In this document: positions 1 to 58,217 of the stretch, one piece after another | Layout of the letters: every line of letters begins with the position of its first letter | Numbering within the stretch: the stretch's first letter is position 1 | Origin: a virus | Taxonomy: Duplodnaviria; Caudoviricetes | IMG/VR virus record: IMGVR_UViG_3300048558_000101 | Coordinates: 1 to 58,217 of that record | Length of the DNA: 58,217 bases | Direction: 5' to 3' (one strand) | Translations under genes and position numbers: made by a program | Notes under the pieces: model-generated | What the model saw: the letters and a program-made list of their open reading frames with translations, nothing else | Database searches by the model: none | Told to the model about the DNA's origin: nothing

Positions 1-1188
1 TCACGGATTTTCTTTTCTGTCCTTAATCTGTCCAACCTCTCCAAGGGCTGCTGCCGCGCGCTGCATTGAACCCGGTGTGTGGTGGGTATAGTGAAGTATC
101 AATTCCTTGGCGCTATGACCAGTGATTTGCCCGATGGTGTCAAAGTCCAAGCCTGCATTAACTAATCGCGTCGTTACTGTGTGACGCGCCGTATGAAGGA
201 CAATGCCATCAGGGTTCCGTTGTCCATAAGGTATTTCGCAAAGCTCGCACGCCTCGCGGAGAATTCGATAAAACTTCGGATTGATATTGCCACCTTTACT
301 GAAGACGTAAGCCAGTGGGCGGTCACCTTCCTTCTGGCGAGATTTCAGAATTAACTGTAACGGTTCTGTCAGTGGGATCTGCTTATAGCGATCCGTCTTT
401 CCCTGATAAATCAAAATCCGCCCCTGCGCCCAACTGACATCCTTCCACTGAAGCTTCATTATTTCCGAATGGCGCGCGCCGGTTAGCATTGCGAACTGAA
501 GAATATCAGCCACTCGGATTCGGGCTTCATAACCATTCCGCTGGTTTTGCTTTCGATTGCCATCAAGCGCACTTGGCGGTCGGGTCAGGCATTTGACGAG
601 TTTCTGATATTCATCATCAGTCAGCACACGCTCTCGCCGTGAGTTTTTGACTTTGGGATATGGAATTTTTGGCGGTCGCCATTGTGCGAGTTCTGGAAAG
701 AATTCTGGGGCCTGATGCAACATTGCGGCGATGATCACCAATTCGCGTTTGATGCTGGCTGGCGACTGGCCATCGTCGGCACGCTTTTTTGCGTAGAGCC
801 GGATTTCCGGCGTCCCAATGCTTCTGATTTGCCATTTACTGAAAACCTTCGCCACGTCGCGCTCTGACGCGTCCACGGTGGGATCAAGCAGCGCCAGCCA
901 TTCGATCAGTACACGCGTTTCTCGCGTCTTCTCGCTTGGCTTGGTGACGGTGCCCAGCCTGGCGCGGATGAGTTCAACCAGTAAGGGTTCATCAGCAGGA
1001 AGCGACAGGCCATGTTTTGAAGCTTTCACCTTTCCCAGAAGAACGCCTAATGCTTCTATGGCTTCGTCTTTTGTGTCGAAGTCAAAGACGCGCAGACGCT
1101 GTTTTTTCTTTTTGCCCGGCACCGCAACCCAGATGTCATAGCCCCAGACATCCCTGCCTTTGCGAGCGCGCCATTCTTTTTTGATCAT
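1..1188 (-). CDS. int: Tyrosine recombinase (phage integrase)
   Basis: Catalytic motifs LTGARHSE (R), QGKT (K), HTARH (HxxR), GH and HYT; N-terminal arm-binding-like region. Confidence 0.93.
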   Translation of the reverse strand: MIKKEWRARKGRDVWGYDIWVAVPGKKKKQRLRVFDFDTKDEAIEALGVLLGKVKASKHGLSLPADEPLLVELIRARLGTVTKPSEKTRETRVLIEWLALLDPTVDASERDVAKVFSKWQIRSIGTPEIRLYAKKRADDGQSPASIKRELVIIAAMLHQAPEFFPELAQWRPPKIPYPKVKNSRRERVLTDDEYQKLVKCLTRPPSALDGNRKQNQRNGYEARIRVADILQFAMLTGARHSEIMKLQWKDVSWAQGRILIYQGKTDRYKQIPLTEPLQLILKSRQKEGDRPLAYVFSKGGNINPKFYRILREACELCEIPYGQRNPDGIVLHTARHTVTTRLVNAGLDFDTIGQITGHSAKELILHYTHHTPGSMQRAAAALGEVGQIKDRKENP

Positions 1189-1211
1189 GGACTTCTCTTA
1201 GTAGAGGCAAG

Positions 1212-1649
1212 CTAAATGTTCCAATACTCCAGCAGCGTCTGCCGGAATTTGATCAGCCATGGTGGATAGCCATACTCCTTGGCAGTTTCGCCGATCCATC
1301 CTTCATTAAGCCAGGTGCGCGGGATCATTGCGCAGGCCGCAAAGGCGTTCGCCTCAAGCTCCACTGTTTTATTCAAACCCAAGAAGAATTGAATCCGCTG
1401 CGGGTGCAGGAAGTAATGGCCCATCTCGTGCCAAAGCGTATAGGTGCGATCAATGCCGCGCAGGTCGTCGCGGACGAAGATAAAGTTCTGCCCGTCAATT
1501 TTGATCGAATAGCCGGGCTGTTCAATCTGGGATTCGCGGACGCAGATCTTCCGCTCGTCGCAATAGTCCCAGAAATTGTCTTCGGTAAGCTGGCGGATAT
1601 TCCACCAGGGCGGCGCGTTTTTCTCGATCAGGCTTCGTCGCACAGGCAC
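1212..1649 (-). CDS. ImmA/IrrE-family metallopeptidase (probable anti-repressor)
   Basis: HEMGH zinc motif plus ELEANAFAA; adjacent to the integrase. Confidence 0.88.
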   Translation of the reverse strand: MPVRRSLIEKNAPPWWNIRQLTEDNFWDYCDERKICVRESQIEQPGYSIKIDGQNFIFVRDDLRGIDRTYTLWHEMGHYFLHPQRIQFFLGLNKTVELEANAFAACAMIPRTWLNEGWIGETAKEYGYPPWLIKFRQTLLEYWNI

Positions 1650-1662
1650 CTCAAATCAAACA

Positions 1663-2925
1663 CTAACAGGCTGTCATCACATCGCTCCAGCGCGTCGTGT
1701 ACGCCGGCGAGCGTCTTTCAGAGCGTGTTTCCCATACACCGCTGCTGGGCCAAATACCGCAGCGGATAGTATCCTTCCCGAATCTTTCATTGATCGTGTC
1801 GAGTGCGGCCATCAGGCGCCGCTGGAGTTCGCAGGACGCGCTCTCCCATAGTCTTTGCGGCGCGGTGTCCGCAGGTTGAAGTTTATTCAATAACACGCCC
1901 GCTTTGCGTATGGCAAAGCCAGGCCGGTAAGTTTCAGAAAGTGCCCGCTGCGCCAGCGCTATCAGTTCAATCGTGCTGTTCGACATTGGCCCGATTCGTA
2001 ACGTTCTGGCGCTAGAGTATTGCGGCGCATCTTTTTTGAATCGGTCGGTGGTAATGAAGACGGTCATCTCGCCGGCAATAAGATCGTGCTCGCGCAGCTT
2101 TTCGGAGACGCGCGCCGTGAAGTGGGCGACGGCTGCGCGAATCTCTGTCAGGCTATTGGTCTCGGCGCCGAAGGAACGAGAGCAGCAAATCTGCTTCTTT
2201 GTGGGCGGCGTCGGCTGGAAAGGAATACACTGGACGCCGCGCAGCTCCAATTGCGTGCGCGCGCCCGTAACCGTGAATCGCTGGCGGATCCAGCGTTCGT
2301 CCGCGTCCCGGAATTGCAGGGCATTGGTGATGCCTTTCCATTCCAGCTTGGCCGCACCGCGATGGCCGATGCCCCAAATATCCGCAACGGCAATGCGCCG
2401 CAGAGCTTCATCCAGGTAAGGCGAATCAGTGAGGTCGAGCACGCCCCCTGTCTTCGCTGAAGTTTTGGCCAACTCCATTGCGACCTTGGCTAATGTCTTC
2501 GTCTTTCCAAAGCCGACAGAGACGGGCAGTCCCGTCAGGCCGCGCACCATCTCTCGCATTTCGTGGCCGGTGGTGGTGAGCGTCTGCCTTGCATGCGGCA
2601 TCTTCATCCACACTTCATCAATGGAGTAATGTTCGATGTCGGGACTGAAGTCATAGAGCGCTGTTTGAAACCGCCATGACATATCGGCATAGAGTTCGTA
2701 GTTGGATGACAGGATTGCGGCGTTGTGATTTTCAAGCTTCCTCCTGCATTCAAAAAACGGCTGGCCCATCTTTATGCCAAGCGACTTTGCTTCCTTACTG
2801 CGTGCCACAACATTGCCGTCGTTATTGGACAAGACGACAACCGGGCGGCCTTTCAGCTTCGGTTCAAACACACGCTCTGCGCTGGCGTAAAAATTGTTCG
2901 CATCAATCAAGCCAATTGCGGCCAT
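1663..2925 (-). CDS. umuC: Y-family DNA polymerase, UmuC type
   Basis: [22 protein letters not shown]-terminal SPAYTTRW; start moved to ATG 2925 behind a GAGGGGG RBS. Confidence 0.93.
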
Positions 2926-2935
2926 ACCGTCCCCC

Positions 2936-3319
2936 TCACACAGCGACGTGCGCCTGCGTTTTGGTTTTCGGAAAGCAGGTGATCGAACAGAGCACCACGC
3001 CAAACAACTCGACGGATTCATTGATTTCTATTTCGCGCTGGCCGGGCGCGGAGAGATAGAATCTGCCGGCGTGCTGAGTGAATTGGCGAATGATGCGCTG
3101 GCCTTGGTAGAAGGCGAGCACGATGCTACCTGGCGGGAAGTAAAGAACGCGCTCGACAGCTAACAGGTCGCCGTCGTTGATGCCGACGCCAGTCATCGCA
3201 TCGCCAGTGAAGCGGACTGGAAACGTTGCGAGCGGACGGCGGATCAATAAAGAATCCAGACTCAATGGCGGTTGAGCATACTCCTCCGCCGGTGATGGAA
3301 ATCCTGTCAAACGGTGCAT
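2936..3319 (-). CDS. umuD: UmuD'-like subunit lacking the N-terminal arm and Ser/Lys dyad
   Basis: [24 protein letters not shown]; GGAGG RBS upstream of ATG 3319; directly upstream of umuC. Confidence 0.85.
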
Positions 3320-3505
3320 CGAAAACCTCCCACGGGATACACGTATCCCAGGTATCGGCGACGTGACGGGGCGCACGCCGGGCATTAGTTGGTTGTCAGG
3401 TGATGGCTGACTCTGACGGTAAATTTAGCTTTTTGATTTAACCTGCCCGCACCACTTGAATTGATAGAACGAAGGGAATGGGTGTGTGGTTTAACTGTCC
3501 CTCGA

Positions 3506-4570
3506 TTAACGACCTTGATTGCCATTGCACGCCAGCAGCAAGCGTCTACTGTTCTCAGCTATGCTCGCCTCATAGGTTTTTGCCTGCTTCAGGGGCTTCT
3601 CCAGGCGATTGATTAACTCTCCATTTTTCTGCACCAACCTCTTCATCTCCTCAAACCCAGTAAACCCCCGTTCGATGCTGCTGTATTTTTTGGCAAATGA
3701 CTGCATCGCTGCACTACTCTGATCTAGCCCAATCCGCTTGTTTTCAAGGTCAGAAATAGCTTGAGAGAGATGGTTCGACGGGCTTGCATTTTTATTCATG
3801 CTGACCATGTCCTTCAAAGATTTAACAGCAAAATCCAGCGATTTTCTTCTGTCTGTACTATCGCGTAACTGCTTATTAAGATTTGACCTTACTTCATTAG
3901 GTAAAGATTGCTCCTTTAATACATTTTCAAGCGTACCTTGCAGTTCAAATTGAGACGATTGTTGCTGAGCTACTATTGCGGCGACGTCTACCAGAGTGCC
4001 TGAGTTGCCGATGATGCAGTCAGTTGTGTTGATGCTTTTGAGGGTGGAAATAGTCTCGACTAGGATCTCAAGAATGCGCTGATGCCTAAGTGGATCAGTG
4101 GTAAGTTCAACCCCTATCTTTTTCATTTCTTCGACCGCCTGGTCAATACGCGCAGTCGCGGATAAAATTTGAGCGCTGCTCTGGCCGAGGCCGATCTGAA
4201 GTCCTTGCCCTTGCTCTATCTCGCTGAGCAGCCCAGACAATAACTTTTCTTGTTGAATTGAGTATTGACTGAGGTCTATTGGTGTCGCCGCTGATGGCGT
4301 TGTCGCTGGAGTTGCCTCTACTGTTCTCTGCTTATAAGTCCTAAGCTCGGCCTCTGCCGCAAGTAGCCGTTTCTGGTAATTTGCGGAAGCGAAACTCACC
4401 ATGGAAAACAAGACAAGGGTAACGACCACGGGAATTGAGACGAGCAAGCGTGAGCGCTTTTTTCTGCTCTGCCGGTGTAGCTTTATTTCTCGCAAAAGGT
4501 TATCAAGTTCTCGTTCGACTTCTGGCTCGTTGTTTGGATTCGGTAGAGGTTCATTCATTTCGATAGGCAT
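3506..4570 (-). CDS. Membrane-anchored coiled-coil protein (moron)
   Basis: One hydrophobic segment after a basic patch, followed by a long heptad-rich region; lower GC. Confidence 0.75.
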   Translation of the reverse strand: MPIEMNEPLPNPNNEPEVERELDNLLREIKLHRQSRKKRSRLLVSIPVVVTLVLFSMVSFASANYQKRLLAAEAELRTYKQRTVEATPATTPSAATPIDLSQYSIQQEKLLSGLLSEIEQGQGLQIGLGQSSAQILSATARIDQAVEEMKKIGVELTTDPLRHQRILEILVETISTLKSINTTDCIIGNSGTLVDVAAIVAQQQSSQFELQGTLENVLKEQSLPNEVRSNLNKQLRDSTDRRKSLDFAVKSLKDMVSMNKNASPSNHLSQAISDLENKRIGLDQSSAAMQSFAKKYSSIERGFTGFEEMKRLVQKNGELINRLEKPLKQAKTYEASIAENSRRLLLACNGNQGR

Positions 4571-4571
4571 A

Positions 4572-4979
4572 TTAACACCCCTTTAGTAGGTCAACGGCTT
4601 CGCTGCACTTCTTCTGGATGCGCTCCAAACTACCTTCCGGCACATTCTCTTCATCTCTGATATTGCTGATGTTCGCGAGCAACTTCTCGCAGAACATCAT
4701 TCTGTCTTTACGGTTGAGTATCTCTTTTACCGGGTACGTGGTGGCCGCGGTGGAGATTAATCCTAAGCCGAGCACGGTGAAGATAGGAACGAACTTGTCG
4801 AGGCCGTTAAGGTCTTTGTATTTATAGAGCATCCAAAAAAGCCCGCCAAGGATGCACGTAGCACCAAAGCTAAGCAACATCCACCTTGAGAGACGGTATT
4901 GCCGCAGAGTTCGGCCCTGACTGCGCAGTACATCTTTGACGTCTTGCTCTTCATCTTGTAACAGTTGTTTACTCATCAT
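4572..4979 (-). CDS. Two-transmembrane protein (moron)
   Basis: Two hydrophobic helices; GGAGA RBS; coupled to the downstream gene. Confidence 0.75.
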   Translation of the reverse strand: MMSKQLLQDEEQDVKDVLRSQGRTLRQYRLSRWMLLSFGATCILGGLFWMLYKYKDLNGLDKFVPIFTVLGLGLISTAATTYPVKEILNRKDRMMFCEKLLANISNIRDEENVPEGSLERIQKKCSEAVDLLKGC

Positions 4980-5470
4980 CTCTCCGAGTAAGCCGTAAGC
5001 TATAAAATTAAAGTTTTAGCTTCTCTTCACCCGGCTGGCCGCAACCGGATACCACTACTGCCTATGTGAGTGAGAGCGTTAGCCGCTCTTCTTGTTAGTC
5101 CGGACACGACACCTTGTGCCACTCTCGTGTTAAGCCGTTTCTCTGAAGCACCCTCCTGCCTACTCTTTAACCAGCTTTTCGATTACGAGAAATGAGGCGG
5201 CTCGCTTAATTCCACCGCCATCCAGATTGATCTGGTAACGGTAGCCCTGATAGACAAGCTCATGCTTCGACCCTCGGATGGCATAGTCTTTAGGAAAACT
5301 CAACGAGCCAGGGCCCGTGGTCGAACCAGAGGTGTCTTCATTAAGCGTCAGGCCTACGACGTACACGCCGGTGACGGCCAGCTTTCCATTAAAATAGAGA
5401 TCACCTCTTGGCGTAATGTTACTCTTTCGGGGTTTTGTTCTGCTTCCTTAAACCTGCCAGCCGGCCTATC

Positions 5471-5929
5471 TCACGGTCGAGCTTTCTCAATAGCTACAGG
5501 CTTGCTGTAAATACTCATAATCCCCATGTGCGGACCTGAGATCGTAATGACCTTTATGTACGCCTGAAGTCGCCCTGATTTTTCATCAAGCATGAGGTCG
5601 TTGTCGCCGTCCTTTAGCTCAATGAGCCATTCTGAGCCAGTCGGGTTTCCTTCTCGATCTTTATAGGACAGGTCAACATAGAGCTGCTTTTCGTCAACGC
5701 TGTGTACGCTCTTCAGATCATCCTCAAGCAAGAAGACATCAACGCTCACAACCTCGCGTTCGTGATTACTTAAAAACTCATCAAGCTTTTTCCTGTCGGC
5801 CTTACTCCGCAGAACTATACTGATTTGCGGCATTGCCTTTTTTGTCGGCACTGGCTTTCGTGCAGGCCTCTGAGCAACACCGGCAACGGGTAGCAGCGCC
5901 AGCAATATCAAAACACCAATGACTTTCAT
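5471..5929 (-). CDS. Secreted or periplasmic hypothetical protein
   Basis: Signal peptide MKVIGVLILLALLPVAGVA; GGAGG RBS. Confidence 0.75.
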   Translation of the reverse strand: MKVIGVLILLALLPVAGVAQRPARKPVPTKKAMPQISIVLRSKADRKKLDEFLSNHEREVVSVDVFLLEDDLKSVHSVDEKQLYVDLSYKDREGNPTGSEWLIELKDGDNDLMLDEKSGRLQAYIKVITISGPHMGIMSIYSKPVAIEKARP

Positions 5930-5953
5930 CGGCTGAACCTCCGGGGCACAAGG

Positions 5954-6571
5954 TTACTTTTTCGGGGTCTTGTCGTCGTCTTCTTCCTCAATTACTTCAA
6001 TATCACCATTCTCAACCAGCGACCGTTCCATCGCTTCCTTGTCTTCCGGAGTGGCCGGCTTGCCTTCTCGACCGTGCGCCACGTCGAAGGCTTCGTTCAG
6101 CCGCTCGCGGGTGACGGGCTTCTTCAGGCCGCCGGAGTTATGAACGGTCTGCTTCCTGTCCGCATCCAAATTCGCGCCTTTCGTGCCTGATGCATGGCGG
6201 TGGTAGAGGGTTTCAATTACAGCCAACGCGTCTTTCTGACGAGCTTCGGGGAGCTGGGAGTAGAGCCAGGCTAGGCGACTTGCTGATTCCACATCGCTTG
6301 AAGTTGAAGTCGTGCTAGAAGATTGTGATTCTTCAGTTGGCACACCGAACGCCATATCCACGGCGGTCTGCGGCTTCTCGCCAAGTGCGACGGCAATCAG
6401 AATGACGGTCGGTCTTTTCGTACTACGGCCCTTTTCGATTCTGTATATCGTTTGCCTGTCCTTACCGATTTTATCGCCAAGATCTTCTTGGCGCATTCCC
6501 AGGGCATCGCGCTTTTGTTGCACCCAGTGACCGAACCTTACCCAATTGTCATTAGCTTTCTTGCCTGCCAT
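5954..6571 (-). CDS. CI-like XRE helix-turn-helix repressor without an S24 peptidase domain
   Basis: GMRQEDLGDKIGKDRQTIYRIEKG HTH; divergent from a cro-like gene; likely start MAGKK at 6571. Confidence 0.85.
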   Translation of the reverse strand: MAGKKANDNWVRFGHWVQQKRDALGMRQEDLGDKIGKDRQTIYRIEKGRSTKRPTVILIAVALGEKPQTAVDMAFGVPTEESQSSSTTSTSSDVESASRLAWLYSQLPEARQKDALAVIETLYHRHASGTKGANLDADRKQTVHNSGGLKKPVTRERLNEAFDVAHGREGKPATPEDKEAMERSLVENGDIEVIEEEDDDKTPKK

Positions 6572-6665
6572 TGCGACATCAAATGTCGCATAAGATTGCT
6601 CGACATTACAATCTACGTTTATGTGACATTTTTTGTTGATTGTGTTCATAGTCTGCTGGTATGAT
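6572..6665. promoter_or_regulatory. Immunity switch: operator(s) and rightward promoter
   Basis: Perfect inverted repeat TGCGACAT-caa-ATGTCGCA (6572-6590); half-site TGTGACAT at 6622; TTGATT-18-TATGAT (6636-6665). Confidence 0.7.
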
Positions 6666-6672
6666 CTAGGTC

Positions 6673-6924
6673 ATGAATTCTCAACATTACGATTGCGAAC
6701 ACCTGAAGAGCCTTCGCGAGGCTAAAGGGTTGACGCAAAAGCAGGTCGGAGAGGCATTGGACATTGACCGCCAAACGGTCTTTCGCGCAGAATCCGGTGT
6801 AAGTGCCAGCTATGAACTACTTTGCGCCCTTGCTGACTTGTATGAAGTCGAGGTCGTAAGCCTGCTTTATCCACACCCTCTTACTGCGTCAGCCTCCACC
6901 GCCATTTCTTTGTCTGTCGTGTGA
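6673..6924 (+). CDS. Cro-like XRE helix-turn-helix protein
   Basis: LREAKGLTQKQVGEALDIDRQTVFRAESG. Confidence 0.88.
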   Translation: MNSQHYDCEHLKSLREAKGLTQKQVGEALDIDRQTVFRAESGVSASYELLCALADLYEVEVVSLLYPHPLTASASTAISLSVV

Positions 6925-6963
6925 CATTTTTAGTTGACTACAATGTGACATATTGCGTATACT
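6920..6963 (+). promoter_or_regulatory. Second rightward sigma70 promoter overlapped by TGTGACAT half-sites
   Basis: TTGACT (6934)-18-TATACT (6958); TGTGACAT at 6920 and 6944. Confidence 0.7.
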
Positions 6964-6969
6964 CGTAGA

Positions 6970-7332
6970 GTGATGAAAAGTCAGAAGCTTTCAACTAATC
7001 CCTTCAAGTTCTCTGGACGTCCATCGCCCAAGCTCATCCCGCACACAAAGGCGGCGGGACTAATGAGTGTGCCGGAATACCGTCTGCGCGCCCGAAACGA
7101 AAAAGGGAGCTGGAAGAATTATCCAGAGCTTGGCCGTTGGCAGGAAGCGCCCGGCACGACGATTTGGTTGTCGGAAGAGCAAGTTGAAAAGTGGGTTGCG
7201 AATCGCAACAAGGTTTTCGAGGAAGCGGAAAAACAAGCTTTCCAATTTCCAGCAGTAGAGATTGCACAAGAGTACCGCAGGCGCGGCTGGGATAAGGCTG
7301 CCGCCACGCTTGAACGATTTGGTCTTGCATGA
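6970..7332 (+). CDS. Hypothetical early protein, possibly excisionase-like DNA binder
   Basis: ORF directly after the promoter; position and WLSEEQVEKW segment are suggestive only. Confidence 0.6.
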   Translation: MMKSQKLSTNPFKFSGRPSPKLIPHTKAAGLMSVPEYRLRARNEKGSWKNYPELGRWQEAPGTTIWLSEEQVEKWVANRNKVFEEAEKQAFQFPAVEIAQEYRRRGWDKAAATLERFGLA

Positions 7333-8089
7333 GATTCCGCCGGTACTGGCGGGATGCGGGCGAGGCGGCCTTTACGACCGCCTCAAATCAAAAACAACTG
7401 CTGCGGAGGAGCGGTTGTTGATCCAACCGGGCCGGTGTGGAAGCTGGCCCGGTCATTCAAAGCTTATCAAAGTTCAGATGAGTAATTCAACGTTTTATAT
7501 GGTAGGTGCCGCACTCCTTCTTGTAGCGCCCCGCGTTGTTCACGGACATCGCTGGTGGCGCACGTTGGATGCTGCGAGTCATACCGATGACCAATGACTT
7601 TGATTGCAGCGGCCACGATGCAGAGTGCAGTGGCTGCGCACGCCGGACAGGTTTCTTGGGGAGATCTCCTGTCCGGCTCTGATATTTGACGAAATACCCA
7701 ATGCAACGATGGCCGCGTGTTGGCTGGCAGAGGCTTTTTTTATAACGATTAAAAGCCTTATGCGCCGTGATGGTGGCACCAATCAACACAGACCAACATC
7801 GGAACTACGGCTGAAGATGATGGCAGGCATGCATAACGTTAATGCCAGGGCCGCAAGACCTGGTTTTGACGAGCGGGGTGTGAGCAGTGTCGTGGATTGC
7901 TCACATCCGCAGAAGGGCTGTTGCCCGGCGTAAATGGGCAGGCGGGGAGACCGTAACAATTGACTGGGCGGTCTCCCCATTCAACTTTTGAAATTTTCGT
8001 ATTGCAGGGTCAGGCCTGGTTCCGACCGAATCGGACAGCGGCAACGCTGAATTGATTAATGGCTCACTGGCGAGAGTTTCCCTGCATGT

Positions 8090-8162
8090 AGCGGCGTGGA
8101 GAAATAGGCATCTCGCAAGCCTCATTAGCTTGAGACTTCGGGTTCGAATCCCGACGCCGCAA
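8090..8162 (+). tRNA. tRNA with CAT anticodon, initiator (fMet)-like, no encoded CCA
   Basis: Cloverleaf: acceptor GCGGCG/CGCCGC with A1:A72 mismatch; D stem GAGA/TCTC; anticodon arm CAAGC-CTCATTA-GCTTG; T arm TCGGG-TTCGAAT-CCCGA. Confidence 0.88.
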
Positions 8163-8283
8163 TTATGGGATGCGGTCAGACCGTATAACGGTGGACTGTT
8201 GGCGGGGGAGGTCATGAACGAAACCGTCGGCATAAGTCGTGAAAGTGGCTGCTGCGAAAGCGTCACCATCCCACCGTTTCGAT

Positions 8284-8520
8284 ATGACTGAGACCGGATA
8301 CATCACTGACCCAGGATTGCTGCAGGAAGCCAGATTGCTGGTGGAACGTTTGCACCCGCACCGAATGAGTTTCAACGCGAACGCTTGCGGCTTTGTTGGT
8401 CAGATGAACGCGAAGTTTCGGCAGTACGGTAACGAGACCTTCGTCAGCGATGAGCAGCTCAACTGGCTGCGCATCCTGGAAAAGCAGTTGCCTGACGAAC
8501 GGCAACAATCGCTGTTTTAA
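8284..8520 (+). CDS. Small hypothetical protein ending in a QQSLF clamp-binding-like motif
   Basis: ORF from MTETG; SDEQLNWL segment; C-terminal QQSLF. Confidence 0.65.
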   Translation: MTETGYITDPGLLQEARLLVERLHPHRMSFNANACGFVGQMNAKFRQYGNETFVSDEQLNWLRILEKQLPDERQQSLF

Positions 8521-8585
8521 CAGTCTTGAGGCTTTGACCTTATCGAAGCGCAACGCGCGCATTTCATTCCAGGCATTAATGATCC

Positions 8586-8612
8586 GGGGGTGGTTTTCCA
8601 TCCCCACTTTTT
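8586..8612 (+). terminator. Intrinsic terminator
   Basis: GGGGGTGG-tttt-CCATCCCC followed by ACTTTTT. Confidence 0.5.
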
Positions 8613-8626
8613 CAGAGGTTGCAACG

Positions 8627-9076
8627 ATGCTTACCAAGAAATTACCGGTAATGCTCACGGACGAAGAGATCAGGCTAAGAGGTCAGGAACTGGCCAGTCT
8701 CACCAAACGATATGGGGAACTGGAGCGTGAGAAGAAAGAGAACGCCGATGTCTACAAGTCGCAATTGGAAACCTGCAAGCTACGGGCGACCAAGCTGACG
8801 GAAGAGATCACTTCAGGCCAGGAAGATCGCGACGTCCAGATCGAAGAGCGCAAAGACTGGGATCGGCAGCAGGTCTTAACGATCCGCCTTGACACGTACC
8901 AAACCGTGGACGTTCGCGCGATGACGCCGCAGGAACTGCGCAGGCCAATGGCTTTGCCATTCGGTCGCCCAGCGCGCAACGATGAAGAATCTCCAGAAAG
9001 CGTCGTCCAGACCGCTGAAGACACAGAAGCGCCGGAAGCCCATGAGCCACAGGAAGCTGTGGCATCCGGCCAATGA
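8627..9076 (+). CDS. Phage coiled-coil hypothetical protein
   Basis: LPVMLTDEE...RLDT...RAMTPQE pattern; GAGG RBS. Confidence 0.75.
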   Translation: MLTKKLPVMLTDEEIRLRGQELASLTKRYGELEREKKENADVYKSQLETCKLRATKLTEEITSGQEDRDVQIEERKDWDRQQVLTIRLDTYQTVDVRAMTPQELRRPMALPFGRPARNDEESPESVVQTAEDTEAPEAHEPQEAVASGQ

Positions 9077-9502
9077 TCGGTGGAAGGTAAGTCTTCCAAT
9101 TTCCCTCACATCAAATCGCCGGATGTCAGATTCCGGCCCGCCAAGCGTCTATCGCGGCATACAGCCATCAGGCTAGTGGCCGTTGACAGCAGGCTGGCGC
9201 GCGTCTGGGTATTTCATCGCGCGTCTTTCTGACAAAGATTTAAGCGGCTGGGGAGTGCCCGCCCAAGCTGCCGTCGCACCCCCTTGCGGCGCGGAAAAAT
9301 AATTCTCAGAAATCAACAAAATGCGGCGTCACCGTTTGGTGGTCTGGCGTAGCGGCCAGAGTGCAAGCGACGAATTACAGGAAAGCCTTTCTTGATCGCG
9401 TTGCCGCGTCTTCCACTGCTTGAAAAAGCTTGCACGGAACCGCTACAGCGCGTGCGCGCGATCAAGAAGGGCTTTTTTGTTTGTAGAGCGGGAAGAATTC
9501 AT

Positions 9503-10411
9503 ATGGACAGGCAGGGAAAGCAAGCAAAAGAGATTGCCTTCATGGATGAGCGCGAGCCGCAGGTCGTTCTCTATGACATTGAATTGGATGACGCAGCTCT
9601 TGACCCTTACCAATTCCGTGCCTACCAGCGCATAGCGCGCCGCTGTGCGGGCAAAAACACCGGCGAGTGCTTCGAGAAGCTTGAAATTATGGCCACCTCC
9701 TGCAAGATGAGTTCGTCCCAGCTAAAGCGGTCTCTGCGCGTCTTAATTGAACGCAGGATGATTATCCGCAGAAGTGAGCCAGGCAAGCCGTCGCACTACG
9801 CTTTACTCGATAAAAAGCACTGGATCACTTTCGCTGAATGGTCGAAAAAACACACCAACCCGGCTCTACCAGAGCCACCTACCCAGCTCTCACAGAGCTA
9901 CCACCCAGCTCTACCAGAGCCGCACCCAGCTCTACCAGAGCTACCACCCGGCTCTGACAGAGCCGACATGAAGAATACAAAGAAGAATACAAATAAAGAA
10001 AACAAAGAAGAGCACACAGGCGCAGGCGAGCCTGATGATTTTGACCCTCCATTTTCCACCATTGATTCGGAAACCAACTCCGAACGGGACTACCTCACCG
10101 CAGACCCATTACCTGATGTGATTGCCGCTTATGAGTCTGCATTCAACCAAAAGCCCAACAACTTCCAGCAGGAGCAAATGCGACAGGTAACCGATCTCGA
10201 GGTCTGGAAACTAACCCTGTTGCAATGGCGGACAAATGATTGGTCTCGGAAGAACCTCTTCAAAATGATCGAACAGTACAAAGAAAACGTGATTCGCGCC
10301 GCACAGAACAGTATGTTCAATGGAGACAGCAATGGACAAATTCACAGGAGATATTCAGACGCTGGCAGTCGAGGAATTGAAGCTCTCAGAAGCTATCTCA
10401 CGGGGGAGTAA
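9503..10411 (+). CDS. Replication initiator (lambda O-like, N-terminal winged HTH)
   Basis: HTH region MATSCKMSSSQLKRSLRVLIERRMI; internal iterons; start uncertain (9503 or 9542). Confidence 0.75.
   Translation: MDRQGKQAKEIAFMDEREPQVVLYDIELDDAALDPYQFRAYQRIARRCAGKNTGECFEKLEIMATSCKMSSSQLKRSLRVLIERRMIIRRSEPGKPSHYALLDKKHWITFAEWSKKHTNPALPEPPTQLSQSYHPALPEPHPALPELPPGSDRADMKNTKKNTNKENKEEHTGAGEPDDFDPPFSTIDSETNSERDYLTADPLPDVIAAYESAFNQKPNNFQQEQMRQVTDLEVWKLTLLQWRTNDWSRKNLFKMIEQYKENVIRAAQNSMFNGDSNGQIHRRYSDAGSRGIEALRSYLTGE
9858..10010 (+). repeat. Replication origin: five 19-bp iterons plus A-rich tract
   Basis: ACCCRGCTCTnnCAGAGCY at 9858, 9881, 9903, 9924 and 9946, each internally palindromic, followed by AAGAATACAAAGAAGAATACAAATAAAGAAAAC. 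Confidence 0.85.
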
Positions 10412-10994
10412 ACCGCGCCGCGTTCGCACTGATCGCGAGAAAGCGCTTGCGTCCCTGATAGCAAAGGCCTGGATTGCCACCGGGCGCAACTTGCCAACCA
10501 GTGATGAGCAATTGTCGCTGGTCGTCGCGGCCTATGCGGAAGCCTTAGTAGAGATTCCCAACGATGAACTGGCCGCAGCCTTCAAGGCCGGGATTGCGCT
10601 GCACAGGGAAAGCACATCAGCGCCCTTCAACCCGGAATTCGTGATGGAAGGCTGGGGTGAATACCGCCGGGCAAAGCGCCACGATGAAGAGAGGGAGCGC
10701 CGGAAAAACGAGTTACTCAATCCTGGAGTTTTCAAGTGCGAGTTTTGCGAAGACTCAGGATTCCAGAAAGTGCTGATCTGGTGCCCGACGCTTCAGAACT
10801 GGTTCGGCAGGATGCGCGGTTGTAAATGCGAAGCGGCGCCGGTTGCGGCCCGGCACGAAACCATTCCGTGCCCGCCGACCTGGAAAAAGGGAAAGCAGGA
10901 TTACTGGGAACCTGTTGGTCACAACGGATTGAAGTGCCACTGCGCCCACTGCACGAACGGTTACCACCAGGTAAAGCATCAAGGGGTCATGTGA
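10332..10994 (+). CDS. Putative helicase loader-like protein with C-terminal Cys/Zn motifs
   Basis: Follows the initiator; helical N-terminus; CEFC, CKC and CHCAHC motifs. Confidence 0.6.
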   Translation: MDKFTGDIQTLAVEELKLSEAISRGSKPRRVRTDREKALASLIAKAWIATGRNLPTSDEQLSLVVAAYAEALVEIPNDELAAAFKAGIALHRESTSAPFNPEFVMEGWGEYRRAKRHDEERERRKNELLNPGVFKCEFCEDSGFQKVLIWCPTLQNWFGRMRGCKCEAAPVAARHETIPCPPTWKKGKQDYWEPVGHNGLKCHCAHCTNGYHQVKHQGVM

Positions 10995-13087
10995 GAAAAG
11001 GAAGAAAGCTAAAAGCAGCGGATTTGTTTTGTGGCGCAGGTGGGCTGACCACCGGCCTATTGCTGGCCTGTGAGATGCAAGGCGTGCAGCCGGATTTGAT
11101 TGCGGTCAACCATTGGGACATCGCGATCGCCACACACTCACAGAATCACCCCAAGGTAGACCACCATTGCACCGGGCTGGATAACGTTGACCCTCGCAAG
11201 CTGGTGCCGGGCGGAAAACTGGATCTACTGGTTGCATCACCTGAATGCGTTCATCACTCAAACGCGCGTGGTGGAATGCCCATCAATGATCAATCTCGCG
11301 CGAGTGCGTGGAGGCTTGTTGAGTGGTGTTCGCAGATTGAAGTAAAGCACCTGTTGATTGAAAACGTTCCGGAGTTCCGTACTTGGGGACCGCTCAAGAA
11401 GGTCAGGGTGAAGCGCGAAATCCCTGTCGAGTACCCGCTTGTGCCCTTTGACAAATGGATCAAGAAAACACGCCGCTACGGTGGGACTGAAGATGAATGG
11501 CAGAAAATATATGGCCATCTCGCTAAGAGCAGTCAGCCCATAGGGAAGCGTAAGGAGCCGGTGACGATCACCGTTATGCGGCCCGACGAAAAGCATAAAG
11601 GTGAAATCTACTTCTCGTTTCTGAATGCGCTTCGTGCTCTGGGCTATAACGTTGATGATCGCATTCTGAACGCGGCAGACTATGGTGATCCGACCAGCCG
11701 CGAGCGGCTTTTTATTCAGGCGCGACTTGGCCGCAAGCCACTTATCTGGCCTGAGCCGACGCACGCGCCGGCGGCGAAGCCAAAGGCAAATGGGAATGGT
11801 AACGGCCACCTGTTCGATATGAGCCATACCCGCGCGCCCTATCGCACCGCGCGCGAGATTATTGACTGGTCACTGCCGGGCGAATCCATTTACACGCGCA
11901 AGCGGCCGCTCAAGCCGAACACACTGAACCGCATCTTCAAGGGCCTCGATAAGTTCGCGGGCATCCCGTTCATCGTGCCGCAGGAAGGCGACGATCGCAT
12001 CCGAAGCATTGACCGCCCGCTTCAGGTCATCAAGACGCAATCGCGCGGCATCGGCCTGGTGCAACCATACCTGGTTAAATTCTTAGGCGGTCAGGACTCA
12101 CAAAGCCTTGACGAGCCGCTTCCGACCATCACGGCCAACTATGAGCATTATGGCTTAGCACAGCCATACATCGTCGTTTTGCGAAACAACGTGGATGCGC
12201 AATCACTCGATCAGCCGCTGAAGACGCTGGTTGCTGGCGGCAATCACTTTGGGCTTGCTCAGCCTTTCATCGTACAGATGCGGAACGGTCAGTCAGCGCA
12301 GTCCATTGACGATCCGCTCAGCACGATCACGACAATGGGCGCGCATCACGCGCTTTGCGAGCCATTCATTATTGGCGCAGGTGGCCCGACTGGTACGGGT
12401 CGGCCTCGAAGCGTTGACCAGCCTCTGAAATCTGTTCTGACTGAATCTCACCAAGCTCTTATTGAGCCTTTCATCCTTACGATGGAGCACGGTGGTTCGG
12501 TGAGGCCTATTGATAAGCCGCTCAATACGATCACAACTGCCAAGGGTGGCGCGCACGGATTGGTTCAGCCGTTTTTGGTTCAGGTCGCTCACGGCAATGA
12601 CGGCTTCGATGGGCGCCGTGTGCATTCAGTGGATGAGCCTATGAAAACCATCACGGCTAACGGTGATGGCTGGGCGGTTTGCCAGCCTTTCGTTATTCCA
12701 ACCAACCACGGCAAAGACGAGCGCAGCCACGACATCAACCATCCGATGCCCACGATCACCAGCGTTGATGCGTGGGGACTGATTGAGCCTTTCCTGGTCA
12801 AGTACAACGGCACTGGCGGCGCGATGCCGGTCACCAAACCGCTCGATACGGTCACGGCGAAGGACCGGTTTGGGCTGGTTGAAACGCAGATCGGCGAAGG
12901 CCAGTTGGCATTGCTGGATATTCGATTCCGAATGCTGCAGCCGCACGAGTTGGCGGCGGCGATGTCGTTTCCGAAGAGCTATTCATTCGCTGGCAATCGC
13001 GAACAGAAGGTCAAACAGATCGGGAATGCAGTTCCTGTAAATCTCGCAAAGGCACTGTGCAGCGCGATCATTGGAGGGACTGCATGA
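10991..13087 (+). CDS. C5-cytosine DNA methyltransferase with nine internal repeats
   Basis: DLFCGAGG (I), SPEC (IV), ENV (VI), RERLF (VIII), KQIGNAVP (X); GTG start overlapping the previous stop. Confidence 0.92.
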   Translation: MRKGRKLKAADLFCGAGGLTTGLLLACEMQGVQPDLIAVNHWDIAIATHSQNHPKVDHHCTGLDNVDPRKLVPGGKLDLLVASPECVHHSNARGGMPINDQSRASAWRLVEWCSQIEVKHLLIENVPEFRTWGPLKKVRVKREIPVEYPLVPFDKWIKKTRRYGGTEDEWQKIYGHLAKSSQPIGKRKEPVTITVMRPDEKHKGEIYFSFLNALRALGYNVDDRILNAADYGDPTSRERLFIQARLGRKPLIWPEPTHAPAAKPKANGNGNGHLFDMSHTRAPYRTAREIIDWSLPGESIYTRKRPLKPNTLNRIFKGLDKFAGIPFIVPQEGDDRIRSIDRPLQVIKTQSRGIGLVQPYLVKFLGGQDSQSLDEPLPTITANYEHYGLAQPYIVVLRNNVDAQSLDQPLKTLVAGGNHFGLAQPFIVQMRNGQSAQSIDDPLSTITTMGAHHALCEPFIIGAGGPTGTGRPRSVDQPLKSVLTESHQALIEPFILTMEHGGSVRPIDKPLNTITTAKGGAHGLVQPFLVQVAHGNDGFDGRRVHSVDEPMKTITANGDGWAVCQPFVIPTNHGKDERSHDINHPMPTITSVDAWGLIEPFLVKYNGTGGAMPVTKPLDTVTAKDRFGLVETQIGEGQLALLDIRFRMLQPHELAAAMSFPKSYSFAGNREQKVKQIGNAVPVNLAKALCSAIIGGTA

Positions 13088-13563
13088 CTGAGCAGATCAA
13101 GATAAAGCGTTCAAAAAGCGCATTCACGGCAGAGAGCGTGCGCCGGGCCTATGAGCGGGAGACTCAGGAGCACGAACACCAGAAGACGGTGATTCAATGG
13201 CGCAACACCGAAGGCGCTCGCCTGCCTGGCATCGAGCGACTGCACGCCATCCCCAACGGCGGCAAGCGAAGTACAGCGGTTGCGGCCAAGCTCAAAGCAG
13301 AAGGGGCGCTTGAAGGCGTCAGTGACCTTTTCCTGCCGCACCCGGAGCGCGGGTATCACGGTCTCTACATCGAGGTAAAACGAATCGGCAGGAGAGCAAC
13401 ACCGGAACAAGTCAAGTTTTTGTATGGAGTGGCCGCCGAAGGCTACTGCGCATTTGAATGCCAAGGTGCCAACGCCACGATTGAAACGCTACGCTGGTAT
13501 TACGGGTTGCGCGACACGCTGCCGCCAAGGGCAAAACAGTTTTTCGCTGACGTGAATGTTTGA
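13084..13563 (+). CDS. VRR-NUC family nuclease
   Basis: EHEHQ...HAIPNGGKR...GVSDL...IEVK...EQ pattern. Confidence 0.85.
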   Translation: MTEQIKIKRSKSAFTAESVRRAYERETQEHEHQKTVIQWRNTEGARLPGIERLHAIPNGGKRSTAVAAKLKAEGALEGVSDLFLPHPERGYHGLYIEVKRIGRRATPEQVKFLYGVAAEGYCAFECQGANATIETLRWYYGLRDTLPPRAKQFFADVNV

Positions 13564-13573
13564 GAGAGGCTGT

Positions 13574-13945
13574 ATGACTCAAATGTCTATCTTCGAAATT
13601 CAGCCGCCGCCAGCGCCGCCGCGCGACGTGTGTGAGCGCAAGAGCCGCGGCAATGTTGAATCAAAGGCCGCGCACGCCAGCATTGCCGAAGGCGCTGAAG
13701 CACTACGGCAAAAGGTGCTGGCTTTCATTCAGGAGCAAGGAACCAACGGCGCCACGCTGCACGAAATAGCCAGCGCTTTAGATCTGAAGGTTCATACGGT
13801 GTCGGCACTGCTGTCCGAATTGAAGGGCTACAACGATCTGCCCGAGCGAATTCGCAAAGTCGCGCGCCGCGATGGCTGCGGCGTCTGCATCGCGATTGGT
13901 TTTCTCGCTCAATGGGAAGCCGAACAACAACAGAAAGAGGTTTAA
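13574..13945 (+). CDS. Small winged-HTH protein with N-terminal QMSIF motif
   Basis: GATLHEIASALDLKVHTVSALLSEL HTH. Confidence 0.7.
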   Translation: MTQMSIFEIQPPPAPPRDVCERKSRGNVESKAAHASIAEGAEALRQKVLAFIQEQGTNGATLHEIASALDLKVHTVSALLSELKGYNDLPERIRKVARRDGCGVCIAIGFLAQWEAEQQQKEV

Positions 13946-13949
13946 CCCA

Positions 13950-14930
13950 ATGGCTAAAGGGACAGGCATCGAATATTGCGACGACACAATTAACCCAAGT
14001 ACGGGCTGTGAGGGATGCGAGCTATGGAATGGGCGGGACATGCGCGCTTGCTACGCTGGCAACCTTCACGAAAGCCGATTGGCACAATCGCTGCCGCATC
14101 TGTACGACAAGAATTTTCAAAATGTACGGCTCGCGCCAGGCCGCATGATGCAGGCCGCGCGCTGGGCCGATCTGCGCGGCACTGACAGGCCGGACAAGCC
14201 TTGGCTCAATGGCTTCCCGCGAATGATCTTTGTGGGTGACATGGGCGACTTCGCCAGCAAGGCAGTCCAGGCCCAATACATCGTGGATGAAATTATCGGG
14301 GCGATTCGATCCCCACAAGGCCAGCGCCATTTCTGGTTGCTACTCACAAAACAGATTCGCAGACTGGCCGAAATTTCGCATCTGATAGGCGGCCTGCCCG
14401 ACAACTGCATGGCCATGACCACCGTTACCAGCCAACACACGGCAAACATACGTGTGCGTGATTTGCTTCGGGTCAAATCCAAATGGAAAGGCATCAGCGC
14501 CGAACCATTGCTGGAGTCTGTGGAACTGGATGACCTTGTGATCAAGGACGGCAGGCCTGGCGAGTGGCGAGTGAACTGTCTTGACGCTGAAGGTATTGAT
14601 CCCAAAGACGACATCGAGTTTAACGGCGCAACTGTCAATTGGGTAATCTGTGGCGGCGAGTCCGACCAGAAGGAACACCCAGCACGGCCTTCGCACCCAG
14701 ACTGGTTTCGGACAATGCGTGACGCATGTGTCGCGGCCAACGTGCCGTTTTTCTTCAAACAGAACGGCGCATATTTGCCTGCCTGCGATGTTGATATTTG
14801 CCACCCTGCGATGGGGCGGCCACCCGCCGCCGAGTTTGACGAAGTTCGGTTTGTGCATGTCGGCAAGGCATACGCAGGCCGCTTGTTGGACGGGCACCAA
14901 TGGAATCAGATGCCACAGCTACTCAACTAA
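13950..14930 (+). CDS. DUF5131 (Gp37/Gp68) family protein
   Basis: TGIEYCDDTINPSTGC, FVGDMGD, LLTK, SAEPLL, WVICGGES, FFFKQ. Confidence 0.88.
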   Translation: MAKGTGIEYCDDTINPSTGCEGCELWNGRDMRACYAGNLHESRLAQSLPHLYDKNFQNVRLAPGRMMQAARWADLRGTDRPDKPWLNGFPRMIFVGDMGDFASKAVQAQYIVDEIIGAIRSPQGQRHFWLLLTKQIRRLAEISHLIGGLPDNCMAMTTVTSQHTANIRVRDLLRVKSKWKGISAEPLLESVELDDLVIKDGRPGEWRVNCLDAEGIDPKDDIEFNGATVNWVICGGESDQKEHPARPSHPDWFRTMRDACVAANVPFFFKQNGAYLPACDVDICHPAMGRPPAAEFDEVRFVHVGKAYAGRLLDGHQWNQMPQLLN

Positions 14931-14945
14931 AAAAGGAGACACCGC

Positions 14946-16049
14946 TTGAAATTCTCAATTCACAAGAACCCACTGCTGACCGAATTGCTGATGCTGCAAA
15001 GCGCGATCGAGCGCAAAACCACCATCCCGATTCTGTCCAATCTCCTGATGGAGGCGACCGCGAAGGGACTACGACTGGAAGCCACCGATCTGGATGTCCA
15101 CATTGCGACTTTGTGCGAGATCACTGTCGAACAGCCTGGCGCGTACTGCATTCCGGCCAAGAAGCTGATCGAGATCGTCAAGGTACTGCCGGATGCTGAA
15201 GTCTTGATTGAGGTCAAAGCCGATAAAGTGACAATCAAATGCGAGCGGTCAAGGTTCACGATGGGAACGCTGGGGCGAGAAAACTTCCCGGAGATGGAAG
15301 CCTACGAAGGCCCCTATCGCGCGCTGCCCGCTGATGCGATGCGGACGCTGATTGACCGCACCATCTTCGCGATCACGAACGAAGAGAGCCGCTACACGCT
15401 CAACGGTGCCAAGCTGGAAGTCCATTCTCATTTAGTGCGGATGGTCACGACTGACGGCCACCGTTTGGCATTGGTGGATAAGTCGCTGACCCCTGACGGC
15501 GAAAAATTCTGGGAAGCGCTGGTGCCAAAGCGCACTCTGGAATCCATCAAGAAGCTGGCGGCTGGCGAAGAGGCCGTTGAGATGGCCTTGAGTGAGCATC
15601 ACCTGTTCGTGCGCATCGGCAAGCGCACACTGGTTTCGCGCCTGCTGACCGGCCAGTTTCCAAACTACGAAATGGTTGTCCCGAAAGGCCTGCCGAACAG
15701 AATGGCGATCAACGCCCAAACCCTCGCGACCGCCATCAGACGAACCTCGCTGATGGCCGATGAGCGAAGCCGCGCAATCAAACTGGAGCTGAGCAAACAG
15801 CACGGCACGCTGATCGTGACCGCGCCCGATACAGAGCTGGGCGGCGCGACCGAAACGCTGGCACTTGCGGAATATTCCGGGCCTAACGTGACCATAGCGA
15901 TGGCCGCGGATTATGCGCTGGACGCGCTCAGCTCAATCGAAGGCGATGCCGTAATGGAGTTCAAACACGCAGGTTCGCAGGTGTTATTTACGCCGGGGGT
16001 AGAGCCTGCATACATCTGTCAGAACGTCGTGATGCCAATTCGTTTATAA
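14946..16049 (+). CDS. dnaN: DNA polymerase III beta sliding clamp (phage copy)
   Basis: TTIPILSN, ATDLD, RYTLNG, TDGHRL, GQFPNY, VMPIRL; AGGAG RBS with TTG start. Confidence 0.95.
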   Translation: MKFSIHKNPLLTELLMLQSAIERKTTIPILSNLLMEATAKGLRLEATDLDVHIATLCEITVEQPGAYCIPAKKLIEIVKVLPDAEVLIEVKADKVTIKCERSRFTMGTLGRENFPEMEAYEGPYRALPADAMRTLIDRTIFAITNEESRYTLNGAKLEVHSHLVRMVTTDGHRLALVDKSLTPDGEKFWEALVPKRTLESIKKLAAGEEAVEMALSEHHLFVRIGKRTLVSRLLTGQFPNYEMVVPKGLPNRMAINAQTLATAIRRTSLMADERSRAIKLELSKQHGTLIVTAPDTELGGATETLALAEYSGPNVTIAMAADYALDALSSIEGDAVMEFKHAGSQVLFTPGVEPAYICQNVVMPIRL

Positions 16050-16051
16050 CG

Positions 16052-17506
16052 ATGACCAACTGGACAATCAACAATCAGGACGTGATGGAGTGGGTGGCAC
16101 AGTACCAAGGCGAACCGTTTCACGCGCTATTGTGCGATCCGCCCTATCACCTGACAGGCCAGCACCGGCGATTGATGGGCCGCGATGGGCAGCATCGCGA
16201 GCGTAACGGCAAAGGCTTCATGGGCAAAGCATGGGATGGCGGCGACATAGCTTTCCGTCCCGAAACCTGGGCGGCGCTCGCGCAGCATCTGCATCCTGGC
16301 GCTTTTCTGATGGCTTTCGCCGCCAGTCGCGGCTGGCATCGTCAGGCCACCGCGATGGAAGACGCCGGGCTGATCATCCATCCCACGATTTGGCGCTACA
16401 CCACCGACCAGGGCGAAACCTTTTACTTCGATTCACTGGAAGGGTTCGAAAACTTCATCGCCACAGCAGCGGCTGATCCTGGCGTGCTGCAGGAACGGCA
16501 GCTTGGGCCTTTAGGCTTTGCCTTTGGCAGTGGATTTCCCAAAGGCGCGCGCGTGCAGCGTGACGGCGCGCCTCACATTGATTTCACTGGCCATCGCTAT
16601 GGATTGCAGACGATGAAACCGGCGGTCGAGCCAATCATTCTGGCGCAGAAGCCATTTGAAAGGCGACCCTTTGATGACATTACCCGCACGGGCGCGGGCG
16701 CGCTCTTCATTGACGCCGGGCGCGTCGGTGACAGCGGCGGCACGAAGGCCAGTCATCAGGGTGAGTTTAAGTACCAAGGCATCCCCGGACAGGTTCACGC
16801 CACCAGAGGCTACCGCACCGGCCATCAAGTCGAAGAGATTGATGACGGGCGCTGGCCAGCCAACCTAATCCTGGAAGACGGAGCAGCGGCAGCGCTTGAT
16901 GCACAGACTGGCATCCTCACCAGCGGCAAGCCTGTGGGCGTTAGGAAAACGGGTAACCGTACCGTCTATCGAGCTGACCCTACGCGCATCGGCACCCCCA
17001 TTACCGGCTACGGCGACAGCGGCGGCGCATCACGCTTCTTTTTCAAAGTAGCCGAGCAGATAGACTTGGCTGACCCGCTCTATTACTGCGCCAAGGCATC
17101 GCAGGAAGAGCGCAACGCGGGACTGGATCATCTGCCCAAACGCCAGAAGGTCTATAACGGACAGTCCGGCCAATCGGCAGGCCTCGCGCCTGGTAGTGTG
17201 GAAGACAAGTTCACCACGCAGCCCGCCGCCAACTCTCACCCGACGGTCAAGCCGCTCGGCCTGACCAAGTATCTGGCAACACTTCTATTGCCGCCGTCAG
17301 CCTACGCGCCGCGCCGAATTCTGATCCCGTTCGCCGGCGTGATGAGTGAAGCCATTGGGGCCATGAAAGCCGGTTGGGATGAGATCGTGGCGGTAGAGCG
17401 AGAGGCTGAGTACGTGACGATCGGGAAAGCCCGAATGCGTTACTGGCAACTGAAATTTGAAGGTTCGCTGTTCGCCAATCTGGACAGCAAGAAGGAGATC
17501 GCATGA
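16052..17506 (+). CDS. N6-adenine/N4-cytosine DNA methyltransferase, beta class
   Basis: DPPY at N-terminus; GRWPAN; HPTVKP; degenerate PFAG motif I at C-terminus. Confidence 0.88.
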   Translation: MTNWTINNQDVMEWVAQYQGEPFHALLCDPPYHLTGQHRRLMGRDGQHRERNGKGFMGKAWDGGDIAFRPETWAALAQHLHPGAFLMAFAASRGWHRQATAMEDAGLIIHPTIWRYTTDQGETFYFDSLEGFENFIATAAADPGVLQERQLGPLGFAFGSGFPKGARVQRDGAPHIDFTGHRYGLQTMKPAVEPIILAQKPFERRPFDDITRTGAGALFIDAGRVGDSGGTKASHQGEFKYQGIPGQVHATRGYRTGHQVEEIDDGRWPANLILEDGAAAALDAQTGILTSGKPVGVRKTGNRTVYRADPTRIGTPITGYGDSGGASRFFFKVAEQIDLADPLYYCAKASQEERNAGLDHLPKRQKVYNGQSGQSAGLAPGSVEDKFTTQPAANSHPTVKPLGLTKYLATLLLPPSAYAPRRILIPFAGVMSEAIGAMKAGWDEIVAVEREAEYVTIGKARMRYWQLKFEGSLFANLDSKKEIA

Positions 17507-17790
17507 GCCAACAATACGCTGATGGCCTGAAGGAGAGGTGGAGCCATGCGCGGCCACTCGCGCCGATGATGCTCGCGATGGCTGTAGGGAATGAACCGCA
17601 CCTGACGCCAGAAATCGTGCAGGAGATCAATCGGCAGAAAGAGATTGACCGGCTGCGCGGTCTGCTCGCGGACAAGGAGGCGGAGAACATTCAGTTGCGG
17701 ACGCAAGTTATGGAATCGCTGGAATTGCTTCAACGTCAGTTTGATCGAATAGAAAGATTGCTTAGTCGGCGTGAAGTGCAGGACGGGTAA
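17503..17790 (+). CDS. Coiled-coil hypothetical protein
   Basis: AGGAG RBS; ATGA overlap with the methyltransferase. Confidence 0.7.
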   Translation: MSQQYADGLKERWSHARPLAPMMLAMAVGNEPHLTPEIVQEINRQKEIDRLRGLLADKEAENIQLRTQVMESLELLQRQFDRIERLLSRREVQDG

Positions 17791-17876
17791 AAGGAAGGGC
17801 GCGGCAGTCGCCCTGAAGGAATCACTAAATCGCGCAAATCTTACCAATAACCGGAGCATTAACAAAGGGGTACATA

Positions 17877-18794
17877 ATGGAAGCGCGAAATCTACAATCT
17901 CAAAAAAGCAAAGTCGCCGTCGCGGTATCAATCATTGATCTGCTCAACCGCGTTGAAGACAGCACGGAAAACATTATTGCATCCATCCCAGGAATGCCTG
18001 ACGAACAGTTGATTGAGCTTCGCATGCAGGCCAAGGCAATGGGACGAGCTGCATTCCAGATTGAATGCGCTGCTGATGCTGAAATTCTGAAGCGGGAAAG
18101 CCAGCGGCGCGGGCCTGGCGTTAGGGACGTTGAAAGCAAAGGCGTAGAGGCCGCCGTGAAGGAACACGCCAAGACGATTGGTGTTCATCCGCGAACTATT
18201 TACGAAAATGCCCGCATTCACTCAACTTTCTTTAATTCTGGTGCCGCCACCAGTAATAAGGAAAAGCAAGGTGGAACGGAAATTCTGGAAGACAAGGAAT
18301 TCTATCGCCTCGCGCTTCGAAGTGATGACCCGCACAAAACGATCCAGCATTTTGCAGACGAAAAGGCGGCAAACCCATTCTTCACTACCAAAGATGCCCG
18401 CCGGGAAGTATATGCCGAAAAGACACCTTCGATTGACTCAGCCGTCCCGCCGCTGATCGAAGACGCGGCCGTCAAAGCCTGGTACGAGCGATATGTGCGC
18501 GCCGTCAGTGAAGCGCCCACGCCGGGCCTGCGCCGTATCCTGCGCGATTCGCTGGAAGAGGTTCGCGACCATGTGCAGCGCCCGACAGAAAGCCGCCGCG
18601 CACAACTGCTGGCGCTGATTCATGAAGGAATAGATGAGCAAGACCTGATCGCGAAAGAGATTTCGATTGACCGGATACACGTCGCGGTTTGGCTCAACCG
18701 CCTGATGGAAGACGGCACCCTGACCAGCTTTGAGAAAGAGCGGACGCCTGGCGCGCGTGGACAAACACGCACTGGCTACCGATTGAGAAAATAG
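17877..18794 (+). CDS. Hypothetical DNA-binding protein (HTH segments), possible late regulator
   Basis: HAKTIGVHPRTIY and C-terminal winged-helix-like IAKEISIDRIHVAVWLNRLMEDG; position at the end of the early region. Confidence 0.6.
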   Translation: MEARNLQSQKSKVAVAVSIIDLLNRVEDSTENIIASIPGMPDEQLIELRMQAKAMGRAAFQIECAADAEILKRESQRRGPGVRDVESKGVEAAVKEHAKTIGVHPRTIYENARIHSTFFNSGAATSNKEKQGGTEILEDKEFYRLALRSDDPHKTIQHFADEKAANPFFTTKDARREVYAEKTPSIDSAVPPLIEDAAVKAWYERYVRAVSEAPTPGLRRILRDSLEEVRDHVQRPTESRRAQLLALIHEGIDEQDLIAKEISIDRIHVAVWLNRLMEDGTLTSFEKERTPGARGQTRTGYRLRK

Positions 18795-18950
18795 ATCGTG
18801 AGGAATAAACCGACTGCAAAATAATCTGGGGCAATCCGTAGGCTTCGCCAAATTTTCCTTCGGACATTTAGCCGTCCCAATTGAAGGATGCCTTACCGGA
18901 AAAGGCCGATGCTGCCCGCAGCCGGCCTTTCCACCCCTCAAAAAACTTCT

Positions 18951-19667
18951 CTATTTTCTCTTTTTGCTGAAGAACTCTTTGACTGCATCAAGTGGCGCAT
19001 CCTTGAGGAAGTCGCGCACATCGTCTTTCACTTCGCCAAGCGCGTCGGTGGTCTGAGCCAGACGAATCGGCTTAGCCTTTTTCTGAGGCCCCTTCTTGGG
19101 GAACCCGGCCATCGCGCAAGCGGTTGTCCATTTGCCAGTGCGCTTAATCAGTTTAGATGTGTCAATGCCTGCCGCCTGTGCCTCGGCAAGCGTTGGCGCG
19201 CGACGGAGCTTAATGGCCAGCTTGCGCACCTCCGCAACCCGCTCCTCAGTTGTTCTGTACCGCCCGCCACCGCCCAGAGCCTTCTTAGCTTCTTCCTCCG
19301 TAGCGCCGCATACTTGCACCAGCACCTGCCACCAGTGTTTGCACAAGGCCCTGCGCATCACCGTCTCAACGTTGTGTTTCCCCTGCTGGCGGTATTCGAC
19401 TGCTGTAGGCAGCCTGCCAAGCTCGCGCTGCAATCGGCGCACGTCTTCCAGTATTACTGTTGTTGTTGGGCGCGGAGTTGGCCCCTGATAGCGATAGAGC
19501 AGGCCAGCAGCTTTGATTGCGTTTGGCCAGGAGCCAAAGCGATTGCGCGGCAGACTGTGGCCATACTTGCCGTGTTCGCGGTAATCGGTCTGCGTCGGCT
19601 GCCTGCCAAGTTTTTTGGCCAGCAGTCGAATATCTTCCAGAAGCTCGTCGTCTGTTGCCCAGGCCAA
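18951..19667 (-). CDS. Homing-endonuclease-associated repeat protein (three repeats, no nuclease domain)
   Basis: Three copies of LEDxRxLxxxLGRxPTxxxY...W...AG. Confidence 0.8.
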   Translation of the reverse strand: MAWATDDELLEDIRLLAKKLGRQPTQTDYREHGKYGHSLPRNRFGSWPNAIKAAGLLYRYQGPTPRPTTTVILEDVRRLQRELGRLPTAVEYRQQGKHNVETVMRRALCKHWWQVLVQVCGATEEEAKKALGGGGRYRTTEERVAEVRKLAIKLRRAPTLAEAQAAGIDTSKLIKRTGKWTTACAMAGFPKKGPQKKAKPIRLAQTTDALGEVKDDVRDFLKDAPLDAVKEFFSKKRK

Positions 19668-19798
19668 GCTAGTTACCTCTTTCCTGAATTGTGATGATCC
19701 ATTGCCATCCGCTCTGCTCAGCCGACCGGGGATGCGGCAGGCTAATTATGCGGACACATCCCACAAAATAACACGCCCACGCTGTCTATGCTGCCCGC

Positions 19799-20347
19799 GT
19801 GCAGATCAGGATTACCCAACTTCGCCAAGTAATGCCCGCGCTCCCACTCCATAGAGCTGAGCAACTCATTGATCCACTCAACCAAGCATTACAAGAATTC
19901 GAAATCAACACACCAGCTCGCGCCGCCGCCTTCCTTGCGCAGATCGCGCACGAATCAGGCGCACTGAAATTCTTCGCTGAAATCTGGGGGCCAACCGCCG
20001 CCCAGAAGCGATACGAAGGCCGCGCCGATCTTGGCAACACGCAGCCTGGTGATGGCAAGCGATTCAAAGGACGCGGGCCAATCCAGATCACCGGGCGCGC
20101 CAATTACAGCAAATACGCCAAGCTGCTGAATCTGCCATTGGTTGACCAACCCGAGCTACTTGAGCAGCCAGAAGCGGGTTTTCGTGCCGCCGCCGCGTTC
20201 TGGAAGAACAACGGCCTGAATGAACTTGCGGATCAAAACACGTCTGCGGCATTCCTGAAGATCACACGAAAAATCAACGGCGGAACGAACGGCCTTCCCG
20301 AACGGCAGCGGTATTGGGCGCTCGCGAAGCGCGCTCTGACGGCCTGA
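19799..20347 (+). CDS. GH19 endolysin
   Basis: FLAQIAHESG, YEGRADLGN, FKGRGPIQITGRANY, INGGTNG. Confidence 0.92.
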   Translation: MQIRITQLRQVMPALPLHRAEQLIDPLNQALQEFEINTPARAAAFLAQIAHESGALKFFAEIWGPTAAQKRYEGRADLGNTQPGDGKRFKGRGPIQITGRANYSKYAKLLNLPLVDQPELLEQPEAGFRAAAAFWKNNGLNELADQNTSAAFLKITRKINGGTNGLPERQRYWALAKRALTA

Positions 20348-20500
20348 GTGCGAGATATACATCATCCCACGAAAGCTCTTAACGGTGATCAAATCCCAGC
20401 CAAAAAAATAACGCAGAGACTTTTTACACAATCCGCCCGCTGAAGCATTTGGAAAATTATTTTTTGACCGCATCCCACTCCCCCAAAGAGATGGCGATGA

Positions 20501-20821
20501 ATGCAGGGAGTGAACTGGGTTGAGATCGTCGGGAAGTTTGGTCTGCCTAGCGCGGTGCTATTAGGCATTGCCGCCGTGCTGTACAGGCAGGTAACGCCGT
20601 TTCTGATCAAGCATTTTGAGAGCAGTCAGGCGCTGCTGAAAGAGCAGTTGCTGAAAACAGAAGAGTCCCGACGGCAAGAACAAAAAGAATTCATGGCCGC
20701 GATGGAACGGCGGGATCAGATGGCGGCTGAAGTCGGACGGCAACAGGCCCAGGCAATGAACGCGATGGCGCAGGAGATTCGGTCTTTAACTGACAAAGTG
20801 AACCACAGAGGTAGCAGGTGA
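20501..20821 (+). CDS. Putative holin or membrane protein
   Basis: One N-terminal TM plus coiled coil; next to the endolysin. Confidence 0.6.
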   Translation: MQGVNWVEIVGKFGLPSAVLLGIAAVLYRQVTPFLIKHFESSQALLKEQLLKTEESRRQEQKEFMAAMERRDQMAAEVGRQQAQAMNAMAQEIRSLTDKVNHRGSR

Positions 20822-21141
20822 TTTTTCTTTACAACCTTTGGATTGCTGTAGCGGCCATCACGGCCATCTCTGCGCTTGTCGCGGCGATATGGTTTTTCAA
20901 GCAGCGCGAACGGTTGTGGTGGTTTGTTGCGATGCTGCCGCTGGCCATTTTTTTCAATTCCGCACGAACAGCACTGTTCCTGGGGATGGGTAATTCGCTG
21001 CGCGCTCCAAATGTAGTGGCGATAGTCACTGGACTGATCCTGCACTTGTTTCAAGCTGCTTCCGTGATTTCGTTGAAGCTTTACCTGTATGGCTACTTCC
21101 AGCGGAAGCGAAACAGCAAAGATTATCCAGCGGAGCAGTAG
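20818..21141 (+). CDS. Three-TM membrane protein, possible holin
   Basis: Three hydrophobic helices and a basic C-terminus; GTGA overlap. Confidence 0.6.
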   Translation: MIFLYNLWIAVAAITAISALVAAIWFFKQRERLWWFVAMLPLAIFFNSARTALFLGMGNSLRAPNVVAIVTGLILHLFQAASVISLKLYLYGYFQRKRNSKDYPAEQ

Positions 21142-21184
21142 TGAATTTATCCGTTCCAACTGCTCCGCATTTTCTATTTCACCA

Positions 21185-21553
21185 ATGCTCCTATTCCGAT
21201 GGATCAAATCTTTATGGCACCCATTGCCCAGGCCACTCCAGGAACTGGCCGAAACGCATAAAGCGATTCTAAATGCGCAAAGCCGCGCCAATCGGGAGAA
21301 GGCCGCCGCCGACAAGAAGATCGCCGATCATGAACTGGCTGAGCTGAAAGCCGAACTGGCAATCACCTGGCACAGAGAAGCCATACGCATGTGTTGGGAG
21401 CAGTTAGACATCACCGCAAACTCGCGCACCAGCCTGATCAAAAATTTGCGCGAAGACGAAGAGAAAATAATCAGGCAGCTCAGGACTCCACCCGCAGATA
21501 CGGAAACGCGCATTCAGCAAGCTGAAGCTCTGTTGATGGAGACCGAACAATGA
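21185..21553 (+). CDS. Hypothetical coiled-coil protein
   Basis: ORF coupled to the next gene; start uncertain. Confidence 0.55.
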   Translation: MLLFRWIKSLWHPLPRPLQELAETHKAILNAQSRANREKAAADKKIADHELAELKAELAITWHREAIRMCWEQLDITANSRTSLIKNLREDEEKIIRQLRTPPADTETRIQQAEALLMETEQ

Positions 21554-22701
21554 ACAGGACCCTCAAAAGCCAAATCGTACTTTTGATAGCGGCGCTCGCG
21601 ATTGCCTGTATGGGAATCGTGGCGGCCAATGCACAGGACGCACCGTTGAATGGCCTGATTCGCACTGACCTTGATCAGGAGCGCATCGCCGAAATTTGCG
21701 CGCGCGTCTATGCGGCTCGCATCGCCCGCGCCGAAGCTGAGCGCGTGCTGGATTACCGCCAGCGGTCAGTGTTTGGTGAGATGCTGCGGCGCGCCGGCGT
21801 GCAGGACGCGACAATGTCCTGTTCATTGCGTCAGATCGGCACGGTCAACAGCGGGAGCGGCGTAGCAGTCTCTTATAACTGGTCAGACGGCAATCAGGCC
21901 GTCAGGTACATCGTGACTCGCGCCGGGATTTCATTCACCTATCCTGGCAATGCCCGCGTCCATAGCGAGGTTTCGGGTTGCTCATTCTCTGCCGCCTTCA
22001 CTGTGCGCGGCGAATACAGCGATGGATCAACCTGCATACTCAACAGCACCGGCGAAGCGCCCCATACCGCGCCATGTTCAGACCGCAACACCGCCTATCA
22101 GGCCGTCGCGGTCAGTTCGGCAAGCTACAACGACATTCTTGCGCCCGGCGGCATCGTGACGATCTTCGCCAACAATATGACAAGCCAGACGGCCACGGCG
22201 TCCTCATTGCCTCTGCCGTCGCAGTTGGGTGGCGTGAAAGTGTACGTGTTCAAGAACACGCCTCTTGAGCAGGAATGCGGAATCTTCTTCGCCTCACCGA
22301 AACAGGTCAACGTGCTTCTGCCACCCAACATGCCTGCTGGCGGACTCGGTACCATCGCGGTCGTGAACGTCGGGGAAGATTCCCTGCGCCCAACCTGGTA
22401 CGTGCTGAATCGCAACTCGCCCGGAATCTTCACAACTTCTGACGATGGCCACGGCCCAGCCAAGGGCTATTGGGTGCGGGACTACCTTGTGCTGTTCGGC
22501 GAGGGTTTCAACGGCGCGCAGGCCGGGTTCGTGCTGACGGGCGGCGCTCGTTATCCATCGTCATTCGTGGGACTGCAAGGTCAGTTCGCCGGTCTCTATC
22601 AGGCCAACACCAAAGGCGTGCCGCGCAATGCGCAGTTACAGTTCTGCACAAACGTCAACGATGACGCCAGGTGCAGCCAAGTCCATACAACGCCGCCATA
22701 A
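21550..22701 (+). CDS. Secreted protein with TIGR03437-like Acidobacteria C-terminal domain
   Basis: Signal peptide; LAPGGIVTIF, SLPLPSQLGGVKV, FFASPKQVN, PGIFT, GLYQ. Confidence 0.75.
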   Translation: MNRTLKSQIVLLIAALAIACMGIVAANAQDAPLNGLIRTDLDQERIAEICARVYAARIARAEAERVLDYRQRSVFGEMLRRAGVQDATMSCSLRQIGTVNSGSGVAVSYNWSDGNQAVRYIVTRAGISFTYPGNARVHSEVSGCSFSAAFTVRGEYSDGSTCILNSTGEAPHTAPCSDRNTAYQAVAVSSASYNDILAPGGIVTIFANNMTSQTATASSLPLPSQLGGVKVYVFKNTPLEQECGIFFASPKQVNVLLPPNMPAGGLGTIAVVNVGEDSLRPTWYVLNRNSPGIFTTSDDGHGPAKGYWVRDYLVLFGEGFNGAQAGFVLTGGARYPSSFVGLQGQFAGLYQANTKGVPRNAQLQFCTNVNDDARCSQVHTTPP

Positions 22702-22882
22702 ATTCAACAGGAGTGGTGTGGGGCGCTGATACCAGCACGGCTTGCGATAAACCAGCGGATTAGAAGTTCGGCGCGGCAGTGAGCCGAGGGCCGGGAACGC
22801 ACTGCAATTACTGAGAACCAATAGCGAACCGAGGGAAACAAGGAACGTCGGGCCATTACCATCACGGCAAGCGAGGCCAGCA

Positions 22883-23386
22883 ATGACCACCATTTCATTC
22901 AGCATCACTTCAGAAAACTCGGGCGAAGCGGCTAACGCTTTCCTGATCGTCTTTCAACACCGCCAATGGCTGCAAGAGCAGTTCAACGGCATCACCTTAC
23001 AACTTCAATCACTCCAAAGGGGGCAAGAAACCATTATGTCGAAAGCAGATGAACTCAGAGCGGCGCAAGCCGACACTTCGCGCGAAGTCGGTCAAATCGT
23101 GGAATTCATCAACACCAAGCAAAAAAGCCTGGATGAAGCATTGAAGACCATTGAAGACCTTAGAACTCAAGACGTGTCTGACGCAGAGCTGCGAGATGCG
23201 GTTGATGAACTGTTGCCGAAGATGCGCTCAGACGTGGACACGCTCAACCAGTTCACGCCTGAAACGACAGGCGACGGTGGCGCAACCGGCGGCACCGGTA
23301 CTGGCAGTGACACCGGCACTGTCGGAACTGGTACGGGTGACACTGGTACCGGCACGGGCGATCTGCCCGCTGAAGTTATTCAGTAA
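22883..23386 (+). CDS. Coiled-coil protein with Gly/Thr-rich tail
   Basis: ORF; GTGTGD-type C-terminal repeats. Confidence 0.65.
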   Translation: MTTISFSITSENSGEAANAFLIVFQHRQWLQEQFNGITLQLQSLQRGQETIMSKADELRAAQADTSREVGQIVEFINTKQKSLDEALKTIEDLRTQDVSDAELRDAVDELLPKMRSDVDTLNQFTPETTGDGGATGGTGTGSDTGTVGTGTGDTGTGTGDLPAEVIQ

Positions 23387-23595
23387 TGACCGATCAACAG
23401 CAACAACAGGCGTTCGCGACGGCGCAGCAGCTCCAAGCAGGGCTGCGCGCCATCGCTACGTCTGGTGTTCACACCGTTGAAGACCTCAAAGCCAGAATTG
23501 CAGACTTGGAGATCGTCGCAACCAATCTGGTGGACGATCTCAGGCCAACGCCAAGCCTGGACACTGAACAACTACCAGGAGACGCATGGACGTGA
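23386..23595 (+). CDS. Small hypothetical protein
   Basis: TAATG coupling with the previous gene. Confidence 0.6.
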   Translation: MTDQQQQQAFATAQQLQAGLRAIATSGVHTVEDLKARIADLEIVATNLVDDLRPTPSLDTEQLPGDAWT

Positions 23596-23684
23596 CCGTT
23601 CTCACTCTCTTCGGCTTCGTTATCTCGCTCATTGGCTGCGTGCTGTGTATCGCGCGCGCCGTGAACGTTCAAAGAGGAATTTAG
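23586..23684 (+). CDS. 32-aa single-TM peptide, not in the ORF track
   Basis: AGGAGA RBS; MDVTVLTLFGFVISLIGCVLCIARAVNVQRGI. Confidence 0.55.
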   Translation: MDVTVLTLFGFVISLIGCVLCIARAVNVQRGI

Positions 23685-23686
23685 CT

Positions 23687-24163
23687 ATGGCAACAAAACA
23701 AGCAACTGCGGCTTCTCGAAAGCCCGCCGAATCATTCGCGCAGGCCATCGCGGCCACGCCTATCGCGAGTGCCGAACCCGCGCCCATTCCGAGCAAGACG
23801 CTCAAGATCATGGAGAACCTGACTCCGTGGCTGGACACCTCAAGCACGATTCTCTCAGGCCTTGACGCCAACGACATCGGGCCGGACGACTTTGCGGCGT
23901 ATCTGTTGGATTACGCCAGCCAGGTGCTGACTTCTGTACTGACTGGCGATGACATTCCTGCTCTGCCTGATGCCCTCGCCGCCGGCGTCACTGGCAAACT
24001 ATCTGATGGGCTGCGCTACAGCTTGATGGGCGCAAGCGCAGGCGTTGCATTGTTACAGATGCAGTTGGCTTTTTCGCACCCCAAGGCGGCGATAGCTTTG
24101 AAATACATCAACCAATCAATCAAGGCGCTGGTAGCAGGCCGTCCCGTCGCTACCATTGCCTGA
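23687..24163 (+). CDS. Hypothetical protein
   Basis: GAGGA RBS before MATKQ. Confidence 0.65.
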   Translation: MATKQATAASRKPAESFAQAIAATPIASAEPAPIPSKTLKIMENLTPWLDTSSTILSGLDANDIGPDDFAAYLLDYASQVLTSVLTGDDIPALPDALAAGVTGKLSDGLRYSLMGASAGVALLQMQLAFSHPKAAIALKYINQSIKALVAGRPVATIA

Positions 24164-24253
24164 CAGGGTTCTGGCCGTCGCTTTTTCCGCAAAGCTCGGG
24201 GGCGGTGTTTTTGGGAATCAGTGGCGGCCAGAATTGAATTACCGAAGGTAGTG

Positions 24254-25225
24254 ATGTCAAACAAACCTCTTATTGGGCTATCTGCCAATCCTGCCGCAAG
24301 CGAGCCATACACGCCCGAGACAGTGCGGGCGCGTTTCGATCAATCCATCGGGGCGGGTGTGACGTTCATCTACTTTGCGCCGAAATGGAGCGAATTGGAG
24401 CCGTCGCCAGGACAGTACAACTTCAGCGAACTGGATGCGCATTTGGCGCGCGCGCGCTCAGCTTCTATTCCGCTGTGCTTAAACCTGCGCGTGATTGATA
24501 CCAACCAGCGATCAATGCCAGCCGACTTGCAGGCACTGGACTTCACTGACCCCAATGTGATTGAGAGGCTCACTGTCCTGATTACGGCCATCGCGCCGCG
24601 CCTTGAAGATGATGTGTGGTGGGTGATGATCGGCAACGAAGTGAGTTCCTATTTCGAGTCGCGCCAAAGCGAGATAGACGCCTACCGCGTGCTGTTCTAC
24701 TTCGCGGCCTACAGGTTCAAGGAGTTAATCCCAGGCATCCAGACCAGCGTCAACATAACCTATGACGGACTGACCCACGCTCAAGGGTTTCTTAAGCCGT
24801 TGCTCGACAGTTGCGACTTCCTCTCGCTCAACTATTACCCGCTGAAACCTGATTTCACCTATCGCAATCCGAGCGTCGTTGGTGTGGAAATAGGCCGGAT
24901 GGTGGCGGCAGCGAAAGGAAAAAAGGCTCTGTTACAAGAAGTTGGCTACAGCAGTTCCGAGTTGAATGGCAGTTCGCAAATCAAGCAATCCAACTTCGTG
25001 CGGAACGTGCTTGCAGCACTGAAGGCAAGGCCCGCAAGTTTCCTGGGTGCAAACTTCTTTCTGATGTCTGACCTGTCCGACACCTTGGTTGAACAGTTCG
25101 CGCAGTATTACAGCCTGCCCGACGTTGCCAGGTTCAAGGCATACCTGAAGACGCTTGGGATGTTTGATGACCAAGGTCAGCCGAAACTCAGTTGGCAGAC
25201 GTTCCAACGCAACTCGCGAATGTAA
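24254..25225 (+). CDS. Clan GH-A TIM-barrel glycoside hydrolase
   Basis: WSELEPSPGQYNF, GNEV acid/base, LNYYP, QEVGYSS nucleophile. Confidence 0.8.
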   Translation: MSNKPLIGLSANPAASEPYTPETVRARFDQSIGAGVTFIYFAPKWSELEPSPGQYNFSELDAHLARARSASIPLCLNLRVIDTNQRSMPADLQALDFTDPNVIERLTVLITAIAPRLEDDVWWVMIGNEVSSYFESRQSEIDAYRVLFYFAAYRFKELIPGIQTSVNITYDGLTHAQGFLKPLLDSCDFLSLNYYPLKPDFTYRNPSVVGVEIGRMVAAAKGKKALLQEVGYSSSELNGSSQIKQSNFVRNVLAALKARPASFLGANFFLMSDLSDTLVEQFAQYYSLPDVARFKAYLKTLGMFDDQGQPKLSWQTFQRNSRM

Positions 25226-26289
25226 TGAAGGCGTTCCCAATTCCACAATCCGGGCCTTGGCTGGCGTTCGATGCGCTGTGGTTCGCTACGCATCAGCGCG
25301 GTTTGCTGTGGCTGTTAAACGCGCAGGTGGTGCGGGTATGGTTTCGATGGATTCTGCGGATTCACAAAGATGTTCCTGCGGCATGCTTGATCAATCAGAT
25401 AACACCGCACTCAGTCACGTTCGCGCGACGGCTGATCTTTGACAGGTGGATGCAGGCGCAATGGCAAATGAGATCGTCGTTCCGGGTGCATCCGAAATTC
25501 AGCAAGCGCGTTTACTTAGCGTTCCGCCCGCTATGGTGGACACTGCATTTTTGGGATTGGCTCATTGCCGACCGCTTCATTCCGCAATGGAGCTTTGGCT
25601 TCCTATCATTGACCGTCTACCCGGCGGCAGGCGCGGCCAGCCCGGTTGACGGGATCGTGCAGCGCGCGGTGGCGCAGGAACTTTTCTCTTCGATTCGCGG
25701 TGGCGCGGGCACTGGTACGGAAGTAACAAGCGGCTATCTCTATCCTACGCTTTCGGCTGGGTCTGCCACAGATCAGTTCACGGCGCTCATTCGCGCCATC
25801 GCCTGTTTTGACACGTCGGTGATGGGAACCGGCGCGGGTATCTCTGCCGCTACTTTTAGCATGGTTGCAGTAACGTCCTCGAACGGACTTGGGGGCGATA
25901 ACTTCCACGTCTGCGGCGCGACGCCAGCTTCTACCGGTAACCTTGTCACGGGCGACTACAGCCAGCTCGGCAATACGTCGTTCGGCAGCGTGACCTACGC
26001 CTCGCTGTCGGCGTTCGCCTACTCAGTCTGGGCGTTGGACTCAAACGGGATCGCGAACATTGACCCAGCAGGAATTTCGAAATTCGGAGTAAGGCTGGGC
26101 TGGGACATCAACAACAGTTTTACCGGAACGTGGTCAAACGGCGCAGTCACGTATTGCTACTTTCAATCGGCGGATGCGAGCGGGACGGCTGGCGACCCCA
26201 AGCTTGACCTGACCTATACGGCAGGGTTGACCGAGACCTATCCGGCTGGTTACCGCACCAACCGGCAATCAACAATTACCAGGATGTAA
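25225..26289 (+). CDS. Virion-associated beta-rich protein with Trp-rich N-terminus
   Basis: FDTS...ISAATFS...PKLDLTY beta-sandwich pattern; TAATG coupling. Confidence 0.6.
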   Translation: MKAFPIPQSGPWLAFDALWFATHQRGLLWLLNAQVVRVWFRWILRIHKDVPAACLINQITPHSVTFARRLIFDRWMQAQWQMRSSFRVHPKFSKRVYLAFRPLWWTLHFWDWLIADRFIPQWSFGFLSLTVYPAAGAASPVDGIVQRAVAQELFSSIRGGAGTGTEVTSGYLYPTLSAGSATDQFTALIRAIACFDTSVMGTGAGISAATFSMVAVTSSNGLGGDNFHVCGATPASTGNLVTGDYSQLGNTSFGSVTYASLSAFAYSVWALDSNGIANIDPAGISKFGVRLGWDINNSFTGTWSNGAVTYCYFQSADASGTAGDPKLDLTYTAGLTETYPAGYRTNRQSTITRM

Positions 26290-26298
26290 GGAGAGAAA

Positions 26299-26775
26299 AT
26301 GGCCGGACTGATGCAGGCGTATGAATACTACGGTGAAATGCCTTCAACCTCGATCTCGGCGGCCAAAACGTTGTTCCAGATCAAGGCGGGGAATGCCGCA
26401 CTTGATATTGTCGAGATCATTCTTTCCCAGATTACCAAGACGACCGGCGAACTGCTGGAAATTCAACTTTTGCGGAAGTCTGCCGCAGCGACTGTGACCA
26501 GTTTTACGCCGCTCAAGATGAACCCCAACGACCCGGCATCGTTGGCCGCTGGCGGCACATCAGCCACCGGTTACAACGCCTCTGCCGAAGGCACGAACAC
26601 CGATATTTTGCGCAAGGAACATTGGAACGTCATCAACGGCGTGTGGCAATACCTGCCTGTGCCTGAAGACCGCATTCGCGTGCCGCAGGCGGGAATCTTT
26701 GGCGTCAAACTCAACACCGCGCCGGCGGCCGCAATGACGATGATCCTTTCAATCAAATGGCTGGAATGTATCTGA
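26299..26775 (+). CDS. Putative virion structural beta-sandwich protein
   Basis: AGGAG RBS; Ala/Thr/Gly-rich beta composition. Confidence 0.6.
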   Translation: MAGLMQAYEYYGEMPSTSISAAKTLFQIKAGNAALDIVEIILSQITKTTGELLEIQLLRKSAAATVTSFTPLKMNPNDPASLAAGGTSATGYNASAEGTNTDILRKEHWNVINGVWQYLPVPEDRIRVPQAGIFGVKLNTAPAAAMTMILSIKWLECI

Positions 26776-26784
26776 CGGTACTAA

Positions 26785-28902
26785 ATGGGTGTTTACCGCA
26801 ATCAAACCAGCGGGGCAAGGCCGAAGAGGCCTTCTGCTGCCATTATTAACCCGCCTGCGCCGCAAACTATGGCGGTGGACGGTGCCGTCGCGCCATCAGG
26901 CCAGGCGCTTAAGAGCGGAAGCAAGATCGCGTCAGGCGCGATGAACGCCGCGGGGGCGCTGGCAAAACAGATTAGCCGCGCTTTTGTCGGTACCGTCACC
27001 ACCGCCGCCCTGCTGCTCAAGGCGGCCCAAAAGGCCGCATCCGGCGTTCTCACTCCGTCCGCCACGATCCTGACGCTACGGACATACTTTCGTGCCCTGT
27101 CAGGTACCCTGATGCCTGTCGGGGCGCTGGCCAAGTCGCTCGCCCGCGTACTGTCGGGCGCGGTGACGTCCGTCGGGACTGCCGCTAAACAACATGGCAA
27201 GGCGGCATCTGGCAACATTACGCCATCGGCAACACTCGCGACCCTAAGAAGCTATTTCCGGTCGTTGGTCGGCGCTCTCACGCCGTCAGGGGCGCTCACG
27301 CGCGCCATATCCAAACTGCTGAGTGGCTCACTGACGTCAGCCGGATCGCTGGCCAAGTTCGCCGCCCGCCTGCTTTCCAGCGGCATTACGCCAGCAGGCG
27401 CTACGACAAAGCTCGCGGCAAAAATCGCCAGTGGTGCCACCACACCGTCTGCCACAATAGCCGCGATCAAGATATTCGTCCGGTCTCTGGTCGGTTCGAT
27501 CACGCCAACGGGCGGCCTGGTGCGGTCTGCGCTCAAATCTCTGACCAGCGCCGTTACTGCCGTCGGGGCGGTTGTGCGGGCGTCGGCGCGCTCGCTCACT
27601 GGCACCATAACGCCTGGTGGCTTGCTGGCCAAGCAGGCAGTCAAGCCCGCCGCTGGCTCGCTAACGCAATCCGCAACCATCGCAGCAATCAGTACCTATC
27701 TGCGGGCGCTGGCCGGGACCATCACGCCCACAGGCGCAATCGCGCGCGCCATCACCTATGCCAAGTCCTTGGTCAGTGCTGTGACGCCAGCCGGATCACT
27801 GGCCAAGTCTGCCGCCCGCTTTCTGGCCGGAACTGTAACCAGCGCAGGCGCGATCGCGCGCGGTCAGTTCCGGGCATTTGTCGGCGCTCTCACGCCATCA
27901 GGCAACCTGCTCCGTAGTTTAAGCAAATCTCTCGCGGGTGCGGTCACGTCGGCCGGTTCCATAGCTAGGCAGGTACGGAAACTGGCCGCAGGTGCATTCA
28001 CCCCGATGGGCGCGCTTCAGATTTTGGGAGGTCTGGTGCTGGTGCTGGCCGGGAGCGTGATGCCGTCAGGCGCGGTAATGCGTGTCACGTCCAAAGGGCT
28101 GGCGGCCTTGCTGGCTCTGGCGGGAACGACGCTTAAACAGGCAGTGAAGTCGCTGTTGGGATCTTCCGCGCCAAACGGCGCGCTGCTGCCTGTCAGGACA
28201 ATCGTGCGGCTCTTGTCCGGCGTTATCGCCCCAGCCGGATCGTTGGCCAAGCTCGCCTACAGACTGCTGAGCAGTACCGTTGCGGCGGCTGGCGTGCTGC
28301 TCAAGAGTTCGGCTCGCACGCTGTCTGGCTCAATCACTTCAGCCGGGGCATATGCCAAAGCAGTCGCGAAGTCTGCCGCATGCCTGCTGTCAGTATCGGG
28401 GGTGATGCAGGTGTTAAGCGGGCTTTCGCTGATCCTGTCCGGAACCATCATCCCTACAGGTGCGGCCACGCGCCAGGCGTCTCGTTTCCTTTCTGGTGCG
28501 GCAACGCTGGCGGGTACGACGGTGCGAGCGGCGGCCAAGAGCATGGTCAGCACGGTCTTGCCTGACGGCGCCATCACAACGCTGAAAATAATTTTCCGCG
28601 CTCTGCTAGGTTCGATCACCCCGTCAGGCAGTCGCGCACGCACAGTTCAAAAATTTATTGCAGGTTTCGCAGGCTTGTCGGGCGGTCTGGCCAAATCGGT
28701 CAGACGGTTTTTTGCAGGAATCATTTCAGGGGTCGGCGCGTTTGTCGGCCATCTGGTCAGCGGTTCAACGCAGCAGATCAGCGTCACGGTTAGCGAAAGT
28801 GCCTTGACGCGGGCCACTGCCGCAGAGGCCGAGCTTGTGACCGTCAACGCGGGCTGCGCGGCAGTCATGGTGGTCACGATCAACGAAGCGATAGGGGGAT
28901 AA
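26785..28902 (+). CDS. Repetitive fibre-like protein (about 34 repeats of 18/20 aa)
   Basis: Recurrent GxxTPxGxLxK/RxxxK/RxLx unit across about 620 aa. Confidence 0.75.
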   Translation: MGVYRNQTSGARPKRPSAAIINPPAPQTMAVDGAVAPSGQALKSGSKIASGAMNAAGALAKQISRAFVGTVTTAALLLKAAQKAASGVLTPSATILTLRTYFRALSGTLMPVGALAKSLARVLSGAVTSVGTAAKQHGKAASGNITPSATLATLRSYFRSLVGALTPSGALTRAISKLLSGSLTSAGSLAKFAARLLSSGITPAGATTKLAAKIASGATTPSATIAAIKIFVRSLVGSITPTGGLVRSALKSLTSAVTAVGAVVRASARSLTGTITPGGLLAKQAVKPAAGSLTQSATIAAISTYLRALAGTITPTGAIARAITYAKSLVSAVTPAGSLAKSAARFLAGTVTSAGAIARGQFRAFVGALTPSGNLLRSLSKSLAGAVTSAGSIARQVRKLAAGAFTPMGALQILGGLVLVLAGSVMPSGAVMRVTSKGLAALLALAGTTLKQAVKSLLGSSAPNGALLPVRTIVRLLSGVIAPAGSLAKLAYRLLSSTVAAAGVLLKSSARTLSGSITSAGAYAKAVAKSAACLLSVSGVMQVLSGLSLILSGTIIPTGAATRQASRFLSGAATLAGTTVRAAAKSMVSTVLPDGAITTLKIIFRALLGSITPSGSRARTVQKFIAGFAGLSGGLAKSVRRFFAGIISGVGAFVGHLVSGSTQQISVTVSESALTRATAAEAELVTVNAGCAAVMVVTINEAIGG

Positions 28903-28905
28903 ACG

Positions 28906-29610
28906 ATGAACAGCACGAGCGGCTATGCCGCACCAAGTGGCCGGATCGGCCTGCGAGTGTTGCGCGGCGGCAGTTATTCAGACGTGCCCGCCCGTGATCT
29001 GACCATCAGGGAAATCATCCGTCACGGCTTCCCGCGCCCTGGCCTGCCCGCTGGCGTGGCGGGCTGGCGTTTCAAGAACCTTCCAAACCTGTTTCGGGGG
29101 CTGTGGCTGATTCTGTTCGCCAAGCTGACCGGAACGCTTGTGGTCTATGGAGCTGTGAGCCTAGTCAAGATGACGCATCAGGGTCCGGTCAATTACGGTC
29201 TGGCGAGTTTGCGCGTCGTCACCACCGCCGGCGTCAATTTCATCCGTGATGCGTTTCTCAACACGACCGAGCTGGAAACCCTGAAGTATCACGGATTCGG
29301 CACCGGCACGACCGCCGAGGCCGTTGGCGATACCGCGCTGGTCACCGAACTGACCACTGAATACGCGACCGACAATACCAGGCCAACCGGAACGCAGGTC
29401 TCAGGCGGCACAGGCGCATACCAGACCGTCGCAACTCTCTCGCCTGATGGATCGGGCACGCTGGCCATCACCGAGCATGGGATTTTTTCGCAGGCTGCCA
29501 CCGGCGGCGGGACGCTTCTGGATCGCTCTGTGTTTTCAGCCGTCAATCTGGTTCGGGGAAGCGACAGTTTGCAGGTGACCTATACGATCACCTTCACGGC
29601 AGGCGGGTAA
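28906..29610 (+). CDS. Tail-collar/fibre-anchor-like structural protein
   Basis: VTTAG...GTGTTA...DTAL.TE...ITEHGIF...GGTLLDR...VTYTITF pattern. Confidence 0.7.
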   Translation: MNSTSGYAAPSGRIGLRVLRGGSYSDVPARDLTIREIIRHGFPRPGLPAGVAGWRFKNLPNLFRGLWLILFAKLTGTLVVYGAVSLVKMTHQGPVNYGLASLRVVTTAGVNFIRDAFLNTTELETLKYHGFGTGTTAEAVGDTALVTELTTEYATDNTRPTGTQVSGGTGAYQTVATLSPDGSGTLAITEHGIFSQAATGGGTLLDRSVFSAVNLVRGSDSLQVTYTITFTAGG

Positions 29611-29625
29611 GGCCGATAAGGACTG

Positions 29626-29925
29626 ATGGCAACCAAGACCTTCGACATCGCTGATGTGGTGCGCCTGACTGTGCAGTTCGCTGACCAGTCAGGCGCACCT
29701 GTTGACCCCGGGCAGGTGCTGGTACGGATCAAATCCCCATCCGGCAGCGTCACGGTCTACACCTACGCCACCGACATCGAAGTCATCAAGGAATCAACAG
29801 GCCGCTATCATACTGATCTGGACGTGGACGCCGAAGGAACCTGGTTCTATCGGTGGGAAGGCCGCAACAGCAACAAGGGCGCGTCCGAAGGCTCTTTCAT
29901 CATCAGGGGCAGCGAGTTTTTCTAA
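29626..29925 (+). CDS. Ig-like (BppU N-terminal-like) virion protein
   Basis: VRLTVQF.D..G..VDP...TGRYH....EGTWFYRW. Confidence 0.65.
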   Translation: MATKTFDIADVVRLTVQFADQSGAPVDPGQVLVRIKSPSGSVTVYTYATDIEVIKESTGRYHTDLDVDAEGTWFYRWEGRNSNKGASEGSFIIRGSEFF

Positions 29926-29939
29926 ACAAGAGGGTGATC

Positions 29940-30227
29940 ATGCCAGCAAAAAGAGGCACCAGAACGGACAAGAAGCGAGCGGCTAAAAGAACCAAGGCCA
30001 GCAAGCCTGAGTCGCCAAAATACCTTGGCAATCCGGCAACGATGGAGCTGCATTTGGCGGACTTTGAGAGCGGTTCATGCAACGTCGCGGAGATCAAAAA
30101 CCCGCAGGCGTTTGATGATTTCGAAACTGCCATCGCCGCTGGGTACGAAGGCTGTGGTCATTGCTGCAAACGCCTTGGCGAAGGTAAGCACACCGTGACT
30201 GTCGAAGACCCAGACCCGGAGCGCTGA
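29940..30227 (+). CDS. Small protein with basic N-terminus and Ada-like Zn-binding motif
   Basis: YLGN...H...C...AIAAGYEGCGHC. Confidence 0.6.
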   Translation: MPAKRGTRTDKKRAAKRTKASKPESPKYLGNPATMELHLADFESGSCNVAEIKNPQAFDDFETAIAAGYEGCGHCCKRLGEGKHTVTVEDPDPER

Positions 30228-30272
30228 ACCGGACGGTTGACGCGTCGTTTTCTGTGGACAAGCTGCGCAAGG

Positions 30273-30323
30273 TTGCTCTGGCGCAAGTTTGCTCTTGCGT
30301 TAGAATTGCTCTAGCGTTAATAT
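30273..30323 (+). promoter_or_regulatory. Three direct repeats overlapping a promoter
   Basis: TTGCTCTnGCGYwAr at 30273, 30289 and 30306; TTGCGT-17-TAATAT (30295-30323). Confidence 0.6.
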
Positions 30324-30332
30324 GCTGGCGCT

Positions 30333-30545
30333 ATGAGCAAAGATAAGCTTACTACCGGAGGCGAGGCGGCAGCATTGTTTAATGTCAGCGGGTCACGCAT
30401 TCGCCAGATCGCAATTGCCGCTGGCTTTGAACGTAAAGGTCGCGATTGGATATTTGACAGTGAACAACTGAAAGTAATTGAGGCGGGTACTCGCGCTGGC
30501 CAGGAAAAAGCGAAGAAGAGTCGCAAGAAGAAGGAGGGCAGGTGA
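30333..30545 (+). CDS. Small HTH (excisionase/MerR-like) regulator
   Basis: LTTGGEAAALFNVSGSRIRQI...GRDWIF. Confidence 0.75.
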   Translation: MSKDKLTTGGEAAALFNVSGSRIRQIAIAAGFERKGRDWIFDSEQLKVIEAGTRAGQEKAKKSRKKKEGR

Positions 30546-31111
30546 AAGACACTGACCGATACGTTTATGCCCTGCTTGATCCGCTGACCGAACAGGTGCG
30601 TTACATAGGAATCTCTGTGAATCCGTATCAAAGAATGAAGACACATGGGCACATTGACAGTTCCAACCGAAACACGAGTAAGCAGCAATGGTTCAGGTCT
30701 TTAAGGGCACGGAAGCTTTGGCCACGCGTTGTTATTCTTGAAATTGTCAACGAAAAGAACTGGCGCGAACGCGAAAAAGATTGGATTGCATTCTATCGTT
30801 CAATTGGCGCGTCACTGTTTAATATGGGGAATGGCGATAATCCTGTCGAGTACCGTAGGTGTCATATCGAATATCTCAGTCGCATTTCAAAAGAAAGAGA
30901 TCAGAAGGTAAGACTGATGCGGCTTCAGGAGCAAGCCAACGACTGGTTAAGGCGATGGAGACTCGTTACATTGGCAAACTGTAATATGCCAATTAAGGAT
31001 AAGCTGGAAATAGCAGAAGAGTTATTACATTCAAGACGGTTACGTCATGACCTGACTAAACAGGCATTCTTCAGCTTCTTTATTCCACAAAGACACAGCA
31101 CTGAGGCTTGA
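30542..31111 (+). CDS. GIY-YIG family nuclease
   Basis: YVYALLDP...RYIGIS...R...H...REKDWI...LFN. Confidence 0.8.
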   Translation: MKDTDRYVYALLDPLTEQVRYIGISVNPYQRMKTHGHIDSSNRNTSKQQWFRSLRARKLWPRVVILEIVNEKNWREREKDWIAFYRSIGASLFNMGNGDNPVEYRRCHIEYLSRISKERDQKVRLMRLQEQANDWLRRWRLVTLANCNMPIKDKLEIAEELLHSRRLRHDLTKQAFFSFFIPQRHSTEA

Positions 31112-31142
31112 AATCTTTTTTTATCCCGCTCAATTTTCTTGC

Positions 31143-31171
31143 TTGACTTCTAACGCTAGCGCAAGTAGTAT
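31143..31171 (+). promoter_or_regulatory. Sigma70 promoter of the MoxR operon
   Basis: TTGACT-17-TAGTAT preceded by a T-rich UP-like tract. Confidence 0.7.
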
Positions 31172-31201
31172 TTTCCTTGTCAGAGCAAGAAGGCAACTGA
31201 C

Positions 31202-31253
31202 CTGCCAATCGCCTGTGCCTGTGGGATTGGCAGTTAAACTAACAGGCTGGAGA
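31202..31253 (+). repeat. Hairpin/RBS element, copy 1
   Basis: CTGCCAATC-gcctgtgcctgtgg-GATTGGCAG then TAACAGGCTGGAGA. Confidence 0.85.
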
Positions 31254-31261
31254 TTTACAGC

Positions 31262-32284
31262 ATGAGACCCGCACAATTAACCAACTTCTTACAATCTGCC
31301 ATCAATGCAGGCCTGCCAGTTCTCGTTACTGGCGCGCCTGGTCTGGGAAAGAGCGCGCTCACAGAGGCCGCAGCAAGGGCCGCTGGCGCAGACTTCATCC
31401 TGTCGCATCCTGTGGTGTCAGATCCAACTGACGTTAAAGGGCTGCCATGGATTGCCAAAGACAAAGAGCATGCAACGTTCCTTCCCTTTGGTGAACTGGC
31501 GCAGGCAATGAAGGCCACCAAAAAAACAGTGTGGATGCTGGATGACTTGGGCCAAGCTTCGCCAGCAGTACAGGCCAGCTTTATGCAATTGCTACTGGCG
31601 CGTGAAGTCAATGGGCACAAGCTGCCTGATTACGTCACGTTTGTGGCCGCTACCAATCGCCGCACAGATCGCGCTGGCGTCCAAGGGATGCTGGAGCCAG
31701 TCAAATCCCGGTTTGCTTCCATTGTTGAGTTGGAAGTGAATTCTGATGATTGGTGCAATTGGGCAATCAATGCCCAGCTTCCAATTGAGCTAATTGGATT
31801 CATTCGCTTCCGCCCTGACCTGCTACACAATTTTCAGCCCAGCGCTGATTTGGTGAATTCGCCATCTCCGCGCACCTGGCACAATGCAGGCAAGCTTCTG
31901 CAATTGGGCATGCCGCCAGAGCTTGAATATCCCGCATTGGTGGGCGCAGTGGGAGAGGGTGCAGCCACAGAGTTACACGCGTTTTTGCGCATGTACCGCG
32001 ACATGCCCAGCCTGGATGCAATTTTGCTTGATCCTGACAAAGCGCCCATTCCATCTGAGCCATCCACGCAATACGCAGTCGCTACAGGCTTGGCGTCAAA
32101 AGTGAACCATTCCAACTTTGGCCGCATCGCCACCTATGCTGAGCGTTTGGAGCGCGCCAAGCTTGGTGAGTTCGCTGTGCTGTTGGTGCGCGACTGCATC
32201 CGCAGGGAGCCAAAGGTTACCGCCACAGCAGATTTCATTCGCCTGTCATCCACAGCGCTTGGCAAAATGTTTGTTGGCGCATAG
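31262..32284 (+). CDS. MoxR-like AAA+ ATPase
   Basis: Walker A GAPGLGKS; Walker B variant MLDDL; ATNR; SRF; SPRTW. Confidence 0.9.
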   Translation: MRPAQLTNFLQSAINAGLPVLVTGAPGLGKSALTEAAARAAGADFILSHPVVSDPTDVKGLPWIAKDKEHATFLPFGELAQAMKATKKTVWMLDDLGQASPAVQASFMQLLLAREVNGHKLPDYVTFVAATNRRTDRAGVQGMLEPVKSRFASIVELEVNSDDWCNWAINAQLPIELIGFIRFRPDLLHNFQPSADLVNSPSPRTWHNAGKLLQLGMPPELEYPALVGAVGEGAATELHAFLRMYRDMPSLDAILLDPDKAPIPSEPSTQYAVATGLASKVNHSNFGRIATYAERLERAKLGEFAVLLVRDCIRREPKVTATADFIRLSSTALGKMFVGA

Positions 32285-32302
32285 CGCGCCAGATCACGCA
32301 AT

Positions 32303-32354
32303 AAGGCCAGCGCCTGTGCCTGTGGGCTGGCCTTCAAATCTAACAGGCTGGAGA
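32303..32354 (+). repeat. Hairpin/RBS element, copy 2
   Basis: AAGGCCAGC-gcctgtgcctgtgg-GCTGGCCTT then TAACAGGCTGGAGA. Confidence 0.85.
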
Positions 32355-32360
32355 AAAATC

Positions 32361-33476
32361 ATGTCCAAGAAAGTAGAACACTCAAATCCCTATGCCAGCA
32401 TGGCCATGTTGGTCTCGGTTGGTTTCGCCAATTGGAGCGCGCGCAAATTTGACAAAGACGCGTCCGCAGAGATCACAGACAAGCATAACGTTGACAAAAA
32501 AGCTGTCCGCGCAAACAAAAAGCTTTTTTTGAAATCATCGCCAGAGCTTGAAGCTGTCAATTCAGCCATAAGCGCCGCACAGCAGACATATTATGATGAA
32601 ACGCTGCCTTGGTCTGATGATGGATGCCGCCTGCTGCCTTCCTCAAATTTCCTGGCCTTCTCAGAGGCAATGCGCTCGCACATCGCCAACATTGAAGAGC
32701 TGGCGCGCAAGTTTGCTGATAAATATCCGCAGTTGGTTGAAGAGGCCAAGGCTGATTTGAATAGCCTGTGGAAAGCTGAAGATTACCCGCCCGCGTCTGA
32801 GATCGCATCGCGTTTTGGTTGTGTGGTCAAAATCTATCCTGTGCCTATTGGCTCAGACTTCCGCGTCAATCTGGCCAAAGAGCATGTTGATTTGCTGAGA
32901 TCGCAGATCGATGAAGACACCGCGCAAGCAATTGAAGACGCGCGCCTGGAAGGGTTTGGCCTTCTGTTTGACGCCTTAACAGAAAGCGTTATTCCAAACC
33001 TGACAGCCAAAAACCCCAAACGCTCGATCAAAGACGTTTTGGTTGAAAATACGCTGGCAACCTGCGCCAGAGTCAAGCGTTTGAATATGACCAAGGATGC
33101 AAAGCTTGATGACATCGCTGGCCGCATCAAAACGCATGTGTGCTGCGTTGATGGCTCGACGTTGCGCAAAGATGAAGCCAAGCGCCTGGAAGTGGTCAAG
33201 GCTGCAGCACAGATCACGGCAGAGCTGGCCGCAGAGCTTGGAATTGACATGCCACAGGCAAAGGCCACCAAAGCGCCAGCATCTACGCCAGAAAGCGCGC
33301 CAAAGGCCCCCAAATCGCCAAAAGCCAGCAAGAAGCCGGCCAAGGCCACACCCAAAGCTCAAAAGGCCAGCAAGCCAGCGCCAAAGATCACCAAAGCGCC
33401 AGCAAACGCGCCTGTGGTCACGATGGCTGAAGTGGACGCCTTAGCAAGTAACTTTGCCGCAATGATGGGAATGTAA
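32361..33476 (+). CDS. DUF3150-like protein with Lys/Ala/Pro-rich histone-like tail
   Basis: WSARKFDK, TLPWSDDGCRLLP, DYP....IASRF; lies between MoxR and vWA genes. Confidence 0.7.
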   Translation: MSKKVEHSNPYASMAMLVSVGFANWSARKFDKDASAEITDKHNVDKKAVRANKKLFLKSSPELEAVNSAISAAQQTYYDETLPWSDDGCRLLPSSNFLAFSEAMRSHIANIEELARKFADKYPQLVEEAKADLNSLWKAEDYPPASEIASRFGCVVKIYPVPIGSDFRVNLAKEHVDLLRSQIDEDTAQAIEDARLEGFGLLFDALTESVIPNLTAKNPKRSIKDVLVENTLATCARVKRLNMTKDAKLDDIAGRIKTHVCCVDGSTLRKDEAKRLEVVKAAAQITAELAAELGIDMPQAKATKAPASTPESAPKAPKSPKASKKPAKATPKAQKASKPAPKITKAPANAPVVTMAEVDALASNFAAMMGM

Positions 33477-33500
33477 ACTTTGCCAACCTGGAGACACACC

Positions 33501-34652
33501 ATGAAAGCAGATCAGAAAATGAGGCAAGCGCGCACAGAGTTGATTCTGAGGCATCCATTTTTTGGAGCGCTCGCGCTGCGCCTGGCCTTGAAGGAAGACA
33601 CCACAATTGACACCGCTGGCACAGATGGCAAAACACTTGCCTATAACCCCAAGTTTATTGATGGTCTGACTGTTACACAGGCCACAGGCTTGGTGGCGCA
33701 TGAAGTTTTGCACGTGGCCAATGGCCATCCTTGGCGCAGGGATGGCCGCGATATGGAAACCTGGAATGCAGCCTGCGACTTTGCCATCAATGGCATTCTA
33801 AAGGCCGCTGGCTTTTACCTGCCTGAAGATGGATTCCATGATCCCGCCTTTGATGGCCAGAGCGCTGAAGCAATCTACACGCGCATCAAGCAAGACAAAC
33901 AGCCCGATGATGGCCAGCAAGGTCAGCAAGGCCAGAATCCTGGCCAAGATGGCCAAGGTAAAGGCCAGCAGGGTAAAGGCTGGGGCGATGTGATGGATGA
34001 TTTGACGCCAGAGGCCGCGCAGAATGAATCTGAAAACAAGATCGCAACCTTGCAGGCCGCAGCCGCAGCAAAGGCCGCTGGCAAGCTGCCCGCTGGCCTT
34101 GAACGCCTGATTGATGAGATCAAGCATCCTGCCATTGACTGGAAAGCCGCGCTGCGCCGCTTTGTACAGCAGACAGCCGCCGCAGACTATACGTGGCAGA
34201 CTCCAAACAGCAGATATTTGGCGTCTGGCCTATACCTTCCCGCGCTCAAGTCTGAGCAGATGCGCCCGCTGGTGGTGGGAGTTGATACGTCTGGAAGTGT
34301 GGGAGCAGAAGAGCTGGCCACCTTTGGCGCAGAGATCCAAGGGATTATGCAGGATTGCAGGCCAGAGGCTTTGACTGTGGTTTATTGTGATGCCGCAGTA
34401 AACAGGGTTGAAGACTTCGCGCCTGATGATGAGATCAAGCTTTCGCCTTGTGGCGGTGGTGGCACCTGCTTTGCGCCAGTCTTTGCTGAAGTTGAAGAGC
34501 GCAACCTGATGCCCGCATGCCTCGTGTACCTGACAGACATGGAAAATTATGACAAGCCAGTAGCGCCAGATTATCCCGTGTTATGGGTGAATGTAGGCCG
34601 CAGAGGCCGCCAAGCTCCATTTGGTGAGATCATAGATTTTCCGCAGAACTGA
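33501..34652 (+). CDS. Metallopeptidase (DUF2201-like) plus vWA domain protein
   Basis: HEVLH; WNAACDFAIN; MIDAS DTSGS...GGGT...LTD. Confidence 0.9.
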   Translation: MKADQKMRQARTELILRHPFFGALALRLALKEDTTIDTAGTDGKTLAYNPKFIDGLTVTQATGLVAHEVLHVANGHPWRRDGRDMETWNAACDFAINGILKAAGFYLPEDGFHDPAFDGQSAEAIYTRIKQDKQPDDGQQGQQGQNPGQDGQGKGQQGKGWGDVMDDLTPEAAQNESENKIATLQAAAAAKAAGKLPAGLERLIDEIKHPAIDWKAALRRFVQQTAAADYTWQTPNSRYLASGLYLPALKSEQMRPLVVGVDTSGSVGAEELATFGAEIQGIMQDCRPEALTVVYCDAAVNRVEDFAPDDEIKLSPCGGGGTCFAPVFAEVEERNLMPACLVYLTDMENYDKPVAPDYPVLWVNVGRRGRQAPFGEIIDFPQN

Positions 34653-34673
34653 AGGCCTGACAGATCAGGCCAT

Positions 34674-34732
34674 AAGCTGGCCAGCGCTCGCGCCTGTGGG
34701 CTGGCCAGCTTTCCAACATAACAGGCTGGAGA
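34674..34732 (+). repeat. Hairpin/RBS element, copy 3
   Basis: AAGCTGGCCAGC-gctcgcgcctgtgg-GCTGGCCAGCTT then TAACAGGCTGGAGA. Confidence 0.85.
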
Positions 34733-34739
34733 GATCGCA

Positions 34740-35048
34740 ATGCAAGTTCCCTCAAGTTTATTTCCTTCACGATCCCGCAGACAGCGCGCCAGAGCAGGAC
34801 AGCAAGGCCAGCAGAGCGCGCCACAGATCGCCAATTATGATTTGTGGTCAATTTGGGATTCTGCAATCGCGCCAGACTCTTTTGCGCCTGGTGAGGTAGT
34901 ACCCAAGGCCACCGTTGAAGAGCTGGTAATTGACCAAATCAGCGCCCAGCTTGGATCAGAGTACATGGCCGCCTGGAATGCCCTGGACGTCAAAGCACAG
35001 CGCTCTTTGCTTGATGCGGCATTCCCTACAGCAAATTATCTCGTATAA
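34740..35048 (+). CDS. Hypothetical protein
   Basis: Follows hairpin/RBS copy 3; shares the operon's sequence bias. Confidence 0.65.
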   Translation: MQVPSSLFPSRSRRQRARAGQQGQQSAPQIANYDLWSIWDSAIAPDSFAPGEVVPKATVEELVIDQISAQLGSEYMAAWNALDVKAQRSLLDAAFPTANYLV

Positions 35049-35102
35049 CGCGCCAGAACCGCGCTAAGGCTGGCCAATGCTCGCGCCTGTGATGGAGGCT
35101 TA

Positions 35103-35519
35103 ATGGTCCAACGCCAAAAGACAATTCTGGCCGCTGCGCTCACATTGCGCCGTCGGCTGGATCGAACTGAAGAGCCGGAAGGAATGATGAAATCCGGTGG
35201 TCTCTGGCAACCATCGCGCAATGAGAAACGGAAGTGTTGCGCAGAGATGATTCGACGGTATCGTCATCGCCCTTCCCATCTAATTGAACATTGCTGTTCC
35301 GCGACACACGCCGCAAATCTTCATGGGCTATTGGCAACAAAGGCCAATCTTTATCACATTCGACTGCTGGCGAGTTTCGCCAAGAACTTCTCGACCGATG
35401 TCTTGCGCCGAGTATGGCCCGCGCTGGAAGTCGCGTATCAGGCCCACCAAAGGCCTGTAAGTCCAGAAGAGGCACAGGCCATAGTAGAAGCTGCCGCACA
35501 GATGGAGACTCAATCATGA
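35103..35519 (+). CDS. Cys/His protein, paralogue of 37178
   Basis: AALT.R.R....PEG....G.W.PS..E...CC...HC.SA.H..NL.GL. Confidence 0.75.
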   Translation: MVQRQKTILAAALTLRRRLDRTEEPEGMMKSGGLWQPSRNEKRKCCAEMIRRYRHRPSHLIEHCCSATHAANLHGLLATKANLYHIRLLASFAKNFSTDVLRRVWPALEVAYQAHQRPVSPEEAQAIVEAAAQMETQS

Positions 35520-35875
35520 ATAGTAAACAGCGAAGACAGGCTAAGCGCTCAGCGTCCACAATGGGATTGAATGCGCTGCTGGCCGCTGGCGATTGGATCA
35601 GCTACAACACCCGCCCTGACCGACGAATGAAAGGTGGTGTACTGTCGCAGCACATCGCGCAGGAATACAAAATTTCCCGCCGCCAGCTTGACCAGGCCAT
35701 AGCAGACATTCGGGCAGGGTTGGCGCATCCATCAAAGACCTTTGTGAACGCGCGCGAATCAGCGGCGCGCCTGCACGACCGCCCCCTGACCGCCGAAGAG
35801 CTGCAAGGGATCGTGAGCGCCATTAAGAAGACAGAGGCCAAAAGACTTCAAAGCGTGGAGGCGATGACATGGTAA
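35516..35875 (+). CDS. AHPS-family paralogue 1
   Basis: GLAHPSKTF..ARESA.RL..RPLT.EELQGIV.AIK; ATGA overlap. Confidence 0.75.
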   Translation: MNSKQRRQAKRSASTMGLNALLAAGDWISYNTRPDRRMKGGVLSQHIAQEYKISRRQLDQAIADIRAGLAHPSKTFVNARESAARLHDRPLTAEELQGIVSAIKKTEAKRLQSVEAMTW

Positions 35876-36198
35876 CCGCGCTGGACTGGTCAGAGATCGC
35901 AATGCTGGATTATGACGACCGGGCGCTCCTGGCGGCCGGTGAGTTTATCCGCACACGCACTATCAGTGATCAGACCGACGGCACTCAGGCAAAGCTCATC
36001 AGCGCAAAATACGGCGTCCAAACCTTGCAACTGGATTGGTGGGTCCAAGAGATTGAGATCGGCACAGCGCACCCATCAATGGTGTTTATTCAAACTGTAA
36101 AGTCTGCCGAAAGCCTTAGTGATGATCGAGCGCTAACCTCACGCGAGCTGGCCGCGATTGTTCAAACGATCAAGGAAATGGAGAAGGCCAATGGGTGA
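35869..36198 (+). CDS. AHPS-family paralogue 2
   Basis: GTAHPSMVF....SA..L...RALT.RELAAIV.TIK; GGAGG RBS. Confidence 0.75.
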   Translation: MVTALDWSEIAMLDYDDRALLAAGEFIRTRTISDQTDGTQAKLISAKYGVQTLQLDWWVQEIEIGTAHPSMVFIQTVKSAESLSDDRALTSRELAAIVQTIKEMEKANG

Positions 36199-36547
36199 AC
36201 TTCACCGACAACCGGATTGCGCAGAACGCCAGAATCTGATCCGAATGGCACCCGGCCTGTTCGCTGCTGACGAATTCCTGGACAGGTCAAACGGTGACCG
36301 CAATATCTGGCTATATGAGAGCGGGTATCTCAAGAACATACTTTGCGCGAAATACCACGTCACCAGCGCCTGCTTGGGATTTTGGGTGAATGCACTCTGC
36401 AAAGGGTTTGCGCACCCGTCTGCCGATTACATTTACGCTCGTCAATCCGCCTACCGACTCAAAGGGCAAGGTCTGAGCGTGGATGAATTGCGCGGGATTG
36501 TCGTGGCTGTCAAACAGTTGGAGGCCGAAAATGCCAAGACAGGCTGA
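36191..36547 (+). CDS. AHPS-family paralogue 3
   Basis: GFAHPSADY..ARQSA.RL....LS.DELRGIV.AVK. Confidence 0.75.
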   Translation: MGELHRQPDCAERQNLIRMAPGLFAADEFLDRSNGDRNIWLYESGYLKNILCAKYHVTSACLGFWVNALCKGFAHPSADYIYARQSAYRLKGQGLSVDELRGIVVAVKQLEAENAKTG

Positions 36548-37181
36548 AGAATTCGAAATCGTGGATTGGTGGGAAGTTGAGGACCTTATCGGGCTGGTCG
36601 CGGCCAAGTTCAAGACCAAGCGCGAGCATTGGATCAGGGGCAGCGATGAAGGCTTGTCCTACTGCCCGGACTGCGTCGAAAAGAAGGTCGAGGAATTGCT
36701 AGCCGAAGACCCGGAAGGCGAATACCAGGTAGATGGCGGCTGGTGCGTTGAAGGCGATTCGATGCCGTCCTGCGAAACATGCGGTGCCCCGCTGGAAAAT
36801 AGCTTCACCAACGAAGCATGTGATAGCGAACTGGATCATTTTGAACTGTATGGCTTTGACCGAAAGAATCCAGCAGATTGTTATTCGCTGTCCAACATTC
36901 TGGCGTCACAGATTAACGATGGGAGCGCTTTAGCTTGTCGCGTCAGCGTCTTGGCGTATGTGGCCAAGCATTACAGCCTTGCCGAGTCCAAACGTTTTTA
37001 TAAGCGATTCCGCAAAGTCCAAAGGAGCGAGCAACTGGCAAACGCCCAACGCGCAGCGCAGCGCCTGAAAGATGCGCCACTTACGCGAACCGAATTCATC
37101 GGGATGGCGCTGACAATGTGTGAAATGAAAAAGGGAAAACAAAAGGCTTTCTGTGCCGAGCCTGTGGGGGTGAGATCATGA
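36531..37181 (+). CDS. CxxC zinc-finger protein with AHPS-like C-terminal helix
   Basis: CPDC and CETC; C-terminus AQRAAQRLKDAPLTRTEFIGM; GGAGG RBS. Confidence 0.7.
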   Translation: MPRQAEEFEIVDWWEVEDLIGLVAAKFKTKREHWIRGSDEGLSYCPDCVEKKVEELLAEDPEGEYQVDGGWCVEGDSMPSCETCGAPLENSFTNEACDSELDHFELYGFDRKNPADCYSLSNILASQINDGSALACRVSVLAYVAKHYSLAESKRFYKRFRKVQRSEQLANAQRAAQRLKDAPLTRTEFIGMALTMCEMKKGKQKAFCAEPVGVRS

Positions 37182-37615
37182 CGCCCTTCATCACAGCCGC
37201 GCTGACTTATCGTGCGCGCCAAAAACGCCAGCAACATCCTGACGGTGACGCCGACCAATATGGCACTTGGCGACCTTCTCTTGATGAAGCTCGCGAATGC
37301 TGTATGAAGCGTGGTGGCAGGTTCAAAGATGATTTAATGGATCACTGCCGCAGCGCGCGGCACATTCTGAATCTGTTCGGTCTGTCCGAAACAGTTCAAA
37401 ACAAACTGTTTCTGGATTTGCTGGTGATGCTGCTTAGCAGTCTTCCATTGTCCGAAGTCGAGAGTGCCGAAAGCGCCCTCGCGATGGCTTTTCACTCTAC
37501 AGACAATCTGAATCTGGCAGGCGCGGTGGAGATCGTACAGGCTGTCAACACGTACCACTGTCAACAAGGCGCGTGCGCGCCACTGACGCCGATTTTACCC
37601 GGAGAACAATCATGA
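37178..37615 (+). CDS. Cys/His protein, paralogue of 35103
   Basis: AALTYRAR...HPDG....GTWRPS..E..ECC...HCRSARH..NLFGL. Confidence 0.75.
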   Translation: MTPFITAALTYRARQKRQQHPDGDADQYGTWRPSLDEARECCMKRGGRFKDDLMDHCRSARHILNLFGLSETVQNKLFLDLLVMLLSSLPLSEVESAESALAMAFHSTDNLNLAGAVEIVQAVNTYHCQQGACAPLTPILPGEQS

Positions 37616-38259
37616 AACTGATGAATTACACGAAGACCCGAGAGTTGCTGACGCAGCTCTTCAAACAGGATCAACTTGCCGCGTCCGTCGCGGAAGTGCT
37701 GGAAAAGCAAAAATGGGATATTGGCCAGCCAACAGGCCTGACCGAGTTTTTGACCTGGCTCAACCCGGTCATTGCCGGCGGGTGCGAAGTCGTGACGTCA
37801 GGCGCGGCCAAGTCGATTCTGGCGCTCTCGATCCACTACTACACGCGGCGTCACCCCAACGCGAACCGCCGCAACATCAGAAGCGCTAGCCATCTGGTAT
37901 ACGCGGCCGTCAGCGGCGATGCCACCAGCCTGAAACCGCTGGAAAACGCTGTGGAAGGTTACTGCTGGGAACTTCTGGCCGCCTGCGCAGTGGACGATGA
38001 CTCGAGCGAACTTCAGACCAGGATCATTTTTCGCCTGATCGAAGCCGTGGTTTTCAGCGGCGCAGGCCTGCGCCAGAAAACCGAGCGCCAGCCGTTGCTG
38101 GAAGCGGGGAAGCTTGCCAAGACCCCGACAGTGCCGCTGACTGAGGAGGGCAAACGGGAAACGTTGCTGGAAGCCATCGCGCTGCTGGAAGCAACCAAGG
38201 AAAGCTTCAAAAGCAAACTGGTATTTCAGGCCAAAAAGAAGCTGGAGACATTGCTGTGA
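37612..38259 (+). CDS. Hypothetical protein
   Basis: GGAGA RBS; ATGA overlap. Confidence 0.7.
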   Translation: MKLMNYTKTRELLTQLFKQDQLAASVAEVLEKQKWDIGQPTGLTEFLTWLNPVIAGGCEVVTSGAAKSILALSIHYYTRRHPNANRRNIRSASHLVYAAVSGDATSLKPLENAVEGYCWELLAACAVDDDSSELQTRIIFRLIEAVVFSGAGLRQKTERQPLLEAGKLAKTPTVPLTEEGKRETLLEAIALLEATKESFKSKLVFQAKKKLETLL

Positions 38260-38591
38260 CGGAGATCGTCAGGGTACCCCGAACGGTCTACGACACTGTG
38301 GAGCTGGACCGGAAAGGCGGGATGAATGATCAGGTTTGGATCAAGCCTGAAGAATACACCGCCCGGGATCGTGATTACTTTGCAGAAGGTTGGGCACAGG
38401 TCCAGAAAATGCCGGTGCCTGAATACTTCATCCTGCGCGGCCACCTGATGGCCGATGACAACGTATTTGAAGCATTGGCGCGCCTGAATGAAAAAACGTT
38501 TGTCTACTCGCTGCGTCAGCGCCGCTGTGTGGTGATCTTTCTGGCGCGCTGCCTGCGTCATTACAAAGTGAAAGCGAGACTGACCCAATGA
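38256..38591 (+). CDS. RRC-family paralogue 1
   Basis: YTARDRDYFAEG...QRRCVVIFLAR...RL. Confidence 0.72.
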   Translation: MTEIVRVPRTVYDTVELDRKGGMNDQVWIKPEEYTARDRDYFAEGWAQVQKMPVPEYFILRGHLMADDNVFEALARLNEKTFVYSLRQRRCVVIFLARCLRHYKVKARLTQ

Positions 38592-38893
38592 CCGAATGGC
38601 TGGAAAACTATCACGCGAAAGACGCCCGGTGGGTGCGAGAAGGCTGGCGCATTCTGTCCAGGATGGACTTTGACCTGAGAACCAAGCTCATTGGTAGCAT
38701 TCAATTGCGGCTTTCCCATAAAGACAGGCTGACTGATCGCACCCATGTCTTTTGGGCGATCTTCTATCTTGGCTTGTTGAGGTATCCAGCATTAACAACA
38801 GCCTACAACCGCCGGTGCGTTGTGATTTTCGTCGCGCGGTTCGGGCGATGGGAGCTGGCTTGCCAAAGATTACTGACAGGAGATGCGTCATGA
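38588..38893 (+). CDS. RRC-family paralogue 2
   Basis: WLENYHAKDARWVREG...NRRCVVIFVAR...RL. Confidence 0.75.
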   Translation: MTEWLENYHAKDARWVREGWRILSRMDFDLRTKLIGSIQLRLSHKDRLTDRTHVFWAIFYLGLLRYPALTTAYNRRCVVIFVARFGRWELACQRLLTGDAS

Positions 38894-39231
38894 ACTGGGC
38901 CGGACTACTCGAAACGCGCCTGCGAGATGAAGAACATAAGCGCCAAAGAGCGCTGATCAATCAAATGACCGATTGGGCTGAAAAGTACGCTGGCAGGGAC
39001 GCTGAGATAGTGCAGCAGGGGCGGTATGCAGTGTTGACCGCAGGTGATCTGATGCACACCTACATTGTGTCTGTGTTGATGGAGGCTGCAAACGTATCAG
39101 AAGCGCTGCACTTTCTCAGGCAGCACCATCGCCACAGCTCCTTTCGCATCCACCGCCGCCTGATCGTCATTTATTTTGGCCGATTTGCCCAGTACGCAAA
39201 GGCAGTGAAGCGATTGAAGGAGGCCGCTTGA
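38890..39231 (+). CDS. RRC-family paralogue 3
   Basis: WAEKYAGRDAEIVQQG...HRRLIVIYFGR...KRL. Confidence 0.72.
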   Translation: MNWAGLLETRLRDEEHKRQRALINQMTDWAEKYAGRDAEIVQQGRYAVLTAGDLMHTYIVSVLMEAANVSEALHFLRQHHRHSSFRIHRRLIVIYFGRFAQYAKAVKRLKEAA

Positions 39232-39545
39232 TCGTCGCGATCGAACATTACAGCGGTAAAGATGCCAAGTATGTGCGCACAGGCGCGCGCCTGTTGGCCT
39301 AGATGACCAAGACGGATCGGAGTTTTACGGAGAGTGAAGTTGCTCGGTGGCAGGGCCTAAAGTTGATGAAAGAGGGCGTTTCACCTACCTCTGTCTGGGT
39401 GACGTTAAGGCGGTTGACCAGCATGTGGGATTACTCAAAAAAAACAGGAGAGTTTATCTGCAGGTACAGTACCCACGAGCGCCGCTGCATGGTGATTTAT
39501 GTCGCGAGCGTGATGCGGATCGAGCGCGGCATCCGCCGTCTCTAG
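39228..39545 (+). pseudogene. RRC-family paralogue 4 interrupted by an in-frame TAG at 39300-39302
   Basis: AGGAGG RBS and TTG start; EHYSGKDAKYVRTG...TAG ATG...ERRCMVIYVAS...RRL in one frame. Confidence 0.75.
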
Positions 39546-39556
39546 GGGGTGGCCTG

Positions 39557-39829
39557 ATGGAATGGGTTAAACATTACCAGGGTAAAGACGCTGATTATGT
39601 CCGGGAAGGCGTTGAAGTCCTGAAGCGATGGCGCGCGCGCGATCTGGCTGACATTCTGATGGTGACGTCGTATTTGAAGCGATGCGACGCCATCAAGGAA
39701 GCCATGGCATATCTCAAACGTCTTGACTTACGACGAATCAATCTGCGTCAGCGCCGCTGCCTGATCATCCTGATTGTCAGAGATACGCGTTACGAGCGCG
39801 CCGTAGAACGTCTTGGGGGTAAAGTATGA
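39557..39829 (+). CDS. RRC-family paralogue 5
   Basis: WVKHYQGKDADYVREG...QRRCLIILIVR...ERL. Confidence 0.75.
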   Translation: MEWVKHYQGKDADYVREGVEVLKRWRARDLADILMVTSYLKRCDAIKEAMAYLKRLDLRRINLRQRRCLIILIVRDTRYERAVERLGGKV

Positions 39830-40617
39830 AAAAAACAGTAGCCGACTATATGGTCAGGAACCTGCTCAAGACGCCGCCATTCAATTGGATCGGGCCCAAG
39901 CCAGAAGATTTGATTGACCCCAGACTCTTTGGCGACGGTGTTGGTTGGGCGCAGGTCGGTATGGATTCACTGAATCGCGGAATGACAGGAAGCGGCTGGA
40001 ATACGCTGCGCCACTTGTATGCGCACTTTGAAGCCGGCGGTGAAATCTGCCACGCGATGATCTGGCTACATGATTATTCAATGCCCAAAGCCACGTTGCG
40101 CGAGCGCCGATGTGTGGTTTCGTATGTCGTGCGGTGGGTGCGCGTTCGACTCGCGCAAAAGCGCATGGAAGAGTCTGCTTTCCAGGAAAAACACACGGCG
40201 CGGGAAGAGTTGCGGAAGGCAATTCGCGGGAATCTGCCCAGCCAGAGTCCTGAGATGTTTTATCGAAGTCAGGGCGGTCATCCCGAAATAAAAATCTCAG
40301 TTCAGCTCTCGATGATGCACAGGGCTGCGGCGGAAAACCTAATTGATGATTTCCTTGTCAAGAATCTTAGATTTACAGCAGTCGCCCGCCCAAGCTACGT
40401 GTTAGTAGACATGCATCTAACCCCAGAGGGTGTTGTCTGGCTGATGAGTGACTTACTGCCCGGGGTGACGACGGCAATTCAAGGTCTGAACTCCGCAAGG
40501 CTCAATCTGGGCAACGCTGCACGCCAGGCCGGACAAGCTCTTCTTAATTTGCCAACGCCAAATTTCTCGCTGCTAAGCCGGCCAATCTGGACACAGGAGG
40601 ATGACGAAGATGTCTAA
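39826..40617 (+). CDS. RRC-family paralogue 6 with C-terminal extension
   Basis: GPK..DLI.P.LFG...ERRCVVSYVVRWVRVRLA. Confidence 0.75.
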   Translation: MKKTVADYMVRNLLKTPPFNWIGPKPEDLIDPRLFGDGVGWAQVGMDSLNRGMTGSGWNTLRHLYAHFEAGGEICHAMIWLHDYSMPKATLRERRCVVSYVVRWVRVRLAQKRMEESAFQEKHTAREELRKAIRGNLPSQSPEMFYRSQGGHPEIKISVQLSMMHRAAAENLIDDFLVKNLRFTAVARPSYVLVDMHLTPEGVVWLMSDLLPGVTTAIQGLNSARLNLGNAARQAGQALLNLPTPNFSLLSRPIWTQEDDEDV

Positions 40618-41296
40618 ACTCCTGAGAGATCATTGGGGAAGAACAGGGCCGAAGCGCGCGGATTTGATCGCCCCGGAACTGTTTGGCAAAGGTGCTGACT
40701 TTGGCGCGTATGGCATCCTGGCGCTCAAGAACGTCGAAGATCCCTGGCGTTGGGGAATTCTGGCCAATATTCACAAGCACTTCTATCTGGGCGGGACCAT
40801 CAAGGTCGCAGCGGAATGGCTGCGCGAGTATCAGCCTGCCGGCAGTTTGACCTGCTTTGAGCGCCGCTGCGTGCTGTCCTACTGCGCACGCTGGGCACGC
40901 GTCAGACTGGCTGCCGAGACGATGAAGAAGTCCGCTGCGAATCAACTGCCGCCCAAGCCCGCGGCTGACCCGAGGCAGGTAACGGTCAAATTTGAGATTG
41001 ATTGGTCAGATTTCCAGAAGCAGGTGCAAGGCTTGTTCCCCTCGCTAATGAGCAAGCTGGCCGGCACCCATAACCGCCCGCAACCCGTGCCTGACCGTGA
41101 CAAGATAAGTATCAGCCACTTGGTGCGCGGCATTGACCCCGCGGCGCCAGGCTTGGGCAAAACCGCAGTCTTCATCACCGACGATGTGGACGATAACAAG
41201 ATTATCCTGCTGGGTTCGGCTCGGAGCTGGCCTGTTACGCTCAAACTTGATCAACCCGTTGAATCGGGAAAGGGAAAAAACGATGGCAACAAATAA
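40610..41296 (+). CDS. RRC-family paralogue 7 with a different C-terminal extension
   Basis: GPK..DLI.P.LFG...ERRCVLSYCARWARVRLA. Confidence 0.75.
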   Translation: MSKLLRDHWGRTGPKRADLIAPELFGKGADFGAYGILALKNVEDPWRWGILANIHKHFYLGGTIKVAAEWLREYQPAGSLTCFERRCVLSYCARWARVRLAAETMKKSAANQLPPKPAADPRQVTVKFEIDWSDFQKQVQGLFPSLMSKLAGTHNRPQPVPDRDKISISHLVRGIDPAAPGLGKTAVFITDDVDDNKIILLGSARSWPVTLKLDQPVESGKGKNDGNK

Positions 41297-42035
41297 GGCT
41301 GAGCCAATTTTGGATTTAGACAGAGGACTTGAAGCCTGCCGACGCGTTCGCGATGAGACCGAAACGATAGTCCTGAAGTTTTCAAGCGGCAAAGACTCAC
41401 TGGCGATGTGGCTTAAATGCCGCGAAATCTTTCCCAAAGAGAAGATCACACCGATCTTTCATTACTGGGTGCCCGGGCTGAAATTCGTGGATCGCACCAT
41501 CGCGATGTACGAAGAATATTTTCAAACCAAAATTATTCAGATGCCGCACCCTAACTTTCACAACTATCTGGCGAATGGCGCGTACCAGCCGCCGCATCGC
41601 TGGAACGTCATCGAAACGCACAACCTTGACACTTGGGATTATGACGAAGTGGTTGATTTTGTGGCCTATGACCTGGGCCTGCAAAATTACTGGGTGGCTG
41701 TGGGGATCAAGGCCTCAGATAGCCCAATTCGCGCCGCCGCCGTCAGGAAAAACGGTGCCTGGACGCCCGCCAAAAGGCTGTTTTATCCGGTCGCTGACCT
41801 TCGGAAAGCCGACCTGATTGAACTCTTCCGCAAGCACAAGGTCCCGCTCTCTGAAGACTACAACATCTTTGGCCGCAGCTTTGACGGGCTGCAACTCCGC
41901 TACATAGACAAAATCAAAACCCATTACCCTGAAGACTTCGAAACCATCAAGGCATGGTTCCCATTGATTGAAGCCGAGTACGCACGAGGACAAGCTTATG
42001 CCAGTCAAAAAGAACTCAAAAAAAATAACCAGTAA
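41283..42035 (+). CDS. PP-loop (PAPS-reductase-like) protein
   Basis: FSSGKDS PP-loop; GIKASDS..R; YPVAD; GRSFDG. Confidence 0.85.
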   Translation: MATNKAEPILDLDRGLEACRRVRDETETIVLKFSSGKDSLAMWLKCREIFPKEKITPIFHYWVPGLKFVDRTIAMYEEYFQTKIIQMPHPNFHNYLANGAYQPPHRWNVIETHNLDTWDYDEVVDFVAYDLGLQNYWVAVGIKASDSPIRAAAVRKNGAWTPAKRLFYPVADLRKADLIELFRKHKVPLSEDYNIFGRSFDGLQLRYIDKIKTHYPEDFETIKAWFPLIEAEYARGQAYASQKELKKNNQ

Positions 42036-42504
42036 TGATGACTTAGATTTGATGGGCAGCATTGACGAAGAAGCTGCCGGCGGCGTTTCCAAAGACGAAG
42101 AAAGCGCAGCCGACTCGCTCTTTCAAAATTATTTCACGCCTGAGACGCCAGAAGATCCAGACGAAGACGCAGACGAAACTTTTCTTGATGCCGCAGATCG
42201 CGAACACGACGCTCTGGCTGAAGACCTGAACAAAGCAGACCAGTATCAGAAATCAGTGCTGCGCGAAAACAAACAGGCAGCCGACAGCGGCGTTGACCCA
42301 AATTATTATTTTTGCGTCGTCTTTGTTTCAGAGCAGCAGCGTGACGCTTTCATTGAGCAATCCGGCTGGGCCAAATATGGCGGCAAGCGATTCCTGAATG
42401 GCGTCATGATGGCGCATGAAATGGGGCTTGAGCTGCCAGACGCATACCTTGCGACAGAAGCTAAGCCTGATCGTTCACTGGCTGAATTTGTAAGAAAGGA
42501 GTGA
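41998..42504 (+). CDS. Acidic protein with C-terminal YFCVVF domain
   Basis: Asp/Glu-rich N-terminus; YYFCVVFVSEQQRDAF...FLNG; GAGGA RBS. Confidence 0.75.
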   Translation: MPVKKNSKKITSNDDLDLMGSIDEEAAGGVSKDEESAADSLFQNYFTPETPEDPDEDADETFLDAADREHDALAEDLNKADQYQKSVLRENKQAADSGVDPNYYFCVVFVSEQQRDAFIEQSGWAKYGGKRFLNGVMMAHEMGLELPDAYLATEAKPDRSLAEFVRKE

Positions 42505-42511
42505 GCCAATC

Positions 42512-42673
42512 ATGGGCAGAGCAAATACTCGCGCTCAAGGCCGCGGTGGAAACGCCCGGCGTGGCACTGGTCGCCGGGCTGCTGCGCAGACGCCCGCGCA
42601 GCGTGGTGCCGCCACTCGCGCGCGCAACCGTCTGAATCGCGCTCTCAACGTTCCAAGTTCGCTTTTCCGCTAA
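42512..42673 (+). CDS. 53-aa Arg/Gly/Ala-rich peptide, not in the ORF track
   Basis: AAGGAG RBS; MGRANTRAQGRGGNARRGTGRR...LFR; 13 Arg, no Asp, Glu or Lys. Confidence 0.75.
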   Translation: MGRANTRAQGRGGNARRGTGRRAAAQTPAQRGAATRARNRLNRALNVPSSLFR

Positions 42674-42754
42674 GGCGAACCATCAACCCATAACCAAACT
42701 GGCCTCTGATCCGTGGCACGCGCCGTTGGTCAGAGGCTTTTTCACGTTCGCACC

Positions 42755-43462
42755 ATGGCAATCTTTCCACCAGGGAAAACACCACCAGCAACAGCACCGC
42801 AGAGCGCGCAATCAAGCGCGCCGCAATCCCCTGCGTCCGCGCAATCCGCGCCGCAACCTGCACAAAAGGCTACCCCCAAGCCGTCAAGCTACGCTGGCCC
42901 AATTCCCCAAAATCTGCGCTGGCGTCCGACCGCCGAAGAAGCACTGGAAATCGAAGACCTGGCCTACACCGCGCTCGCGTCAGGCCTTCTTAAATCTCAG
43001 ATCAAAAAGCAATTACGAAAATACGCGGAGAAGAAACAGGCGGAACTCAACAAGGCAGGAAATGGCCTGATTGTGGTGATGGACGCGCGCACGATTGAAA
43101 AATATCTCTCTCGCGCGCGCGCGAGGATGGTGGATGAATCCGGCAAGACCGAGAAAGATCTGCGCACCGACAGCCTGAATTTCTACCTGTCCATTGCTCG
43201 TGACCAGACCGCTGACCACCGCAGCCGATTGATCGCACGCGAGCGGGTTGACCGGCTGTATGGGCTGGATAAGCCCATCAAGGTAGCCCCGACAACTCCT
43301 GATGGTGAACAATCTTTCAGAGCTTTGTCAGACGCTGACCTCACGGCCCGAATTGCTGAAATCGCTGCCAAGATCGGAGCAGGAGCAACTGCTGGCTCTG
43401 ATGGCGGAGTATCAGAACCGGGAACTGCTGAGACAGGCGACGCTGAAGATCGGGCTGGCTGA
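42755..43462 (+). CDS. Putative terminase small subunit
   Basis: Directly upstream of terL; HTH-like region; RLYGLDKP.KV...LSDADL C-terminus. Confidence 0.7.
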   Translation: MAIFPPGKTPPATAPQSAQSSAPQSPASAQSAPQPAQKATPKPSSYAGPIPQNLRWRPTAEEALEIEDLAYTALASGLLKSQIKKQLRKYAEKKQAELNKAGNGLIVVMDARTIEKYLSRARARMVDESGKTEKDLRTDSLNFYLSIARDQTADHRSRLIARERVDRLYGLDKPIKVAPTTPDGEQSFRALSDADLTARIAEIAAKIGAGATAGSDGGVSEPGTAETGDAEDRAG

Positions 43463-44813
43463 GTTTGTCGAACGGACAACCAACCACCGATTGGACACCT
43501 GGCAGCAAGACCTGTGCGCCAGACTGGAAACCCTGGCCTACACGAAACGCCGTCGGCTGCTGATCCACGCACCGCCGCAGATGGGCAAATCCATCATCGT
43601 GAGCCAGCGCTTTCCGGCTTGGCTCTTGACCCGTAAGCCATACCACCGCGTCAAGCTGGCCTGTTACAACGTCACGCACGCCACGCGTTTCGGGAAGATC
43701 GTGCGGGACCTGATGCAGGAAGACGACTTCGCCCGCCTGTTTCCTGATCCGTCGCTGCGCCTGCCGCGAATCTCTTCCGCCGATGAATGGTCAACACTGG
43801 CGCGCTCTTCGACCCGAGACAGCCAACCCAGTTTCAAAGCCCTTGGCCTCGCGACCGGATTTGTCGGTCAGGGCGTGGATACGTTGCTGATTGACGATCC
43901 ATACGCCGATCCAAAGGAGGCCTACAGCCCGGTCATCAACGCGAAGGTGCGCAGCTTCTGGACCGACACGGCGCGGCCCCGTCTGAATGACGACACCAAC
44001 GTCGTGGTGATGTTCCACCGGTATTGCGAGCCTGACTTGGCCGGATACCTGATGGAGACCGAGCCGGACGAATGGGAACTGATTCGCTATGCCGCACGCG
44101 CTGATGGTGATTACGAACACCCGACCACGCACCGCATTTACAAAGACCCTATGAGCCGCCCTATCGGAGAGCGGCTTTCCCCGCGTTACTCAGACGAATG
44201 GTTTGATCTCCAGGCCGCGAATGAATGGGTGTGGCTGAGCCAGTTCCAGGGCCGACCCACCGCCAAAGAAGGAAGCTTTTTCAAGGTTACGAAGCTGCAA
44301 TATTGCGAGCCGTCAGAAGTGCCTGACAACCTGCGCAAGATTCGTGCGTGGGATTTGGCCGCAAGCAAGAATGGTGATTGGACAGCCGGAGTGCTGATAG
44401 GCAAAGCCGACAACAGTCGCTATTACATTCTGGATGTGGTGCGGGGGCGCTGGTTGCCGGATGACCGTGACAAGGAAATGCTCGATACGGCCAACGCCGA
44501 CGGAAAAGGAGTGAAAATCCGCTTGGCGAAAGACCCGGCGCAGGCAGGTGTAGACCAAAAGCTGCGGCTGACGCGCCTGCTGGATGGCTACAGCGTTCGG
44601 TTCAAGCCGGTCAGTGGCGACAAAATCACCCGCGCTGAAGGTTTCGCATCAGCAATTAACAACGGCAATGTGACGATTGTTCGAAGCGTGTGGCAGCACC
44701 CATTCGTTGAAGAGTTGCGCCAGTTCCCGCTGGGCGGTTTTGACGATCAGGTGGACGCGGCTGTGGATGCCTACGATGAGTTGGCGGCGCGGCGCGTCAT
44801 TACGGCGGCCTGA
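43302..44813 (+). CDS. terL: Terminase large subunit
   Basis: PPQMGKS Walker A; LLIDDP Walker B; WDLA; DDQVDA nuclease motif; start uncertain. Confidence 0.92.
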   Translation: MVNNLSELCQTLTSRPELLKSLPRSEQEQLLALMAEYQNRELLRQATLKIGLAEFVERTTNHRLDTWQQDLCARLETLAYTKRRRLLIHAPPQMGKSIIVSQRFPAWLLTRKPYHRVKLACYNVTHATRFGKIVRDLMQEDDFARLFPDPSLRLPRISSADEWSTLARSSTRDSQPSFKALGLATGFVGQGVDTLLIDDPYADPKEAYSPVINAKVRSFWTDTARPRLNDDTNVVVMFHRYCEPDLAGYLMETEPDEWELIRYAARADGDYEHPTTHRIYKDPMSRPIGERLSPRYSDEWFDLQAANEWVWLSQFQGRPTAKEGSFFKVTKLQYCEPSEVPDNLRKIRAWDLAASKNGDWTAGVLIGKADNSRYYILDVVRGRWLPDDRDKEMLDTANADGKGVKIRLAKDPAQAGVDQKLRLTRLLDGYSVRFKPVSGDKITRAEGFASAINNGNVTIVRSVWQHPFVEELRQFPLGGFDDQVDAAVDAYDELAARRVITAA

Positions 44814-45000
44814 AACCGAAAGAAAACTGGCGCGATAAATTTCGGTTTGTACGAAAGCAATGAACTCCTAAACCAATAAGAAACTTCAAAATTCCACGTT
44901 CTGTTTGACGCCGTCATAATCCCACGTTCTTTTTGACGTTTTCTGAAAATTCACACCAGGAAAAAAATAACTCGCCCGCTTTTGGCAGTCTGCCCGCCCG

Positions 45001-47133
45001 ATGGCACACAGCACAGAGAGCGACAAAAATTTTCTTCACAGACTGGGGGATGCGGTCAAAGCATTCCGGGTGCAATTCAGCGGCACCGGTACCGGCGGTC
45101 GTTCCAGCTACGTCCCAACACTGGATCAAATCTTTTCCATCTGGAATAGCGCATCTCGCCGAACCAGCATCAACTTTGCGCAGGAAGTCGGCGATCTCAC
45201 GCAATCCAGCCTGGTGATGGCGGTCGTGAACTGGGTAGGCCGCGCGCTCCCTGAAGCCATCGCGCGCGTGATGGAATCCGACAAAGAAGGAAAAGACTCG
45301 CCTGTCACCGATCATCCACTGGCCAAAATCCTCAAGCGCCCCAACCCGTATTACTCCGGCTCCACAATGGCGAAAGCCATTGCGCTCAATTGGGCGCTAA
45401 ATGGCAACGCCTACATCATCAAGCAGCGAAACGCGCTTGGCCAGGTCATTCAACTGTACAGCTATCCCTACTGGACTGTCCGGCCAGTGCGAGACGACAG
45501 CACGCAGCTCGTCAGCTATTACGAGGTCAACGTCAACGGAATCTGGCAGCGAGTGGACAGCGCGCAGGACATCACCGGGCGCGACAACCCGCTCGCGAAC
45601 GTCATCCACCTGCGCGATGGAATTGATCCCTACAACGACATGCTTGGCCTGTCTGGCCTGGGCTGCCTGCTGCGCGAAATCTTCACCGACAACGAAGCCG
45701 CATACTTCGGGGCCGTAATCATGAAAAACATGGGAATCATCCCCTATGTGGTTTCGCCTGCCGACAAAGATACCGATATTGACGCTGAGAAAGTGAAGGA
45801 AAGCCTGATCCGTCAGACCACCGGCGACCGGGCGAACGAACCGGCGGTCATCAACGGCTCGATCCGCGTGGATAAGCTCGGAATGACACCAGCCGAGATG
45901 GCGCTGGATGCGCTGCGAAATGTGCCGGAAGAGCGACTGGCGGGTGTGTTGGGTATTCCGGGCATGGTCGTTGGGTTTGGTTCGGCCTGGTCACGCTCGA
46001 CGTTCAGTAATTTCGCACAGGCCACCGAAGCGGCTTACGAAAATTACATGGTGCCGCTCTGGCGCTACCTGGACGAAGAGTTCACGCACCAGCTCCTGTT
46101 GCGCGACTTCGATCTGCCCGAGACAAACCGGCGCGTTGAACACGATCTGTCCAAGGTGCGCGCGCTGCAGGACGACGAAGACGCGCTGTACCGGCGCGTT
46201 GGCCTGGCGTACCAGCAGGGATGGATCACCCGGGGCGATGCGCGCGGAAAGACTGGTTTCAAAGTGGACGAAGAGCGCGACAACGTTTTTTTGAACCGCG
46301 TCGGCAATACATTCATTCCGGGCGATGATCCATCAGCGCAATTCCCAGAACCGATCTCGCCTGCCCGGCAGATCACAGATGGCGGCGCGCCACTGCTGGC
46401 GGACGGGAAAAATCCGCCGTCCAATCGCCGCTCGCTACCTGCACACCCTCAACCGCCCCAACTAGCCGCCGCGTCCGCTAACTCGGCAACAAAGGATTAT
46501 CGTGCAGGCCGATCTGCCTGTGCTGAATGCAATAATCTTTTCCTAAAAGGCGCAACGGACTGGAACTGTGGCCGGCACGCGCTCCCGATGGAGTACAGCG
46601 TTAAGCGTGTCGGCAAGTTCAAGTTTTCGTCAACTCAGATTGACCTGCCCCCAACAGTCGCGACCGCTATGTCGGAATTTGGCGCGAAGATTCCCAATGA
46701 CCAGTTGGGTGAAGACGGCAGGGAAGACGAACCCCATGTCACGATTCTTTATGGATTGCACACGAGCAACGCGGCCGACGTGGAGAAGGTACTGGCGGGC
46801 GAGTCGCCGGTGCGGTTGTCCTTTGGCCCCACCAGTTATTTCGAAGGCGAAGAGTTTGACGTTGTGTATGTTTCCGTAGAGAGCGAAGACCTGCGGGCAC
46901 TCAATCAGAACGTCAGCGATAATCTTGCCAACACCAACACTCATCCTGAGTACACGCCGCACGCGACAATTGCCTACGTCAAGCCTGGGCTTGGCCGTGA
47001 GTATGCGAACTTGGACATCTTCGAAGGACTGTACAGCGATGTGTCAGTTGTGGCCGATACCGTAACTTTCAGTGATCGGGGCGCGGAGAAGACCAGCATC
47101 CGGCTGAATCCCGCCAGACAGAGGATCGCATGA
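45001..47133 (+). CDS. HK97-family portal protein fused to a C-terminal 2H phosphoesterase (Acb1-like)
   Basis: HPL..IL.RPNPY, GNAY, VIHLR, GLS, TFSN portal motifs; C-terminal PHVTILYG (H579) and YTPHATIAY (H654). Confidence 0.88.
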   Translation: MAHSTESDKNFLHRLGDAVKAFRVQFSGTGTGGRSSYVPTLDQIFSIWNSASRRTSINFAQEVGDLTQSSLVMAVVNWVGRALPEAIARVMESDKEGKDSPVTDHPLAKILKRPNPYYSGSTMAKAIALNWALNGNAYIIKQRNALGQVIQLYSYPYWTVRPVRDDSTQLVSYYEVNVNGIWQRVDSAQDITGRDNPLANVIHLRDGIDPYNDMLGLSGLGCLLREIFTDNEAAYFGAVIMKNMGIIPYVVSPADKDTDIDAEKVKESLIRQTTGDRANEPAVINGSIRVDKLGMTPAEMALDALRNVPEERLAGVLGIPGMVVGFGSAWSRSTFSNFAQATEAAYENYMVPLWRYLDEEFTHQLLLRDFDLPETNRRVEHDLSKVRALQDDEDALYRRVGLAYQQGWITRGDARGKTGFKVDEERDNVFLNRVGNTFIPGDDPSAQFPEPISPARQITDGGAPLLADGKNPPSNRRSLPAHPQPPQLAAASANSATKDYRAGRSACAECNNLFLKGATDWNCGRHALPMEYSVKRVGKFKFSSTQIDLPPTVATAMSEFGAKIPNDQLGEDGREDEPHVTILYGLHTSNAADVEKVLAGESPVRLSFGPTSYFEGEEFDVVYVSVESEDLRALNQNVSDNLANTNTHPEYTPHATIAYVKPGLGREYANLDIFEGLYSDVSVVADTVTFSDRGAEKTSIRLNPARQRIA

Positions 47134-47453
47134 TTCAACCCGCGCCATTGCCGGATGTTTACTTCGCCACCGAGAAGGGCCGGTTTGGCCTGCTGTACTT
47201 CAGTATCGAAAACATCGTCTGGATGTGTTCAGGAAGGCTGGATGTTGTGGCGAACTTGCTGCCGCAGGATGTGCTGATCGTGCGTTTCTTCGCGGACGAA
47301 GAGAGCAAGCGTGTGGTAGTGGTGTTGACCAGTAGCGAATTTGCCGAAGTGGAGCGGGGGCTGGAACTCCCAAAGCTGCCGCCCATCACCATCACCCGGG
47401 TAATAAGAGACCCGCTACCCTGTGAATATCTCCCCGTCTCCCCGTCCCCCTGA
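47130..47453 (+). CDS. Hypothetical protein
   Basis: GAGGA RBS; ATGA overlap with the portal gene. Confidence 0.65.
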   Translation: MIQPAPLPDVYFATEKGRFGLLYFSIENIVWMCSGRLDVVANLLPQDVLIVRFFADEESKRVVVVLTSSEFAEVERGLELPKLPPITITRVIRDPLPCEYLPVSPSP

Positions 47454-47590
47454 TTCCTGGTTACTGGATACTGACCACCAACCACCTACCACTAACCACC
47501 AATTTCTGCCCGGCTATTTTCTAAAAAACACATCCACTCCAAAAAATAATCCAAAAAAAGTCTGTAGAACCCGCGCCGAGGTAACTACAG

Positions 47591-48931
47591 ATGCCACACC
47601 TGGATGAAGTTCAGATTCTCTTCGGCGGGGAAGTGAAAGCACTTTCGGACCAGCCTGATGGCCGCGTCGGCGGCTACCTGGTCCTGTTTTCCACCGCAGC
47701 CGATCCGGACATCACCAAAAAACGCGACTTCTTCACGAAAGAAACAGACTACGACCTGGACGCCAGCAATAAGTCCACGGTGCTTTATGACCATGCGCTT
47801 GATCCGACCATCAAACGCCGGAAGCTGGGCATCGGAGAGATGAAGATTGATGACGTCGGGGTGTGGATCGAATCTCAGCTCAATCTGCGCGATGAGTACG
47901 AACAGGCCATCTACGCAATGGCCAAAGCCGGAAAGCTGGGATGGAGTTCCGGCGCGCCGTCGCACCTGGTCGAGCGCAAATCTCACGAGAACGGCGCTCA
48001 CGAAATCCTGTCCTGGCCATTGGGCAAAGACGCCAGTCTGACCCCTACGCCCGCCGAGCCGCGCATCGTCGCGACCACCAGCCTGAAGGCTTACCAGGAA
48101 CACGAATTCAAAGCCCTGCGCTTTGTCCGAGCCGACGAAGCGCCGGCAGACGCGCCCGCCACTGAAACCAAGACGGCGGACAAACAGCAATTCATCGAAG
48201 TCGAGATCAAAGCAGCCGCGCCCGCTGAGACCAACAGCGGCGGCGCGCTCTACGAGAAGGAACTGGCCAAGCGAACGCAGCAGGTTTGGGAGCTGTGGAG
48301 TTCGGCCCAAAGCGTCTTCGAGAAAATCGGCAAAGCGGCGCGGAACGACGACCTGTTGGGAGTCGAGCCGGACATCAGCGCGCTTGTCACAGACGCAATC
48401 AACGCATTTGTCGCGCGCCTGACGCCGGCAGTAATCGCGCAGATCACCGATTACGCCAACGGCGAAGGCAGCAGCGAATACTTTTATATCAAGTCTTCTC
48501 TTGATTACCTGAAAAGCGGTTTGGTGTCCGAACAGCAAGTACAGGATCACTCTGACGTGGTGGTGTCCGCCGTGGAAGAGGTCGCAACCAAAAGTGCCGC
48601 GCTTGTTGAACCGCTGGGTTCATTCACGCGGCGAGTCCACGACAAGCAGAAATTCCGCGAAGAGACCAAAGCGGGCCGCAAGCTCAGCTCAGCCACACTG
48701 ACCAACATCGGCACAACCCATACCGGACTAGGCGAAACAATCGCTTCGCTCCAGGCCATTCACCAAAGCCTTGGTGACCTGATGGAGTCTGGAAAGCCGA
48801 AGGAAGAGCCGCAGCCGGTCGTGATGGCCAAGTCCGCTGACGAGGAAACGATCCGCCAACTCCTTGCCGAATCTCTGCACATCGAATCGCGTTTCGCGCT
48901 GTACCCACAGGTGTCTGCGCGCGCGGCTTAG
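47591..48931 (+). CDS. HK97-type prohead protease with long C-terminal extension
   Basis: GYLVLF, LYDH, GWSSG, SLTPTPAEP. Confidence 0.85.
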   Translation: MPHLDEVQILFGGEVKALSDQPDGRVGGYLVLFSTAADPDITKKRDFFTKETDYDLDASNKSTVLYDHALDPTIKRRKLGIGEMKIDDVGVWIESQLNLRDEYEQAIYAMAKAGKLGWSSGAPSHLVERKSHENGAHEILSWPLGKDASLTPTPAEPRIVATTSLKAYQEHEFKALRFVRADEAPADAPATETKTADKQQFIEVEIKAAAPAETNSGGALYEKELAKRTQQVWELWSSAQSVFEKIGKAARNDDLLGVEPDISALVTDAINAFVARLTPAVIAQITDYANGEGSSEYFYIKSSLDYLKSGLVSEQQVQDHSDVVVSAVEEVATKSAALVEPLGSFTRRVHDKQKFREETKAGRKLSSATLTNIGTTHTGLGETIASLQAIHQSLGDLMESGKPKEEPQPVVMAKSADEETIRQLLAESLHIESRFALYPQVSARAA

Positions 48932-48939
48932 GAGTGATT

Positions 48940-50220
48940 ATGCCTTTCGAGAAAAGCGACAAGTGGAAAGAGATGGATTTCAAGAATCTTTCCGGCTTCG
49001 TGACAACGCGCCGCGAAGAGTTGGACAAGGTTTGGGCCGAGAGCAAAGACCCCGAGACCGGAAGCGTTAAGGCTATTGGCCAGGAGGTCGTGCAGGAGAT
49101 CCGCGACCGCAACGCGGAGCTGGGCGAGGCCACAAAGCGCTGGGAAGACTTGCGCGAAATTGACGAGACCTTCATTAAGAACAAGGAAGCGTTGCGCGGC
49201 CTGAAGGAAACGCCGCACAATCCCACGCCATTCCCAACAAAGGGCAAACCCGGCGACGGCGCCCAGGCCGAACGCCAAACCAAGAGCATAGGTGAACTGT
49301 TCACGGAAGCCAAGGAATTCCTGGAATCTATCAAGTCAGGTCACACGGATTCGTCACGATACTCGGCTGAGTTACCCGACGTGGATGTAAAAGCCACGAT
49401 GACGACGGCAGCAGGCTTTGCGCCCGCCAATGATCGAACTAACCGGGTCGTGGATTTCGCGCTGCGACGTCCCGTGGTTGCCGATCTGATCCCGCAAGAC
49501 CCCACTACGCTCAGCAATATCCGGTATATGGAGGAAACAACCTTCACAAATAATGCCGGACCCGTTGCCGAAAACGCCGCCAAGCCGGAATCAGCGCTCC
49601 AATGGACTGAGCGTAACGCGCTGGTGGAAGTCATCGCGACTTACATCCCAATCACAAATCAACAGCTTGACGATGTGCCAAATATCCGCGGCGTCATTGA
49701 TAACCGTCTGACTACGATGTTGCAGCTAGCCGAAGAGAACAAACTTCTCAACGGCAATGGCACCAGTCCAGAGATACTGGGCTTTTATAACAAGCCTGGT
49801 ATTCAGACTCAGGCTAAAGCCACAGATCCGGTTCCTGATGCGATCTTCAAGGCATTCACCAAGGTGCGTCACACAGGCTTTGCGGAGCCGACCGGCGTTG
49901 TTTTGCACCCCAACGACTGGCAAGACATCCGTTTGCTGCGCACAGCAGACGGCATCTACATCTGGGGTAATCCAAGTGAGGCTGGACCTGAGCGTATTTG
50001 GGGCAAGCCGATCATCGCGACCACTGCCGCAACTGAGGGCACAGGCCTTACTGGTGACTTTCAGTTGTTTTCGCACATCAGCCGACGGATGGGCATCACC
50101 ATCCTAGTTGGTTTGGTAAACGATGACTTTATCAAGAACAAACAGACTATCCGCGGGGAAGAACGCTTGAGCCTTGAGATTCTTCGGGCGGCTGCGTTTT
50201 GCCTGATTACCGGTATTTAG
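48940..50220 (+). CDS. HK97-family major capsid protein
   Basis: N-terminal coiled-coil delta domain; VAENAAKPES, LLNGNG, LHPNDW, DG.YIW, DDFIKN. Confidence 0.93.
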   Translation: MPFEKSDKWKEMDFKNLSGFVTTRREELDKVWAESKDPETGSVKAIGQEVVQEIRDRNAELGEATKRWEDLREIDETFIKNKEALRGLKETPHNPTPFPTKGKPGDGAQAERQTKSIGELFTEAKEFLESIKSGHTDSSRYSAELPDVDVKATMTTAAGFAPANDRTNRVVDFALRRPVVADLIPQDPTTLSNIRYMEETTFTNNAGPVAENAAKPESALQWTERNALVEVIATYIPITNQQLDDVPNIRGVIDNRLTTMLQLAEENKLLNGNGTSPEILGFYNKPGIQTQAKATDPVPDAIFKAFTKVRHTGFAEPTGVVLHPNDWQDIRLLRTADGIYIWGNPSEAGPERIWGKPIIATTAATEGTGLTGDFQLFSHISRRMGITILVGLVNDDFIKNKQTIRGEERLSLEILRAAAFCLITGI

Positions 50221-50254
50221 TCTGCGATTTGTACTGGCAGAGTTTCTCTTTCCC

Positions 50255-50288
50255 GCCGGGCGATGTGTTCCATCGTCCGGCAATTTTT
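50255..50288 (+). terminator. Hairpin terminator or stabiliser after the capsid gene
   Basis: GCCGGGCGATG-tgttc-CATCGTCCGGC then AATTTTT. Confidence 0.55.
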
Positions 50289-50302
50289 CAAAGGAGGAAA
50301 AA

Positions 50303-50575
50303 ATGCATACGGCACTCTTACTAGATGGCAATCCAACTCCTATCAGCATTCGCGTGAATGAACAGTCAAGGTTTATTGCCTCGCCTCGCGGCGGAGTGGT
50401 CAAGAACTTCGAGTTGATGAGGAGGTTAAGCGATGACGATGTGCTGATCTATCGGGCCACCGGGATCGCGCTTTCTGACGAAGAGTTTGAAAGCTTAGCC
50501 CATAAGGAAGCGGATCCGTATCGCCGTCCAGAAGCTTACCGAAACATCAACCGCGAAACGCTGCTGTCACACTGA
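50303..50575 (+). CDS. Hypothetical protein
   Basis: Strong AAGGAGG RBS. Confidence 0.7.
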   Translation: MHTALLLDGNPTPISIRVNEQSRFIASPRGGVVKNFELMRRLSDDDVLIYRATGIALSDEEFESLAHKEADPYRRPEAYRNINRETLLSH

Positions 50576-50633
50576 GGCTACGACCTCGCGTTTGTTAAGC
50601 AAGTTTTCAACCGCAGTTTAGGAGGAAACAGTC

Positions 50634-51176
50634 ATGGGAATCATCTCTGGTGGCCGGGTCATAGAAGGCGCAATTGGCCCTTACGTGCTTGAAGGCGCGC
50701 CCAGTAACGGCACGAACGAAGTCCAGACCCTGACCATCGGTGGTACGCCGTCGGCAGGCGCTGGCAGCTATTTCAAGCTGGCCTTTATGGGCTTCATCAC
50801 AGGCCCGATTCTCTGGTCAGCCACGAACGCCACTCTGCTGGCCGCGATCAATGCCGCGCTGGACGCTCTGCCGCACGTCGGCAACGGCGAAATCCTGGCC
50901 GCTGCTGGTTCGCTGACCAATGGCATCGGGACCATCACACTGACATTCAGCGGCGAATGGGGCAAACGAGCCGTCCCGACAATCACAGTCGCGGAAAACA
51001 GTCTGACAGGAACTGCGCCAACGGTCGCAGTCACAGAGACTACGCCAAGCGTTGACGCGACATTTCGCGGTGCGCCGGTTGGTGCCGAGCTGCGCGACGT
51101 CACCAACGGCAAGGTCTACATCAATACAGGCACGCCCAATTCTCCGACTTGGACGGTCGAGGGAACGCAGACCTAA
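50634..51176 (+). CDS. Putative head decoration protein
   Basis: NEVQTLTI...YINTGT...PTW; Gly/Thr-rich; AGGAGG RBS. Confidence 0.65.
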   Translation: MGIISGGRVIEGAIGPYVLEGAPSNGTNEVQTLTIGGTPSAGAGSYFKLAFMGFITGPILWSATNATLLAAINAALDALPHVGNGEILAAAGSLTNGIGTITLTFSGEWGKRAVPTITVAENSLTGTAPTVAVTETTPSVDATFRGAPVGAELRDVTNGKVYINTGTPNSPTWTVEGTQT

Positions 51177-51197
51177 TCCGCAATCCGCAATCCGCAT
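51175..51197 (+). repeat. Tandem heptamer AATCCGC x3
   Basis: AATCCGCAATCCGCAATCCGCAT immediately at the stop codon. Confidence 0.6.
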
Positions 51198-51265
51198 TGT
51201 CAAAATCTTGGCAATACATTGGCTGATTTATGGCAATTCATTGGCAAAAGCCACACGAGGTAAAC

Positions 51266-51730
51266 ATGGCAAACACAGTGATTTCGCAAGCAACCTGGTA
51301 CCAGAACGCAGATAAATCGGCGGTCACGTCCAAAGAAGATTCGCCGGCCGCCGCCTTCCTGCTAGTTCGCGCAGGCATGCCGGTCGAAGTGGATCAGCTC
51401 AAGAAGTACGGCCTGCCGCTTGATGGCAGCATTCCGGAAATCGAGAGGGAAACGGGATTGCCCGTTCCTCAGAAATCTACGGATGAGATTGCCAGACTTG
51501 AGGCTCAGCTTGCTGAGTTGAAGGCGAAGCAGTCAGGAGAAAGTGCTGGCAGTGACGGCAAGCCCGAAAGCGGAAGTGTCATCGTCAAAGACGATGGCGC
51601 CAAGACTGACGGCGTAAACGTTGTCAACACGGATGCCAACGCCACCAAACCAACGGCCAGAACGACCGCCAAGGCCGCTGATAACAAGACGGCGGACGCC
51701 ACGAAACCGGCGGACACCAACAAGCCTTAA
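51266..51730 (+). CDS. Hypothetical protein with low-complexity C-terminus
   Basis: GAGG RBS; position after capsid genes. Confidence 0.65.
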   Translation: MANTVISQATWYQNADKSAVTSKEDSPAAAFLLVRAGMPVEVDQLKKYGLPLDGSIPEIERETGLPVPQKSTDEIARLEAQLAELKAKQSGESAGSDGKPESGSVIVKDDGAKTDGVNVVNTDANATKPTARTTAKAADNKTADATKPADTNKP

Positions 51731-51733
51731 ACC

Positions 51734-52201
51734 ATGCCGACGGTCGAGCAAGACAAACAGGCGGCACTGGCCAGGTTGCGACTTCTCGCGGCCTACGACG
51801 TGCCGCCTAAGCTTACCGATCCCGAGCTGATCCAGATTCTGGAGGCGCGGCAAATCGGTGATTACTGGAAGCCTGGCACTGTTTACGCGCCGGGGGCAAA
51901 GGTCATTCCCGCGACCGCCAATGGCCGCATCTACAAGGCCGTCAGCGGCGGCACGAGCGGGCAGGTGGAACCAAACTGGTCAGCCGTCAGCTATGACCGC
52001 TTCACCGACGGCACTGTGACGTGGCAGGAGGCAGGAGCGGCGCTTTCGGGCGTCTTTGATCTGGAAGGTGCGGTTTATGACGCCTGGGGAATCAAGGAAG
52101 GGCGCGCTTCGGTGTTGTTCGCGACCGACCATTCTCAACAGCAGGTCTTTGATCACTGCCGCCTTATGCGACAGCGATCTCGCCCGGTAAGGATTGCATG
52201 A
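51734..52201 (+). CDS. Head-tail adaptor-like protein with inserted carbohydrate-binding-like module
   Basis: LTDPEL..IL ... DL.GA..DAW..K adaptor pattern; insert WKPGTVY...YKA..GGTSG..EP.W...DGTVTW. Confidence 0.65.
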   Translation: MPTVEQDKQAALARLRLLAAYDVPPKLTDPELIQILEARQIGDYWKPGTVYAPGAKVIPATANGRIYKAVSGGTSGQVEPNWSAVSYDRFTDGTVTWQEAGAALSGVFDLEGAVYDAWGIKEGRASVLFATDHSQQQVFDHCRLMRQRSRPVRIA

Positions 52202-52581
52202 GCCTGCATTCAGACCTTTACGAATCTGCCTTTCAGTTCGGCAATCAGGTCGAACAGGTCGAGCAGGGCGAAGAAGCTCAGTTCGTGTTGTTGACGATGG
52301 ATAAGGCGACAAAAACACTTGTCGAACACAAGACGGTTGCCGGTCAGATGCGGAGCGCTGATGTGCGAAACAATCTGCCGCCGGATGTGCTGTTTGAATT
52401 GATGCTGCCTGAATCCGCAATGGTGCAGGCGGATGTCAAAAAGGTCTACGCGGTTCGTCACGCGCTGGCCAATGCGATCTACACCTACAAGATCAAGACG
52501 CCTTCGCCGATCGAGCCTTACGGCACATACCGATACTGGCGGCTTTGGCTGGTGCCGATGGAGTCAACACCTAATGCCTAA
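52198..52581 (+). CDS. Putative head closure protein
   Basis: Size and position; ATGA overlap. Confidence 0.55.
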   Translation: MSLHSDLYESAFQFGNQVEQVEQGEEAQFVLLTMDKATKTLVEHKTVAGQMRSADVRNNLPPDVLFELMLPESAMVQADVKKVYAVRHALANAIYTYKIKTPSPIEPYGTYRYWRLWLVPMESTPNA

Positions 52582-52954
52582 CGTCAAAATCAACTTCAAT
52601 CAGAGGGGATTTGCGAACGCCGTGCGCAAGACGGCGGGCCTGACGATCCGCCGCTACATTGAGGCGTTGAAGCGGACGATTCTTGATTTATTCCGCCAGG
52701 CCAAGCATGGCCAGCTCTATCGCAAGCCGGGCGGTGGGCTTTACCGAGCAGCACGGCCAGGTGAACCGCCCGCGGAACGCACTGGTGGTTTGGCGCGGTC
52801 AGTCCGCGAGGCCTTTCCTGATCCGGTTACCGGTCTGCTCAACATCGGCGCGGATTACGCCAGCTACGTTGAGAAGCGAAACCCTTATGTGCGGCCAGCA
52901 TTGGTCAGCGTCTCTCGCCGTTTTGGCGGCGGCGCGCGCGCGAGGCTTGGATGA
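52574..52954 (+). CDS. HK97 gp10-like neck protein
   Basis: PGEPPA.RTG.L.RS...YA.YVE..NPY.RPA. Confidence 0.75.
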   Translation: MPNVKINFNQRGFANAVRKTAGLTIRRYIEALKRTILDLFRQAKHGQLYRKPGGGLYRAARPGEPPAERTGGLARSVREAFPDPVTGLLNIGADYASYVEKRNPYVRPALVSVSRRFGGGARARLG

Positions 52955-53151
52955 TGAAGATGCCAAGCAAAACGGAATGCGGTTCGATAATCGCGGCCTG
53001 TTGTTTCGTGCTTGGCCACGTCTCGCTGGCCTTTAAGAATCAGCGCCAGACCGAATTCCAGATCGCTGCCAAGTTCTGGTGGTTTTATCTGCTGGGCACT
53101 GCCGCATTTATTGGAGTATTGCTCACGCTTAAAGCTGAGCGAAGACGATAA
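52951..53151 (+). CDS. Small two-TM protein
   Basis: Two hydrophobic segments; fills the gap exactly. Confidence 0.5.
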   Translation: MMKMPSKTECGSIIAACCFVLGHVSLAFKNQRQTEFQIAAKFWWFYLLGTAAFIGVLLTLKAERRR

Positions 53152-53153
53152 CG

Positions 53154-53639
53154 ATGCCAACGCCGACCGACATTGAATTTGATGTTGAAGCGCGCAACGC
53201 CATCGCGGCTGCCATCAAGCTGGCGGCGCCCAATGCCGCCGTGATTCCGCGCAACATCCTGAACGTTCGGGATGACGGATCGGCGTTTCTATTGCTGGAT
53301 GATAACGACGTGCAGGTGGACGGCTGGATGGTCACACAGGCCGCGCTGAACGATGTCGAACAGCGAAGCGACGCCGTTCAGTACGAGATCGTTTATTCGG
53401 TCTGGCAGTTCTACCAGTACCGGACGGGCGATGACACCTCCAACTCAGAAGACGAATTCTCAAGGGAGCGCGCAGCGGTGCTGAAGCAACTGGCGAAGCG
53501 GAGCGAAATGCCGGAATGGCTGAGAGATTACCAGCCGCTGACCTTTAGCGTAATTGACATCTTTCCGGCCAACGTCGCGGGCGGCCAGCTCCACATCGCG
53601 CAAGGGGCGCTTCGGGTCAATTGGGTGGTGAATTGCTGA
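53154..53639 (+). CDS. Putative tail terminator protein
   Basis: Size, acidity and position before the tail tube gene. Confidence 0.55.
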   Translation: MPTPTDIEFDVEARNAIAAAIKLAAPNAAVIPRNILNVRDDGSAFLLLDDNDVQVDGWMVTQAALNDVEQRSDAVQYEIVYSVWQFYQYRTGDDTSNSEDEFSRERAAVLKQLAKRSEMPEWLRDYQPLTFSVIDIFPANVAGGQLHIAQGALRVNWVVNC

Positions 53640-53669
53640 GCAAAAAATTACGCGAGCACGAGTAACAGA

Positions 53670-53834
53670 ATGGATGCGATCTCGATCTGGTTATTTAAGG
53701 AATTGGGGCGACTGGTCAAAGGCATAGGCAGCGCGCTTGTGATCTACGCGGTTTGGCGCGAGACCGGCAAAAAGCCCACGCGCCAGCAATTGCGCGAAAT
53801 GGAGCGGCAGCAGGCCGACGTCCACCAAGACTGA
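53670..53834 (+). CDS. 54-aa hypothetical peptide, not in the ORF track
   Basis: MDAISIWLFKELGRLVKGIGSALVIYAVW...; weak RBS. Confidence 0.35.
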   Translation: MDAISIWLFKELGRLVKGIGSALVIYAVWRETGKKPTRQQLREMERQQADVHQD

Positions 53835-53941
53835 TCTTTTATTTTTGAATCATTGAACTGAGCAAGCGGCGGATGACCTGAGACGTAATTCCGCCAACGT
53901 CTTCGGACGCATAGCGACCTCGCAAACAACACGAGGAAGCT

Positions 53942-55024
53942 ATGGCTGAATATCGTCAAAATGATGCTGGCCTCTGGGTCAGCAGTCGGCGGGAAACGTC
54001 CTTCAATACGCCCTATACCGCCGGCGCTGGTTTTTTGAAAGCAACATCGCAACAGCCGGTTGTCCTGGTTCCAGAAATGGAAAAGGTCACGGACGAAGGC
54101 CGCGCCGGCAACGGGCACGAGTTCGCGACCGCTATCTGCAATACATACTGGTCAGCCTTGGCCGCCGCGATCGCCGACCAGGCCAACTTCAACCTGCACG
54201 GCAGGCTATGGCTGCGCGCCCTCGGTGGTGCGGTTACCGACACGACGGTAGTTTCGGCGGCGGCTTACAAGCACGCGGCCAACATGCTGCCTGTTGCGAG
54301 CGGACTTCAGTTGCCATCCAGCACCGTTGTTTCAGAACTGGGCGGCGCGTCGTTCCTGTTCCCCGGCGTCGTGGTCGAACGCGCCAGGATGAGCCAGGAC
54401 GGCACCAACCCGGTGGTTTGCCAGTTCGATTTTGTTGGGAGCGGTAAACACAGAAGCCCGCACGCTGTCACATCGCTGCCAGCAGCCCCGAGCTTTTCGT
54501 GCCTGAAGCCGACTTCGATCCTTCAGTACACGTACAGCGGCGGCACGGTGGACTTCACAACCGGTTGCCGGGTGCGTAGCTGGTTTGTGGAAGTGGCCAA
54601 TAACCACGCGCCCACAGACGACCGTTGTATCGGCGATGCCACGCAGAACGCTGGCGATTACGGCGCTTCAGGCGGCCTTTCAGACGCTGCCTATCTGTCC
54701 AAGCTTTCGCGCGGCAATCGCGTCGTGACGGCGCAGGTAGTCGTGCTGCTGGATTCCACGCTCCCTGAGTGGACCCGGATGGCTGAGAACGAAGTCCTGA
54801 CCAACATCACCTTTGGCGCAGTTGGCTCTGTTCTGGACGCGACCGCCCCAACCAAGGAGACGCTGAAAGTCATCATCCCGAATGGACGCTTCCGCGCAGT
54901 TCAGGAGACCGACAGCAACGGCAAGGCGGCTCTGACGCTGACCTTCATTGCGATGTACGACTCCGGCAGCGGCGGCGCGGCTAAGGTGGAAGTGGTCAAC
55001 AGCATCGCGAGCAACTTCGATTAA
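53942..55024 (+). CDS. Major tail (tube) protein
   Basis: ETSFNT N-terminus; ALG...YKH; VANN; position; GAGGA RBS. Confidence 0.75.
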   Translation: MAEYRQNDAGLWVSSRRETSFNTPYTAGAGFLKATSQQPVVLVPEMEKVTDEGRAGNGHEFATAICNTYWSALAAAIADQANFNLHGRLWLRALGGAVTDTTVVSAAAYKHAANMLPVASGLQLPSSTVVSELGGASFLFPGVVVERARMSQDGTNPVVCQFDFVGSGKHRSPHAVTSLPAAPSFSCLKPTSILQYTYSGGTVDFTTGCRVRSWFVEVANNHAPTDDRCIGDATQNAGDYGASGGLSDAAYLSKLSRGNRVVTAQVVVLLDSTLPEWTRMAENEVLTNITFGAVGSVLDATAPTKETLKVIIPNGRFRAVQETDSNGKAALTLTFIAMYDSGSGGAAKVEVVNSIASNFD

Positions 55025-55073
55025 GCCGGGCTGACGCTATGGCTGAAATCACGCGACGAACCAAGAGGAAACT

Positions 55074-55433
55074 ATGGCCAAAGAAATTACGAATAACCAA
55101 GCGCAGACCGAACAGGCCCTTGTGCCAGCGCAGCCCACAGATATTGCGGCGGTCGAGGACGAACAGCCCAAAGAGCCGCCGATGGCCGACCCAGGCACAA
55201 CCCTGGAGTTGATGACTAAAGAGCAACAACAGGCATTCCTGCTCAAGCAGCATGCCCAGACGTTGATCCGCGATGGTCATATCTCTGCGAAAGAGGCGCT
55301 TGATCGTCACCTGATCAGTGAGGCCGACGCCGCTCAATTGCGGTTGGTGGATGAGCAGACCATCAAGCTGCCGCTGGCTGTACTTGAGGCACCGCCTGAG
55401 CAGCCAATCCCAATGGCGACCAAATGCTGCTAA
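55074..55433 (+). CDS. Hypothetical protein
   Basis: GAGGA RBS. Confidence 0.65.
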   Translation: MAKEITNNQAQTEQALVPAQPTDIAAVEDEQPKEPPMADPGTTLELMTKEQQQAFLLKQHAQTLIRDGHISAKEALDRHLISEADAAQLRLVDEQTIKLPLAVLEAPPEQPIPMATKCC

Positions 55434-55705
55434 GGGCGCGAATTGCCGATCTGTGGGCGCGATCTATCGTGTTGCGCGAGAAGGCCAGATGGTTCTTTCG
55501 AGCTATCTGGTCTTTCTTGCGCTTCGGGGATGCGCCGCTCGTGACCGGCTTAATGCGCCAGCAACAATGTTTGCCGTGTCCAGAATTGCAGCAGACGACG
55601 ACGGGGATGTTTTGCGGCGCATGCGGCTGCCCGCGAACCTGGGCAAGTGACCTTCGATCAAAGTGGCGAATGCGTGATCTCCGATGCCCGCTCAAGAAGT
55701 GGTGA
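55424..55705 (+). CDS. Cys-rich protein (DUF6171-like)
   Basis: CLPC...CGACGC...K......CPLKKW. Confidence 0.65.
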   Translation: MLLRARIADLWARSIVLREKARWFFRAIWSFLRFGDAPLVTGLMRQQQCLPCPELQQTTTGMFCGACGCPRTWASDLRSKWRMRDLRCPLKKW

Positions 55706-55714
55706 GAGACACCG

Positions 55715-56029
55715 ATGAACAATCGAAGCGCAAAGGGTATTCGGCGTAAAGACTGGGCTGATCTTGTGGATAACGGCCAAGAGGGAGACTTCGCTTGGCC
55801 ATCGTCTGACGAGAGAGACGATGCCGGAAATCTGGTTGCGCGCCACGATTGGATTTACATCTACATCCCTGGCAGTGGCGTTTGTCGTTGGGGCGTTGAT
55901 AGGCCGTTGGAAAATGGCTGCCAGTGGAAGTGGAATGGCAATGAAGACGCACCAACGCTGACGCCAAGCCTCCACCTTGTTGGCACCTGGCATGGTTGGA
56001 TGACAAATGGCGAGCTAGTGAGTTGCTGA
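55715..56029 (+). CDS. DUF6527-like protein
   Basis: WKWNGNEDAPTLTPSL....WHGWMTNG. Confidence 0.7.
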   Translation: MNNRSAKGIRRKDWADLVDNGQEGDFAWPSSDERDDAGNLVARHDWIYIYIPGSGVCRWGVDRPLENGCQWKWNGNEDAPTLTPSLHLVGTWHGWMTNGELVSC

Positions 56030-56036
56030 TGAATCT

Positions 56037-56249
56037 ATGAGCGAAACCCCAAACAACGTCATTGCCAGCCTGGACCATCGCGACAATCTCCACATCCGCC
56101 CGATACGCGATTGGGCACCGCACGCCCTAACGACCAATTGTACCTGCGAGCCACAACTCGAGATCGTCAACGGCGTGCGCCTGATCTTCCATCACGCGTT
56201 CGACCAGCGCGAGATGTGGGAGCGTGAGCGACCAAACAGGGACCAGTAA
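56037..56249 (+). CDS. Small His/Cys protein
   Basis: HIRP..D..PH....CTCEP.........HHAFD.RE. Confidence 0.65.
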   Translation: MSETPNNVIASLDHRDNLHIRPIRDWAPHALTTNCTCEPQLEIVNGVRLIFHHAFDQREMWERERPNRDQ

Positions 56250-56251
56250 CG

Positions 56252-56908
56252 ATGCGACAAATGAAAAGAATTTTGATGTTTGCAGCCCTAATGCTCGTCG
56301 GCCTCGCCTCCATCGGCGCACATCAGTCCAAACCTGCCACTACTACCAACGCGGCGAGCGGGCGCTACCACGGCACCGCTGATTCCATCGCGGCGATCTA
56401 CGGCAATGGCTTTGCAGATTATGCAGAAGAGGCAACCAGCCTGCCTCTGCCCAAGACGCTCGCGAACGTCACCGTCTTCTTTGATGGTGCGCCCGTCGGC
56501 CTGTTCTACGTTTCTCCCACACAGATAAACTTCCACGTTCCCAAGAAGGCGCGCGAGGGCCATGGCCGCATCATCATTGCCAATACGAACGGCGCAACTT
56601 TTGAAAGCAGTTTCCACATTACCAGACTCGCACCAGGCGTCTTCACTTATGGCAATCAGGGTATCGCGGCGGCTGATTACGGCGATGGCTATGTCTCGTT
56701 ATACGTGACCGGCGCGCCGGGGGATGCCGTGGCCTGGGACACGATCTCGCTCCACACAGAAGACGGCGATTACCCCGCGTGCTACTTCGGGGAAAGCGAA
56801 TTTGTCGGATGTCAGCAGATCAACTTTCTGGACGTGCCAATCAAAGGGCAGGTAGCGATTCTCAACGTCGGCTCTGCCCAGTCAAACGGTTTTATCCTGA
56901 TGAAATAA
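56252..56908 (+). CDS. Secreted TIGR03437-like protein (second copy)
   Basis: Signal peptide; NAAS, SIAAIYG, SLPLPKTL, LFYVSPTQINF.VP, PGVFT, QQINF. Confidence 0.8.
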   Translation: MRQMKRILMFAALMLVGLASIGAHQSKPATTTNAASGRYHGTADSIAAIYGNGFADYAEEATSLPLPKTLANVTVFFDGAPVGLFYVSPTQINFHVPKKAREGHGRIIIANTNGATFESSFHITRLAPGVFTYGNQGIAAADYGDGYVSLYVTGAPGDAVAWDTISLHTEDGDYPACYFGESEFVGCQQINFLDVPIKGQVAILNVGSAQSNGFILMK

Positions 56909-57021
56909 TTATCAACCATCGGTCCCGCTAACCGCCGCATGGCCTGCGTCGGGACAAAGCGCGTTCCTGCCGCGCCGCGGGCCGATGACCACCAGCAGGG
57001 AGACTTAGCAAGGAGAGTCAA

Positions 57022-57864
57022 ATGTCAGAAGAAAGGAACGGTCTGCAAACCGCAGACGCCACCGCAACAGCTCCAGCTAAAACGCGAAGGGTTTTCAACC
57101 TTGGCGATGACCACTTCAATATCGCACTCCCGGTCTCGTGGGCGAACAAAGACGGTTTCATCAAAGTGATTCACCGTTTCAAACGCCCAACGCAGCAACA
57201 GGAAGCCGAATACAATCGCCGCGCGGTCTACCAGGAACGCATCAGCACCAATGGCAAGATCAGCGATCAGCAATCCGACGCCGGGGCGGCAAAGCTCTGG
57301 CTGTGGGATGGGATTGCAGAATCCATCAGCGGCTATCCTGGCCTTGAAGATCAGACGCCGGTCACTCCTGAGATCGCCGTAAAGATGCGTTCAACGCACA
57401 AAGACCTCGCGATTGAAGCGCTTTTTGAATGTGATGCCGAAGTGCTGCCGGAAGAAAGCGTAGCCACATTTGATGATGCGGTCTGGATGGTGCGGCTCAA
57501 GCTGGGCAATCCTGAGTACCCATACCTGACGCTGCGGCTGCGGATGCGCGAATGGACGGAGAAAGAGCGCACCCGGTTTGAGAAGAGCAACGGCATCAGC
57601 TCGTCAGAACAGCAGGGCAAGACCCGGCTGACCAAGACGGCGGTTAACCAGGCTGCGCACGTTGAATTGTTCAACGCCTTGCTTGTCAGCGTGGATGTCG
57701 AAGAGGGCGGTTCCTGGGATAAGGTGACGGTCAACGGCGGCACGTTCGCGGAGCAGGGGCCGGAAGCGTTCGCGGCTGCATTTCTCGGTGAATGGAAGAT
57801 GGAAGTGACGTCGGCTTTGACCAGACTGTGGAGAAAGAAACGGCAGGACTCTATGACGAGCTGA
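57022..57864 (+). CDS. Putative tail assembly chaperone (G-like)
   Basis: AAGGAG RBS; position; overlaps a -1 frame ORF. Confidence 0.6.
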   Translation: MSEERNGLQTADATATAPAKTRRVFNLGDDHFNIALPVSWANKDGFIKVIHRFKRPTQQQEAEYNRRAVYQERISTNGKISDQQSDAGAAKLWLWDGIAESISGYPGLEDQTPVTPEIAVKMRSTHKDLAIEALFECDAEVLPEESVATFDDAVWMVRLKLGNPEYPYLTLRLRMREWTEKERTRFEKSNGISSSEQQGKTRLTKTAVNQAAHVELFNALLVSVDVEEGGSWDKVTVNGGTFAEQGPEAFAAAFLGEWKMEVTSALTRLWRKKRQDSMTS

Positions 57865-58217
57865 CGGAATTCTTCTCTGCTCAGCTCGAAATGATCCGCG
57901 ACCGCCGGAAGAACAAGGGCGCACGCGTTCTGCTATTTGACGGCGACGGCAACCGCATTGATGAAGATCAAGCTGCAGAACCGCCGCCTCATTTGGTCGT
58001 TCACGTTGTCGAGGCAATGCGGCTGGACCGGCTGAAGGATGGGGGGGCGACTTTCCCCTATCCTGATAGCCTGTCGGTGATCGATTGGACAATGCTTGAT
58101 GCGCTCCAGACCGCCAGACGGAAAGACAACGCCCAGGATGACGAAGGCACTGGCGGGCAGGCAAGCGTGGATGCGGAGCGCGCGCGGCTCAAGGCTCTGG
58201 TAAATCGGCGAACCTGA
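57834..58217 (+). CDS. Putative frameshift extension of the tail chaperone (T-like)
   Basis: -1 frame ORF without a clear RBS, reading KETAGLYDELTEFF... Confidence 0.55.
   Translation, partial: KETAGLYDELTEFFSAQLEMIRDRRKNKGARVLLFDGDGNRIDEDQAAEPPPHLVVHVVEAMRLDRLKDGGATFPYPDSLSVIDWTMLDALQTARRKDNAQDDEGTGGQASVDAERARLKALVNRRT

What the first reader, a model, noticed from the sequence alone, without database searches (positions are those of the whole stretch)
30872..35162. 4.3 kb operon with complete, strand-specific absence of CGRR
Seen (manual scan): no CGAA, CGAG, CGGA or CGGG occurs on the + strand between 30872 and 35162. CGRY is also scarce (about 20), while CGC is abundant and the reverse complement YYCG is common. 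Equal base frequencies would predict roughly 65-70 sites, and CGRR resumes immediately at 35163 and 35176. The gap holds in all codon frames and in intergenic DNA, so it is not simple Arg codon choice, and a palindromic restriction site would deplete both strands. Inference: selection acts on a single-stranded or oriented target. Options are (a) an mRNA endoribonuclease that this transcript must survive, (b) a bulky phage DNA modification at YYCG on the template strand that would stall RNA polymerase in an immediate-early operon, or (c) an orientation-dependent type III/ISP-like restriction system.
Basis: partly seen in the sequence, partly recalled or inferred. Interest (0 to 1): 0.8.

Follow-up and report, generated by a model that had tools for sequence, protein, structure and literature searches.

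The report
Phage gene cassette purged of CGRR
A four-gene cassette in a temperate phage has lost every copy of the short word CG-purine-purine on its coding strand only, by silent codon choices, which suggests its messenger RNA (or that one DNA strand) must survive an unidentified enzyme that reads this word.

Summary
On the + strand no CGRR occurs from 30868 to 35163 (4295 bp). The next-longest gap in the 58,217-bp genome is 380 bp. Among about 12,000 short patterns scanned, CGRR is the strongest outlier.

- **Extent.** The desert is really about 31040-35150. That is one cassette: MoxR-like AAA ATPase, divergent DUF3150 protein, metallopeptidase-vWA (DUF2201) protein and a 102-aa ORFan. The cassette also has its own repeated hairpin/RBS elements.
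- **Not codon usage.** Synonymous shuffles that keep the proteins and the cassette's own codon usage expect 45.7 ± 4.8 CGRR (observed 0) and 60 CGRY (observed 17). The opposite orientation, YYCG, is normal at 37 vs 43.8.
- **Targeted.** Codon choice matches the rest of the phage except where a CGR would form. Conserved arginines are kept.
- **Cassette-specific.** Flanking genes are normal, and 80 homologous viral loci show nothing similar.

Best reading (about 0.4): selection on the sense transcript against a CGR(R)-reading single-strand RNA enzyme, either a nuclease or a modifier. The agent is unidentified. Type III-like restriction and template-strand modification are disfavoured. No close relatives could be fetched, and the tools for reads and encoding contigs were closed.

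The parts
31040..35150 (+). CGR-depleted zone on the + strand: 0 CGRR and 17 CGRY inside the four CDS. The last dense-zone CGR is at 31037, and dense CGR resumes at 35154/35163.
30542..31111 (+). GIY-YIG endonuclease gene (189 aa) just upstream. GC about 0.44-0.49. CGRR content normal (9 observed, 7.0 expected). Not part of the desert.
31143..31171 (+). Sigma-70-like promoter candidate TTGACT-17-TAGTAT (9 of 12 matches). Weak: 3 such sites in the 7-kb scan against 4.0 expected in shuffles.
31202..31253 (+). Intergenic element copy 1: hairpin with a GCCUGUGCCUGUGG loop, then TAACAGGCTGGAGA (Shine-Dalgarno box) ahead of the ATG at 31262.
31262..32284 (+). MoxR-like AAA+ ATPase (340 aa; Pfam AAA_5, AAA). 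CGRR 0 observed vs 12.1 expected, z -5.2.
32303..32354 (+). Intergenic element copy 2: hairpin with a different stem but the same loop, plus an identical 13-mer box, ahead of the ATG at 32361.
32361..33476 (+). 371-aa protein. Divergent DUF3150-like N-terminal part plus a Lys/Ala/Pro-rich tail. CGRR 0 vs 18.4, z -6.1.
33501..34652 (+). DUF2201_N putative metallopeptidase (HEVLH) fused to a DUF2201 vWA-like domain (DTSGS), 383 aa. CGRR 0 vs 11.9, z -4.8.
34674..34732 (+). Intergenic element copy 3: 12-bp-stem hairpin (fold z -3.06 for the segment) plus an identical 13-mer box, ahead of the ATG at 34740.
34740..35048 (+). 102-aa ORFan. In 5.8 billion proteins the only hit is itself. CGRR 0 vs 2.3.
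35054..35091 (+). Partial fourth copy of the hairpin element, without the 13-mer box. Probable right-hand junction of the cassette. The next gene (35103-35519) has normal CGRR (5 vs 5.9).

Best explanation
The cassette (about 31.04-35.15 kb) has been purged, by natural selection acting almost entirely on synonymous sites and on intergenic bases, of the word CG-purine(-purine) in the sense orientation only. The most likely reason is that its transcript must work in the presence of a sequence-specific enzyme that acts on single-stranded RNA and reads CGR(R). The likeliest agent is an endoribonuclease of the toxin or defence type. An RNA-modifying toxin is the alternative. One hit would inactivate the message, so every site carries a cost. 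The hairpins after each cistron would shield the cistrons from 3' exonucleases that start at cuts in the downstream, CGRR-bearing RNA.

Shown: the desert, its strand specificity, its independence from codon usage and protein sequence, its graded specificity, and its exact coincidence with one cassette.

Inferred: that the level of selection is RNA; that the agent is a nuclease or modifier; and that the cassette (a MoxR/vWA-peptidase chaperone-like module) is needed while that agent is active, for example as a counter-defence.
For: (1) Strand-specific, frame-independent loss. CGRR is 0 vs 45.7+/-4.8, with frame means of 1.0/21.1/23.6. YYCG is 37 vs 43.8.
(2) The loss is targeted. Two-fold NNY codons end in C in 2% of cases before GR in the cassette, against 57% elsewhere. 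Before A the figures are 74% vs 75% and before C 51% vs 57%. NCG before a purine is 3% vs 27%. The underlying codon usage is therefore the phage's own, with a CGR filter laid over it.
(3) Graded specificity, as expected of an enzyme. Observed/expected is 0 for CGRR, 0.14-0.40 for CGRY, 0.23-0.49 for CGTR, 1.1-1.4 for CGTY and 1.5-1.7 for CGCN.
(4) Non-coding cassette DNA obeys the rule too: 18 of 18 CG are CGC.
(5) Proteins are untouched. Of 12 alignment columns with >=50% Arg in 28 homologues, 9 are Arg here (CGC or AGR), 2 are Lys, 1 is Met and none is Gln or Trp.
(6) The limits coincide with a unit that has its own repeated hairpin/RBS elements. The 13-mer occurs exactly 3 times, all in the cassette, and there is a promoter-like site at the left edge. 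Flanking genes are normal, with z +1.1 and -0.5.
(7) Precedents read in papers:
- MazF-expressing cells still translate engineered ACA-less transcripts, and M. tuberculosis PPE genes are poor in MazF-mt3/mt7 sites (PMC5408214, passages).
- MazF homologues with 2-3-nt motifs exist (PMC13107127, passages).
- A phage MoxR ATPase is needed to overcome a defence system (PMC13716836, passages).
Against: - No CGR(R)-specific RNase or RNA modifier is known to me or appeared in what I read. The review PMC5408214 has no occurrence of CGG or CGA.
- None was found in the phage. PADLOC gave only a weak IetA-like hit (E 0.0046) for the ATPase, and Pfam/PHROGs scans of about 50 ORFs found no RNase toxin.
- The host is unknown.
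- No terminator separates the cassette from downstream genes that carry CGRR, so the right-hand limit looks like a recombination junction rather than a transcript end.
- The promoter call is weak.
- Surviving CGRY sites are not more base-paired than other words in a local-folding model.
- Homologous cassettes in 80 viral loci show no CGRR desert. A scan of 69 loci for any short word found nothing of this size.
- No relatives closer than 65% protein identity exist in the searched database, so ongoing selection cannot be shown.
Confidence: 0.4

Rival explanations
1. The agent acts on DNA rather than RNA. It would be an enzyme that reads CGR on the non-template (+) strand when that strand is single-stranded, in transcription bubbles, R-loops or replication intermediates. 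Candidates are a ssDNA deaminase, a ssDNA ADP-ribosyltransferase or a nickase. Sites are avoided because they are recurrent damage hot spots in a heavily transcribed unit.
For: It makes the same predictions on strand specificity, frame independence and inclusion of intergenic DNA. The replacements are mostly the transition products NNT and NCA.
Against: In-frame CGR arginine codons are also gone: 2 of 59, against 31% of Arg codons elsewhere. They were replaced through transversions to CGC or AGR, with conserved Arg kept. This is selection against the word, not a deamination footprint. Nothing shows that the cassette is more transcribed or more single-stranded than its neighbours.
Confidence: 0.15
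2. The bias was acquired elsewhere. The cassette is a recent import, perhaps helped by the adjacent GIY-YIG homing endonuclease, from a phage in which this unit or the whole genome was under CGR selection. In the present genome it would be a fossil.
For: The limits fall at module junctions: the end of the GIY-YIG gene and a truncated fourth copy of the cassette's own intergenic repeat. The repeat elements occur nowhere else in the genome. There is no terminator at the right edge.
Against: In contexts that cannot form CGR, codon usage equals that of the rest of the phage. This fits long residence, or a donor from the same host pool. No donor was found: 0 DNA hits in the phage collection; 0 pattern hits in viral, genome and metagenome contigs; 80 homologous loci without the bias. 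This reading still needs the same unknown agent, so it moves the question rather than answering it.
Confidence: 0.2
3. A bulky modification at YYCG on the template strand would stall RNA polymerase, and this operon must be transcribed from modified DNA.
For: The phage encodes a large C-5 cytosine methyltransferase (753 aa, PF00145) and a second methyltransferase-like protein, so its DNA is probably modified at some cytosines.
Against: All other + strand genes keep CGRR at normal observed/expected ratios, with every z >= -3.0, including terminase, portal and capsid. 5-methylcytosine is not known to block RNA polymerase (established knowledge). Nothing supports immediate-early status.
Confidence: 0.05
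4. The cassette escapes an orientation-dependent type III or ISP-like restriction system.
For: Strand-biased site orientation is a known escape from type III enzymes. T7 has 36 EcoP15I sites, all in one orientation (PMC3874151, passages).
Against: That escape requires one orientation over the whole molecule. Here 971 + and 821 - sites coexist, and about 41 inverse-orientation sites lie inside the desert itself. A 3-4-nt degenerate recognition word is far shorter than any type III/ISP site I know of (recalled).
Confidence: 0.02
5. Artefact or non-natural sequence: assembly or base-calling error at a modified motif, or an engineered, recoded insert.
For: The completeness of the purge is unusual for natural sequence.
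Against: - The ORFs are intact and the proteins are conserved.
- The effect is local, and no known base-calling error pattern is confined to one cassette.
- The partial CGRY and CGTR depletion is graded.
- The intergenic repeats have diverged, with compensatory stem changes.
- Exactly these proteins are recorded on 4-5 contigs of the protein collection.
Together these point to a natural sequence.
Confidence: 0.05

Closest known systems
Transcripts free of a toxin's cleavage word (engineered ACA-less mRNAs in MazF-expressing E. coli; PPE genes of M. tuberculosis poor in MazF-mt3/mt7 sites)
   Same: A short word is absent or under-represented on the sense strand in all frames, so that a message survives a sequence-specific ssRNA endonuclease (PMC5408214, passages).
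   Different: ACA-less genes are man-made, and the PPE case is a statistical under-representation. Here a natural 4.1-kb, four-gene phage cassette is completely free of a degenerate 4-mer, and no cognate enzyme is known.
Strand bias of EcoP15I sites in phage T7 (escape from type III restriction)
   Same: Orientation-specific absence of a short asymmetric word in a phage (PMC3874151, passages).
   Different: In T7 the bias is genome-wide and concerns a 6-bp site. Here it is confined to one cassette, both orientations abound elsewhere, and the word is 3-4 nt.
Palindromic restriction-site avoidance in phage genomes
   Same: Motif loss through silent substitutions under selection by a sequence-specific nuclease (general knowledge, recalled).
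   Different: That avoidance is symmetric on both strands and genome-wide. Here the reverse-complement word is at the expected frequency, 37 vs 43.8.
CmdTAC defence (the CmdT ADP-ribosyltransferase modifies GA dinucleotides in ssRNA)
   Same: A bacterial defence enzyme that disables mRNAs through a very short word in single-stranded RNA (PMC11618068, abstract and passages).
   Different: The word is different (GA). No phage transcript purged of GA is reported in the passages I read. It is only a model for the kind of agent.
Phage MoxR AAA+ / metallopeptidase-vWA pairs
   Same: The gene content is the same: a MoxR ATPase plus a vWA protein with an N-terminal metallopeptidase. These were described in jumbo phages and proposed as an assembly chaperone (PMC7824862, passages). 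tblastn finds homologues in 514 and 555 phage records, all below 60% identity. The MoxR gene of Bas54 is an anti-defence gene (PMC13716836).
   Different: None of the 80 homologous loci examined has a CGRR desert. The function of the module is still untested in any phage of this kind.

Membership tests
MoxR-like AAA+ ATPase (Pfam AAA_5) | Profile match above the curated cut-off, with a P-loop | tested here: met
   AAA_5 at E 1.4e-07, 32 bits vs cut-off 22. GAPGLGKS is visible in the translation. 53% identity to the ATPase of L001.
DUF2201_N metallopeptidase + DUF2201 vWA-like protein | Both domains match. HExxH and a DxSxS-type MIDAS start are present. | tested here: met
   DUF2201_N at E 8.2e-63 and DUF2201 at E 1e-25. 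HEVLH and VDTSGS are seen in the translation and lie in invariant or near-invariant columns of 29 sequences.
DUF3150 | Pfam profile match above the cut-off | tested here: inconclusive
   The window protein has no Pfam hit at E<=1. Its homologue in L001 (28% identity, BLASTP 1e-45) scores 25.2 bits against a cut-off of 24.9.
Type III-restriction escape by site orientation (T7/EcoP15I type) | All copies of the asymmetric site in one orientation over the whole DNA molecule | tested here: not met
   971 sites on + and 821 on - in the genome. About 41 inverse sites lie inside the desert.
Palindromic restriction-site avoidance | The word is depleted equally on both strands | tested here: not met
   CGRR 0 vs 45.7, while YYCG is 37 vs 43.8.
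Nuclease-proof transcript (ACA-less type) | The word is absent from the sense strand in all three frames and in untranslated parts, beyond codon usage | tested here: met
Nuclease-proof transcript (ACA-less type) | A cognate enzyme with that specificity is present in the host or phage | not testable with these tools
   The host is unknown. No RNase toxin was found among about 50 phage ORFs scanned.
Known anti-phage defence systems (PADLOC) | Profile match of the cassette proteins | tested here: not met
   7 proteins were scanned. The only hit was a weak IetA match at E 0.0046, with no matched stretch passing on its own.
GIY-YIG endonuclease (flanking gene) | GIY-YIG catalytic domain match | tested here: met
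   PF01541 at E 2.4e-06, 28.2 bits vs cut-off 22.6. Homing activity was not tested.

The most novel reading that the evidence does not exclude
A phage counter-defence (or otherwise indispensable) cassette has evolved into a natural 'nuclease-proof' operon. Every CGR(R) word was removed from its mRNA because the host, or a rival element, deploys an as yet undescribed mRNA-targeting effector that reads CG-purine-purine. The four forbidden words are exactly those that can pair with 5'-UUCG-3' if G.U wobble is allowed, so recognition by a short RNA guide or loop rather than by protein alone is not excluded. If true, motif deserts in phage cassettes would reveal both the specificity of unknown RNA-targeting immune enzymes and which phage genes must be expressed under their fire.
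Probability: 0.3. Interest if true: 0.9.

Novelty: new variant of a known kind. Interest (0 to 1): 0.8.

Why it matters
Motif avoidance is a classic footprint of the arms race between phages and sequence-specific nucleases. The known cases are genome-wide, and either symmetric (type II sites) or a matter of site orientation (type III). This footprint is complete, confined to one cassette and one strand, and concerns a 3-4-nt word. That points to an RNA-level or single-strand-level agent with a specificity not described in what I could search.

It gives a direct, testable prediction: an enzyme that reads CGR(R). It also singles out the widespread but functionally obscure MoxR/DUF3150/peptidase-vWA module as something this phage must express under attack. 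The same scan could be run on other phage genomes to discover toxin specificities and anti-defence operons from sequence alone.

Tried and rejected
- **Chance or multiple testing.** Rejected.
- **Arginine codon choice, or codon usage in general.** Rejected by synonymous shuffles and the context table.
- **Foreign base composition.** Rejected, because codon usage in neutral contexts equals that of the rest of the phage.
- **Deamination-type hypermutation.** Rejected, because in-frame CGR is also gone and conserved Arg is kept: 9 of 12 columns are Arg and none is Gln or Trp.
- **Selection for hidden stop codons (TGA excess, 98 vs 62.5).** Rejected as the cause. It cannot explain the loss of CGG or of NCG before purines.
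- **General avoidance of template-strand dipyrimidines (UV idea).** Rejected. AA, AG and GA are near expectation.
- **A conserved property of the module.** Rejected. None of 80 homologous viral loci has a comparable CGRR or YYCG gap; the largest normalised gap is 12.7, against 71.6 here.
- **Any-word desert scan.** 69 of 82 loci were scanned, with 13 shorter than 8 kb left out. The maxima were 47.5 (YGY, 661 bp) and 38.8 (TTTY, 1652 bp), short compositional tracts and nothing like 4 kb.
- **RNA accessibility of the 17 surviving CGRY sites.** Not different from CGCN, UGRR or YYCG. Only the comparison with CARR gave p=0.026. Inconclusive and low-powered.
- **Rfam.** No match in 30400-35700 at E<=1.
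- **PADLOC.** Nothing convincing.
- **A phage tRNA for CGR codons.** Only one tRNA-Met gene was found.
- **Relatives.**
  - blastn against phages gave 0 hits for the cassette and 2 short weak hits for the structural region.
  - Single-protein locus searches found no relatives.
  - The terminase search found only 23%-identity hits.
  - The intergenic-element pattern gave 0 hits in viral, genome and metagenome contigs.
- **Supplements.** Paper supplements were not consulted. They may list MazF or toxin motifs that I did not see.

Full report
**What the window is.** The window is the whole record held for this genome: one contig of 58,217 bp. It is a temperate tailed phage or prophage.
- Genes identified:
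  - integrase at 1-1188 (-);
  - ImmA/IrrE-like peptidase and an HTH repressor;
  - UmuC-like polymerase and a replication initiator;
  - a 753-aa C-5 cytosine methyltransferase and a second methyltransferase-like protein;
  - a beta clamp and an endolysin-like glycoside hydrolase;
  - large terminase (43302-44813), portal and major head protein.
- No close relative exists in the collections I could reach.
  - blastn of the cassette against 50,697 phage records gave no match.
  - The structural region gave two short 68-71% matches.
  - The terminase found only 23%-identity loci.

**The observation.** It is confirmed.
- There are 971 CGRR on the + strand. The gap 30868->35163 is 4295 bp and the next longest gap is 380 bp. 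The same word on the other strand (YYCG) has no gap above 519 bp.
- In 1-kb windows, CGA+CGG falls from about 30-50 per kb to 2, 3, 9 and 2 between 31001 and 35000. CGC stays high.
- At the genome's own density the gap has a Poisson probability of 7.7e-32. Given the 22 surviving CGR, the chance that none is followed by a purine is 3.8e-6.
- I scanned all 3-, 4- and 5-letter words, including R/Y/S/W/K/M degenerate ones. CGRR has the largest normalised gap (71.6). Every value above about 28 is a CGR-related word in the same place, and unrelated words reach at most 27.6. The word was therefore not cherry-picked.

**Where it lies.**
- Left edge. The 3' part of the GIY-YIG gene still holds four CGRY in 240 nt. 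That gene as a whole has normal CGRR (9 vs 7.0 expected).
- Right edge. Dense CGR resumes at 35154-35256, inside the next gene, which is also normal at 5 vs 5.9.
- The depleted unit is therefore about 31040-35150 and holds four genes:
  - a MoxR-like AAA+ ATPase (31262-32284; Pfam AAA_5);
  - a 371-aa protein (32361-33476);
  - a DUF2201_N metallopeptidase fused to a DUF2201 vWA-like domain (33501-34652);
  - a 102-aa ORFan (34740-35048).
- The 371-aa protein has no Pfam hit of its own at E<=1. It is homologous to the middle gene of the same triad in locus L001 (28% identity, E 1e-45), and that protein just passes the DUF3150 cut-off.
- Three of the four genes are preceded by a cassette-specific element.
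  - It is a 9-12-bp hairpin whose stems differ between copies but whose loop, GCCUGUG(CCUGUG)GG, is kept.
  - About 14-16 nt further on lies the identical 13-mer AACAGGCTGGAGA, 6-8 nt before the ATG.
  - The 13-mer occurs exactly three times in the genome, all in the cassette.
- A truncated fourth copy lies at 35054-35091, at the right edge.
- A sigma-70-like site (TTGACT-17-TAGTAT, 31143-31171) lies at the left edge. Such matches are not more frequent here than in shuffles.

**Is it codon usage?** No.
- I kept the four protein sequences and the cassette's own codon frequencies and shuffled synonymous codons 5000 times:

| Word | Expected | Observed |
|---|---|---|
| CGRR | 45.7 +/- 4.8 (minimum 29) | 0 |
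| CGRY | 60.0 +/- 5.8 | 17 |
| YYCG | 43.8 +/- 4.2 | 37 |

- By frame the CGRR expectation is 1.0, 21.1 and 23.6, so the loss lies mainly at codon junctions.
- With the codon usage of the rest of the genome the expectation is 76.4 +/- 6.4.
- Gene by gene, the four cassette genes have z = -5.2, -6.1, -4.8 and -2.0. Every other gene of the genome lies between -3.0 and +1.1.

**How the loss was achieved.**

| Codon class and context | Cassette | Rest of genome |
|---|---|---|
| NNY ending in C, before A | 74% | 75% |
| NNY ending in C, before C | 51% | 57% |
| NNY ending in C, before GY | 49% | 64% |
| NNY ending in C, before GR | 2% | 57% |
| NCN ending in G, before a purine | 3% | 27% |
| NCN ending in G, before C | 71% | 58% |

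- NCG before a purine is replaced mainly by NCA (40% vs 22%).
- Arginine is coded CGC (66%) or AGR (24%). CGA and CGG occur once each among 59 Arg codons, against 31% of Arg codons elsewhere.
- The cassette thus has the phage's normal codon habits with one filter laid over them: no CG followed by a purine.
- The filter is graded:

| Word | Observed/expected |
|---|---|
| CGRR | 0 |
| CGGC | 0.14 |
| CGAC | 0.30 |
| CGAT | 0.39 |
| CGGT | 0.40 |
| CGTA | 0.23 |
| CGTG | 0.49 |
| CGTY | 1.1-1.4 |
| CGCN | 1.5-1.7 |

- The 391 nt of intergenic cassette DNA hold 18 CG, all followed by C. In non-coding DNA elsewhere 37% of CG are CGC. The repeats make these sites partly non-independent.
- The proteins were not sacrificed. 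In the alignment of the vWA protein with 28 homologues, 12 columns have at least 50% Arg. Here 9 of them are Arg (CGC, AGG or AGA), 2 are Lys, 1 is Met and none is Gln, Trp or a stop.

**What this excludes.**
- A one-step mutational footprint such as cytosine deamination on one strand is excluded. It could not remove in-frame CGR or NCG-purine without changing the proteins. Several kinds of substitution were used, which is the mark of selection against the word.
- A foreign base composition is excluded by the context table.
- A palindromic restriction site is excluded by the strand asymmetry.
- A type III-like mechanism is excluded. That escape needs a single orientation over the whole molecule, as in T7 with its 36 EcoP15I sites (PMC3874151, passages). 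Here both orientations abound.
- A template-strand modification that blocks RNA polymerase would hit all the other + strand genes, and they keep CGRR at normal levels.

**Is it a property of the module?** No.
- The triad is widespread. tblastn finds the vWA protein in 514 phage records and the ATPase in 555, all below 60% identity.
- The nearest proteins among 5.8 billion are 65% identical.
- I fetched 80 viral loci with homologues at 35-51% identity. None has a CGRR or YYCG gap with a normalised length above 12.7.
- A scan for a desert of any short word in the 69 loci of at least 8 kb found only short compositional tracts.
- The desert is therefore specific to this lineage.

**Most likely mechanism.** This is inference.
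- The selected object is the sense strand of one expression unit, most simply its mRNA.
- A sequence-specific agent acting on single-stranded RNA would impose a cost on every site, in every frame and in untranslated parts. It would ignore the reverse complement, and it would show graded tolerance of near-cognate words. All of this is seen.
- Such agents exist.
  - MazF-type toxins can have 2-7-nt motifs (PMC13107127 and PMC5408214, passages).
  - The defence toxin CmdT disables mRNAs at GA dinucleotides (PMC11618068).
  - Messages without the word stay translatable in toxin-expressing cells: ACA-less transcripts, in the same review.
- A phage MoxR ATPase has been found to be required against a defence system (PMC13716836). 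The same MoxR/peptidase-vWA pair has alternatively been proposed as an assembly chaperone (PMC7824862).
- My reading is that the phage needs this cassette while a CGR(R)-reading enzyme is active. The hairpin after each cistron would shelter it from exonucleases entering from cuts in the unprotected downstream RNA.
- I put this at about 0.4.

**Weak points.**
- No enzyme with this specificity is known to me or was found in the papers I searched.
- None was found in the phage.
- The host is unknown.
- The right edge looks like a recombination junction rather than a transcript end.
- Surviving CGRY sites are not predicted to be more base-paired than other words.
- Without close relatives I cannot show that selection is still acting here rather than in a former genome.

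**A curiosity.** CGAA, CGAG, CGGA and CGGG are exactly the four words that pair with 5'-UUCG-3' if G.U wobble is allowed. This may hint at recognition through an RNA. It may equally be plain purine recognition by a protein.

- I could therefore not look at raw reads, RNA data or the other contigs that encode identical proteins.
- Paper supplements were not available.

Noticed in passing
window 45001-47133 (+): The portal protein (Phage_portal, residues 72-417) carries a C-terminal 2H-phosphoesterase domain. Residues 574-665 match 2_5_RNA_ligase2 at E 8.9e-14, with a weaker sub-threshold match to anti-CBASS Acb1 (E 7.4e-05, 22.9 bits, below the 27-bit cut-off). This may be a virion-delivered nuclease that degrades cyclic-nucleotide signals (PHROGs 'RNA ligase').
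   Followed up: partly
window 10826-13087 (+) and 16052-17506 (+): A 753-aa C-5 cytosine DNA methyltransferase, matched in three stretches with a long variable part and possibly multispecific, and a second 484-aa methyltransferase-like protein (PHROGs only). Their targets are unknown.
   Followed up: partly
window 30542-31111 (+): A GIY-YIG endonuclease gene in a low-GC stretch (about 0.44-0.49, against about 0.55 for the genome) sits directly upstream of the cassette. It is a candidate homing endonuclease that may have moved or co-converted the cassette.
   Followed up: partly
window 31202-31253, 32303-32354, 34674-34732, 35054-35091: A cassette-specific intergenic hairpin element. The loop GCCUGUG(CCUGUG)GG is conserved and the stems carry compensatory changes. 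There is no Rfam match, and no exact pattern match in viral, genome or metagenome contigs.
   Followed up: partly
window 33250-33420 (C-terminal part of the 371-aa protein): A Lys/Ala/Pro-rich, histone-H1-like tail (KAPKSPKASKKPAKATPKAQKASKPAPK...) is appended to the DUF3150-like protein. It is absent from the 297-aa homologue in L001, and it suggests nucleic-acid binding.
   Followed up: no
window 26785-28902 (+): A 705-aa ORF with no Pfam or PHROGs family lies in a stretch of GC 0.63-0.65, well above the genome mean, with purine-word gaps (WRRR gap 27469-27920).
   Followed up: no
window 8089-8163 (+): A single tRNA-Met (CAT) gene in the early region. It overlaps an ORF that my crude gene caller placed on the - strand (7901-8269), which is probably spurious.
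   Followed up: no
window 1212-3021 (-) and 14946-16049 (+): The prophage carries a UmuC-like Y-family polymerase (IMS, IMS_C, DUF4113), an ImmA/IrrE-type peptidase and its own DNA polymerase III beta clamp.
   Followed up: no
L053 4952-9412; L028 8551-10203: Some homologous loci have long gaps of T-rich words on the + strand (YTTT 4460 bp in L053; TTTY 1652 bp in L028, next to or inside the module). These are probably compositional, and their normalised lengths (19.8 and 38.8) are far below the case studied.
   Followed up: no
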